Source: Guillardia theta CCMP2712 (taxonomy: Eukaryota; Protista; Cryptophyta). From it: 64,000 nucleotides of DNA. The translations under genes were made by a program, and so were the position numbers. The notes below the pieces were generated by a model, which was not told the origin of the DNA, made no database searches, and saw nothing but the letters and a program-made list of their open reading frames with translations. Location of the stretch: positions 146,535 through 210,534 of the forward strand of contig NW_005434623.1 of the NCBI RefSeq assembly GCF_000315625.1. Reading direction: 5' to 3'. The first letter of the stretch is position 1. Each line of letters starts with the position of its first letter. Of the stretch, positions 1 through 64,000 are shown piece after piece.

Positions 1-632
1 AGGACGGGAGATCGTAGCAGAGTACGGGATGAACGGGAAATAGTCCAACCTGCCCTTCCTCCCGACCCTCGAAGGGGAAGGGGAGCCGACGTTGTTCTCC
101 TCTGGCATGGAGGATCGAAGGCTGTCGGCCAACTCGCGGAGCTTCTGGAGGGACAGAGGAACGACCTGAGACGCGAGCAGAGATGAGAAGATGGAGAAAG
201 GGGAGGAGGGAGAGGGAGGGGGGGAGAGGGGAGGAGGGAGGAGGGGAGGGAGGGAGGAGGGGAGGAGGGGANNNNNNNNNNNNNNNNNNNNNNNNNNNNN
301 NNNNNNNNNNNNNNNNNNNNNNNNNNNNNNNNNNNNNNNNNNNNNNNNNNNNNNNNNNNNNNNNNNNNNNNGGGGGGGGGATAGGGGAGGGAGCGGACTA
401 CACTCAACGATGGGGTGCAGAAGGGCGGGAGAATGAAATGGGAAAAGAAAAAGAGGAGCGAAGGTGGAAAGTAGACCAACGAGTGGAGAGGACAGAGAGG
501 TTCAGGGAGAAGGAAGGAGGGAGGGGGAGGGCAGCAGGAAGTAGGAAGGAGCGGTAAGACCTCCTGGATCCCGTCGTCAGCATTCATCACTTTCCCGCTG
601 GGGTTTGAACCCTTTGTGCCAGGACGAGACAT
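1..632 (-). CDS. hypothetical protein, 5' part (runs off the window start)
   Basis: ATG at 632. Exon 632-561 (MSRPGTKGSNPSGKVMNADDGIQE), GT..CAG intron 560-166 spanning an N gap, then in-frame exon 165-1 (VVPLSLQKLRELADSLRSSMPEENNVG...). Confidence 0.55.
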   Translation of the reverse strand, partial: MSRPGTKGSNPSGKVMNADDGIQEVLPLLPTSCCPPPPSFLLPEPLCPLHSLVYFPPSLLFFFSHFILPPFCTPSLSVVRSLPYPPPXXXXXXXXXXXXXXXXXXXXXXXXXXXXXXXXXXPSSPPPSLPSSLLPSPPLPLPPPLSPSSHLCSRLRSFLCPSRSSASWPTAFDPPCQRRTTSAPLPLRGSGGRAGWTISRSSRTLLRSPV

Positions 633-1380
633 GCTGCTAAGTTCGCTAGTTCCTGCTCTTCAAACTAGTTCCCGACTATCTCACTCACGGGGAAAGCATC
701 GCCAAGACATCTGTCAATTATGCAGTTAACCAATTGAAACTAAGGTCATGAAAGCACAAAGATCATCGAGCAGTAATCATGACAACAACAAAGATTCGAA
801 GTATTCCAATGAGGATTCAGACTTCCCTTGTCTGTATACTGCATCGATGTACGACTGACCTTTGTCAGATCGTCACAACCTGACCCCGTGATAACCTCCC
901 ACCCGCTATCATTTGCATCTTGACCTCAGATTCTTTCGTGTACCTTCTCCCTGCTTCTGCAATCGCCGCATACTCCTCTGATCCTGCTGATGTACCTCCT
1001 TTGACCTAATTCTGTTCATATCGCATGTTGTTGATGCTTTCACTTGGCCGAAGCTTTCGGGCATACCATCTTCCAATCAACCGCATCGTCTTCTTCTTTC
1101 CATCTCGCTCTCCCTCCCCCTCCTCTTGCTCTTGCTCTTGCTCTTGCTCTTGCTCCTCCTCGTCCTCGTCCTCTTCCTCTTCTTCTTCCTCTTCCTCCTC
1201 CTCCTTATCGGCTGTTGTGCCGGCCAGATGTTCATGATTTTCATTCTTTCATGCTCATTTCGCGCTTTCCGGCCGTTGCCGTTACTAAGTTATTCAGCCG
1301 TTTCAAAGTCGTTTCAGCCATTCCCCGGTGCGGCCTTGACTAAAAGCCTCACCGGGCCCGGGCCGGCTCGGGCGACGGTT

Positions 1381-1411
1381 AGTACTGATCTTTAACTTAA
1401 CTTTGAGTAAA
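1381..1411 (-). repeat. conserved AT-rich dyad unit, copy (GATC subtype)
   Basis: AGTACTGATCTTTAACTTAACTTTGAGTAAA inside GC-rich island 1326-1500. Confidence 0.85.
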
Positions 1412-1810
1412 CTTTAGAAAGAGCAGCCCGGGTAGCTGAGTGACGGGCCGGGCCGGGCCCGGCAGTGACTCAGCAAACTGGTGGAGCATTTCAAGCCTGC
1501 CTCAGGGACAGAGACAGCAAAAGACGCACGGGGAGGCATAGGATGGGAGGCTAGAGGACAAGTGACGTGGGAGCCATGGCGGCAGCGAGGCAGGCAGAGG
1601 CGGGGGAGCGGAGGAGGAGGAGGAGAGGGAGGAGATGAGGGATGGAATGAAACTTGTTTGATGAGGAAGGAGAGCGGGTTGAGAGACGCTGAGCTCCATG
1701 GCGATGGCTGTTTGGCTGTGCTGGGCGAGGAGAGAGGGAAGAGAGGTCCAGCTGTAGTCGTGTGTGAGCGAGGGAGGAGGAGGAGAGGGGTTGATGGGGA
1801 GGTTTGCAGG

Positions 1811-4800
1811 ATGAAACTCCGTGTGCTCCTGCTGCTTTGCTTCCTGGTATCTGTCGTCCAGCCCTTCTACCTTCCCGGTTCCTCCCTGCTGAGCTGTCAT
1901 GCGCCGCTAACGAGGGGGCAGGGGTCAGCCCGAGGACGTTCAAGGATGGCGAGCAGGTGAACATCAAAGTGCAGACGCTCTTCTCGAGGCAAGTAGAGGA
2001 GCATGCAGGATGCTGCTGCTGCTGCTGTTGCTGCTTGATCTCCTCCTCCTCCTCCTCCTCCTCCTCCTCCTCCTCCTCCTCCTCCTCCTCCTCCTCCTCC
2101 TCCTCCTCCTCCTCCTCCTCCTCGCCCTCTTCCTCGATTCTGCTGCTGCTGCTGCGCTCTTGGTTGCTCCGAGCCGAGTGAGATGGATCGCAGCGAGAGT
2201 CAGTTGCAATTCGACTACTACCAACTCCCCTTCTGCAAGCCCAAGAAGGTGTGGATAGAGCCCTTTGTGTCGCTGATGTTGATGTTGCCCTCCTTGTTGA
2301 GGGTTTTCCTATTGACATGTCTTGTCGCCTTCCTCCTGACTTTCCACATGATTTTCAAACTTAACTCTTCTCACTCCCCTTCTTACTCTCCTCCTTACTC
2401 CTCTTCTTACTCCTCTTCTTACCTCCCTTCTTCACTCACTTTCCAACGCCTCTGTTCGCTCCCCGTCTGACTGATACTGCCAAGATCGTGGATCTGCCTG
2501 AGAATCTCGGAGAGGCTGTGGCAGGAGAGAAAGCACACAACTCGATGTTCAAGGTCCCCCCTCTTGACCTGTTCGCTCCTAAACCAGTTGCACCAGGCTA
2601 AGATGAAGGTGAACGAATACTGCAGAACAGCATGCAGGTGAACTATGGGGGAGTGAGAGGATGGGGAAGTGAGAGGATGGGGAAGAGAGTGTGGCGGCAA
2701 AGGAGAGAGAGGGAAGGAGGGAGGATGGGAGGAGGGAGGGAGAGGGAGGGAAGAAGGCCGGCGCGAGAGGAAGATGAAGAGAGAGTGTGCAAGCATTCTG
2801 CGCGGATTGATAGTTCGCGCTCGCAGGAAGGAATATACTCCCGCACAGATGGAGGAATTTCAGGTGAGAGTGTCAGGTTGTGCTAGACAGAATGACGGTG
2901 GTTCCAAGGATTTCTCCATCCTCGATTACCGTGTGAACATGCGGCTGGACAACTTGCCTGTAGCAGAGATTGCCAAGTTCTACTATGAGGTGACGAGAGA
3001 AGGGAGAGGGGGGAAGAGAGAGGAGGGAGCAGGAGACTAAGTGGGACAGTGGGGCGGAGGGAGGGGGAGGAGGAGGAGGAGGAGGAGGTTGACGCGGGCC
3101 TAGGATCGTCCTGAAGAGACTCTCGAGACGTACAACCTTGGTGAGTTTGTTCTCAACCTCAAACTTCTCGATGTCCGCGAATGGATCTAGATGATGAAAC
3201 CCATGGTTGCAATCTGACGTGTTTGTGCGTGTTGGCTGTTGCCTGGTTGTTGTTGGTGCTTCTTACACAAGTATGACATCTTGTCACGTATGAAGGATAC
3301 CCTGTTGGCTCCAAGTTGCATGAAGAAGTTCACACCGACGAGGCCGTCACAGAGCACTATGGTCAGTTACAGTCACGTTTTGTGTGTTCCCTATCTTCGT
3401 CTCCTCCTGCTCTCCTTCTCCTTCTATCCCTTCCCTTCCCTTCCATTCCATTCCATTCAGTTCCCCTCCCCTCCCCTCCCCTCCCCTCCCCTCCCCTCCC
3501 TTTTGCTACTTTTCTTTCCCTCTTTTCCCTCCCTCTCTTCCTTCACTCCCTCTTGTCGCTCCCTCCCTCCCTCACTCACTCACTCACTCACTCCATCTTC
3601 CTCCTCCCTTCCTCCTCTCCTCCTGCCGACTCTCACGCTCAAACAGTGCTGAACAACCATCTGCGCTTCAAGATCCTGTACCACTCCATCTCCAAGGAGA
3701 AAGGCTTCAACAAGGCTGCACTTGACTCCAAGGGCGTCAGCGTCGACGACAACCTCATCGTCGGGTTCCACGTCCACCCTTACTCCATCTCGCACACCTA
3801 CCAGGGAGACTGGAAGGAGTCTTGCGCCCCCAACTGCCCCCTCACCACCTGCCTTGGCGAGGGGATGTTTGCAGAGCACGCGCCGCAGAAGATCGAGCCC
3901 TCCAAAGGTCCGGGGGAGGGGGGGGAGAAGGGGAGGGGGGGGGTAGAAGAGGGAAAGAGAGTTGGGCGGGGAAGGGAAAGAGAGAAGGCGAAGCGGAATA
4001 ATGGGTAAAGGAGGGAGGAGGAGGAGGCGGAGGAGGAGGAGGAGGAGGAAGAGGAGGAGGAGAAGAAGGAGGGCGCAAAATGAAATGTTTGCAGGTGGAT
4101 CGGTGATCTGGACTTATGACATCGTGTGGGAAGAGAGTGAGGTAATGTTGAGCAAGAGCATGGAGGAAGAGGAAGGGATGTGCAGACGAGGAGAGGACAT
4201 GGGAGAGAGGGGGCGGAGAGGAGGAGGAGAGAGGATAGGGAAAGCAGAGCAGAGGAGGGGAGAGCAAAAGGGAGGAGGAGAAGAGCTGAATCGCTGTGTC
4301 CTTCAGGTCATGTGGGCCTCTCGTTGGGACGTGTATCTCCGCATGACCGACGATCGCATCCACTGGTGGGCAAGGTGTTCCTCCTGCAGCAGCAGCTGAC
4401 CTGACCCATCAGGTTCTCCATCATCAACTCGTTTGTTATCCTCCTCTTCCTCGCCGGCATCGTCGGGATGATCTTCTCGCGCGTGCTGAGGAATGACCTG
4501 AGCAGATACAACGATGAGCTTGAGGTTGCGACCCTCGCCCTCCCTACCTACCTACCTACCCTTCCTTCCACTCTCTTATCCTACTACCCTCCCTTCCACT
4601 CGCCTATCCTACTACCCTTCCTTCCACTCGCCTATCCTACTACCCTCCCTTCCACTCGCCTATCCTACTACCCTCCCTTCCACTCTCCTATCCTACTACC
4701 CTCCCTCCCTCTTTCCTGCCCCCCATCCCCTTCCACTCTCCTACTACCCTCCCTCCCTCCCTCCCCCTCTCCCTCCCTCTCCCCATCTCCCACACTCCTA

Positions 4801-6792
4801 CTACCTTCCCTGCTTCTCTCCATCTCTCTCCCTCCTCCCTCCTACTACTCTCCCTCCTCCGCTCCTCTCTGCCCGCCCACCTCTTTCCTCTTCACTTCTT
4901 CTTGACTCTCCTATCACCTATCCATACTGTCTTGCTTTCCTTTTACTTCTTCCTATCCCTCCTACGTCCTCCCTTTCCTCCTGTCACTGTTCTCCCTTCC
5001 TTCCGTACCTTCCCTTCTTTCTCGCTCCCTCTCTCTCCATCCTCCCTCTCTCGCCCCCCCCCGTTTTCCTCTCCTACTCCCGTCTAGATCTTCTTCCTGT
5101 TCCTCCTCTCTTTGATCTTTCTGTCAGGGAACGGACAGCACAGCCCTGCGTGAAGAGAGTGGATGGAAGCTTCTGCATGGCGATATCTTCCGTGCTCCCC
5201 CCAACTCAACCCTCCTCTCTGTCTACGTTGCTACAGGAGTCCAGGTGATCAACTGCTGCTCCTCCCCCTCCTCCTTCCCATTTCCCGCTTGATTCGCCAT
5301 CGCCGGCATCCTTCTCCTCCTCCTCCTCCTCCTCGTTGCTCTCTTCTTGAGTCATCACCAACTTTACTAACGTGTCCTCTGTCCTTCACTTTTCCTCCCT
5401 CTATCCCTCCGACTGCTTCTCCTCCCCCTCCCTTGCCGCTCCCTCCTTAATCCCTTCTTCCCTCCTTCCTTTCCTCCTCCTCCTCTTCTCTTTCCCACAG
5501 CTTCTCATCATGGCCTTCATCACTCTCGTCCTGGCTGCACTTGGCTTTCTCTCCCCGGCTCACAGGTATGCCAACTGCCATCCTCCTCCTCCGCTTTCTC
5601 CTCCTCCTCCTCCCTCTCCTCCTCCTCCCTCCTCCTCCTCCTCCTCTTTCTTCCTAACCCCACCCTCTCACCTTTCCTCCTCCTCCTCCTCTTCAACCTC
5701 GTCTTCCTTCCTTTCCCCTCTACTCCTTTTCAAGCGCCGCCTCCTCCTCCTCCTCCTCCTATCGACAAATCCACAATGCACTATGATCTCCGACCGCAAA
5801 ACAATACCGAGAGAGTGACTTGCAACTCTCACTTTCACATCCCTCTCTCTGGGTTATGAGGATTCATCTAAGGAATCAAGGTTGGTGGTAGGAGATCCGT
5901 GCGAGACTACGTGTCCTACAATGTCGAGAGAGGTCGATGGGTCTCTCCAAGTGTTTCCCTCCTTCCATACCCTTNNNNNNNNNNNNNNNNNNNNNNNNNN
6001 NNNNNNNNNNNNNNNNNNNNNNNNNNNNNNNNNNNNNNNNNNNNNNNNNNNNNNNNNNNNNNNNNNNNNNNNNNNNNNNNNNNNNNNNNNNNNNNNNNNN
6101 NNNNNNNNNNNNNNNNNNNNNNNNNNNNNNNNNNNNNNNNNNNNNNNNNNNNNNNNNNNNNNNNNNNNNNNNNNNNNNNNNNNNNNNNNNNNNNNNNNNN
6201 NNNNNNNNNNNNNNNNNNNNNNNNNNNNNNNNNNNNNNNNNNNNNNNNNNNNNNNNNNNNNNNNNNNNNNNNNNNNNNNNNNNNNNNNNNNNNNNNNNNN
6301 NNNNNNNNNNNNNNNNNNNNNNNNNNNNNNNNNNNNNNNNNNNNNNNNNNNNNNNNNNNNNNNNNNNNNNNNNNNNNNNNNNNNNNNNNNNNNNNNNNNN
6401 NNNNNNNNNNNNNNNNNNNNNNNNNNNNNNNNNNNNNNNNNNNNNNNNNNNNNNNNNNNNNNNNNNNNNNNTCCTCTCCGCCTCTCCTCTCCGCCTCTCC
6501 TCTCCTCCTCTCCTCTCCTCCTCTCCTCGTCCTCCTCCTTCCTCCCTTTTCGCCTCCTTCCTCCTCTCCTCCCCTCTCCCCCTGAGTCCTCTCCTCCTCC
6601 TCTCCTCCTCCTGAGTGAGCAGCTCTCCGTCGGTCCTCATCTCACTCGCTACCCTGGTTGACCACGTTCTCGCCCTCGACTTCTCCTCTCCCTCACTCGC
6701 TCCCCCCGTCCCGATGACGGTCCTGGAAGGTTGGGTTCCTCTCCTGCTTCTTCTTCATCGTCAAGATCTACTCATCCGTCAAGATCGACTAG
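1811..6792 (+). CDS. TM9SF: transmembrane 9 superfamily (EMP70/nonaspanin) protein, multi-exon, middle exons missing at gap
   Basis: Spliced exons give MKLRVLLLLCFLVSVVQPFYLPG-VSPRTF, FDYYQLPFCKP, ENLGEAVAGE, LDNLPV, LNNHLRFKILYH, IVGFHVHPYS, WTYDIVWEESEVMWASRWDVYL, IHWFSIINS, RVLRNDLSRYN, EESGWKLLHGDIFR, LGFLSPAHR. Last exon 6730-6792 is VGFLSCFFFIVKIYSSVKID* (C-terminal KxD/E motif). Confidence 0.93.
4568..4707 (+). repeat. intronic 28-bp minisatellite (CCACTCGCCTATCCTACTACCCTCCCTT) x5
   Basis: Units start at 4568, 4596, 4624, 4652 and 4680, inside a TM9SF intron. Confidence 0.85.
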
Positions 6793-6849
6793 ACGCGCTG
6801 CGAGATTGACAAGCAGTCGTCACGCCCTCCCGTTCAAGTCATCTCTACC

Positions 6850-7960
6850 GTAAGTTGGGCTGCTGGACTCGCGGCTCTCAGTCTGGGCCTGTCAGTTGCC
6901 CAGACTTACAGTGTACGAGTCCGATAGTCTGAGCCACCGTTGGGGCACAGTCGGATGCGGCTGGGGGACCGGGCCCCGGTCCGATCTGACGGTCGGCCGC
7001 GCGGCGCATACACCCGGCGGCTCCGTCACGGCCGGCTCAGCCGGGGCCAGGCTGGTGACGGTCCAATCGCCGGGGGAACTTGAACAATGCCGACTCAGTG
7101 ACTAGACTTGGTTCGGCAGTACGCCGGGTAATTTGACGGTTCAGTAGTCACTATATAGGATAAAGTACTACTCACACGGTCGTGACTAGTGGTCGCATGG
7201 GCCAGCCGAACCAAGACGACCCTTACGCGTTTCAAGCCTCGGCGGCAATGTAGTACACTGTGATCAAGCCTGAAGGCAAGAGACCTTCCTAGCCGTCTTG
7301 CTCAGTAAGGTCTGGCGAGGCCCCGGGGCCCGGAGCCTGGGGTCCGACACGGTGAGCCTGCCACTGACTCCCGAGTCCGGGCAGCGGCCCGGTGGCCCGC
7401 CCGTGACCGCAAGTTCCCAGGAGGCGGACTCCAACTCAGTTGTGACTCCGGCGGCGCCGATCCGGGCCTCCCGAGTCCCGTGACTGGCCGCGGCGGCTTC
7501 TGACGTAGGCTCGGACCGTGACTCAGTGAGCCGGACGACGCCGTGATCGCCGCGGCCGGGGCCCGGCCCGTCACTGGCACACTGTCACAGTGTTGTACCG
7601 TGGGGACTCAGTGGCAGGCCGGCCCGGAAACCGATCCGGGCGCCCCGCGGCCCGGCCCCGGCGGTCGCCCGGGGATGAAACCTGAATATAGTCCGATGAG
7701 TCAGCCCGACCTGGGGCCCGCGGCCCTCCGGAGACCACGTACTCCAGAGGGCCGCCGGGCCGAGACTCTCAGAGGTTCCGAGGGGCCCGATCTTTACTCA
7801 AGTTACTAAGTTAAGTTAAAAATCAGTACGAGGTACGAGGGGCCCGGGGTCGGACTCAAGTTGCCAGTCACAGAGTCCCGGCACGGTCACCGGGTCACGG
7901 TTAGGACCCTGCCAAGGCCCGGCCGAAGCTTTACTCAAAGTTAACTTAAAAATCAGGTTA
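6850..7960. other. GC-rich palindromic-word intergenic island with two copies of the AT-rich dyad unit (7791-7832, 7929-7956)
   Basis: Dense GGCCCGG/CCGGGCC/TGACTC/ACGGT words; TCTTTACTCA[agttact]AAGTTAAGTTAAAAATCAGTACGAG and CTTTACTCAAAGTTAACTTAAAAATCAG. Confidence 0.75.
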
Positions 7961-9278
7961 GTACTTGAAGCTGTGACGTTGGGTGACCGACCTTGAGGTC
8001 ATGAGCCTTGTCACGGTCATACCACCCCTACCAACCACCAAAAGATCAGGGTAGTAGGGGGCCGTTGGCACTTGCTTGCAACGACTGGCCACCCCCACCC
8101 CAGTCTTCTCCCTTTCAAGTACCCCACCTGAGACAGTATATCCATTCTTGGAGGTGCCGCAGTGCATCTGATCTTGTGAGCCGCTGTCTCCGTTGAGCCA
8201 CCCCTACCCCCTCCCACAACTAGAATGGTCCCTTTAGCCACCCCTACCAACCCCTATCACGGGGGTCAACTTTTAGTAAACTGAGTCATCAACAGTACCC
8301 TTCCCTTCTCCTGTTGCAGAAGGGGTCCTCGACCCTTCCATGACCTCGTCGCTGACGATCAGCAAGTATAGCTACACTTCCTAGTACTCCCCAGGTCCTT
8401 GAAAGGTCTTATGACTTATATTGCTTGCTAGGTCCTTTGACCGAACTATCTGTAGGCGCCTAGGGGTTACTATGGTTCATTTTTTGGTCCGTGGTCCTAG
8501 CAATGCTAAGAGAAGAAAAGGTGTTTTGTCCTATGTCCCTAGGTCCTCTCTCAGTACTGCTGTGTGAAAATAGTTTTTAGATTTGAATTTCCAGGGGCCT
8601 ATGATCATCGATGACGCTCACCCTCTTTTGTCATCGATCATACCAGGGGGTGGGGTATTGAGAGGAATCTTAAGGGGTAGGGGTACAAATTGTACCTAGC
8701 AGGGAATAAAAAGCCTTGGTGCTATGATGGGGTGGGGTGCATCAAGATTTGAAAGGGGTGGGTCGTCACCCTCAGACATGAGTGTAGGTTTGGTACGTGG
8801 CCTTCAGGGGTAGTCATTCCTACGAACTCAAGAATGGCCGGACTGCGGTAAAGTTGTGTCACTACCGGTACTTGAACTGGGTATCGGGGGGTGGTCTTGT
8901 GGGCGGGACTATCTATTTCCTTCTGCGCAATCTTTCCGGTCAAGCATATTTGTTTTCAGAATCTGCGTTTAATTTTCAAATATGCTCTATGTTTTTTTTG
9001 AATATTTCAAAGATGGCCCATAAGAGAGCGAAAAACTTTTGTAGCTGCTTCACCGAAACATTTGAAACAACCCCCTGGACAAAACAGATGATAGATCATG
9101 TATTGAAAATGGATACGACCACCAGCAAGCAAGATGTGCTACGAAGAATGGGGTAGGGGTAGTATTGATATGGTGAAGGTAGGGTGGTGTTATGGAGCAT
9201 CCTGGGGTAGGGTGCTGGGGTTGCAAACTCTGTCCATAAAGCTTGTGGGGACGGGAGCGTAGAGCAGAGCAAAGCGAA

Positions 9279-11329
9279 ATGTCCACGGAGCAATCAGCGT
9301 ACGCTGAGGTGGCGTATAGCATTCCGACAAATGCTGAAGGCGATTCTAAAAACCAACCACAAGAATTTGTCGTTCGAGACAAAGTTCAACAGCGAACAGC
9401 GTAAGTCTCCTCTTGATCGCGATTCCCCTGCAATTCTCTATCCACAAATCACCTTTTGCTCCCAAACAGTGAGCAGTTGCTTTACCAAAAAATGCTGACA
9501 CCAGACATTACAGGATATCTTCTGCATCAGGAGCGAACTCATTTGCATATCAATCTATTAGGGTCAAACCAGCGACCATCGCATGGAAAGATCTCACCTA
9601 CGACGTCAAGCTCACCCGCTCAAACCCTCAGACCGGAAAGAAAGAAACTATAGACAAGCGCATCCTCGACGGCCTCTCCGGCATCGTCCGGCCCGGGGAG
9701 ATGCTCGCCATCTGCGGGCCCTCGGGAGGCGGCAAGACCACCCTGCTCGACGCCATCGCCGGGAGGATCGACCCCCACCGCAAGGGCAGGAAGTTCACCG
9801 GCGACGTGCTGGTGAACGGGAAGCCCAGAGACGAGACGTTCAGCATGGTGGCGTCGTACGTGCAGCAGGAGCATGCGCTGCAGACGCCCTTCACGGTCAG
9901 AGAGACGATGCGATACGCGGCCGACCTTCTCATCCCGCACGCGGAGAGCACGCAGGCAGAGAGGAGAGCAAGAGCAGACAATGTGACGCATGTGCTGGGG
10001 CTGGACTCATGCAGCAACACCATCGTAGGAGACGTGTTCCGCAAGGGGCTGAGCGGAGGGCAGCTCCGCCGCCTGTCGATTGCGGTGGAGCTGGTGCGGA
10101 ACCCCTCCATCCTCCTGCTGGACGAGCCGACGTCAGGCCTCGACTCGGCGGCGGCAGAGAACATCATGAAACACTTGTCGCACCTGGCCAAGACTGGCAC
10201 CACCATTATTTGCACTATCCACCAGCCTCCGTCAGAGGTGTGGGCGAACTTCGACAAGTTCCTCCTGCTGTCTAGGGGCAAGTGCCTCTACTTCGGGGCG
10301 GCAAACAACGCGGTGGACTACTTCGAGAGGATGGAGTATCCGTGCCCGGGGCAGTCGAACCCGGCAGACTTCTTCCTGAGGCTGGCCAACACGGACTTCG
10401 AGGGTCACGCGGACATCGAGGCGCTTGCAAAAGGCTTCAAAACTCAGCCTGAAGGCATGGCTTTGTCCTCTGCGCTTAGCAAGCCGATCGATCATGACGT
10501 TCATATCAGCAAGCACAGGAATGGCTTCATGACGCAGCTCCTGATCTTGTCTCATCGCGCCTTCTTCAACAACGCGCGTAACCCGGGTATCTTCCTCGTC
10601 CGACTCATCATGTACATTCTTCTTTGCCTCATGATCGGTTTCATGTTCTGGGACCTCGGCACAGGCCCCACGGACATCAACAGCCGTGTCAGCTTGCTCT
10701 TCTTTGTCGCGGCTTTCCTGGTGTTCATGTCGGTGGCGGTGCTGCCCTTCTTCATCGTGGAGCGAGCTGTGTTCCTACGCGAGCGAGCCAACGGCTGGTA
10801 CATGGTGCCGGCCTACGTGCTGGCTTCGTTCCTCATGTCGTTGCCGGGGTTGTTCATCATCGCATTGGTCAGCTCAATCCTTGTTGTGTTTCCTGCCGGT
10901 CTCAATAACTTCGGGGTGTTTCTGCTCGACCTCTTCCTATCTCTCGTCACCGCGGAGGCGTTCATGTGTGTCATAGCATCGGTGGTACCTCACTACATCA
11001 TCGGGATCGCGCTGGGAGCAGCGGTGTACGGCTTCTTCATGTTGTGCGAGGGCTTCATGAAGATCAAGGACGACATCCCAGATTGGTTCATCTGGGGGTA
11101 CTACATTGCGTTCCATTCATACTCTTTCAGAGCGTTCATGGTGAACGAGTTCGACTCTATTCCCACGTTTACGAGCCCTCAATTCCCAGACGGCAAGTCA
11201 GTGCTAGCCTTTTACAATATGAACGACAAGCCCGTATGGAAGGACCTGCTCGTAGTTGGATCGTATGCCATCGCCCTCCAGATCATATTCGGGACTATCC
11301 TGCAGGTGTTCCACAAGGGCAAGCGGTAA
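9279..11329 (+). CDS. ABCG: ABC transporter G family (white-like) half transporter, NBD-TMD, intact
   Basis: Exon 1 9279-9400 (MSTEQSAYAEVAYSIP...), intron from 9401 to 9504 or 9513, long exon 2. Walker A GPSGGGKTT, Q-loop YVQQE, signature LSGGQ, Walker B LLLDEPTSGLD, H-loop TIHQP, C-terminal ABC2 membrane domain. Confidence 0.95.
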
Positions 11330-12017
11330 ACAAAATTCTTCACTGATGTCTCTTATATCGATTTTCAAAGTTTTTCTCATGTTCCAATTGTGTGTTTCAA
11401 GTAAACGAGTTAATGTATGCAAGGCTGAATCCTCGTTTCAATGATTCTGGTTTTACCCCCCCCCCTATCGTGAGGACTGCGGTCGTCGCGACTTCAGTAT
11501 CTATGCATTTCTGTCATTGTGAATGTAAAGCATCTAGATGATGGGCAGATAATTTCAACGATGACAATTGCAGAACTGAATTGATTTTTCAATCCCATGG
11601 CAGATCTGAAGCCTGTCCGGCTCTACTTGTATATTGAGAAGAGCGATCAGCCATGCGCAGGAATGTATAAGAGGAGGTGTACATATCCACCTGGGCAGAA
11701 AATGTGGAGCAAATCAACAGCCCGTCCATCCAGGTGTGTGTGGGAAGAGCACAGGCAGGAGGCAGACTGAACAAGCTTTCTCTGTTCTCCATCAGAGCAC
11801 AGGTAAAGGATTATTGCGTGCAGAAAAGTCTTATAAGGCATACACATCTATTAGTAATAGTGTCACAAACTAAACTGTCAGTCAAGCAAGCGGCTGCTGA
11901 AGCTGCATGATCAAAATCGATTGAAATCTTACAAGGGGCCAACCAGCGGCTGCGACAAACTTTGCTGTTTCACTTGTCCGAAAGGGAGCAGCACAACCTA
12001 CAAGACTCTCCCCCCGC

Positions 12018-13754
12018 TCACCGCTTGCCCTTGTGGAACACCTGCAGGATCGTTCCAAACACGATCTGGAGGGCGATAGCCCAGCCCCCGACAACAAGCA
12101 GATCCTTCCAGATCGGGTGATCCTCCATGTTGTAGAAGGCAAGAACCTCCCTGCCATTGTGAAACTGAGGGCTGTCAAAGTACTGAATGCCTTCAAACTC
12201 GTTCACCATGAACGCTCTGAAAGAGTACGTGTGGAAGGCCATGTAGTACCCCCAGATGAACCAATCTGGGATGTCGTTCTTTACCTTCATGAAGCCCTCG
12301 CACAACATGAAGAAGCCGTACACCGCTGCCCCCAGCGCGATCCCGATGATGTAGTGAGGTACCACCGATGCTATGACACACATGAACGCCTCCGCGGTGA
12401 CGAGAGATAGGAAGAGGTCGAGCAGAAACACCCCGAAGTTATTGAGACCGGCAGGAAACACAACAAGCACAGTGCTTGCAAGCGAGATGATGAAGAGCCC
12501 CGGCAACGACATGAGGAACGAAGCCAGCACGTAGGCCGGCACCATGTACCAGCCGTTGGCTCGCTCGCGTAGGAACACAGCTCGCTCCACGATGAAGAAG
12601 GGCAGCACCGCCACCGACATGAACACCAGGAAAGCCGCGACAAAGAAGAGGAGAGCAACACGGCTGTTGATGTCCGTGGGGCCTGTGCCGAGGTCCCAGA
12701 ACATGAAGCCCATCAGCAGGCACAGCATGATGTACATGACGAGTCGGACGAGGAAGATACCCGGGTTACGCGCGTTGTTGAAGAAGGCGCGATGAGACAA
12801 GATCAGGAGCTGCGTCATGAAGCCATTCCTGTGACTGATGGGACTGATTTCATGCTCGATCGGTCGAGCAAGAGCGGAAGTCAGCGACATGCCCTCAGGC
12901 TGAGTTTTGAAGCCTTTTGCAAGCGCCTCGATGTCCGCGTGACCCTCGAAGTCCGTGTTGGCCAGCCTCAGGAAGAAGTCTGCCGGGTTCGACTGCCCCG
13001 GGCACGGATACTCCATCCTCTCGAAGTAGTCCACCGCGTTGTTTGCCGCCCCGAAGTAGAGGCACTTGCCCCTAGACAGCAGGAGGAACTTGTCGAAGTT
13101 CGCCCACACCTCTGACGGAGGCTGGTGGATAGTGCAAATAATGGTGGTGCCAGTCTTGGCCAGGTGCGACAAGTGTTTCATGATGTTCTCTGCCGCCGCC
13201 GAGTCGAGGCCTGACGTCGGCTCGTCCAGCAGTAGGATGGAGGGGTTCCGCACCAGCTCCACCGCAATCGACAGGCGGCGGAGCTGCCCTCCGCTCAGCC
13301 CCTTGCGGAACACGTCTCCTACGATGGTGTTGCTGCATGAGTCCAGCCCCAGCACATGCGTCACATTGTCTGCTCTTGCTCTCCTCCGGACGATGCCGGA
13401 GAGGCCGTCGAGGATGCGCTTGTCTATAGTTTCATTCTTTCCGGTCTGAGGGTTTGAGCGGGTGAGCTTGACGTCGTAGGTGAGATCTTTCCATGCGATG
13501 GTCGCTGGTTTGATTCGCAGAGACTGATAGGCCAGTGAGTTGGCAGAGGATGTGGCATGCTTGCTGTCAGATAGATGCGTCAGTCCTGGCATTTACTTGC
13601 TACACAAGAGTACTCACAGGATGTGGGCACGAGACTGCTGGTCGTTGGAGAGGGTGACCACTGCTGGCTCGCTGGAGGAGACGATTGCTTCTACAGGGCT
13701 GCTCTCCATCATCACAGGGATGCTGTAGCTGTCCTCCTCGCGCTGCTCCGCCAT
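12018..13754 (-). CDS. ABCG: ABCG half transporter paralog lacking Walker A and Q-loop (in-frame 90-aa deletion)
   Basis: Exon 1 13754-13618 (MAEQREEDSYSIP...), intron 13617-13564, exon 2 to stop at 12018. Reads GIVR|RRARADNV where the paralog has 90 extra residues. LSGGQ, LLLDEP, TIHQP and the TMD are intact. Confidence 0.85.
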
Positions 13755-14427
13755 AGTCTCAGTCTCTCCACGTTTCCTCCCCTCCCTCGTTGCAATATGA
13801 GCGGGCACTAAGCAAGTCGTAACCCTACCCGCTTGTCCGAATGAACCCCTACCTATCCCGAAATTGATGTGTACTCCCCTACCCCCAAGAATCAGCTTGT
13901 TGTCTGGTCAAGAAGGTTTCTTAGAAACTACCCCTACCCTCTCATAATCATTTTGCTACCCTACCCAGTTTTTTCGTGTCATGAAGAGAGATGATGAGAG
14001 ATGATCTTGTGCCATAGGTCATACTACTTCCTTCCTAGGACCCCCTAACACTTTCCTAGCACCAAAGTAAATGCCAAAGATCGGACCGGGGGGCATGCCA
14101 TGTACGGAACTTAGGGGAATAGGACCTAGGCATAGGTCCTGTATTTCCTTGCCAAGTTGCTAGGACCATTACTCAAAGTTAATTTAGTAAGTGTCTGACA
14201 GATGCCGGACACGAGCATAAGGTCTTGTCCGGCAGGGAAGGCAAAGTTGAGTAAATATTTTGTCCTGCATCTTCAATGAATGTCAGCAGGGCATGATTTC
14301 ACCAGGGTAGTACTTGAAGTATTTAGTAGGGGTTAGCAAACCAATTAGTCTATTAGTTTTACTCAACTTTGGAACCTCTAATTGCTCCTACCCCCTTGCC
14401 CTGCACTGTCCGATCTTATAAAAATGT

Positions 14428-14808
14428 GTGGCCCCACCACCCCACCCCCTTCCACAAACAGCTTCGCGCCATTCATGGCTTCTTCACACACATGCTTGTT
14501 TGGCAATCAATGCAAGGTACATGATGAAAGCATTCGATTGTATCAATGCTGAAGATGCAAGCCTGATGTGCCATCATCTTTGCGTGAATGAATATGTTGA
14601 TTCGGAAGGATACACCAGCTGTGAGTGTGAGCAACGTGGGAAAACAGCCCTTCCATCAATTCCTCAAGATGCACTTGCTTGCAAGAAGTCATGTAGAAGG
14701 ATCTAATCATGGCACAGAGTGGATGATGATGATGATGATGATGATGATGTGATTTTGATGATGGTGAGGAGGTGGTGGTGGTGGAGCACGAGCTGGAGCA
14801 CATGCAAC

Positions 14809-14849
<41 letters not shown>

Positions 14850-16231
14850 CGTACGGAGAAGAAGGGTGCCTTTGGGGAATGTGAAGAAGAAGAGCAAGAT
14901 GTAAGGGGGCAGATAGAATCAGTAAGTGGAATCTGTAAGAGATTGGATGGGAAAGAGATTGGATCTGTAAGAGATTGGTCAACCCGAAGACCTCCTCTTG
15001 GAGTTCTGTAAGCCAACTGATTACTTTGCTGTGTGAGATGAGAGCATGTTGCTTGTCAGCTTCGGAGTTGAGCACGAAATCGCAGTCCAACCCCTGAGAA
15101 GATCAAGAGTTGCTGGCAAGACGGGGGTTGGTTTCTTTGTACGTGAGGAAATGCTCGCACCAGCAAATGTCTTCGTTGCTGATAATGAAGCAAAAAGCTA
15201 CTTGAAGTTTCAGTCAAACATGTCTCTAAGGTCTGGCGTCAGGCATGTTTACAGAAGGAACAACCACTCAAAGACTTTCGGTGGAAGATTGATACAACCA
15301 TATATTGGAGTCCTACAAAGGTCTTCATAGATGAGGCGGCAGTAGGTGTCACGAAACTTAGCTCGGGAAAGGATGCAAATCCGTTGACGGAAGAGAATTA
15401 CATAGGCATAAGAAGATAGGATCGTGGGCAGCCTGACATATGTCACATTGAGTTGGGATGTCATCTGTAGATCCTTGAATACGGTTCAGATCCTGCTGCA
15501 TGCAACCCATCTGATGGCAAGATGATCATATGTTTGTTTGTGTTCCGAGCCTGGAGGATTTGAAACGCAACATTGCAGAAAACAACGATTCAGTCGCAGG
15601 CATGCTGAAGGAGATTCCGGAGATAGGGCAACATGCGACAGAACACCAGGAACAGGAAGAGGAACCTGACCTCGGAGACGTAAAAGCTGGCGCACTGCTG
15701 AATCGGAGCACTGTACAGTGTGTCAATGACGATCGAGCTGGCGTTCGTCACACTGTGACTCAGACTGATCAAGCTGATCTGAAAACGATTCGAATTTCTG
15801 GTGAAGCGAAATGTTTCAACAATGCATGGAATCTGTATCACACTGGCAAACATGCCAAAGGGATACCTCCTTCGGAGAAACTGCAACGAGCAAATTTTAA
15901 CAGAGCATGAAGCAAATAGTTTGCAGGCATAGCTTATCTCATGAAGTGCTTTGACCAATTCATCCGGCGAAGTGTAATGGAACTGAATTCCTTCTTTGAT
16001 AGTCGGTGAGAATCTTTGATGTTTCAATGCCGAGATGAAACATTCAAGAAATATCCAAAGGATTTCATCTCGTGGCTCAATCAGAGAGAAGGGGCAGAGA
16101 GCTCAAGTGATAGGAGTGGGCAGTTTGCACAGGCAACGTACTTCAAGAAAATGCGAAAGAAAGAAGCACCGCGACTAGATGAGATCAGGTGGTCGTTCGA
16201 AATGCGAATGATAACGAGACTGATGGCTTAG
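14428..16231 (+). pseudogene. degenerate coding-like region of unknown family (Cys/His cluster, acidic tract)
   Basis: Consecutive coding-like segments broken by stops and frameshifts (CHHLCVNEY..CEC..C, QPEDLLLEFCKPTDYFAV*DESML.., LKRNIAENNDSVAGMLKEIPE..). No family recognised. Confidence 0.3.
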
Positions 16232-16609
16232 ATTTTGCCTGTAATTGGATGGTTTAAGGTTTGTAAAACATATAATTCATTGTCAAGTGACAGTGAGTGA
16301 TATCATAAGTTGTAATAAACACAAGTTGCTCTGGTAAATCTTGTGAAACCTCGTTAGACGTTGCTCAGTTCTGGGTCAAGCAGCGAGATGGAGCTCAGAA
16401 ATTTGGCTGAGTGTTTTTGAGTCTTGGACCTCTGAGGCGGGTGTGGGTAGGGAGGGAGGGTGGGTGAGGTCCTAAACTGGTCTTTGGGTGGGGTAGGGGT
16501 CATATTCGGAAGAAGTTTATGTGAATGAGCACTAAACCTCTCAAAAAACTACAAAAGTGTATATATTTGTCCGGACTATATCTTACACCTCTAAGGGTGT
16601 TGTTAAGTT

Positions 16610-17360
16610 AGTGGCCAGGCCCGGCCCGGGCCCTCAGGCCGCATTATCATCCACACGAGAGTCGGCGGCGGTCACGGTGGGCCGCGCCCCCGCCGGGGCC
16701 GGGCCGTCGGATCGGACTGACGGTCTGATCCCCGGGCCCCGGCCCGGGCCACCCGGGCCGCGCGGCCGGGCCGAGTACGGTCCGATCATCCGGCGCCCCC
16801 GGGGCCCGGGGTCGGCCGGGCAGTGGCCCGGCCGACCCCAGTACATTCAATGATCGGATTGGCCCACTGCCAGGCTGCCCGGCGCCGCCGTCAAGTTGGG
16901 CCAGTTGGTTCTGAGAGGCGAGTCAGCGTCCGTAGTATGCTTTCAAGGCCCGGCCCGGGTGGTGATCATCCGATGATCGGATTGCCAGGGGAAATGGGGG
17001 TACTGACTCTGTGAGCGGATATCGAGCGGAGGCTGTACTAGATTACGCCCGGGGTGAGGTCACCGGCCCGGCGGGCAGTGCCACGGCAGTGACGGTGGCC
17101 GCGGCCGGCCGCGGCCGGGGCCGCATCATCCGATGATCAAACAGCGAGCAACGGAAGTTGTTTTGTATCCAACTGGCGTTGAACCTTGAACGCCGTTTCA
17201 GATCTGAGAGCCTGGAGACTCCGTAATATGATCATAGGCAAGTCATAGCAGGACACTGGCGAGTCAGGACCAGGTCCTAGTACGGTGACGGTGAGACGGC
17301 GAGTCACATTGCGGCCGACCTCAGTTTCAGCACCTCAACGGGCCGCCGGCCCGGTTAGCC
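16610..17360. other. GC-rich palindromic-word intergenic island
   Basis: GGCCCGG/CCGGGCC, GATCATCCGATGATC and GTCACGGT words. Confidence 0.7.
17103..17338 (+). repeat. ~240-bp dispersed direct repeat, copy A (empty site for the 42-nt unit)
   Basis: Aligns with 24625-24865 (CATCATCCGATGATCAAAC..TTGTTTTGTATCCAAC..GGCGTTGAACCTTGAACG..ATATGATCATAGGCAAGTCATAGCAG..TTTCAGCACCTCAA). Confidence 0.9.
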
Positions 17361-17726
17361 TCAGTCGATGTGGCTCTGTGCACAAGCTCACAGAAAGGAC
17401 AGCAACAGCTACAATAGGGATGACCGTACGTAGGAGGATCACGAAGAAGAGAGCAAGAACAGGCTAGGACCCATGGATGCGGCAGCAGGTGATAAGCGAG
17501 TCAGCTCATATCAGTCTACGACAGGACAGCAAGTGACAGGAACTTCCGAATAACGGTTCGATCAGAGAAGACAGTACTATCATGACTATTCTTCAGGAGG
17601 TCCTACGATGAAGGCACGAAACCACCTCTCAGCAGGTTGCAGACACACACAGGTTCCGTCAAGGCCAAGGGAGCAACTGTGTCAACTTGACTCGACCGTC
17701 AGGAAGCCGCGATGGATGATTCTCTC

Positions 17727-17819
17727 AGGCTCAGGGAGCCTCTAGGCTCAGGGAGCCTCTAGGCTCAGGGAGCCTCTAGGCTCAGGGAGCCTCTAGGCTC
17801 AGGGAGCCTCCAGGCTCAG
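17727..17819 (+). repeat. 17-bp tandem repeat AGGCTCAGGGAGCCTCT x5.5
   Basis: Units at 17727, 17744, 17761, 17778, 17795 and partial 17812. Each unit is a hairpin AGGCTC-AGG-GAGCCT. Confidence 0.95.
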
Positions 17820-18057
17820 TGGGGAGGCTAGGGCGTGACTCGGACCGGTCGAAGGACCATACGTTGCAGGAAAGGCCCGGAAAGGCCGAGAATGAGGTGA
17901 AGGGTCCCTGTGAGACTGGATTGCTTGAAGTAAACCAGCTTGTACATCTGTACCAATCTCTTATCACCTCTGTTACTTCTATGAACTTCGGAATCCTGAT
18001 ATTATTCCTGCGCGGCCAGGTCTGTTGAGTAAACATCGAGAGAGCATCAGCTACAGC

Positions 18058-20185
18058 ATGGCGGCGGCAACATTGCTAACTTTGCTGGCCCGCATGCTGT
18101 GGGTCGCTCAAGAAGCTACTCATGGCACAGTAAGCCTAGAATCAAGAGGATCGCACCTCTGTCTTTCTTCCAGTCTCACTGGTACAGTAAACATGATGCC
18201 GCCGCTTGCGAAGCTCCGTGGTGGTGGCCCTTTGGACGGTGATCACATTTTAGGGGATGAACTACCTGCAGGGATTTCCAAGCGGAAGGCATTGAAGATC
18301 AGCCTGCAACGCATTTGCGCGAGGTTGATGGTCAGCACAGATGACAGGGAGAAAACCAAGCTCCGGGCTGAGGAGATGAGGATCAACGACGAACTAGAGC
18401 TAGAGCGTATGCGAGTCGAACAAAGGCAACAAAGGAAGAAGATCAGAACCAGCAAGGATAAGGAGGAGAAAGCCGAGCTGCGGGCTGAGGAGAAGTCAAT
18501 GAAAGCCGAGCTGCAGGCCCAGGAGAAGTCAATGGAAGCCAAGCTCGAGATCGCGAGACAGAGGCTGGATCTAGAACAGCTACGGGCGAGGATTACCGCC
18601 AGCAAGGATGAGCAGGAGAAAGCCGAGCTGCAGGCTAAACTGATTCGAAGTGAGGATCAGTTGCAAAAGCTTATACTACTCAACTTGGGGTATGTGGATG
18701 ACTCACCGTATCTTGTCTACGATCAAAGTAAGCAGTCAAGAGATTTGCTTGATTTTGTGTGACGAATCGTTTTGAACAGGGAGGGATCAAGATTTTGAGT
18801 TTCTCGCTGTGCTGTGGAATACCTCTTGCTCGGGAAGCATCGATGCCAATCAAACCACTGTTCGTTTGCCGGAAGGAGCAAAACTGCTTGGTGGGAACGA
18901 GCTTTTGATACGTGAGTGCTATCGTGATGTCAAGGATATCATTGCGATGAACTTTGGTTTGGACCCGAAAACATTGAAACCAAGAGAAAATCGCACATCT
19001 TTTGAAACAATGATCATTACGGGCAACCCAGGGATTGGAAAGTCTTGTTTTGCTCTTTATTTGCTCCTGTATATACTTCAGACAGGAGAGAGCGTCTACT
19101 ATCAACGCGGAGACGATCACTTTCATTTCAAGGAAGGCACTTGGTTTCGTGTGAAGAATGCAGCTATATGCCGAGAATCAATTTTGTTCAAACACGGAGG
19201 TTGGTATCTGTGCGACCTTAACGCGGAGGTGTCAACGTATTTTTGTGCTCGATGTACCAAGAACATCATCGTCTCCTCTCCCAAACTACGTGTTTTCAAA
19301 CAATTGTTGAAGGAAGGCACAGCCAAACGGTTCTTCATGCCGGTGTGGACCGACGAGGAGATGGCTATCTTTCAAGAGCTGCACAAGACACGCTTAGATG
19401 CTGCAGTGGCAAAACAAACTATCGAGACTTGGGGAAACATCCCCAGAATGCTTTTAGAGAGTTCAAAGTCCAGTTTGATTCAGGAGGTTCATAAAATCAC
19501 TAGCATTGAAGATTTTGATAACAAGATCAGAGTTGTGTATGATCAAGATTTCGATCTCCCTTCGAAGCTTGTACACCTTGTTCCAAGCCCAACATATGAT
19601 TCCGTGAAGGCTCAGATCTGCTCAGAATATGCAAAGGCTTCGATTTCCAAGTGGATAATGAATCGCGATCGCAATATGGCCTTAAAAGTTGCCTTCAGCG
19701 CGAATAGTGATCGCGTTCTTTCAAATTGGATGCTGTTTGAATTTATTTCGCACCTCGTTCTCAGGCAAGAAGGGAAAAGAAAGGCAAGGAGGTTGGGGGA
19801 AGGGCATGATGACGGCACTCTGACTGAGATTGAAATGAAGAGAAGTGAATTTGTGGGATTCTGGGGAGGACCTGAAAGTTTGAATTGCCGTCTACAGAAT
19901 AGGACGTACTACAAGCCTTTATCCAAGACTTTCCCATGCGTGGATGCGTTGATGTTGTCCGAGAAACCAGAAGAGGTGTATCTATTCCAGATAACAACGG
20001 CTCAGCAGCATCCCGTGCTTTATACACCATTGTATGACATTCTTGCCAACATTACTGTGTTGAACAAAGTCAGGAAAGCGAATTTGATCTTTGTCCTCCC
20101 AGAAGTTCAAGCCGCATGCACAAACCTTGTCAATCGAGACAGAGCCGAGAAAACAACGAGGGGGTTTGGAAGACCTTGGGATTGA
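18058..20185 (+). CDS. Crinkler/RHS (CR)-type protein: signal-like leader, LRGG, coiled coil, P-loop NTPase and PD-(D/E)xK-like REase
   Basis: ORFs 18025-18762 and 18809-20185 join in frame through a GT-AG intron at 18728-18779 (DQ-R-RDQDFEFLAVLWN). Motifs LLIRECY, IITGNPGIGKS, IIVSSPK, FFMPVWTDEE, WGNIPR, KLVHL, LFEFISH, YYKPLSKTFPCVDA, LFQIT..H and LIFVLP match CR-NTPase+REase proteins. Confidence 0.8.
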
Positions 20186-20659
20186 GTTGGTGCAAAGTGT
20201 GATGTTTCTGTCTGAGGAAGATGCACGGGAGTGTGTGGGAGGCCAACATTTCTCGCTGGAAGAATAAGCCCCACCAGCTCATAAAAATCAATGAAACTCT
20301 TCTCAACTTGTTTCCTTGTAGGCCTTATCTTTCAACGATTAGCAGCCTTGCAGGTTTCAATGAGTGTAGATCTCTTTCAGTCGCGATCTTCTACTTCAGT
20401 CATCCATCCGTCCCGACAGCCCTGAATTCGACTCGAGGGTGACTGGCAGCATTTTAGCTTCCGCCAAGAGTTGCTTCATGACATCTTTCAATGGTTGCAT
20501 TCCTGTCTTCAAAGCGTGCTGGACACGAAGCCTGCATGGAGCGTCTAGCATGACAGGGAGGAGGGAGGAGGGAGGAGGGAGGAGGGGGGAGGGGGGAGGG
20601 AGGAGGGAGGAGGGAGGAGGGAGGAGGCGGATTTCAGTCTTCTCAGAGTTTCTCAGGGT

Positions 20660-22254
20660 GGTACAGGGATTCTCTCTTTGTTGGGTGTCTCAGCGACTGG
20701 TCGATATGTGCGCCTGGAGGCTTTGGAGGCAGAGGGCATGGTAGAGGAGAGAATCTTGTCCCTACTCGAGGTCTGCCCTGTCAACAGCGTCTCCCTCCTC
20801 TGATCATGGTGGGCAGATGGCAGTCTTCAGCTCTGTGCGGTGGAATTGTTCCCGTCACTGTCCTCCTCAGTTTGGCTCTTGTCCTCCAACGGATCCCGTC
20901 CTCGGGCAGTGCGTGTGCAAGCCCAACAGGATCGGCATCGACTGCTCGACTCACCTCCTGACGGACCATCTTTTTCTACCTCCCTATCGACATCCGCAGG
21001 ACAGTGAGGATCAAGTCAACTTCAGCTGGTTGCCAACGGCCCGTCCCTGATCATCTTTGACACCCCTTCTGTGTCAGGCTGAAAGCATCAGCATGGGACC
21101 ACCAGGAGCTCGAGGGAGCTCTGAGGGAGGTCGCAGCCTCTCAGGTGCCGTGAGACTCTCAGTTGCCTGCGACCTTAACCCCTCGCCTGCTGACGTCAGT
21201 TTCTCCAGGGCTCGGGATCCTGCGCTGCTCCTGCTGCTCTGGTCACGGGGTACCATCCAGGTGCTCGACCTCGCCTTGAGTAGACTGCTGAGCCATCGGA
21301 GAGCAGGAGGGCTGACGGCATCCCTGAGTCTGATCGCCTCGATGCTGTCCTTGTCCTTCGCTCTCAACAAGAAGACGCTCCTGTGGAGGAAAGCCGAGGT
21401 AATATCTCCTCTTCATCCTCCGTCCGGTCGAGTCTGACACCATCCAAGTGGCATCCTCCCTTCCTCCCTCGCTCTCCCTCTCGCTCTCGCTCCTGCTCTC
21501 GCTTGCTCCCTCCCTTCTCGGTGAGACAAGAGATTGCAGCTGGAGCGATTGCTCAAACCAAGACATGGACAACTTTCTCGAGAGAACGTTTCATCTCAAG
21601 GTCGATTGATCCTGACAGTCTTTGACCTCTTGACGGGAAGCAGGTGGAAGAGAGTGACAACACGCGCAGTGTCCAGCCCTTCGCCTGGGTCCCTCCCAAG
21701 TATCAGACCAAGGTGCCGCCAATGACTTTCGCTGTCCCTCCTGATGTATCCCAGGGGATGTTTTGGTGGAGGTCGGTGCTCAACAGCTTTCTCTTCAGGA
21801 TTCGACCTGTCCTGCCTTCTCCTCCTCTGCTTCACGTCCTCTCAACTCGTCCCTCCAGGAGCTTGCGCAGGAGCTCGACATCGACGGGTTGATGAAGCGC
21901 CTGGGCCTGTTGGATGGACCTTTCTTCGGGGTGCATGTCCGGCTGGTGAGAGACGTTGAGGTATCGTCCTTCTCCTCAATGCGGATGTCAGGGGGACTCG
22001 TGTGTCAAGTGGAAGGAGTTGTTCAACGGAGACTGCCTGTCTCCATACGAGCTCATCTCGCACACCAAGTCAGCTTCGCTCCTCTTCCTCACTCGTCTCT
22101 CTCACTCGCCTCAGGTTCCTCTCGGATAGATAGTCTGATGACCCGCACGCGCTCGATCACTTCAAGCAGAAGCTTCCAAGCCCGGCTACACGTGGTGGCT
22201 GTGGACAAATATCGAAGTCTGCTGGAGGAGATGGACAAGACTAAGAGCGAGTAG
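20660..22254 (+). CDS. putative alpha-1,6-fucosyltransferase-like (GT23/FUT8-like) protein with N-terminal EGF-like domain; ends approximate
   Basis: Spliced exons: CSRHC..GSC..GQCVCKPNRIGIDCS (EGF-like), GGLTASLSLIASML..KTLLW, WVPPKYQTK-GMFWWRSVLNSFLFRIRP, GPFFGVHVRL-GDSC (HVRxGD). Confidence 0.55.
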
Positions 22255-22711
22255 CTGGAAAACAAGCTCAAGCACCTCTATCCTCACTGCTGCTGCAGGT
22301 GGACGGAGAATCGGCTGAGGAAAGGAGAGCTTCCTCGCAGCCTGCTGCTTCGCTCTACCTTGACCGACTTGATCCGGCACTCCGACGCTTTCTGAGTCAG
22401 GAAGCCCGGCTACCGAGATCAACTTTCAACTATGGGTCGGACTCTGACTAGGGCTCCGAGTCGGTTCGAGCCGCTCAAAGAATGATATCCGACGGATAGG
22501 CTAACCTGTGCCATCATGTAGTGGTAGTTTGAGGCCTCAAGCCCGTCACCAGGCAGCCCCGGACGGTCCCAATTTGAGGGACTCCCGGAGGCGCCCGGCC
22601 GCCGCCGAGCCGCAGTGAGCTGGCGGCCGCCGCCTCCAGCGGCGGGTGACCGTGACTCACTGAGTTGTGACCGGACACCGCAGCGTGACTCGGACGCTCA
22701 GACTTCAACTT

Positions 22712-23041
22712 AGTTGACTCAGTAACTCGGAGGGTGAGCTAGTGACTTCAAGTTGACTCAGTAACTCGGAGGGTGAGCTAGTGACTTCAAGTTGACTCAG
22801 TAACTGAGGGTGAGCTAGTGACTTCAAGTTGACTCAGTAACTGAGGGTGAGCTAGTGACTTCAAGTTGACTCAGTAACTGAGGGGTTGACTCAGTAACTG
22901 AGGGTGAGCTAGTGACTTCAAGTTGACTCAGTAACTGAGGGTGAGCTAGTGACTTCAAGTTGATCGGACTCAGTAACTGAGGGGTTGACTCAGTAACTGA
23001 GGGTGAGCTAGTGACTTCAAGTTGACTCAGTAACTGAGGGT
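22712..23041 (+). repeat. 37-bp minisatellite GTTGACTCAGTAACTGAGGGTGAGCTAGTGACTTCAA, ~8 units with 39-bp, 41-bp and truncated variants
   Basis: Head-to-tail units with no unique spacers; internal hairpin CTCAG-TAA-CTGAG. Confidence 0.92.
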
Positions 23042-23099
23042 GGCACTGGGCCTGCCACCATTGTTTCAATGTCCTGCTATGAGAATTCTCTGTGAATTG

Positions 23100-24260
23100 G
23101 CCCGCGGGCCGGCCATTCACTCCTTGCTCTTGTAATTGAAGGTTGACTGTCGCGACCCTTCTCATCTGCGCCGGGCGCTTTCTCTTGGAGGCAACCAATC
23201 ATCATACTCAGTAACTCGTCGTTGTTATGAAAGCATGAAACGAACAACAAGCTGCTTCGCCGCTGCATCTGTCCATTTCAATGAAACGAATCACTGGGAT
23301 CTTTGTTCCAATTTCCATGATCAATTCTGGGTCTTGCAGATAATTTTGGAGTCGAGTCTGATTTTCTTCAGCTAATAACTCTTGGAATTCGCCTTCCGAG
23401 GTGTCGAACATTCGTTCGAAAGCATCGGGACTTTTCAACATTCTGTTTAATTTCTTGATGCCCTTCGTAGACATGACTAGTCTTTCACAAACTTGGGACA
23501 GAGTTTCGTTGCAAACGATTGATTCGATTTCGAAATATTTCCCAGCCTTGTGAAGAGACATAACTTACCCTCCCTGTCGGTCATTCCGCCCAATGCCGTA
23601 CATATTCCATTGCCCTTGCAAATCAGATCTCTTGACGAACTCCATTCGGATAATCTTGTCAGGCTAAGTTACCACCTGCTAACGCCTTTTGAAGTCACCC
23701 GACTGCTTAATTGTTGTAGACGTGAATACCTTTCTCCTATTAGAGATCAATCATAACTTCATCATATGCAGCTCTCACAGGCCTCTGAAAAACCTCTGAG
23801 TACTGTGTCTCCATATGGAATGTAGGACATCGTCATAAGGCATGATGAACTTCGGACAAGCTTTTGCCAGAATTTCCTCGCTTAACAGTCTACGCCGTAA
23901 GGGAAAATGGAAATTGTGACTTCAGTTGCCTTCTTAGGATTGCCAGCCGAGAATTCATTGTTGCACAGTCATAATTGATCGTGATAACGGCTGAGGCGAT
24001 GCTTCCCGTGAAGTTTGAAGATATCAATCCACTCCTCGACAAGTTGAAGGAGGCCAAGACGATGAGTCCCATCTGGCAAACAGAACAGCTTGAATCTTTC
24101 GCACATCGCATGCTTCTCTTCCACTCTAACCAGTGATATTTTGGCATAGGAATAAAGCAGCCAGCCATGCTATCGTTTGCACGACAGAATCCTTGGTACT
24201 GCGATTTCGTTATACCGTTTGCTGTCAGGGCAACTGCTGCTTCCCCCCGGTAGGCATCAT
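23100..24260 (-). pseudogene. degenerate coding-like region, unknown family
   Basis: Coding-like frames interrupted by stops (VRVEEKHAMCERFKLFCLPDGTHRLGLLQLVEEWIDIFK..L*LCNNEF..DC*ARKFWQK) plus ORF 23208-23561. Confidence 0.3.
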
Positions 24261-24279
24261 TTTTTTTTCAATGATTTGC

Positions 24280-24660
24280 CACAAGCCGGGCCGTCGGCCG
24301 CGGGGGCAACTTAGCCTGGCCCAAGTTCAGTTCAGTGAAACTCCGGAGTCCGAGAGTCACTGACTATCAGCTAGCCGCTCGTCGGACTGAGAGCGCGGCC
24401 GGGCGGTCCGTGACCGTACGGTCACGGTGGCAGTGACTGCACGGGGGGCCCGGCGGTGCCCCGGCGGCCCGGCCCGCGTACGGTACCGTTCCGAGTTCAC
24501 GGTAACGGTACCGTACACGGTGTGACGGCTGGTTGCGGCGCCCGGCCGGGCTGACTCACTGTGTCGGACTAGCCTAGCAGCGCGGCCCGGCGGCCCCGGC
24601 GGTGGCTCCCGAGTCCGCCCGGGTGGCCGGCCCGGCCGGGGCCATCATCCGATGATCAAA
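24280..24660. other. GC-rich palindromic-word intergenic island
   Basis: CGGTACCG, GTGACCGTACGGTCAC, GGCCCGG and CTAGCCTAG words. Confidence 0.7.
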
Positions 24661-24865
24661 CTTCTTTACTCAAAGTTAAGTTAAAAATCAGTACGAGAAC
24701 AACAGTGAGCAACTTGTTTTGTATCCAACCGGCGTTGAACCTTGAACGTTTCAGATCTGAGAGACTCTGTCATATGATCATAGGCAAGTCATAGCAGAAC
24801 AGTGCTGGCGAGTAGGACCCGGTCCTACGGTGAGACTCGTAGCGGCCGACCTTTCAGCACCTCAA
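24625..24865 (+). repeat. ~240-bp dispersed direct repeat, copy B (filled with the 42-nt unit)
   Basis: Aligns with 17103-17338 apart from the 42-nt indel and micro-indels. Confidence 0.9.
24661..24702 (+). mobile_element. 42-nt AT-rich unit CTTCTTTACTCAAAGTTAAGTTAAAAATCAGTACGAGAACAA (putative insertion)
   Basis: Absent at the equivalent position of repeat copy A (17140/17141); 40/42 identical to 43727-43768. Confidence 0.6.
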
Positions 24866-26227
24866 TCGACAACGTCACTGTGGATTACGTCGGCCGTTAG
24901 CCTAGGGAGGTCCCCGTGCTGACAAGCGAGATAAAGCAAAGACAGGGAGGGCAGAGGAAGCACACAGCCACGAAACCGCGCGAAGAAGAGGACGAAATGA
25001 GCGACAACAAGACAAGAATCAGAGAACTCAAGCTGAAGCTCGCGCAATGCCAGAAGATCACTAGTTTCTTCAGGTCCAGCCTACGATCAGATGTTGAAAG
25101 TAAGTTCCGAGAGAATTTTGTGCTGAGGTTGCAGCTGACACAGTTGTGTTGCAGAGTTGTTGGAACAAGTAGAAGCTCGCAAAATTTGGTTGTTGCACGA
25201 GATTCAAATGGTATGTAGATGCTTTCAGCATAACTGTTTGCAAACTTAATGGATTTTCTGCTCAGCTCGAAGCTTTTCAAGGTGATCACCGTCAAGGTGG
25301 CATGAAAAGGAGGAAATCTACTCATTATGCCAGCGTTGCATCAGGAGTGATGATATTCGAATGATGAAATATCGAACCACTTTGACATCAACCAAATATC
25401 CCTGTACTACATGTAGCTCGTCTGTAAATAAACCGTGAGACAATGAAGTTTCAAGTGAAACTATCAGATCAGATCCTGCTCATTCAATGTGAAGCAAAAC
25501 TTGCACCCTCTGGCAACCGTGAACTGAAGTATCGCTCCTGCACTGCCGCGGATCATCGGATCATCGGATTGAGACTCTCATTGCTGAGAGTCAGGGCCAC
25601 GCTTTTCCGAAGTTCTGCTCAGGCTACTGCCGTTGATCGGAATGGTTCACGGTTCACGGTTGGCGGCGTGACCGTCGAACCGTCACTGGCCGGTATCAGG
25701 CTACTCTATGATGATACCTGAGTAAACCGATCACCGATATCATCGAGTCAATCTTATATGGGCCAACACTGTGAATCAAGACGTCGATCGGACTGTGAAT
25801 GACATGCCGCAGTGCTTAGTGCAGGCACGCCGCCGCCTGCGCCGGGGGCCGAGCCCGCTGATGATGATACATCCGTTCCGCTGCGGCTGTCAGCCTGGGG
25901 GGACTCCGGAGGGGAGAGGTGGCGATCGCCGCCATCGGCCTCAACTCAGTCCAGCGCCCGGCCGCCCCACGCGGCCCGGGCCTGGCACTGGCGGCACACG
26001 ATGATGAGCCTGTCCGGGCCGCCGGACTTGCACGCTGCCGGCCGGGCTCAGTCATCATGAGGATCCTCAACTTCAGGCAAGATAAAATCCACAATGGATG
26101 CGCCAGCTGGAGACAGGGAGGAGAGGACAAGACGAGGAGAGGGAGAGGGAGAGGAAAACCTAGAAGATGAGCGATTGCAACTGCCAGGCACTCGAACGAG
26201 AGGAGGCTGCTTTCTTAGCTTGCGACC

Positions 26228-29200
26228 ATGCTGAGACTGGACCCTGACATGCATCGGACAAGGAAAGGAAAATGGCAGACCTTGTTTGTCTTGCTAGCCT
26301 TCATTCTCTGTGCTCGCTGCGAAACTTCAGAGCTCGAGACACTGGACATTGAAGAGGAAGCGAGACAGTTTTGCCTGGAGAACCATTACCATGAAGCTTG
26401 CTGTGAGTCAAGATACCACGGAGGAGAGATAGATTGCTCCTCTTGCTCTGAAGAGGTACACAGTAGTATCGCCACATGTACCCAGACGTACATCTCAGAG
26501 CACAACAAAAGACAGAGAGCGATTCACTCTGCTCCCTTGCTCCGGGTCGCCCTCCTCTCTCCCCTCCACTGGTCTGTGCATGACGCGAGCAGCAGCAATC
26601 CTTTGATGGTCTCAGGCAAAATCTTCGGGATAGATTCCACAACGCCCCCGGACACGCACATCAACGTCCTCCTCTCAGGTTTCTCAGAGGTTGCCGTCCC
26701 TCTGTCCTCCTTCTGCTCTCTCAACCCCCCGCTCGCTCCCTGCGAGTTTCGCATCCCGGTAGGAAGAGACATGCTGGGGAAGGGTACGCGCGTCCTGGCT
26801 GCTCGGCTCGTGAAGGGAAGCGAATGGTCGAGCAGCATTGGACCTGTAGCAGAGCTCTCCTTCCGCTGCCAGCCTCGCTTCCTCTCCTCCTGGGACCAGA
26901 ACTCGTGCTGGAAGGGATTCTTTGCTAGCACGCCGCGGTATGACGCATGCTTGCGCGAGGATGGGGCTCGAATGGTTGAATGGAGGAGGAGGAGGATGGG
27001 GAAGAGAGGGGGAAGGGAAGGGGAAGAGGAGGAAGGCAAGGGTGATGAAAAGTGTCTGCAGCATCTTTGGACGCACAAGGAGTGGAAGGATGTGTCCGAA
27101 GAGGATGGGGTCGGTTCGGGTGATCTCAAGTGCCTAGGGAGAGAGTGGAGGTCACCGCAGCGATATGATGGGATGAGCCTGAATGTCACAAAGGGACAGC
27201 AAGTTGGACTCGTGCTGGTGCTGAGAAGGCCGAGGAGGAGGGAGCTGAAACGATTCCTCCTCGAGTTGCAGCAGCAGAGCGAGGACGCAGGGATTGTTGT
27301 CTTCACTGAGGACCCCCCTACTGTTGCCTCCATCCTGTACCGTGTATCCTCTAGCTTTCAAGTTCACTCTATCGGAAAACAAGGGCAGGAGCAGCAAGTC
27401 ATAGAGGCTTTCCTCTCCAGGGCCAGTGAGACATTTTCTACCCTATGCGCTCTGTCCGGTCAGCCAACCTCTGCTCAGGATACTTCTTGGACGTGCAGGT
27501 TTGTTCTCTTTCACTCGCTCGCGACTGTTCCGTGATAATCTCTCACTTCTTCTTCTTACAGCTCCAGCTCTAACTTTCCTCCTCACTTGATTGATACGAC
27601 TGGTGTTGTCCTCCCTGACGACAACAACCAACAACGGGCTACCTCCTACGTCTTCCCGAGGCTCTACGGCCTTATGGGAAACGTCCTCTTCCAGGCACCT
27701 ACCCCGTGTGCTCTTGGCTTCCAGTGACTTCCCTTCTAGACCGCAGCCGCTCTGACGTTAGCATGGGACCTTGACGAGATCGGTTTTCATGGGAGGCAAG
27801 TCGTGCTGTGTTGACGTTTCACGTGCAGGAGGCTGATGATTATGCAGGAGGTGGGAGGTAGGGTTGCCTCTGCCGCAAGATCACAAGCAGGTGACAAGTC
27901 TACAGAGCTGGAATCTTGTGCAGATTGAAGTTCCATACCCTTCTTCTTTCTCCTCCTCCTCCTCCTCCTGCCCTCAGCCTTTCTCTTCCTCAAGAACTGG
28001 CTGCCTGTCGACCTGACTGTCTTTGATTGATGTTTCGTACTTGTGTCTTCTTTCTCTTGCATCTTCTTTCTCTTCTTGAACATTCACTTGTTTACATCTC
28101 GACAAGTTTAATCGACGTACTTCACAGTGTGCAAAGACATTCATGTCTTCAGTGTTCTCATCGCTCATGATAAATAGACTTGACCTTACATCACATGAGG
28201 TACACTTGTGGTTGTTTGTCTTAATTGACATGCTCGAAGGTGAACGACTTGATGTATCTACAAGAGGGAAAGTGTCATATTTGTCATCACAATCTTACAG
28301 AAGGTATCTTGTACATTTTTCATTCAAGTTTGGTTTCTGAGATTGTTTCGTCAGATGCTTTGACAGCCTCTTCAGGAACTGATCTGATGATCCATGGATG
28401 GCGACAGGTTGGATGTGATCTTGCAGGAGTCAGATGAGAGGAGAGGAGAGAAGAGGAGAGGAGAGGAGAGGAGATCAGGTGAGATGAGATGAGATGAGAT
28501 GAGATGAGATGAGATGAGATGAGATGAGATGAGATGAGATGAGATGAGATGAGATGAGATGAGATGAGATGAGATGAGATGAGATGAGATGAGATGAGAT
28601 GAGATGAGATGAGATGAGATGAGATGAGGTCTGGGGACTCTGGATCTTTGTTTGCGAGAACAATACGGCAGACTAGAAGGGGGGGGGGTAGAAATAGAAA
28701 TAGATTCTTACTTCACCTCATTGCAGTCCTACAAGTACTTCTGGCATCGACGTGCAAAGATGATCGATGCCTTCTCCCTCCCTCCTCACCTCGAACAAGT
28801 TGCACAGGTAAGACATGAGGACTATAAGGAGGAGGAATGAAGGGGAGAGGGAGTATTGAAAGTGAATGGAACAGAGAGGGTGGGGAGCAGTGAGAAGCGA
28901 ATGGTGAAAGACGAAATGGAGGGAAGTAGAGGAGGAAACGGGGAGAAATGGACAGGGGAGTGGGGCAGCAGGGAGGAGGGAGGAGGGATAGACGAGGGAT
29001 AGAGTGAGTGAGTGAGTTAGTGAGTGAGTGCCAGAGGGAGGGAGGGAGGGAGGGAGGGAGGGAGGGAGGGAGGACAGAGAGAGGAGGGAGGGAGGGGTTG
29101 GGAAGGGGACGAGATAAAGACGCGAAAAGAGCACGAGGCTAGTGGGAGGAGCATACTTGCTGACCTGCTCACAGCACCACCTGAGGAGGCTGATCGGGGA

Positions 29201-29953
29201 AGAGGCTGATCGGGTGACGAGAGGAGCGAGGGAGGAGGCAGACTAAGAGGAGGCGGCAGGAAGTAGTTTCAGTCCATATCAGACGCGGGGACCTCCTGTC
29301 AGAGAAAGGGACCTTGCTGTCCCTCTCCTACTACGAGAGGGTGAGATGAGGTGTTGATAGAGATGTCCGGGTGAAGCAGGAGTAGGCGTTCGAGGAGTTT
29401 GACGAGGATGTCCTGTTTCTTGTCTTCTCGGATGACATCCCATGGTGAGATGAGCGTCGGCGATCTGTGCGGACGAGATGTGCTTGTTGTTCATTCCTGC
29501 GATCATGAGAACTTCATCTTGTTCGCTTCTGCCATTATGAGATGTACTTGTTGTCTTTGTGTGCACTCTTGATGGGATGTGGCAGGTGCAAATCGACGGC
29601 TCTGTTTCGAAGACTCAAAAACGGTAAAGAATGTTTACACCTTCAGCATGGAAGTCTGACTGAGCTGATCTTGACCTCAACTCCTTGCTTCTCGATTTTG
29701 CCCTCAATCCTTGTGCTGGATTTTGTTCTCGCCCTCCCCTATCCCCCCTCGCTTCCCCTCCCTCGCTTGTTTCTCCAGTCGTCTTCGTGGAGCTCGGAAT
29801 CGACTTCCTCGAGCTGCGCATGATGTCGATGTGCGATCACCACATCGTTGCGAACTCAACGTTCAGGTGAATCCTCCTCCTGCTCCTCCTCGTGCTCCTG
29901 ATCCTTCTCCTGCTTCTCCTGCTCCTCCTGCTCCTCCTCCTCCACCTCGTTCT

Positions 29954-29995
<42 letters not shown>

Positions 29996-30596
29996 CCTCC
30001 TCCTGTTCCTGCTTCTCGTTGTTGTCGTCATCGTCACCATCATCGTGATCGTCCACCTACATTTTCTCATTGTCAACCTCCCCTTGTTGTTTTTGACCTC
30101 CCTCCTTTTTCCTTTTCACTGCGAACTTCGTTCGTCAGCGTCTGGGCTGCATATCTACATAGCCTTCCACCTTGGAGGAGGAGGAGGAGGAGGAGAAGAA
30201 AGAGAAAGTCGAAAGTCGTATGTCCTCAGATTTGGGGCAGAGGCGACGAGGTGAGAGAGGGAGCGAGATGAAGAGAGTAATGAAACAGGAATGGAGGCAA
30301 GCGATGGGCAGAAAGGAGGAAGGAAGAGAGAGAGGAGGGAGAGGAGGGAGGGGAGGGGACGGACTTATTCTAATGGCAGGGTGGAAAGCAATTCGGAGAG
30401 GGGGAAGTTTATCCACCAGAATGGATTCGCATCCCCAACGACTTTGTCAGGTGATGAAAGGGGCTGGGCTGAGGAGAAGGAGGAGGAAGAGGAGAGGAGG
30501 AGGAGGAGAGGAGGAGGAGGAAAAGAGGGGGAGTGAGGAGGAAGAGGAAGAGGAGAGGAGGAGAGAGGATGAAGAGAATAGGATCTTATGAGATAG
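26228..30596 (+). CDS. glycosyltransferase family 11 (alpha-1,2-fucosyltransferase-like) with long N-terminal extension, multi-exon
   Basis: Signal-like LFVLLAFILCARC. Exons give RLYGLMGNVLFQ, SLQSYKYF, VVSVHIRRGD, FLVFSDDIPW-C, LRMMSMCDHHIVANSTF-SVWAAYL, KVVCPQIW, LILMAGWKAI. Confidence 0.8.
28481..28625 (+). repeat. (GAGAT)n microsatellite, ~29 units, intronic
   Basis: Perfect pentamer run. Confidence 0.97.
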
Positions 30597-30835
30597 CAGG
30601 ACGGGCGATGGAGAATAATATCTACACGGTTTTGCTACCACTTGAATTTATGAGGTTTTGAAGGTGCACAGGAGGGCAAAAGGTAAGTGAGCAAGGAGAT
30701 GAATCCAATTTGTATTCTAGCTGTGAAATGTACAAACTTTCAGCCTGTTGCTGTGAACAATCATTAAATGCTCTTGCACTTGCATCGTCCTTCGTCGTGT
30801 TGTCATCACTCGCTCCGTTCCCTTTCCCTCCTCCT

Positions 30836-33220
30836 CTACTTCTTCATCAACAGACCCGAGAAGCAGCCGATCTTGCTGTGGGAGCCCTTGTTGGTCGCTC
30901 GAAAGACCCCCTTCCCCTCCTGCTCGTGAAATCTTTCCGAAGCTCTGCATATAATCGCCTCCTTCTCTTCCCTCCTCCTCCTCCACGACACTGGATCTCC
31001 CCGCTCACCAGGGGGGGCAGGAGCAACATGCTTCATCGCTGCGATGATACACGAGTGAACCTCCCGGACAACTCTCCTCCTCCGCTCCTCCTCCATCGTC
31101 TGCCATGAACGAGCCGCCTCCTCCTTCACTCCTTCGATGCTCAGCCCTGCCGTCTTGCTTTCCTCTTGCATCCTTCTCCTCGTGATTGCTACCCACACCT
31201 CGTAGAGGCAGAGCCCATGGCTGAGATAATACTTCGCTACTCGCTCCCCCTCCTCCTTGCTGTACAAGTCCATCTTGTCCATCGGCTCTGGAACTTCCCC
31301 CCTCCTCAGGTCCTCGGCTGCGTCCTGCGAGGAGGCAAACCACTGCTGCCCCCTTGCCTCTGGGCTCGCAAACCCAAGTCCACTCCCCAGCAGCCTTCCG
31401 GCTCTGACGTCTTCCACTGTCTCCGCCACAAGCTCTCGAGCCTCTTTGAAGTAGAGCTCGATGTCAGCTGGGGTGAGCTCAGCACGGGCAGTGAGCGAGT
31501 CCTGTTTATCGCAGTCGGAGAAGAAGGAGATGTTGCGAAGGGACCGCTGCTGCTCTTCGCTCCCCCGACTCCTTCCGATGTACCGCCACTCCCCCGTCCT
31601 AGGAACGAGCCGGTAGAGAGGTAGGAGCTTCCAGCCGTGCTCGGCGACGAACAGAACGGCATTAACAAGGAAGCGGGCCGTCTTTTCCGAGAGGAAGAAG
31701 TTGAAGTTGAGCCGCACGAACCCGGGTTTGATCGCTTCGTCCCCCTGCAGGGCAGCCGTCTCGATCACGAACCCTGCCGAAACGCTTATGTCAAAGAGCC
31801 GCTGGCCAAAGGGGCCGGCGCACGCGCACCCTGCTCGGCTCTGGATGCCGAAGAGGTCGTTGAGCAGGCAAGCGACGAAGTTGTGATGCAGCAGCCGCTT
31901 CCCGTGCGCCACCACGAACGAGACGATGCTCAGCCGCGGCAGGTTCTCGTCCCCCAAGATGAACACCTTCCCGCTAGCCCCCCATGCTGCCTTTGCCTCC
32001 TTCCAGAAGTGACGCTCCCGCTCCTCGATCGTTCTCACTCCCACCTCCATCTTCAGTCGGAACACCAGACCGCACCGGATCGCTCCTACGATCTCCGGCG
32101 TGCCTCCCTCCTCCCTCTCCTCGACCGAGTCTAGGTACCGATGCTCGAAGTTGGACACGAACAGGACGGTCCCTCCCGCTGGCGTGCAGGGAGACCCTCG
32201 CGCCTTGGCGTCCTCATATACGGCCTTCTTGTTGAAGACGAGGACCCCGGGAGTCGACGGCCCCCCCACGAACTTGTGCGGAGAGATGAAGACAGCGTCC
32301 TTGTAGGCCAGAGGCCTCGAGGGGTTCATGTCGATGTCCACGTAGGGCCCAGCAGCCGCGTAGTCGAAGAAGGCGAGGGCTCCGTGCTCGTGGAGGACTG
32401 TAGCGATCTCTTCTACATCCGTCAGCACTCCCGTGACGTTGGAGGCGGCGGAGAATGATCCTATCTTCATCCTCCTCCCCCTGTTCTTCAACAGCACCCG
32501 GCGCAGGTCGTCAAGGTCGACTCCTCCCTTCCCCTTCAGCTGCACCTCCACCACATCCGCGTCGCTCTCCCGCCATGGCAGGATGTTGGAATGATGCTCG
32601 TACGGTCCGATGATGACCAGCGGCCGCTCCTTCCTCTCCAGGCTCTCCCTCCACCCCTTGCTCTGCTTCAGCAGCTGAACCATCTTGTAGATGGCTGCTG
32701 TGCATCCTGACCCCGCGAACAACACGACGTCTTTGCCTTCCTTGCCGTGAACGCTCTCGAAGATGATGCTCCTCGCTTCCTCGCGGTACTTGGAGGTCTG
32801 CTTCCCCGTGTGTGACACCGTCGTGTGCGTGTTGGCGTAGTGGGGCAGCACTTCATGCCGGATCGCGTCCTCAATGAACGTGAGCGAACGGCCGGAAGCT
32901 GTGTAGTCCGCGTAGACGAGCTTGCGAGTCCCGAAGGGGGTCTGAACAGGAGCACATGATCCGATTACAGACGCCTCAATCTGCTCGAGCAGACTTGCTT
33001 CCCCCCGGTCGTTCTGAAAGGGCACAGTGGGAGCCAGCGAGGCTGTTCGGCTGAAGGATTCGCTTGCCTTTTGGCTGGAGAAAGAGCCGTCGGGCTGGAC
33101 GGGCTGGAACTGCATCTTGCTCACCATAGAGCTCTCAGGTTCTCCGTATCCAAAGTTGGTCCCTACTTCCAGCACATCCTCAACGATCTGCAGCTGGAGG
33201 TCGTCGAAGGAAGTGGCCAT
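30836..33220 (-). CDS. PLP-dependent aminotransferase class V / cysteine desulfurase-like protein, intronless
   Basis: YADYTASGRSL, YANTHT, EHHSNILPWRE, GSFSAASNVTG, FFDYAAAGPY, FISPHKFVGGP (PLP Lys), EEGGTP, GIQSRAGCACAGP, KPGFVRLNF. Likely start MATSFDD at 33220. Confidence 0.9.
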   Translation of the reverse strand: MATSFDDLQLQIVEDVLEVGTNFGYGEPESSMVSKMQFQPVQPDGSFSSQKASESFSRTASLAPTVPFQNDRGEASLLEQIEASVIGSCAPVQTPFGTRKLVYADYTASGRSLTFIEDAIRHEVLPHYANTHTTVSHTGKQTSKYREEARSIIFESVHGKEGKDVVLFAGSGCTAAIYKMVQLLKQSKGWRESLERKERPLVIIGPYEHHSNILPWRESDADVVEVQLKGKGGVDLDDLRRVLLKNRGRRMKIGSFSAASNVTGVLTDVEEIATVLHEHGALAFFDYAAAGPYVDIDMNPSRPLAYKDAVFISPHKFVGGPSTPGVLVFNKKAVYEDAKARGSPCTPAGGTVLFVSNFEHRYLDSVEEREEGGTPEIVGAIRCGLVFRLKMEVGVRTIEERERHFWKEAKAAWGASGKVFILGDENLPRLSIVSFVVAHGKRLLHHNFVACLLNDLFGIQSRAGCACAGPFGQRLFDISVSAGFVIETAALQGDEAIKPGFVRLNFNFFLSEKTARFLVNAVLFVAEHGWKLLPLYRLVPRTGEWRYIGRSRGSEEQQRSLRNISFFSDCDKQDSLTARAELTPADIELYFKEARELVAETVEDVRAGRLLGSGLGFASPEARGQQWFASSQDAAEDLRRGEVPEPMDKMDLYSKEEGERVAKYYLSHGLCLYEVWVAITRRRMQEESKTAGLSIEGVKEEAARSWQTMEEERRRRVVREVHSCIIAAMKHVAPAPPGERGDPVSWRRRREEKEAIICRASERFHEQEGKGVFRATNKGSHSKIGCFSGLLMKK

Positions 33221-34104
33221 GGAGATCTTGGTATGTCGATCAACAGGAGGAAGGGGAGAGGAGCAGGTTCGGAGAGCAGGCGGATCCTGATATCCCCCTG
33301 TCACATTCCCCTCCACAGCTCGCAGTTTGCACCTTTGCCCACCACCCACCCCCCTTTACCCCACTTCTTTGGGGAATTGGAGGGGTCCATAACTGAAGAC
33401 AAGATACAGTTGTGCCCCACCCCCTGTACTTGTCACCCGTATCCCCCATTACTTTACTTCATACAGTACCACCGGTCCTCTCCCCTGCCTTGCACCATGT
33501 ACCCCACCCTGTTTCTAAACCACAAATTAACACCTGATATCGTAACGATATCTGTAACGGTAAAATTTGTACCAAACTAAAATTAGCTGAAAGTTTTACT
33601 GAACACCAAAAAAGGCTGTCCAGGGATCACCCAACGGCCGCGGTACAATCTTTCACTCAATTGTCAATATCCCTGCTACTGAAAACTTTAGTCAAGTGGT
33701 GTCACCGAGTACTGGCAGGAGCAATAGGAAACGGTCAAGTTCCGCCCTCCTCCGCCCCCTTTGCAACGGCCCCCCGGCCACTGCAATAATGAGTGCGCCT
33801 CAGGTTTATGTCGTGGGGCAGAGCCTAATTGAATGAAGATGATTAAGAAGAGCAATTGTCTGTCTGCTGTGCTGCTGCAATTGAGCCCTTAGTGCTTTGA
33901 GGGAGGCGGGCTGCCTGCCCTTTCAGGAGTCCGCGCTAAGGGAGAAAAATCTGGTCATGGATAATCATCGACCTTGAAGTGGGGGGACCGTCAAGCGGGG
34001 GAATAGTAGTAGTAGTACGGTCGGACCCCATCAAAGCGCCTGGGGCCGAGACTTTGAACGTTTACTCTGCGGCGGCCGGGGTTGCCGTCGGCGTTCCGAG
34101 GCAC

Positions 34105-34170
34105 TAACTTAGCTTTGAGTAAATCCTCGACTCTCTGAGTACTGATCTTTAACTTAACTTAGAGTAAAGA
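34105..34170 (-). repeat. two adjacent copies of the AT-rich dyad unit (34105-34123 partial, 34138-34170)
   Basis: TAACTTAGCTTTGAGTAAA and AGTACTGATCTTTAACTTAACTTAGAGTAAAGA in GC-rich island 33990-34270. Confidence 0.8.
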
Positions 34171-34270
34171 TCATCGCCGTGGCGCCGCGGGCCCGGGGTA
34201 TGATCAGTCGAGGCTCGTAAGACCAGTTTTAAACTTAACCGTAACGTTGAGTGTACGGTAGTACCGGGGG

Positions 34271-37200
34271 TCAATATGTACTGCTGCTTAGTGCGCCTCC
34301 TCCTCCGCCGCTCCTCCTCCTCCTCCTCCTCATGGTTGTCTTCTTCAGGCTCCTCCCCATCTTGCCCGGGCTTCGACGCCTTGATTCACTCCTTGCCGAG
34401 GCTCCTCCCTCCGTCCTCCCTGCTCCTCCCCACCTCCTCCTCTGATTCGTCCGTCCTGTTTCCAACCTGTGACTTCATCCTTGTTCATCGTCTTGCCTGC
34501 CGGCGATCCACAGCTCTCCTCTCAACCTCTTGCATCTCTCAATGAACACTCCTTCAACAATCCTCCTTCACGCTCGTTTCTTCTCGTCTTCTCGTTGCGA
34601 TACCGACGGCCCTTTTGGTCCTCCAGGCCCGAACTCTTGCAGGAGGCTCTGCCTCCCTTGTCATCCTCCTCGTTCGAGACGTTTCCTCCTCCTCCTCCTC
34701 CTCCTCCTCTCCTCCTCCTCCTCCTCCTCACCTTGGGTATGGAAGGAAGACTGTACTCCCATTCGTCCTCGGCTTCCCCGTGGAGAGGGTCGACGTCCGG
34801 CCTGAGTTTTACCTATTGCAACAGAAGGGAGGAGGAGGCGGAGGAGGAGCAGGAAAAGGTGGAGGAGGACAAGGAAGAGGAGGAAGAAGAGCAAGAGGAG
34901 GAAGAGGAGCAAGAAGAGATTGCTTGACATCAGCAGAGCTAAGCAGAGCAGGCAAACACTACCTCCTCCCCTGTGTAGAAGTGCTGAACAAAGTTGTACT
35001 GAACGTCCTGCAAGGGTACAGCAATCATTCGCCTTGCGATGACAGTCAGGAAGGTCACTTCACCTCGACCGTCAGCATGTCGATCATCTTGCTGATCGCA
35101 AGCGCAAGCTCGAACTTGGACAACCTGTTCTCATTGATGTCCTTCATGACACTCGAGACCTGCGGCAAGCATCATGACTGGCAGACGCCCTGGGGAGCGA
35201 CAAACCTGGTTTAGCTTCATCCTCCACCCGACGAGGTAGTAGAGGAGGACAAGCAGAGACGTCACGAGCCCGCTGAGTGACGTCTCGGTTGCTTCTTCGA
35301 AGGAGGAGAGGAGGACGATCATGATGAGGGAGAAGATAAGGTTTGACAAGTTTGTCAGGATATAGTCGAAGTCTTTCACTGACGAGTTGCACGCCCTTGA
35401 GGCGATTTGCTGCCAGATCTTGCCGCATCTGCAAGGAAGGAGATTGGGGAGGGGAGGAGGAGGAGGGAGGAGGAGGAGGAGGAGGAGGAGGAGGAGGAGG
35501 AGGAGGAGGAGGAGGAGGAGGAGGAGGAGGGAGGAGGAGGAGGAGGAGGAGGAGGNNNNNNNNNNNNNNNNNNNNNNNNNNNNNNNNNNNNNNNNNNNNN
35601 NNNNNNNNNNNNNNNNNNNNNNNNNNNNNNNNNNNNNNNNNNNNNNNNNNNNNNNGAGATGGAGATTGACTCTATTGTAAGACCTCGGGTTTCGAACTGG
35701 CCGTTCTCACACATGACTTGCACATAGTTGAGGTAACGGAGCTGACTTGGGGTTAAGATCTGCTCATCTCCATGAAGAAGGCTGGATTTCCTAAGTCGTT
35801 TCCATGCGAACCACTCCATGGCATCGTTGACATTCGGAGAGAATTTGCAGTAAACCAGCCAGGCACAAACCATCACAGCTGTCCTCCCCTTTCCGTTCCT
35901 GCAGTGGACCGCAACCACGTGATTTGAGTCATCTTCGAGATACGATGCCGTGTGCTCCAGGAAGGAAACAATCTGCGAGAGGAGGGGAGGATTATGATTC
36001 ACTGTCGGAATCCTTTCCACTCTGTTTCCAAACAACCTGGCATCATAAGATCTTTCAGAGCAGACATTGAAGATGAGATGATTGGCAGGGTGCTTCAAGT
36101 AGAAGAACCTTTGAACCTCCTCAAGAGAATTTGCAAAGATTGCTTCAGTTCCAACTGCAGGAAGTGACATCGCGATGCATGTGGGAGGAGGAGGAGGAGG
36201 AGGAGGAGGAGGAGGAGGAGAGGAATGGGAAAGGGAGAAGGGGTAGATATGATTAGTGCAATGCCAGAGGATGATGAAAGAGAAATGTGGATGAGGTAAA
36301 ATGAAAGGAGTTGGGAGTTGGAGTGGAGGGAAGAAGTAACGAAGATCAGAAGGCAGCAAGGAGAAAAGGCGACAATGAAAAATTGGCACGATGAGAAGGA
36401 GGAAAGAAGGGAGAGGAAGACACAGAGGAGAGAATGAGGAAGAGGCAAAAGAAAGAGCACGGGAATGGAAGAGAAAGACAAAGAAGCGATTGAAGGGTTT
36501 CCGGAAGAGGAGAGGAGGAGGGGGAGGAGGAGGAGGAGCGGCAGCGACATAAGGAGGAGGATGAGGAGGAGGAGGAGGAGGAGAGGAGGAGAAGGAGGAG
36601 GAGGAGGAGAGGAGGAGGAGGAGAGGGAGAGGAGGAGGAGGAGGAGGAGGAGGAGGAGGAGAAAATGAAGACCTCCAAAGGTTTGACAGGGCCACAACGA
36701 GGTGGAAGATCAGAGTAACTTGCTCCTCCATGAGGGGGAAGATGGTGCTGTTAAAGAAAACCTCCGCAGCCTTGATGTGCCTCCTGGAGTTGCGGGCAAG
36801 GACAAAGTGGTAGAGCACGAGGAGAGGAGAGAGGAGGGCGAGGATGATGCCGAGGAGGAGGAGGACAAGGAGGAAAACGAGGGGTACAGAGAGGAAGAAA
36901 GCTTCTTTGAGGAGGAGAACGGCCCAGAGCACGGACTTGATCTGAACAACTCCGAGCAGGGGGATGGAGACGTTCCTGGTCGGGTCGGAGGGGAGGGCGT
37001 ACACATGGGAGACGTGTCCTCTGAGTACGTCGAGGTAGAGGACGAGGGAGGCAACGAGGGAGATGAAGGAGATGATGTTGAAGTCTTCCTCGGGAGGGCT
37101 CAGGAGGGTTTTCCTGGTCCCGCTCCTGATCGCTCCTCCTCTTGACCCGGGCAGGAATTCGTTGATCTTGCCGTCGCTGAACATTGCGCTCCTCCTCCGC

Positions 37201-37450
37201 AGCCTCTCCTACCCAGAGACAGTTACTGTTCCTGCTCCAGCTACTTGCCATCCTTTCTGCTTCCCCCCCCCCCCCAACCCCATCATCCCCATCCTCCCGC
37301 TCCTTCCCCTGCTCCTGCTCCACCACCATTTCATCCTGGTCCTCTTGCTCCTCCCCTTCCGCGCCGTCACCATCTCCACTCCCACTCCCACTCCCACTCC
37401 CACTCCCACTCTCACTCCCATTCCCACTCCCATTCCCACTCCCATTCCCA

Positions 37451-37515
<65 letters not shown>

Positions 37516-37685
37516 CTCCTCACCTTGAAGCGACACGCACTCTTGTGGTTTTCGCGCAGCTTCACCAGCCTCTCCCATGTCGCCTGCCGCTGCATCTTCT
37601 TGGCATCCACTGCTGCTGCCTTCTCCCCCTCCACCTTCCCCGTGCTCGAAGGGTCAAGGGGATCTTGTTGGTTGATGTCCTCCAA
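34271..37685 (-). CDS. hypothetical multi-pass membrane protein, multi-exon
   Basis: MEDINQQDPLDP.. start and several hydrophobic helices. Exon ending LSNLW-R splices in phase (intron 36672-35429) to CGKIWQQIASR..LLVLLYYLVGWRMKLNQ, then VSSVMKDINENRLSKFEL.., and a charged C-terminus. Confidence 0.55.
35656..36183 (-). CDS. PTEN/tensin-type phosphatase domain fragment lying within an intron next to an N gap
   Basis: CIAMSLPA..NSLEEVQRFF..HLIFNVCSERSYD..NHNPP..VVAVHCRNGKGRTAVMVCAWL..TPSQLRYLNY. Bounded by a (GGA)n run and the gap. Confidence 0.75.
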
Positions 37686-37987
37686 CCCCGCGATGAAGTC
37701 TCGGTAGGCAGCAGCAGCTGCAGAGCCACGAGGAGCAGCAGTGCGAGGGAGGAGGGAGCCGTCTTGGAAGTAGAACTTGGCACTGCAGGTACGGTGAGGA
37801 GGGTGGAGGAGGAGAGGGGGAGAGGAGGAGAGAAGAAGATTGATACGATGAGAAAAGGTAGAGAACTACTTGTATTTCAAGTGAAGGGCCGGCTGAAAGA
37901 CTGTTCGAGCATCAATATCAGCGTAGAATGTCCTGCAGGATGTGAGAGAACGAAAGAGGAATGAACATGTCAAGACTTGACCTCTTC

Positions 37988-38807
37988 TTATTCTGCAATC
38001 TCTGCCTTTCGATGGACTTTTTGTTTGACTCTTTCCTCAAGTTGACCTGGTTCCTCAAGATCGACACGACTGGATGCAAATGGCGGGAAAGTCAGAGGGG
38101 AGGAGAGAACTAGATTTCTCTCACATCGATCGGATAGCTTGTCGCCAGCATGACTTGATTTCTCGCCCAAAGCTCCTGCTGTCTCCGTCTGACGGGTCGT
38201 GATGGGATGAGAGGAGAGGATCTTGTTGTCTTGTTGCATCGACGCCTTCATCTCCTCCTGATCTGCATCACCACACACTACACATGCTCGCCATCTTACC
38301 TTCCCTTCGGTCTTTTGGCTGGTCGAGACCGGAGCCTTCCTCCTCCGCAAGAACAGGTAGACAGCAGCAACAACTACAGCAAACGCTCTGTTCACGTTGA
38401 TGCAAGGAGTGTGAGAGTTCTTTACCAATGATTGAGCAGCACGAGATCAAAACCCACAGCACGTGCTTCCATCGCAGCCCTCGTGGCTGCCGCGCAGTCC
38501 GATCGTCGTCGGACGCCCCTGAAGAAGATGCTCTACGACGATTCCTCGAATCCATATGCTCTTCCTCAAAGTAGTCCTCCTCCTCCTCCTCCTCCGGGAA
38601 GTAGGAGGAGGAGGAGGAGGAGAAGTAGGAGGAGGGTCGTCTCTGTCTGTCGCGATGTTGCTGACGGTCATAGTCTGGTCGTCTGTATCGGCCATGATGA
38701 TAAGAATGTCGCGCATGCCTCTCACGCCCATCAGACGTGCTGTGCTCGTCCATCTTGGGCGACCTCCCCCCCATGTGCATCACAGCGTTCAGGGCAGCAA
38801 GGGCCAC
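37988..38807 (-). CDS. hypothetical single-pass membrane protein; ends approximate
   Basis: ORFs 38268-38807 and 37988-38428 join around a hydrophobic segment (VLWVLISCCSIIG-AFAVVVAAVYLFLRRRK). Confidence 0.45.
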
Positions 38808-38949
38808 GATCAGGATGATCTGCAGAACAAGTCAAGTCTGTGAATGTTAGGAGCATGCCTTACAATAGCGTAAATCACTTTCTCGTGCCCTCCTTTACCT
38901 CTCTCCTGCCGGACAAAGCAACGTCAACACACTGCAGCAACAGCTTCAA

Positions 38950-39940
38950 TTCAACCTTGGCCAATCTGACGTTTTTATTCTTGTTTGTCTCTGACATGCT
39001 CTGCGTGGTAGGAACGGGCTGTGAGCTGTGACGGTTTGACGGCATTTGCTCTATCCTCGCATTCGATTCAAGTGAATATCCCACCAATCCTGCATTCACA
39101 ACATCACATGGTGAAAGTGACAACTCGTCAGGTCAAGTACCACTTCTCCTCCTCATCCCGCCATCAACAACATCTTTCGCTATCTCCCCATGTCTTCTCT
39201 TGATGTCCGAGCATCTCTCATACAAATCTCTCTCCTGCACGTCACTCGTGTGCGCGACTGGCCCGTCGTGCGGGTATGTTGAGTAGAGGGACATGTCGGG
39301 TAGATCGGTGCTCGGCATGAAGAATCCATGGCTGTCGTTGCTAGCATGCTGAGGGAGAGCATACTGATGTATCATTCCAGCATCATGTACATGTGTGAAG
39401 TAAGGATGTTGTACAAGCACATGATTCACTGGCATCATCATCCCTTGTGCATCGTTGTGCCAGATAGCATGAGGTGGCTGTGGGGCTGCCGTGAATTGAT
39501 GCATGCTATGGGAGCATGTCAGAGGCGCGTCGAGCAGAGCATGAGCCACCTGAGGTCCTGATATCCTGCCAGCTGATCGACTTGGTAGTACTCGAGCTGG
39601 TCATACCTCGACTCCCTCAAGCCATCCATCATCGCTGTTTCAAGGGTCAGCTTGGCGTGAGACCGGTCACTCTGTCAAGAGTTCGACGTGATGCATCAGT
39701 GATGCTCTTGTATGTCTGTGCTGCACAATCCATGCTCTCTTCTGAATCAGCTCGTTTTCTCTTGCTAGCAGATTGGTCCAATGCCCTTGTGAATTTTTCG
39801 AGCTCTGTGACCTTTCTATGTTGCTTCTTTTGAGTTTTCTACACAAGGGACGGAGCACAAACCGCAGCTATCATTGTTCTTGTCAAGGCTGCTAAAACAA
39901 CAACATTTCATCGCCAAAAGCATTATTCCTCCACCTCGTC
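38950..39940 (-). CDS. hypothetical His/Gln-rich protein; ends approximate
   Basis: Coding-like exons with GT..AG introns (KRKRADSEESMDC.., MHQFTAAPQPPHAIWH..). Confidence 0.35.
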
Positions 39941-40329
39941 ATCGTCGCGGCAACAGAACACATCGTCACAAACCAACCAACTAGGAAGTTAAGAATAGGA
40001 AAGCCTCAAGTCTGATCTGTGGACGCCTTCTATCTCTACAGCATAAGTTTGTGTCCTCTCGATGATCTAGCTATCGTCATACTATCCTACGAATCTTCTC
40101 TCCCTGCCTCATTCTTCTCATCCCCCCGTCCTCCTCGACATTCCCTTGTCGCTTCCGACGGCACCATGCAGCACCCACCGATGATTATCCACTCCCCTAC
40201 CCCTTGTAAACTTCACACCACCCCTACCTTAGTCAATCAATCACCTAATTTGTACCCCTGGTGGCAATAACCCCAACCCCCATTTCTTCCCGAAATCAGT
40301 CATACACCACTGACTACCCGGGAACATTT

Positions 40330-40960
40330 CATGTCGGGCCCGCCTCAGTGCCGCGCAATGGCCGGGCCGCCGTGTGCCATGGTGACTCTGAGTCACAGAG
40401 TCAGGTTGTCACTAAACCTCGCCGGACGGACTCAGTCACCGGCGTACTCTAGCACCGTCGGCCTGACTCGGATGTTCGACGGTCCCGGGGATTCAAGTTT
40501 GGATTTCGGAACTTGAAACCCGGTTTGCCCGGTGCCGCGGCCCGGCGCGGGCCCGGCCCCCGGCGGCCGGGCGGCGCCGCGCTGTTAACCCGGTGACGGA
40601 CCGTTAGGCAGTAAAGGACGGCGGCCGGGCCCCGGGGGTCCCGTCGGGCCCGGCGGCCCGAGTCCAGACGGTCCTGACAGTTGAAGTTCTCGGACTTTCA
40701 GTTCAGTTTTACTGGCCGCTGTCAGTGTCACAGTGTGACGGGTACTACCGTAGTCGTGCGGTGCAGCCTGGCCGCGTGCCGGCGGAGCCTCAGGCTGGCA
40801 CGTGACTCGGAGGCCAGGAAAGCTCTAGATTCGACCATGGCGGCATCATCATAGTGGACTCACAGTTCCAAATTCGCAGGCCTAGCCTGGGAGTTCCGAA
40901 CTTGAAGTTGAACGGTGGCAGTTTGAAAGTTTGATTGAATGGCACTGCCAGTGTCTGCTT
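40330..40960. other. GC-rich palindromic-word intergenic island
   Basis: GGCCCGG, GTGACTCTGAGTCAC and TTCAAGTT/AACTTGAA words. Confidence 0.7.
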
Positions 40961-40973
40961 GCCACGTTCGGAT

Positions 40974-42761
40974 CTACGCGTGCGACTGTTCGCTGCCCCA
41001 GCCTGGAGGAGGTTGACCCAAACCTGCCCCCCACCCGCTCTGACCAGGCTGCAGACTCTGATGTGAGATAGAAGATTGAGTCAAGGTTCATACCCCACCT
41101 TGATCTCGTTGATCTGCAGGTTTTGAGATTTCTTGCTCTGCAAATGGATTGTCTGAGCAACGCACGGCACTGCAGCTCGAAGCTTGTACCTGCATCACAG
41201 CCATGATGTACTTGAGGTATGGCTCCGAGAAACGGTCTGTGGCGTCTTCCAGCTGTACAGGCTCACGACCATTCGAGAACAAGGTTCTCATAAGACTCAC
41301 CATGCGTGAGAACAAAACTCCATTGTAGTTGGCATCGAGAAGAGACTTCGCCTGCTCTATTTCTGCACCTCCCTTCAAAAGAATCAGTGCAAGCAGTGTA
41401 GCGTTCAAAAGCATACTTGTCTTCCTTGCACGGTCGCGATGACAGCGCAATCATCGGGTAGATCATTCTGCAGAGATTTTGCAGCCGACACAAGAAAACT
41501 AGCCAGCAGGAAGTCAGTCCGCCTTCGCTGTCCCCGAAGTCCATCCTCTACCTAGAGATGGCCGAGGAGCTGAAGCGAACGCACAGACACTTGGCACCCG
41601 CAGACACTGCCCAGTTGATCTGGGGGTTCAAGTCAGCCATCTCCTTCTCCGCACGTGAGGACACGCACCTCGTTGGCATCACCGACCTCTACCAAAGGCT
41701 CCATCCCCAGGACATGGCAAGCGTTTACCTGCTTCAGGCTTCAGCGCGTCTGCTTTCTTCTGTGCTGCTGCTCGTTACCATCACGGCCGTCTTCTCTTCA
41801 CCAAGAGAGGAAGCAGCAAAAGAAACTCCATCAGCACCAGCAGCTTTCGCCTGGCAGCAAAAAACATCATGCCATCAGAAAACATTCTATTTCTGCAACA
41901 TCAATCTCTCCTCCTTCCCCCCTCCAACTCCTTCTCGCTCTTCCTGCTCCATCTCATGTTCTTGACCCTGCCCCTGCCCCTGCTCTCCGTCTCCCTGTTT
42001 TCATTCCGTTTCAATCATTTTGTATTACCTTTGCGATATCCTCTATCGTTTCAATCGCACCTCTCCACACTAGAGGCACAGGGCCGGGAAACTTGCCCTT
42101 GGCCTGCCCAACACTTGAGACAACCAACAAGGACTACTCGCCTCTTTCACATACAGTTTGTTGTTCCTTTACGAACCCTTCAAAGTCTTGATCGCCATTT
42201 GCAACAGCAGTATCCACCACGAGCAGCGCGACCTTGCTTGGGTGTCAAGACATATTCCTCCAGAGCTGGTTGGTCCCACACACCTTGGACCTCCGAATCT
42301 CGAAGGATAGCGATTTAGTATCATGTACAGGAATCTGCAGCGCTTGAATCATTCCATAATAGAGTGTTACAATGTTATCTCACCTTCTCCGGTCTCAAGA
42401 ATTCTACAGATATTGATGGCGAACCGGATGTTTTCTTCAATGACTTGAAGATCTGCAAGATGTTTCACAACCTTCCTGTCAATCAATCTCAAAGTGTCAG
42501 ACCTTGGTGGGAGCTTTCGTCTTTGCACTTGCACTCTCCACCTTCTTCACGAGGTCGCTGATGCTCTGAGCATACAGCGAAAGTGGATTTCTCTTCGACA
42601 CCGTCGTTGCCAATGGGGCACATCGAAGCATAGAAGGCTTGGTCTCAACGTCAGGTAGAATATCACTATGAAAATTTTCTGACCTTGAAAGATACATGAA
42701 AACTCTCAACCTGTAGAACAAGCAGCACAAAACCGAAAACTGAGGATCTCGCCCATGCCAT
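40974..42761 (-). CDS. plastid-targeted indole-3-glycerol phosphate synthase (TrpC)-like TIM-barrel protein, multi-exon
   Basis: MAWARSSVFGFVLLVLQVES-F bipartite leader. Exons IFKSLKKTSGSPSISVEFLRPEK, AKGKFPGPVPLVWR, AKAAGADGVSF, VNACHVLGMEPLVEVGDANE-INWAVSAGAKCLCV; last exon SLQPGQSGWGAG..HA*. Confidence 0.7.
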
Positions 42762-42950
42762 GTTTATAGGCTTCTTGGGGCACACGCCAGTTCCCTGCAG
42801 TCAATCGAGGTAGTTCAGCACAGAGATTGCGTCATCTCAACCTCATCATTGTCTTCTATTCCATGAAAATATAAGTGACTGATCGCATTCCATCCCATCC
42901 CCTCCCCTCCACGTCTCCCACATTCCTTCCTATCCCATCCCATCCAATCT

Positions 42951-43215
42951 CCTCGCCTCGCCTCGCCTCGCCTCGCCTCGCCCCTCATCTCATCTCATCT
43001 CATCTCATCTCGTCTCGTCTCGTCTCGTCTCGTCTCGTCTCGTCTCGTCTCGTCTCATCTCATCTCATCTCATCTCATCTCATCTCATCTCATCTCATCT
43101 CATCTCATCTCATCTCATCTCATCTCATCTCATCTCATCTCATCTCATCTCATCTCATCTCATCTCATCTCATCTCATCTCATCTCATCTCATCTCATCT
43201 CATCTCATCTCATCT
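42951..43215 (+). repeat. compound pentamer microsatellite (CCTCG)n(CATCT)n(CGTCT)n(CATCT)n
   Basis: Read directly from the sequence. Confidence 0.95.
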
Positions 43216-43685
43216 ACTCTCATTTCGTCTCATCGTCCCTCTCGTACATGCCATACGCGGAATGCCGGCCTCTAAAAAAAGTTGAGTAATAAAATAAGGC
43301 AGTCCCCCACCGGGCCGGCCCTGGCCGGCCGCCGGGCCGGGCGCGTCCGGAGTCCCCGCCGCGACTCAGTTCACCACGGCCCGGAAGCTTGAGTCCCTAC
43401 GGTCTTGCGGCAGGGGTGCGGTGACTCGGACGACCGGACCGGCGGCCCGGTGGCCGAGGCCGCGCCCACGGCCGCAGCCTGGGCAGCCCGCGCCGCGGCC
43501 GACTCTGTGACGGTGATCTCAGGCGGCCGGGCGAGACCGTACTCGGTATGTCACGGATCGGATTTGAGGCTTTGAAGGCTTCCCTCCACACTGTCATATG
43601 CGGCAGGACTACTCCGTGACTTCCGAGCCTCCCGGCCCTCGTACTCAGACCGGACAGTGCCGGTGTTTCAAGACGTTTTCAACAG

Positions 43686-43995
43686 TTAACTGAACTTTGA
43701 GTAAAGACTCATATTACTTCAAGTGATTTCTTTACTCAAAGTTAAGTTAAAAATCAGTACGAGGACAATCAGGAGAGTCGAGGAGGCTTGACCCTGACAC
43801 TGTCGCACAGGCCAAACGGCGAGAAGAGAAAGACAGCGAGAACCAAACCCAATCCTGCCGACTGCTGTCCCCCAAAGTTAACTGATACCTTCAAGTGATA
43901 GTAAACTTGGCGGACGGCATATCCCAGAGGGAGGCATGAAAAGTCTTAAGCCCAACAAGTATTTTAGCAGGATCTTTAACTTAACTTTGAGTAAA
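43686..43995. repeat. cluster of three AT-rich dyad units in alternating orientation (43686-43707 -, 43727-43768 +, 43971-43995 -)
   Basis: TTAACTGAACTTTGAGTAAAGA; TTTCTTTACTCAAAGTTAAGTTAAAAATCAGTACGAGGACAA; GATCTTTAACTTAACTTTGAGTAAA. Confidence 0.85.
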
Positions 43996-44214
43996 CGATG
44001 GATACCCTCGCAAGAAAGACTCCAAAAGACTACCTTTCATGAATAACGAGGAATAATAGCATGGGAAATGCCAGGTGCGTTGTGATATTCCTCAACCTCG
44101 TTCGCACACATTGAGCCAGCACCTCCCTCACCTCCTTGCTCTCGGAAGACCATCCTTACCTACACTGCACGCTCCCTCGCACTACTCTCATCCCTCCCCC
44201 CTGACACGGTTGTC

Positions 44215-44687
44215 ATGCCGCATCTTGCCCGATCTAGCTCTAGTCGCACTCCCCCGCCTGCCGGCTCCATCCGCGTGTTCCCTCGCCGTCGTCACAGTGC
44301 CCAGCGGGCGATGACTGCGGTGGAGGTGACTCGTGGGGAGCTAGAGAGCCTGTTTCATCTCAAGCAGGAGGACGCTGCTGCCATGCTGGTAAGTCCCTGT
44401 CGACACCACAGACGTCATGACCGGGTTCCTTGCAGGGTCTGTCGCTGACAGCCTTCAGGGGCGTGTGCCGACGTCTGGGCATCATGCGATGGCCCTACAA
44501 CAGGGACCATAGGGACCAAGAAGCCCCTCAAGCAGCAGAGGAGGTATCAGTTGCTGGTGCGGGGAGAGAGGAGTCGCAGGCAGGCGAATGCGAAGGACTA
44601 TCACGAGGGTTCATCGAGTGGTTCGTGTCACTGCCGGACGAGATGGAGGAAGACTGTCCCTACACCCTCGCCTTTGACGGGAGGTAA
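44215..44687 (+). CDS. RWP-RK domain transcription factor
   Basis: IRVFPRRR..VEVTRGELESLFHLKQEDAAAML-(intron 44389-44435)-GLSLTAFRGVCRRLGIMRWPY. Confidence 0.9.
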
Positions 44688-45109
44688 TGCTGCAAGCTCG
44701 GCTAAGGCCGTGGGATACTGGGTGACTGTAGATAATCTTTGGTTTAAGTGTACTTGAGGGAGAACCAATGTTGTGTAGAATATCCAATGAAAGCATCAAA
44801 GTTGATGCTCAAGTTCTTACAAAACTTGACTCGGTACTGCGAGAACTTCTCAAATTTTGTTTCAATTACGAGTTTCATCGAGGCTTTTCAGGGATTGAAC
44901 GAGAAAAGAGTACTGCAGGTAGCGTTGAACGTATGAACATCTGTGCTTTCTAGAGTTGTATGGTCGCATTCGAGCTTCTGTTCAAGAGTCCTGTTTTCAA
45001 TCTCTTGGTCACGCACTCCAGCGATGCAGCCTGGCAACGGCACGCAGCGGTGCGGCGCCATTGCTGCATTCTTGATGACGGTTCACACTGTCAGCCTCTG
45101 TACAATTGA

Positions 45110-45670
45110 ATTCCGTGACGCGTACCGTAGTACTGCCGCAGTGCGGCACTGTCAGTGCAGTACGGTCAAGGTAAGCCAACACCGTACTGTTATCCGATGA
45201 GTCGCTGCACTGCAGTCACGGTCCTGCCACCGGCGGGCCGTGATCATCGCCGTCGGATGCGCGGCCCGGGCCGCGGCCCAAAGCCTGCCAGTTTGAACGG
45301 CCGCCTACCGTACCCGCGGGGCGGCGGGGTGTTCCCCCCGGCTTCGTCGGATCAAACTACTGTGATCATACCGTACTAGTAGGCCTAAGACCGCTTAGGC
45401 TCGGGCCCCCGGGCCGGGCCCGGGCCCGGGGCCCAACCGTTCACTGAACGGTTGCCGCTGCCGTTCCGAGACCCGGTCAGGTCAGGCCGGCTGCCCGCGG
45501 GCCGTCACCGGCGGCGGCGCCCCCCGGTCACCGGGTGCCACCGGGTGCCCCGCCGGGCCCGGCGGCCCAGTGGTGCCAGGGGGGGCCGGGATGACTCAGC
45601 CTGGCAGTGATCCGGGCCGGGCCGGCGCGGAGCCGGTGAGCCGCAAGTTCCGAGTTCCGATTCGCCCAAG
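45110..45670. other. GC-rich palindromic-word intergenic island
   Basis: GGCCCGGGCC runs, GTACTAGTAG, CCGTTCACTGAACGG. Confidence 0.7.
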
Positions 45671-46099
45671 ATTTTATCATGTGGTGTTCGAAAATTTCGA
45701 TACAGAATTTCAAATGTGGGAGAAGCTCCGGAACACTTCGGCCTACCCAGAACTCTCAAATTTCTGCCGATTCAAGTCACCAAAGCAATTTTTGAAATAT
45801 AGAAGCGAATTTCATAGGATCAACCAACATTTGAAGTCTTACCTCCAAATATTTTCTACCCTACCCCTTCCTTCCAACACCGATTTATGTCAGTGTACAC
45901 AGAGGTGGGTTATGTACCCCACCATGGTGGCATCATGGAGGCCTGACCCTTACCACCTTTCCATAGCCTTTTCTTACTGCAGACTACCCGTACTTTCACC
46001 TCTATTTCAGTTTCGTACCCTACCCTCCAGAAATAATGTTCATTCAATTTGAGACCACCCCCACGTCTTCACCACCTCCCTGCAGTCCTATCCCACACC

Positions 46100-47498
46100 A
46101 TGGCGCAGAACAAGTTGTCCAAGGAGCTTCGTGGGCTTCGCAATGATCCGATACCGCAGGTATGGCAGACGTGGGAGGCAAGAGATGCAGGATGGAACGA
46201 ACATGCAAGATGGTCTATGGAAGATACTCGATAGACAGATGTATGATGGGCTAGATTGTGACATGCATGTTTGCATGAAAGTTCATGGATGGGATGAAGG
46301 TTGGGGAAAATGATTGAATTTCAAGGAATGATAGTGTGCAGAAGGAAGAATTGAAAGCATAAGGGGAAATTCAGAACGCAGAGCTGCAGATTTTCTTGCT
46401 GATCACGGTTGTAAAGCCGTAGCTCGATGATGGAATCCTGTGGCTCCATGGCAGAGTAGAACATCGAAATAGGCGCTAGAAAAGCATGCAAGCCTCTTAC
46501 AAGATAGAACATGATGTATTCTTTGCAGGGTGATGCTCAGCCGAAAGGAGAGAATATTTATGAATGGGAAGGCTTCGTTAATGGACCGGTGAATTGTTCG
46601 ATCCGATGTCATACCTACTGACTATACCCTTTCTGTTTTTCAGGAGGGGACGCCTTATGAAGGAGGACGATTCAAGGTTGTCGAGACTTTGATATCAAGG
46701 CGTCACTGACACTATGCCAGTTCGAAATGAAATTTCCTGCTGAATATCCATTTAAGCCGCCCAAACTAAACTTCACAACCAAAGTCCTTCATCCAAATAT
46801 TACGGATGATGGAAAGGTTGATTGATTGTTTGTGTATGTTTGCGTGTGCATCTGCCTGCAAGTATGCAAATGAGCTTCTTTGTCATGTGATCTGTCTTGA
46901 TTAGAAGACGAGGGTTAAAAATGTTCTGTTTGATTTCAGAAACTGCTTCACGATTGCTTTGCAATGCCAGATGTTGAGATAACACTCAGCACGCGATATC
47001 AAATTCGGCATGTTAGTCATTGACTGTGCATTCCAGGTTTGTCTTGATGTTATTTCGGAAGGATGGAACCCAGCAGTTTCTTTAAGACAGGTGTCTCCTG
47101 TCTCTGATTTTTGACAGTAATCTCGGTGTGTAACGCGGACTTTTCGATCAGATTATTTTATCTTTGCACACATTATTTACGGATCCAAACCCCTCGAATC
47201 CTTTAGTTCCCGAGGTCAAACAAGACTTTCCTTGTTCTTATCTCTTCTCATCCTCTTTCAGGTGGCGAAACTCTATGCAGATGACCGAGAGGCTTTCAAC
47301 GCAAAGGTGTGATCTAGCCTTCTTCTTGGGTTGCTCTTGTCCTCATTGCTACGACATCCGTCGACTGCATTGACTGCACCTCTGTCTCACATGTTTCTTG
47401 CATTTTGTAATTTGCATGATCTCCCTTGACTCATCTTGCCGGACGATTGATCATGGCGGTGGCAGGTGCGTCAGTGGGTACAGGATTACGCGCAATGA
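46100..47498 (+). CDS. UBC: ubiquitin-conjugating enzyme E2 (UBC4/5-like), 8 exons
   Basis: [13 protein letters not shown]..[65 protein letters not shown]..[39 protein letters not shown] motif and catalytic Cys present. Confidence 0.95.
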
Positions 47499-47543
47499 GT
47501 CGTTGAATACTTCAGTAAATAAACTACACGAAACACTATAACA

Positions 47544-49232
47544 TCACAGGAGAACAGGGAGACGCACCTCTGGGGACAGGTGGGAAGGGAGAGGGCGATG
47601 AGGGTAATTTCCTAGCTGTTGTCTTGAGATGGATGTGGTGGACTGCAACCAGGCAGGCTGCTGCGCTCCGAACACTCCTCTGCTCCTGCCTCCTCCGAGC
47701 TCCGGCGCCGAGTCCCGAGGAGAGACGTAGTAGTTGGGTTTCAAATTGTCAGACCCGAACCCCAAGGCAGGAGCCCCGGCATCAGTTTGCATGCGATTTC
47801 CGCTGCGAAATCGTTGAACCTGGGATCATGATGAGTAACCAGAAGAAGCTCTAGCTCACACCAGCAAATCAGATCACCATGTTCTGTGCACGGAGAGCCG
47901 GTTCTTCCAGCAGGTTCTTGACAGGGTGGGCTGACGCCGCCATGATTGTCAGTTCCGATCCCGGGCCCTCGTCAACCACTCACGTCTCTCCCGCCACCGG
48001 CGATCGAACGCTCTGTCGATGCTGAGCTCAGGCTCTGGCCTGCTGTCACGTATGGGTTGATACGTCCAGAACTCTCTGTCGTTCTCGAAGCTCGGATTCT
48101 TGATGAACAGAGCGTTGTCTTTCTCCATCTGCAGACACTCATGAGAACCGCCGTTGACCTGACCCGTCTCTCCCCTCACCTGCTGCAGGAGGCTAAAACC
48201 ATCCACGTTGCTCATCCTGCTGTGATCCAGCCTTGATCGGGCGTCTTGTCTGCCGGGAGACGAACCGGCCATGAGCGTGCTGTTCTCAGGGGGCCGGTTG
48301 CTCGCAGCCATCCTGTGATGCTCTGCCCGGTTAACGTGCTCGTCTCTGTACATGCTCAGTGTCGGAGCCTGATGAAACAGCTCCTGAGGATGATGAGAGT
48401 TCTCTTTGTGATCAAAGGAAGAAGAGACATTCTCTCTCCTGGGCTCGTCGAGACTTGAAGCTTCTCTGTAGCTGGGCGTGACCTCTCTGACCTCCGACCT
48501 TCTCGAGTACACCGAGGAGCTGGAGGAGCCCGTGACATGCTTGAAGAGCTCGTCATGAGGAGTGATATGCCTCAACGGATCCTCTTGCGGGGGCGTGTAA
48601 AAGGTTTGATCATACACACCTGCTCTCTCCTCGCGAAGAGGTGGAGTGGACGTGAGATATCTCCCAGCGGTATCCCGGAAGACAGACCCTCGTTCCTGCC
48701 GGCTGATCTTGTGCAGCACATCTCCCTCGAACCTGCCATATCCAAACCCGTCGTTGGACACGAGTCCTGAGCCGGTCAGCCCACTGGAGGGCTCGGGGCG
48801 AATGTTGCACCTCCTGCCGACCTTCTTCTCTTGCGGGCTGGTGTGATCGGAGAAGCTCAGGAATCTCGGGGAGTTGGCCGGCAGGTTAGGAGGGACAGTC
48901 AAGTAGGAGCCGTGCGCCTTGTCCGCCCTCTGGGCCTCCTGCCTCGGAATCAGCCCGGCTGCTAGACTCTCCTGCGGGCGTTCACACATGGCCTTCCCCC
49001 CCTTCGTCTCCCTGTGATCCTCCCCCATGGCTCGTTCCAGCTTCTCCCTCAGTCTCTGCAGTTTGGAGGGCCCATTGTGCGAGCTATCAGACTCCCTGGG
49101 CTTGTCAAGGATCCGAAGTTTCTGCTTCCATGCTAAGTCAGATGACACTGTAATCCCCGTGATGCGAGGAGCTGAAGTCCAGCTATCTCCAGCCCATGCT
49201 CGCTCCTTGGTTCCATACGCATCCACGGCCAT
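47544..49232 (-). CDS. hypothetical low-complexity protein
   Basis: 427-aa ORF 47949-49232 plus downstream coding-like exons ending VRLPVLL*. No domain recognised. Confidence 0.55.
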
Positions 49233-49899
49233 GCTGCGTTACGATGCGAGGCTCCTGTTTATCATCTGGGTCGAAAATGATTACATCAAAAGTTGAAAGA
49301 AGGAGGAAGAGGGAGGGAGGGAGGGAGGGTAAGTGTGGGGGGAAATGTAGTTGGACAGGGACACATTGCAGATTGGGTGGAAGGGGGTAGGGACATTAGT
49401 AGCATCAACAATGTTTTCTCCTTCTCTAAAAGAGTCTCGTCTACATCGAGTTCCTCCTACAATCAGTACACACGGACTGGGATAACCTGATTCAACGAGA
49501 CCAGCACCCTGTCATCAGCATTCCTCCGTTTTACCTTCGTCTGAACACTTCCTGGTACCTCAGATGCTGCGGCACATCTTCACTAGCGTACCTCACACGG
49601 ACTATACCCTTCGTCTGTTGAGACCATTGCTTCCAACAATCCGGTGCCTCATTCACAGAGATCATGAAAAATTCCTGTTGAACTGAGAGGAACAAACTTG
49701 GCATCTATCCTCCTTTCTTTCCCACTTCTCATCCCACACTTAGACCACAATGCTCTCTTCGTCTTCGTCCTCGTCTTTCTCCTCCTCCTCCCTGTTCCCT
49801 CTCTGCACACCTTCTCCCCTATTACAACCGAAGCCATTCCATGGACCTATAAAACCTATTCTTTATACACGCTTATACACTTTATACCGGTGGCATACC

Positions 49900-50360
49900 G
49901 TGAAACTTGCCGGGCCGCCCGGCCGGCGCCCGGCGGCCCCGGGCCCCGTCAGCCTGATCGGACTCAGTGAGCCTCGGAGTCAAGTCCGCGGCCCGGCCGG
50001 GCCCGGGGTCCGGTCCGATCACGCAGCCGCCGCCGCACTGCATGTGCCGGTCACCGGGTGGCTCCGAGTCACCGGCGTAGTACGGTGACGGTGCCACAGT
50101 GGACTGACTCTGAAGGCTCCCGGGGAGCCGGGAACCGTTAAGCAGGGCCCGGGGCCTGCCCGGCCCGGCCTGCGCTGAGCGCGGCCGCCGGGCGGCGCTG
50201 GGGGCCGGGGCCGCTGAGTACGCCCGGCCGTCATCCGGTACGGTACTAACAGGCCGTTAGTAGCCTAGTATTGCTATGGGGCGCTAGTACAGTACTTCCC
50301 GGAGTCCTAAGCCTTAGTTAAGTTCCGAAGTTCCGCCGCCGATACGGTTCCGACTGACTT
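49900..50360. other. GC-rich palindromic-word intergenic island
   Basis: GGCCCGG, GGACTCAGTGAG, GTACGGTAC and AAGTTCCG words. Confidence 0.7.
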
Positions 50361-50554
50361 GGAGTCAACTTTTGACCCGCATAACCTCTTACATCCCTCG
50401 GACGATCATCATCATGGCATGGCATTGCAGGCTACCCGGAGGTGCTCAAAACTAACTTGGAAAGGGAAGATGCAAGGCTCAGAACAGTTCAGAACCTTCC
50501 GAGCACTGCATGTGATAGTACAAACTACAGGCCGCCGCAGTAGTATCATAGTGG

Positions 50555-51402
50555 TCACTCTGTACCGTTCTGCTTGAAGTAAAAACGATAGTTGTCAGGT
50601 GTCACGTCGGTCGTCTCCCATCCAAGGTTGCGAAGGTACTTGGCGTACCAGTTGATCCTCTTGGCATTCACTCCGAAGTCAAGGAAACCGGCGCGGCTGT
50701 AGCAACCTAGTCAGCCAACATCATGGTTCAAACAGTGCAAACAAATCACCTTGCAGATCGAACATTCACAGACTTAGTCTCGGGATCCATCAAGAACTCA
50801 AGATCGTCAAGATAACCAATCTTGCCGCTTTCATACTGCACATAGATGTATCTATCATCATTCCTGACAAGCTTCCACCCTCCTGCATCAATGTTTGCCT
50901 GCCCTGGCGGATACGCCTTTACAGCAGCAAGCAGCTCGTTCATGGCTTCCTTCTCATCCTTGTTGTACTTGAATGGTTTGTAGTAGTGGTCCCGGTCCTT
51001 CTTGGGGTCTATGAAGGAGCTGAAGCAATTCGGAGCAGGCCGAGCAGCTTTGAAGGGTGGGGGGCAGCCCTTGAGGGCGGTACCTTCCCCCACCCCCTCC
51101 GGCACAGCTGTTCGTGCTCCATAGGGAACCCCATCCAGCTCCGGTCGGAGATCCACGATCCTGTTCTCGAAGGCGAAGGCAGGGAGGGCTACTCCCCCAG
51201 TGAGCAGCAGAGCTCTTCTGCTCCACTGCATTGCCTTGCTGTTCGACTGCATCTGACAGGAGAGAACAGATGGAGTGAGCGATCGAGAACTTGTGGCAGC
51301 ACCAGATGTATGCGTGAATGAGTTCAGAGCTGCATGCTGGTGGAAGGCAGAAGCGCTGCCGGCGCATAGAAGCATCGCTACAGTACCGAGCATTGTCGAC
51401 AT
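50555..51402 (-). CDS. DUF1499 family thylakoid-lumen protein, plastid-targeted
   Basis: Signal + ASA-F, transit peptide, twin-Arg lumen signal SRRALLL..ALPAFA. CP..PNCFSS, YIYVQYES..GYLDDLEF..VNVRSA-SRAGFLDFGVNAKRI (one intron near 50700-50750). Confidence 0.85.
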
Positions 51403-51429
51403 GGCGCCCGACTGCGGATCAGGTTCAGT

Positions 51430-52200
51430 CCTATGGAAGCGGGGGTAGGGTGAGCATACCGTGGGCAACATGGCTGGGAGATGTGAATAGTGGGGTAGGG
51501 GAGACACAGACGGGTCCTTGCCTAATAGATTTTTGATTAGAATAACGGGGTCAATATAGTTCAAGGACTTATTTGAAGGGGTAGGGCACGAGTGTGGGTA
51601 AACATTCCCTGCAGGGGGGGTCATCTTTTCCGGGGTGGGACATGGGGAGGGTGGTCATTGGCTGCTGAGGCAGGCTTGTTTTTCTCTCTGCCTTATGTGT
51701 AGAAGACGCAGAAAGGTTGGCGGGTGAAAAATCAGGTAGGTGTGAAATTGGGTGGATCCAGGGGGGTGGTAATAGGTACCAGGGGGTAGGGTGGGACATG
51801 CAAAGGGGGGGGCGCAATACACCCCCGAAAGCTCGGATATTTATAAGGGTTGCACCATAGGGTGAGGGGTAGTGGTGGGATGGCAGGGGTCCATATACCT
51901 TACGTCTCCAGGGGTAGGCCAAAACTTGTGGTATTCAGGGTGCTATGTTGGGGTATTCCACTTGATGGGGGTGGGTGGATCCGCCAACTACCACATGTAA
52001 AGGGGAAGATGATCACGCTGACATGAGAACACACAGGGAGAAGCGAGAGAGGAGGGAGGGAGCAGGATGAGGAGGGAGGAGGGGAGAAGAACAGAGAGCT
52101 CGATGGAGGATGATGATAGGGAGGGAGCAGAGACGATGCAGGAGGCCAAGCAGTAAGGAAGTGAGGCCAAATCTGATGATCAAGTTGCGAGGGGTAGGGC
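51430..52200. promoter_or_regulatory. candidate bidirectional promoter rich in GGGGTAGG(G)
   Basis: About 6 GGGGTAGG copies (near 51441, 51492, 51577, 51782, 51910, 52190) between divergent DUF1499 and APE1 genes. Confidence 0.4.
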
Positions 52201-52392
52201 ATACTCGGGCCTGTACGATGGCGAGGTTTGGCTGATGAACTAGGGGTTGCAGGATGACAGCTGGCAAGAATGTAGACGTGAGAGGAGGAAGAAGATGCGA
52301 GATGAGATCAAAGAAGCGAATGTGCAGCAAGGGAAGCAGCTTGGACATGGGCCGATGGATGGCTCCACAGCCCAAAATAACACTGTTGACAG

Positions 52393-53970
52393 ATGTACTT
52401 GAAGAGCCTGTTTGTGCTTATGGCAACTCCCATGGTTCTCGGATTCTCTCCGAGCCTTTCCCTCCAGTCTGGAAGGTTGGCTCATCGCTTCTCCTCCCTC
52501 CAGTCTCACACAGCTCCTAGCAGACTTGCGATGAAACCATCGGCCAGCCCTCGCTCCTCCATCTTCAGCGCTAGGCAGAGACCGAGCAGGGCAGCCGCGC
52601 TCTCCCTGCGCGCACAGCAAGGACCACGGTTAGTCACTTGGTCCGCAGCTGTGCCATCCAAGTGCTGACCTTGCAGCAGGGAGGATGGGTTGTCACCGCT
52701 GACAGGAGGAGGATTCAGCAACAAGGGAGAGCCTACTGTTCAGATCCGCGGCTTCTCGCTTGCCAACTTGACTCTGGGCCTCGGAATCTTCATTACGCTC
52801 TTCTCCTTCTACCAGTACTTCACCAACCAGAACTCCCTCACCTCCCTTGGCTTCGTCTACGGCCTTCCCATCGCCCTGGGAGGGTTTGCCCTCAAGTATG
52901 CCGAGATCCTGCCTGTGGATGTTGACACAGACGAGAGAGGGTGAGGAGAGGAGGTGCGGGAGCGAGCGGGAAGAATACCTGATGACGTGGCAGCGAGGCG
53001 ATATTTGCAGAGAAGGCCAACGAGATCTTGAGAAAGGTTAGGGCGGACGTGACGAGGCATCGCTATGGAGACGACGCTCACCTCGATAGCTCGCTCGAGA
53101 AGCTTGTGTGTCTTTTTGTCTTCGCCCCGGCGCTTCTGCCCTCTGACTGGAACGCTCAGGGTCTGGTTGTGGAGGGCAAGGGGTTCCCCCAGATGCAGAA
53201 GATCGTTATCAAGAATGAAGGTGAGGGTCTGGTAGGTGAGTCGCTGCCCTTACAGCCGTGCAGGAGGCGAGCTTGCTTTCACCATGGTGTTCCAGAGCAA
53301 GGACACTCCCTACAAGGTGATGTCTGAGGGTTGAGAGAGAGGGAGCAGGCAGCAGGCAGCAGGCAGCAGGCAGCAGGCAGCAGGCAGCAGGCAGCAGGGA
53401 GCAGGGAGCAGGGAGCAGCTGGGGAAGGGATGGAATGTTGAGAAGGGGGGTGGGGAGGGAGGATGTGCTATAAGGAGCTTTGCACATCCTTGCGCGACTT
53501 CGTTGCTGACATGAAGGGAAAGACCTGGGCAGATCCAGTCCGCGTGAAGCGTTACGAGACTTTCTTTGGAGGAGACGTGAATGCAGAGGTTGCCATGGTG
53601 GAGGAGTGAGAAATGGCGCTAACATGTCGTTAGGTTATCAAGGTCAGCAAGGAGGAGCGCCTGGTCGCTATCAAGCTCACCACTGGTAGGCGCGGAGGAA
53701 GAGGGGGGGGAGGGGAAGGGGGAGGGGAAGGGGGAGGGGAAGGGACAGAGGGGAAGACGGAAAGGTGGATGGCCTGTTGACGTTGGCGGTTGCAGGAGAG
53801 CGCAAGAGAGGGAAGGGAACGATTGATTCCGATACCGGAGTGTCAGCAGGAGGAGCGATGCGCATGGAGGTCTGCGGTGAGGAGGAGAAACATCGGATGG
53901 TTGACGCTTTCCGCAGGCCTCTCCGCAAGATGACAAGGAGGACAAGGTCAAGAAGCAGATGGAGGTCTAA
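52393..53970 (+). CDS. APE1: APE1/slr0575-like thylakoid membrane protein (DUF2854), plastid-targeted, multi-exon
   Basis: Signal ..PMVLG-F; [21 protein letters not shown]; [23 protein letters not shown]; YETFFGGDV. Confidence 0.82.
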
Positions 53971-54059
53971 ACATGTTGGAAGGGATTGCATACAAACTTG
54001 TTCACATCACACCATTTATACACACTTGTTCATCACAAACACATCGACACCGACTTGCT

Positions 54060-57000
54060 CATCGGTGCATCTCATTTGGGTTGACATGTTCGATGTTAAG
54101 TCGCTGTTGAGAGAAGCTCGTCGTAGAACCTCCAGATCTTCTCCTTGTCTTGGTTCTCGTAGAGAATCCCCCTTGCCTGCCACCAACCTTCAACAATGGG
54201 TTGTCTCCTTATCAATACTGCGTCGTCACTTGCACCACACTTTGTAACGTCTTTTTGTCCGCTCTGCTCTCATGGTTCTTTCCTCTCATACTCCTTGCCT
54301 TCTTCCCGCCTTCTCTTCTCTTCTTCTTCCCTCCTCCCCCTCCCCTCCCTCTCATCGATATCCTGTCCGTCTCATACTGCAAGCCCTCACTTCCTCCTTC
54401 CGTCTCTATCGCTCTCTCCTCTCACCTTCTGCATGTTGGGATCGATTCTCGGGATCACATTCCACAGCTGCATGTGCTTCAACCCTTCCTCCTGTCGGGA
54501 GAAGGCGAGCAGGAAACGAGTCCCTACCGCCAGTATCTGCAGCAAGTCTCGCGTCACTCCTCGTCCCTGCTCAGCTAGCAGCACCTGCTGCATGTACGAT
54601 CTGCTCTCATGCTTGCAAGCAGCATCGAGGAGGTCGATGAGGTACTCCATGATGGGGGTCGTCCTGAGCTGGTGCACCACGTTGGCGCTGGAGCAGATGA
54701 GCTCGCAGGTCTCGAGCACCTGAGGGGAAGGTGAGGAGGAGGAGGAGGCAGGGAGAGAGCAAGGACGTCGGTCTGAAGCTCCAAGTTCTCGATCTTGATA
54801 TGCCTGATGAGACGTGGAATGTCCGCTGCTCCCATTCTCGACCATTTCTCTTGCACTTGGCTATCTTGTGAGATCTGCGAGTGGGTGAGTTGCTTCAAGG
54901 AGAGTGTTGGTCGCCCCACATCAACAAGCATGTGGTGTAGAAGATGTTTGCAAGAGCAGTTTTCAAGTTCCAGAATGTCGATGATAAGCTTGACGATCCT
55001 TGAAAGATATCACAAACATGCACAGAACATGTTGCTGTTGTATCACCCTGAATCGAAGAATTCCGACCTTGTGTTGGGTCTTGAAGCAAGTTTCTCAAAC
55101 AGACGAATGCACTTTCGTTGCACCTCAAGCTTCTCATCGTCACAAGGGAATGTAAATACATCACGAGCTCACCTCAACGCTGAGCTGAACATCGTAGGGT
55201 GCAAGATGTTCTTTGAACACGGAGATGATTCTCGGAACAGCTCCAATGATAAGCACGTCCTCCACCCTGCATACGATCAAGAAGGGTCGCTAACAAGAGG
55301 ATGGAAAAGAGGAAGCAGAGGTGCATAGACAGAGAGAGGCGATGGCAGGAAGAGGAATCAAGGGGGAGAAGAAGAGAGGATGGAAAACACAGTGGGCGGA
55401 TGTGGAGCGAGAAGACGAGCTGGAAAACCGTTTCTGATCAGTCTCGCAGATTTGCGTGATGGAGCGAAGGTAGTTTATATCATCCTGCAACCAACGTTCT
55501 CAGCTCGCTGCTGCCCGACCAGACTCTCCTGCCTCTCCTCACCTCGTCTATCGGCACGCCCTCGTTGTGACGAGAAGAGAGCTGCAAGGCCAACGTTTTG
55601 ATGCATCCGATCTTGCAGCATGTTGGTCGTGACAGCGCACGCTCAGCCTCTGACAGACCTTGGACAAGAGGTTGCAAAGCGTGTCTCCTTCCTTTGTGAT
55701 GACCGTCATTGCTCTCAGCACCAGCGTCCGCACCTGCTCTGCTCGTCAGCCCCTCCTCGTCTTCAGGTTTGCATGACCGCAGGCTGCATGTCGAAGGACT
55801 TGAACAGCTCCAAGATCGGCTGTAGCGACTCCACCTTCCATCGTATCCCTGTGTCGAGCACGCGATTGAAGATGGACACCTGTATCAGGATGAAAGGAGG
55901 AAAATGTAGGCAGAGGAAGAGGAAGAGGAAGAGGAAGAGGAAGAGGGAGAGGAGAAAGATAAGGAAGAGGAAGACGACGAGGAGGAGTGGGATAAGGAGT
56001 GGGAGGAGGAGGGGGAGGAGGAGGGGGAGGAGGAGAGAGGAGGAATTGCAAAGAAGACTGCAGAAAGAAAGGGAAAGAAGTTGAGAGGAGAAGAGAGGGG
56101 AAGAGAGATGGATCGGAGGAGGCATACCAGAGTTTGAGCTGCCCTTGTACAAGCTTTCAGGTCGCCAGCAAGGCAGTAGCTGCACAGTCCGCGCAGGAAC
56201 TCCGGGCTGATTCTTTCACTGTGCTTGAGAGCATCTGACAGCAGCACAACATTGCAGACTTCAATCCCTGCTCGCTGCAGAGGACTCGCCGTTAGCAGCT
56301 GACTTGAACGCACCTCCACTACCTGCAGCTGCGCGTTCTTCGACCCTCTCATGCGGAAGATGAGGTCCAGCCCAGAGCTGAACTCCTCCCCAGTCCTCGA
56401 ATCCGTACCCTGCTCCCTCCTCTCAGTGCCACATCTCCTCCTCCTCCTCCTCCTCCTCCTCCTCCTCCTCCTCCTCCTCTTCCCCCTGCTCCTCCTTCGC
56501 TGCTCCCTGCTGCTTCTCCTGCTCCTGCATCTCACTTTCCACTTCACGAACTGCTTGCATGCTCCTTCGTTCTTCAGAAGCTGCCGTTACAGTCAGAGCC
56601 TCAGCACTTCCTGGAAGCCTCCAGCAGGACCTGGGCAAGAGCGTCGCAGGCTTCGCTCTTTCCCTTGCTGCTCTTGCACTTGAGGAGCAGGTCGATGGTG
56701 AACTGAACCCCCCCGGCCGAGAGGAAGAACTCGCGGTCCTCCTTGATGCAGCAGAAGGCTGGCGGATCATTCATTGACGATGAAACAGTTTGTGACAGTG
56801 GAGGAGGAGGGCACACAAGCAGATGCTAGAGCTCGAGAAGGAGACGTAGGTAAAAGGAGGAGGAAGAAGGAGAGAGGGAGGATGAAGTGGTGGTGGTGGT
56901 GGCGGACGAGCAAGCAGCAACCTGCTAGTGCGTTGCTCGCGTACTCCTGCGAGGTCGGGAAGTTGCTCAGGATCGCGACGTCACAGATGGCAGACACGCT

Positions 57001-59140
57001 AGGAGAAGGTCAGAGGAGGATCAAGAGCGATAGAGAGCTCACTTGCGGTGCTTGAGAGGCTTTAGATGAGGGACGGTTCTTTGCTGTAGCTCCTTCATAC
57101 CTCTTTCAGCTACACATACCTCAGCCCCGTCTCTCCTCACCCTCCGCTCGTTGATCTTGGTGCGGAGACTTGGAAAGCCTCGTCGTTGCCAGCTCATCTC
57201 ATCGGAGATCTTCACGGAATCAGACGGAGCTCACGCAAGCAACTTCAACGAACCTCCTCCTCCTCGTTGTTCGCCCCCCGCTTCTGCCTGCTCAGAAGAT
57301 TCTCCAGGAACTCGAGCTCCTCCTGCTCCTTCTTGTCAGTCGTTCTCCCTCATGTATGATGTGCCAACCTTTCTCGTCCCCCTCGCTGAGAGAGCAGGGT
57401 GGTTCACATTTCCTACAAGACTCTCAGCGCCAGACAAGCAGCTGACAGCGCGGGCACCTCCCGGGGAGCTAGTGAACTCAAGTTTCTTCCGCGAGCTTGT
57501 CTGCAGACTTTTCCTGCTGGTTCCCATGACGCTCTCATATGACAAGTTGGGTTTGAAGTCTTCGAGCCTGACGTAAAGGTCCTTCCAGCCCCATCATCTC
57601 TCCCGCGTCTCACCCTCAAACTTACCGTCACACCGCTCCCCTTGGCCTTGTGCTTCAGGGTGACGTATGGGTTTGGGCGAAAGGGATTGGCTTCCTTCCT
57701 TCTTGCTCGCATGCCTCGGGCTTGTCTTACTTCAGTCTTCCTCCTCCTTCCTCCTCCCCTCCCTGCCTTCCCGCCTCCTCCATTGCTATGTCAGTTGGAA
57801 AAAAGGGGAGGGCCTACTACCCAGCTTGATGACTTGCACGGAGGTAGCGGGGATGGCTGAGGTGATGGAAGGGAGAGAGGAGGAGAGAGAGGAGGAGAGA
57901 GGAGGAGAGAGGAGGAGAGAGGAGGAGAGAGGAGGAGAGAGGAGGAGAGAGGAGCAGGAGGATGGAAAGGCTGGCTGGTTGCCTGCAAGAGCACAGACAA
58001 CTTGTCGTTTGAACTGACGGATGGAAAGTACGACAGAGGGTGGGAAGGAAGTACATAGTGGGCGGAAGGCGAGGAAAGGATGGAAAGCATGCGATTCTCA
58101 TATCGTGGGCAGCGTGATGATGGTCATGCTGTTCCTTTGACCTCGTCTTCCATATACCACAGCCCCTCCCGCAGTCCCTCCCTCCCTCCTCCTTCCAACC
58201 TTCAGTTCGAACTCTTTCAAAGGAATCACACACAGCCTGTAATGTGACTGAGCAAGATACGGACTGGAAGACAAGCATCTGATTGTGTTTCTGTTTGTGC
58301 TGATCGTGATAGGAGGCCTCGTCTACCGTTGTCTCTTCGTTCCTGCGCGTTCGGTTCTGCATCGACCGGAAGCCATAATTCTGCACACTACACATGTCGA
58401 GGTGAATTGGAGCGATCTGTTGGCCTCATCGCATTTATTGCAAGACTTCTATGATGAAGGAGGCTGTGACTGTTATCAACTAGCTGATTTCTGCTTTCGT
58501 ATGCCATGGTAGAAAAAAAACAATTCTACCGCCTTGTTTGGTCTTCAGTGAAATTCGAAATAAATTTGCAATTTCGAGAAGCAATGTCTTTCTCTAGTCT
58601 TATACACAGGAGCATGTTCTCTTTCAATGTCAGTCAAGCGCAGGAGTGGAATAAACTCATTGTTGACACCATCGCACTCGATGGGATATTCCACCGCCAT
58701 GACAAGCTTGCGATCAAACCATGTTCGAGTCGATGTTAACACCATATTCTCCAACGAGCCAACTTTCGATGAAGCTACATTCTTTCTCATGTCCAAACAT
58801 TAGATGCCCGAAAAGTGGATCATCGATATTGTAGGAGGGTCGCCGCCCAGCTTGTTCAATGAACTGATTGCAATCATCACAACTTTGGTCCGGTTGACCT
58901 TGTCAATCACTGACGTTATCATAATCATCATGATAAACCACTGCAGCTCATCTTTGACTCTCTGCTGTATTGACGAGCATATGTTGCGGTATGATTCCTT
59001 TCCAATCCGATCGAAGCACTTGCTCTGGACTAGTTCGTCACCGGATCCGACTATTGACTTTCTAGTAGACCGACCCGCCCCACCACCCCTGGTCAACCTT
59101 CAGGTCATTCCTGTAGGGCAGGCTGATAGTGCTTGCAGCA
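54060..59140 (-). CDS. large multi-exon protein with armadillo/HEAT-like helical repeats; ends approximate
   Basis: Exons such as SQEYASNALA, FLSAGGVQFTIDLLL..ACDALAQVL, LQPILELFKS..VRTLVLRAMTVI and IMEYLIDLLDA, separated by CT/GA-rich introns. Confidence 0.45.
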
Positions 59141-60234
59141 TGCTGCTTGGTCTGATCGACGAGCGCTGGGATCTGAGGAGAGGGAGGGAGGGGGGGGGAG
59201 ATGGGAGGGTGTGAAGGAAGAACATATCAGGCTCAGTGGGGCTCCGCCATTTTACAACAGCGGTCTGTGATTCGAAAAGACATCAGTTCGGAAGCAAGTG
59301 GCGGTTTGTAGAAACACACAAACTTATGCATTATACATAATGGAAAAAGTAAAAATTCCACTGCACCCGCTATTATATATATTTAAGTCGTTTTTTCACT
59401 GGTCATTATACCGAATTATTCTTTTTTATGTATAACTGTAGATTATAACAAAAGTAACTCCGATTTTTTGGGATCCTGTTAGTGGGTTGTCACGTTACTA
59501 CACTCTCGTGCTCCATACCCCACCCCCCAGTCAGAACCATTTGACAGCGACTTTCTTTCTTCAACCCCACCCCGTATTTCGGAAATCTCATGACCCCATT
59601 AAGTGGTCTCACTCCTATTTGAGATTTGGTTTCATTCTCTTAACTCCATGGTTTCATTTTCAAATTTGACCAATGAGAGTTTGAAAGATAATCAACACTA
59701 TGTACCTTTCACGATTGCACCACCCACCTCCCTCATCCCACCGACCACCCCCTCTCACCCGCCTGTCGCACTCGGGGGCTCCTCAAGAGACAACGATGGC
59801 ACCCCCTTCGACTAGCCTCTTCCGCCCGCCATGACGGCGGGCTAGCAGAGAAAGGTAACTCTATCCTAGAGGATCCAAGGCGAGCATCGCTATCACTAGC
59901 CTTGCAGCTTCTTGACTCTGCCATGATGATCGTCTTGAGGGGGAGAAGCCGGTCAGGAAGTGGTGTTCGTGGGTTTTTTTAAGGATGCGACCACGCTCCC
60001 TCCCACGAACTTCGATTGTCTAAACCCACACACCGAATTTTCTTGGCTCGGTGGAGGGGACAGCTTATAGGGTTGACGACTCTACTGCGGGAGATGATTG
60101 CTCTGTTCTGGGTACACGTCAGGAGACTTGCCAGCACACAAATCAACACTGAGTGAAGGGAAACGACTGTGCGCGTGCTTGAAACTATTGAATCACGAGG
60201 ATAATTTCAAAACTGTGATTGAAAAACGAACACT

Positions 60235-61700
60235 ATGAGTTTGGACACGGATGTGGACAGCAAGCAGGTCAACAATGAGATTTTCGCCATGATGAAGGTA
60301 ATACACGCAGACTCCAACAAACTGAGCAACACCGAGAAGCTCGACGAACTTAGTCAGAGGCTCCTCAACAATGTTGCATCTCAGCTCAGGTGGTGTTTTG
60401 TGGACAGCACCGGCCTCATGTGGGATCCGGAGAGGAGGGAACTCGTGGGCTCCCCTGACTGGACGAGGATTTGTCGGCTGCTCTTCGGGGAGGTACGTGA
60501 GAACGGGACCTGGGTCCTGGTCAACAGCCGGCCGTATTGCATGCACAATAGGATCTGCAAGAGGCCATCGGCAGCTCATTCCTTTCTTGAGCGCTACGGC
60601 ATCCATGCGAACCTTGAGAAGGCAACCCATGCTCATATCACCATCGCCAAGATCGCCAAGGTTGATCCCAAGTGGCTGGAGACCAATCTGAGCATTTCTT
60701 CGGATTTGGCAACCAGGATTCGGCAAGAGGCTGGTGCAGAGATCGCAAGGTGCTGTGACTGCATGGAGCGATGGTCGGCGCTGTTTAAGGACACCTTTGG
60801 CAACCCTTACGCCGACCCCGTCCCCAAGTACAAGGAGACCCCGCAGAAGCGACTCTGGACGCTGCTGTGGCACCTGAAGCACTTGCACGAGGCCGGGGTA
60901 ATTAAGATCATCTCTGAGGATCAGATGAATTGCATCCTCGGGTTCAACCTGCTCGTCGTGCAGCAGCCTGAATTTCACCAGGAGATCTCCAAGTTCGTCC
61001 TGACAAACAGCAGCTGGGCCGCTCGCCGAGGGGCATCCAACATCCCTACCCGTGAGAAACTTTGTGCCTGTCGCCTCCATCCATCTTTTCTCTATGGTTT
61101 CTATATCACTTGTGTTTACCCCCTCCGTCCTTGCACCTCTGTCTTTCCTTCTCTGTTCGTGTACCTCTCTCTCTCCTTCCATATGTCTCTCTTTCCTTCT
61201 CTGTTCGTGTACCTCTCTCTTTCCTGCCTCGTCCTCGTATCTCTCTCGTTCCTCCTTCTCGTTCTTGTTGCTCTGTCCTTCCTCCGTCCTTGTGCACATC
61301 TCTTTCCTTCTCTGTTCTTGTGCATTTCTCTTTCCTGCCTTTTACTTGCCAGATGTACCACTACCTTTCATTCTTGTTGTTCTGCCTTCCTTTCCACTGT
61401 GCTTGTGCCTCTCTTGTTCCGTCGTGAATCTCATCAAGGCCACTCTCCTCGCTGACTGCCTTGCTGACTGGCAGGCCCCGTGTACGAGCTGCTGCGCATG
61501 ATCGGAGTGGCCCCTGTCTCTGAATCTCGAGGACCTAAGGAGTTTGATCCGACGCCCGGCAAGGTGCAGTAGTGCGATGACGTGCACAGTTGCTGTCAGT
61601 TTTCCGTTCTCCCCGTGTTGCTGTTCTCGTATCGTTGTCTTCCTGGTCAATGATCCTTATGTCCTCCAGGCTGGAAATGAGCAGGATCAGATGTATGCGA
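60235..61700 (+). CDS. hypothetical protein; 3' end uncertain
   Basis: Coding-like first ~270 codons of ORF 60235-61455. The tail is a CT-rich intron with ~31-bp repeats (61142-61335). Confidence 0.5.
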
Positions 61701-62264
61701 CAAGGTCCTGAGATCCTGCGACTTGTGCATGGCAGTTTGACATGAATGAGTGCAGATACCAGTATAGCCACCATGAGATGATGAGGAACTGTTATCGTCT
61801 GATCGTCAACGCGGAGTATCGGAGGCGACCGGAAGAGCCGGCGGGATAAATTACAACATGTCAAGGTGTTGTTTGATGTTATGGAACCGGCGGATTCTCC
61901 GTATTGTAAGAATCAGACTGTGAGCGGCACACGCTCCTTCTCCTTTATTCTCTTGTCCCCCTTATTCCCTTGTCTTGCCCGCTCTTCATCCCTCTCTTCT
62001 CTTCCCTCCTCTGGGTTTCACTCTCTCCTGTCTCCTGCTATGACGGATTTTGTGTTCATGTCGTTCCTCCACCATCGTTCTCCTTTTTCTCCACCTCTGT
62101 CACTTGTTGTCTGTCTATCGATCCCTCTCTCGAAGTAGCTTGCTCTTTTCCTCTATTTTCCGTTGCTCGCAGAGAGAGAGAGAGTTTTCTGTTGCTCGCA
62201 AGCACGTTTTTGGGGAGTTTTTGTTTGTTCGGCGCCTCAGACCATGCCGAGAAATGAAAGATAG

Positions 62265-64000
62265 TTAAGAACAATACTTTTGAAAAGAATGAAACACATT
62301 TATCAGCAACATGTACATACATACACGGAGAACGTTACAGTCTCCTACAGCCTCATCCAAGAAACGCCCATTTTCTTCTCGATCGTTGTCGCAAAGCTTC
62401 TCATCTGCAAAGGGATCATTATCGCAGGAATGACTCATCGCGCTCACCATTCGCTCCCTCTCGCTCCTCCTTTCGTCAGCACGCCTCTTCACGTCCTCAT
62501 ACATCTGCGCTCGCTCTCCCATCAGCTCCTCTTGCCGCCTCCTCTCTGCTGAAAACCTCTCGCAGAGATTCCATCGTCGCCTCCTCCACTGGCTCCTTGC
62601 GCTCTAAAGGTTTACCGCTAATGGCCTTGTCCTCTCCCACAAAGGAGGAGAGCAAGTGCATGCAGTCAACTGACTTGCTCTCGGTCACCAAGAGCGGAGA
62701 AGCACCGAGGCACCTGTAGGCGATTCGTGAGCAGAAAGTGATGAAGGGAAGAGGGAGATCGGAGGATGAAGATAGGAGAGGGCGGGCGGGCAGGTAGAAT
62801 GCCGTCAGAACGGCGATGGTATCGGGTAAGTGGAGTCTGCGGAGGAGAATGGCACTGACACTGATGAGACAGAGACAATCGGAACGATGAATATTTGTAA
62901 GAAGGACTATGACCGTGACTGTGACGACGACGATGCACATGATGATGATGTTGTTGATGTTGAGAAAAGGTAGGGGGAGAAGGAGGAGGAGGAGGAGGAG
63001 GAGGAGGAGGAGGAGGAGGAGGAGGAGGAGGAGGAGGAGGAGGAGGAGGAGGAGAAGCAGGAGAGGTCCTCACCTGCAAACTTCCCGGTGGGACTCTAGC
63101 GAATTGCCGCCCGAGGGCCGAAAGCTCTTGCGGACGGTCGAAGACACAGCAGAGCTCCTGGTGTGTGTCGAGCTGACTGCGATCTTGTTCCTGCTCCATC
63201 CTCGTCATATCATGCATGGCCTGCATCCTTTCCTTGTGTCACCGGAGCTGTACGACCGTCGGGCCCAGGGACACGAGCAAGGAGCGGAGGTCGGAGAGGA
63301 GCTGAAGGAGAAGAGAGCATGTTACTAGGAACAACTGGATGTTTCCGTCAAACACGCACAAGGCTGGGTCAGACCTGGCAGGGGGGTTGCTGCGTGAATG
63401 CTTCGAGGTCAATCCGCGATCTTTCGTGGTCGGAATGCATCGCAGCGTTGGAGAGCCAAGAGTAGAAGAGAAGAAATTTCTTTCGAGATTCTGAGGAAGA
63501 GTTTGAGAACTTTTCATGCATGCAGAGAAGAAGGAGATCGGAACCAGCATCTGGTCTACTCGAGCCTTTCTTCACTTTCTTCTCGCACAGCTGGTAGGAG
63601 GTGTAAGAATGGTACTGGGGAACATCGGTTCCATGTTCCCACCTTCAGAATCTCTCCGAGAGTCGTTGCTTGTTTCATCTCTGCAAAGGTTTGTCAGTCA
63701 AAAGCGTGTCTGCACACAGCTCAGTACTTGTCCGATGAAGAAAATTGCACACTAGTCGGTCCAAGTGCATTTGCCTGTAGAAAAGCTCCATGAGGTATCT
63801 CAACAGTGCGCAAATTTGCAACCTGATGAACAGCTTCCTGCAGTCAAACTGTGCACGGAGTGAGTCGGCAGGGCTGAGAGAGAGGAAGGAGACTCACTTG
63901 TAGGAGGTTGAAGCTCATCAGAGCTGAACGAGATCTTGATCGCACTCCATCACATCTCCGATTCACTGAGAAGTTTCCTAAAGGGATAATGGTGACTTGG
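62265..64000 (-). CDS. hypothetical coiled-coil protein, 3' part (starts beyond window end)
   Basis: Coding-like exons (MQAMHDMTRMEQEQDRSQLD.., MGERAQMYEDVKRRADERRSERE..) with GT..AG boundaries. Confidence 0.4.

Follow-up and report, generated by a model that had tools for sequence, protein, structure and literature searches.

An ultra-short intergenic repeat family in Guillardia theta and a close relative

Intergenic DNA of the cryptophyte Guillardia theta CCMP2712 holds a family of very short repeats. The family is real, occurs on several scaffolds and in a close relative, and is apparently undescribed; in the literature we found no description of the motif, or of a similar repeat family, in cryptophytes. 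Whole units are about 25-55 nt long and share a 22-nt core that is nearly invariant (21-22 positions). Spread by descent is well supported by sequence comparison, namely by near-identical copies in unalignable DNA, by linked subfamily variants and by one filled/empty pair of sites. Tentatively, we read the unit as an ultra-short repeat family of the Guillardia lineage that multiplies by being copied and inserted from a fixed end, in a SINE-like manner or by templated synthesis.

The window, that is the whole 64,000-nt stretch of DNA analysed here, belongs to the nuclear scaffold JH993015.1 (GCA_000315625.1) and is read in record orientation, with base 1 at about record base 146,535. Its longest ORFs encode eukaryotic proteins (ABCG half-transporters, a class-V aminotransferase, a dual-specificity phosphatase and a DUF1499 protein), and a protein search with a window ORF found paralogues in G. 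theta CCMP2712 and homologues in Hanusia phi. Low-complexity sequence of the GGA/CTC type is common within and between the window genes, N gaps lie near 272 and 35556, and pentanucleotide arrays, (AGATG)n and the complementary (CTCAT)n, stand 14 kb apart at 28432-28628 and 42984-43234. In all, ~176 kb were sampled, about 0.2% of the genome.

Copies of the unit and their anatomy

With a profile HMM built from the copies as they stand, the window yielded 11 copies scoring 21-33 bits and one weak match. The 14-mer TTACTCAAAGTTAA occurs nine times with at most one mismatch (0.00 expected from 100 shuffles) and a 29-mer of the unit four times with at most three mismatches (0 expected). The most recurrent 11-mers of the window outside low complexity are words of the motif. 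The sequences that the initial annotation had quoted at 24661-24702, 17140 and 43727-43768 were correct on re-reading, and every partial copy that it listed exists. Both orientations and both of its subtypes are real, and our results support its description of a discrete recurrent block, too short and too weakly palindromic for an ordinary MITE.

Copy B (24661-24702, +, 32.5 bits) has A at the variable position and GAG after GTAC. Its closest twin, at 43727-43785 (+, 33.4 bits), is identical to it at 40 of 42 positions over 43727-43768; matching between the two runs slightly past the block (49 nt at 94%), and the last 8-12 bases of B's block are common to the 43727 copy only. This twin had been placed in unrelated flanks. 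The identity was reproduced, but the right flank is not wholly unrelated, as ~15 nt past the 42-nt block are common to the copy at 34137-34172. The latter (-, 30.3 bits) belongs to a second subfamily, with G at the variable position and T after GTAC, and opens a direct array of two units spaced with a 45-nt period; it lies ~0.9 kb upstream of the aminotransferase ORF (ATG 33220, -). The array's second unit (34095-34126, -, 24.2 bits) is short, its similarity ending after ~21 nt. Beside the twin, a short copy at 43679-43710 (-, 24.7 bits) has one change in the core, ends after ~22-30 nt and forms a head-to-head, hairpin-capable pair with it; another short copy at 43967-43998 (-, 29.6 bits) has a perfect core and loses similarity after ~25 nt.

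Two copies stand 134 nt apart in unrelated flanks, both ~1.6-1.8 kb upstream of an ABCG gene (9569-11329, +). The one at 7790-7832 (+, 23.4 bits) has a 7-nt insertion inside the core and the direct repeat CGAGGGGCCCG on both flanks, and the one at 7925-7959 (+, 29.3 bits) has a single change in the core and 3 nt inserted in its right part. A second-subfamily copy at 1381-1413 (-, 31.3 bits) lies between GC-rich inverted words, and a diverged short copy at 14164-14196 (+, 21.4 bits) has a degenerate inverted partner near 14240-14262.

GC-rich words of the CCGGGCC type, partly inverted, accompany several of the AT-rich units: they occur at 1350-1375 and 1425-1460, with the 1381-1413 copy between two inverted blocks, and around 7770-7790/7835-7850, 24600-24640 and 34175-34200. 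A tandem array at 22712-23042 (37-nt period, ~8.6 copies) contains words, including GACTCAGTAAC and GTGACTTCAAG, that echo words beside some units. GATGATC stands directly left of the unit in copy B and at 34172.

Strong copies outside the window were found on the same scaffold JH993015.1 at ~100 kb distance (locus L005, 14901-14935), on JH993045.1 (L004, 3179-3212) and on JH992977.1 (L009, 4422-4454 and 14566-14596); the profile search gave no strong copies in L010 and L012. The total is 15 strong copies in ~176 kb. The 112 kb outside the window contribute four of these, which means that the window is enriched. Weak matches number five overall versus these 15, that is, there are few decayed copies. 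The G. theta genome measures ~87 Mb, and scaling from 176 kb gives, very roughly, 3,000-7,000 copies per genome.

The copy from a close relative lies in the ENA metagenome contig L006 (ERZ930071, 5088 nt), in a spacer without a counterpart in the window. This contig is 96% identical to window 18017-22375, in coding and non-coding DNA alike, and is therefore assigned to a close relative. It is the sole contig obtained from a relative, and none of the window copies falls in the part that it covers. In it, the STAND-like gene of window 18017-20185 is duplicated in tandem, and the spacer upstream differs. Copy B has one exact match of 26 nt in the JGI metagenomes, at 983-1008 of the contig Ga0065711_1027012 (L002). 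This contig is AT-rich and eukaryote-like, has no second copy in 4.85 kb and gave no Pfam match in its ORFs. The match is perhaps due to chance, except for six extra bases, as about one 20-mer match is expected in so large a collection.

We counted column agreement with copy B over 13 other copies, ungapped and aligned on the core (the copy at 7793 was excluded for its internal insertion). Agreement is at background left of -2, 5/13 at -2, 9/13 at -1 and 10-13 of 13 from 0 to +20; it then falls to 5-8 of 13 from +21 to +29, partly lowered by 1-nt indels, and is at background from +30 onward. Hence the left edge is sharp and the right edge graded. The left core is present in 15/15 copies, the right part in 8/15 and the right part alone in none. 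Measured from the fixed end, the copies extend over 21 to 54 nt, which is the shared 3' end with variable 5' truncation of SINE-type repeats, and past the fixed end there are only 0-5 bases, which vary.

In subfamily 1, A at the variable position is linked with GAG after GTAC (24665, 43731, 7793), and in subfamily 2, G is linked with T after GTAC (1411, 34168). Units occur singly, in direct arrays with a 45-48-nt period (34095-34172; L005 14901-15017, three units, one with a perfect core and the others decayed), close together in unrelated flanks (7790 and 7925) and head to head (43679 and 43727). In four of the nine islands there are 2-3 copies, whose flanks are unrelated. Within otherwise unalignable DNA, identity between copies is 93-100% over 19-49 nt. 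Between paralogous loci, the motif is the sole shared stretch of non-coding DNA (31-34 nt at 94-97%); the coding sequences are 77-85% identical.

The unit had also been described as an imperfect dyad, which is real but weak. Its 14-nt arms match at 9/14 positions, a value reached by 2.5% of shuffles; over 38 nt (24662-24699) the match is about 13/19 as judged by eye, with two TTAA at the centre. For single units, DNA folding gave no advantage over shuffles (z -0.4 to +1.0), and the head-to-head pair alone folds strongly (z -5.4), by construction.

A filled and an empty site

A ~230-bp repeat occurs twice, as element A (17103-17330, +) and as element B (24625-24870, +), which are 84-92% identical in pairwise comparison; the unit is found in B and not in A. 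In their alignment B has 42 extra bases: the block is present at 24661-24702 and missing at the paralogous 17140-17142, in agreement with the initial annotation. The junction has a microhomology of 3 nt, AAC, which stands at 24659-24661 and 24701-24703 in B and once in A (17140-17142), so that A has a single AAC where B has AAC, 39 nt and AAC. As AAC lies on both sides of copy B, the inserted block proper is 39 nt (24662-24700). This is the one filled/empty pair found. There is no third copy of the A/B repeat in the ~176 kb sampled, and no more pairs came from loci L003/L005, L004 and L012, which align in coding sequence only or hold no copy, or from the large inverted repeats of L004 and L005.

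At A/B, insertion is not distinguishable from microhomology-mediated deletion without an outgroup. A 39-nt deletion between AAC repeats would look identical, and both this and the single pair count against copying and insertion. It may be that nothing was inserted: A would have lost the unit by AAC-AAC microhomology deletion, or B would have gained it, by ectopic gene conversion or templated repair, from a copy such as that at 43727, and the motif would be old and spread mainly by local duplication. The 3-nt direct repeat exactly at the junction fits such a history, as do the match of B and the 43727 copy past the block and the tandem arrays with their 45-48-nt period. However, the left limit of the indel falls within 0-3 nt of the family boundary, as would rarely happen with a random deletion, and local duplication cannot yield near-identical copies on different scaffolds with unrelated flanks. 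We consider this history decidedly unlikely. The indel had been said to match the limits of the conserved unit, which is right for the left limit and not for the right, where conservation fades from +21 to +30.

Transcript contig L008 starts at 17453, and element A lies 120-350 nt upstream of this 5' end; element B lies ~1.4-1.6 kb upstream of the glycosyltransferase-11 gene (26249-30454, +). Because the transcript starts just past element A, we regard A and B as promoter-side sequences. The repeat adjoins two unrelated genes on their upstream side, and the downstream genes are not paralogues. The transcript is spliced, a 41-nt GT..AG intron in the 5' UTR (window 17557-17597) having been removed. 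A second gap of ~38 nt (18742-18779) could be another short intron or a difference in repeat length.

The surroundings of element A have a counterpart on another scaffold. Window 14285-14392 and 17362-18018 match L010 (7744-7202, reverse strand) in five collinear patches of 85-100% identity, which tie an upstream/5'-UTR module of the window to that scaffold. The window is ~3 kb longer (14393-17361, element A included) where L010 has 57 nt, and 18017/18018 is where homology ends, both to L010 and to the second gene copy of the relative. The palindromic word ATCATCCGATGAT(C) is repeated in intergenic DNA at 16964-16978, 17124-17138, 24643-24657 and 25551-25569, and at L004 14398.

We compared the flanks of the copies for direct repeats. 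Candidates measure 9-11 nt at the 7790 copy, 7-9 nt at the L006 copy, 6 nt at the L009 14566 copy, 5 nt at the 7925 copy, 4 nt each at the 1381 and 43967 copies and 3 nt (AAC) at copy B; a duplication of constant length was not found across copies (3 nt at B, 4-11 nt or absent at the others). When left and right flanks of different copies were combined as a control, the excess was modest (p about 0.02-0.04), with repeats of at least 4 nt in 5/15 copies versus 13% expected and of at least 7 nt in 2/15 versus 1.4% expected. At random intergenic positions of this repeat-rich window, direct repeats of at least 9 nt arose in 5.3% of trials, and 2/15 is then not significant (p about 0.19). Target-site duplications are statistically unproven by these controls. 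The earlier proposal of an excision scar or a TTAA-type element is not supported, as there is no fixed duplication.

The same evidence bears on cut-and-paste transposition. The unit could be an extreme MITE mobilised by a transposase in trans, or the joined termini or footprint of a longer DNA transposon. Its discreteness as a block, the 3-bp flanking repeat at B, the weak dyad with two central TTAA and the strong fold of one head-to-head pair would suit such an element. However, there is no fixed-length duplication, single units fold like shuffles, two-ended transposition does not predict truncation from one side, and the sample contains neither a longer element with these ends nor a transposase domain. 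We find this origin very unlikely. The unit lacks the appearance of a cut-and-paste element bounded by two defined termini. Truncation from one side, the absence of inverted termini and flank repeats of unequal length point instead to synthesis from a fixed end.

Position relative to genes

Whether copies are intergenic was judged from public gene calls for window 2018-43116 and from ORF reading for the remaining copies. The public calls are old automatic models, at least one of them truncated. Besides the ABCG and glycosyltransferase genes already mentioned, they comprise EMP70 (before 2018 to 5786, +), a second ABCG gene (12018-13592, -), models of 234 aa (18058-18762, +), 284 aa (20738-22451, +) and 58 aa (30856-31029, -), the aminotransferase (31580-33115, -), a phosphatase (35790-36185, -) and IGPS (41081-42697, -). 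The aminotransferase model, of 512 aa, looks truncated, since the region 30836-33220 holds an uninterrupted 794-aa ORF from ATG 33220 (-) whose Hanusia phi homologue has 797 aa (93% coverage). The ABCG genes (9961-11327 and 12020-13386) form a convergent, inverted duplication with 92% identity over 1367 nt; paralogous ABCG pairs on other scaffolds stand head to head in a 3.9-kb, 98% identical palindrome (L004 4350-8268 and 10196-14117).

In annotated stretches 46% of the DNA is genic, yet none of the 10 strong copies there falls in a called gene (p about 0.002; about 0.013 by islands). Elsewhere the copies are intergenic by ORF reading. Copies occupy central parts of 2.6-3.9-kb spacers, with 0.7-2.9 kb to the next start codon, apart from 1381-1413, which stands in the middle of a ~340-nt spacer between two likely divergent start codons, ~165-195 nt upstream of the likely EMP70 ATG (1577) and ~150 nt from a possible minus-strand ATG (1236). 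The island at 43.7 kb occupies a divergent spacer between IGPS (-) and an RWP-RK-like ORF pair (+). To the right of this island, the two ORFs (44215-44687, +) overlap, contain an RWP-RK-like stretch and are probably one gene with an intron.

The main rival to copying and insertion is a cis-regulatory module. The core would be the recognition site of a putative sequence-specific DNA-binding factor (promoter, boundary or architectural); selection would keep this site in promoter-side intergenic islands, often in homotypic clusters, and copying would merely seed the sites. We rate this as possible, though somewhat unlikely. It would account for the absence of annotated strong copies from called genes, for the copies in divergent or tandem spacers, with none between the convergent ABCG genes, and for the copy midway between divergent start codons. 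In tandem contexts, five islands agree with the direction of the downstream gene and 1-2 are opposite. Three further observations agree with selection on a binding site no less than with copying and insertion: islands where 2-3 copies of either orientation have unrelated flanks, the L005 array in which a perfect core adjoins two decayed units, and the small number of decayed copies overall. However, the orientation bias is not significant (p about 0.1), and copies stand anywhere from 0.15 to 2.9 kb from the nearest start codon. One copy (L009 4422-4454) lies between convergently called genes, two copies point at 3' ends, and several paralogous promoters (L004, L010, L012) do not have the motif. 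The sole known transcript 5' end (17453, L008) has no unit nearby. Furthermore, 21 uniformly conserved positions, linked variants and a clean indel of 39-42 nt speak for identity by descent and against a degenerate binding site.

Copying and insertion and a selected module are not mutually exclusive. A combined form, in which the core is the putative recognition sequence of a DNA-binding factor and marks promoter sides or boundaries in thousands of cryptophyte islands seeded by copying and insertion, appears to us unlikely as a whole. Clustering in promoter-side islands is compatible with a candidate binding site, and the dyad is marginally above chance.

Possible origin and relation to known systems

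A parent element was sought in several ways. All-against-all comparison of 300-nt flanks revealed no longer shared element beyond the unit, except the ~15 nt common to the 43727 and 34137 copies. Of the window's 113 ORFs of at least 110 aa, 20 were scanned with Pfam and gave no transposable-element domains, an exact 21-mer of the unit was not found in IMG/VR, and the ~176 kb sampled contained no related longer element coding for a transposase. The unit had been suggested to be the terminus of a long transposable element or endogenous virus, and these searches speak against it. Neither a source RNA gene, poly(A) tail or Pol III-type head nor a reverse transcriptase or partner element was seen in the 176 kb.

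Known RNAs were likewise not recovered. ARAGORN found no tRNAs in the window, and Rfam gave nothing at gathering scores across the whole window; the best matches by E-value were generic hairpins (25 bits versus an 80-bit threshold), and permissive scans of two islands returned generic hairpins below threshold. The published G. theta spliced leader is a 17-mer (PMC5619915) that differs from the unit and is absent from the window even with two mismatches. A retro-copy of a spliced leader or other known small RNA, or a small-RNA/miRNA gene, is already largely refuted, and we consider it barely credible. The minus strand does look like an exon end followed by a GT-type donor, and the inverted pair at 43685-43751 weakly resembles miRNA hairpin models, but the leader is a different sequence, nothing reaches an Rfam gathering score and there is no tRNA-like sequence. 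The earlier idea of a leader followed by a donor also loses support because nothing is conserved past the supposed donor. Of the broader suggestion that the unit is a reverse-transcribed small RNA, one feature survives, the common minus-strand 3' end with a variable other side in 15 copies, while its spliced-leader form does not.

For the preferred reading of copying and insertion, we propose that copying would start at the fixed end and stop at varying points. This would fit target-primed reverse transcription of a short RNA (SINE-like or 'tailless' retroposition), whose sense would be the strand complementary to the motif; another repair process with templated synthesis would leave the same pattern. 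Copies would then persist in gene-flanking, promoter-side intergenic DNA, any regulatory effect being secondary. The full length of ~55 nt, shorter than known SINEs, counts against this reading, as do the statistically unsecured flanking duplications and the failure to find a source RNA gene, tail, head or partner element in the 176 kb.

A mobile unit would rank with the shortest eukaryotic interspersed repeats known. Its insertions could then be used to follow polymorphism and the turnover of intergenic DNA in Guillardia; this DNA seems to be pieced together from short modules that are shared between sites. Should the core prove to be a selected binding site, it would offer a first handle on cryptophyte nuclear promoter or boundary architecture, of which none has been defined so far, and would aid annotation. 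As the site of a factor it would parallel, in a protist, the insulator or transcription-factor sites that repeats carry, and no nuclear cis-element of the lineage would have been defined before it. On either reading it is a feature of ordinary non-coding DNA and not a new kind of system.

Among known systems, SINEs and tailless retropseudogenes resemble the unit in being non-coding and high in copy number, in inserting as a block with a common end and variable truncation, and in having subfamilies and candidate flanking repeats of unequal length. The unit differs in its length of only ~25-55 nt and in having neither a tRNA-, 7SL- or 5S-like head nor a tail of poly(A) or clear simple repeats; a partner reverse transcriptase was not seen in the sample, and the flanking duplications are not statistically secured. 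MITEs are also short, non-coding and abundant near genes, with discrete filled and empty sites, whereas the unit is below their usual length, is truncated from one side and lacks convincing terminal inverted repeats and a constant target duplication. Bacterial REP/BIME repeats are strong palindromes with a dedicated transposase, and the unit is eukaryotic and does not fold; they resemble it in their ~35-45 nt, their strictly intergenic location, their arrangement as single, tandem or inverted copies and their very high copy number. Mammalian SINEs carry long transcription-factor and insulator binding sites, which are dispersed by the repeats. Compared with such repeat-borne sites, the unit is uniformly conserved and not graded by position. 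Like them, it has a core of ~20 nt that is dispersed by copying and occurs, clustered and in either orientation, at an estimated few thousand intergenic sites.
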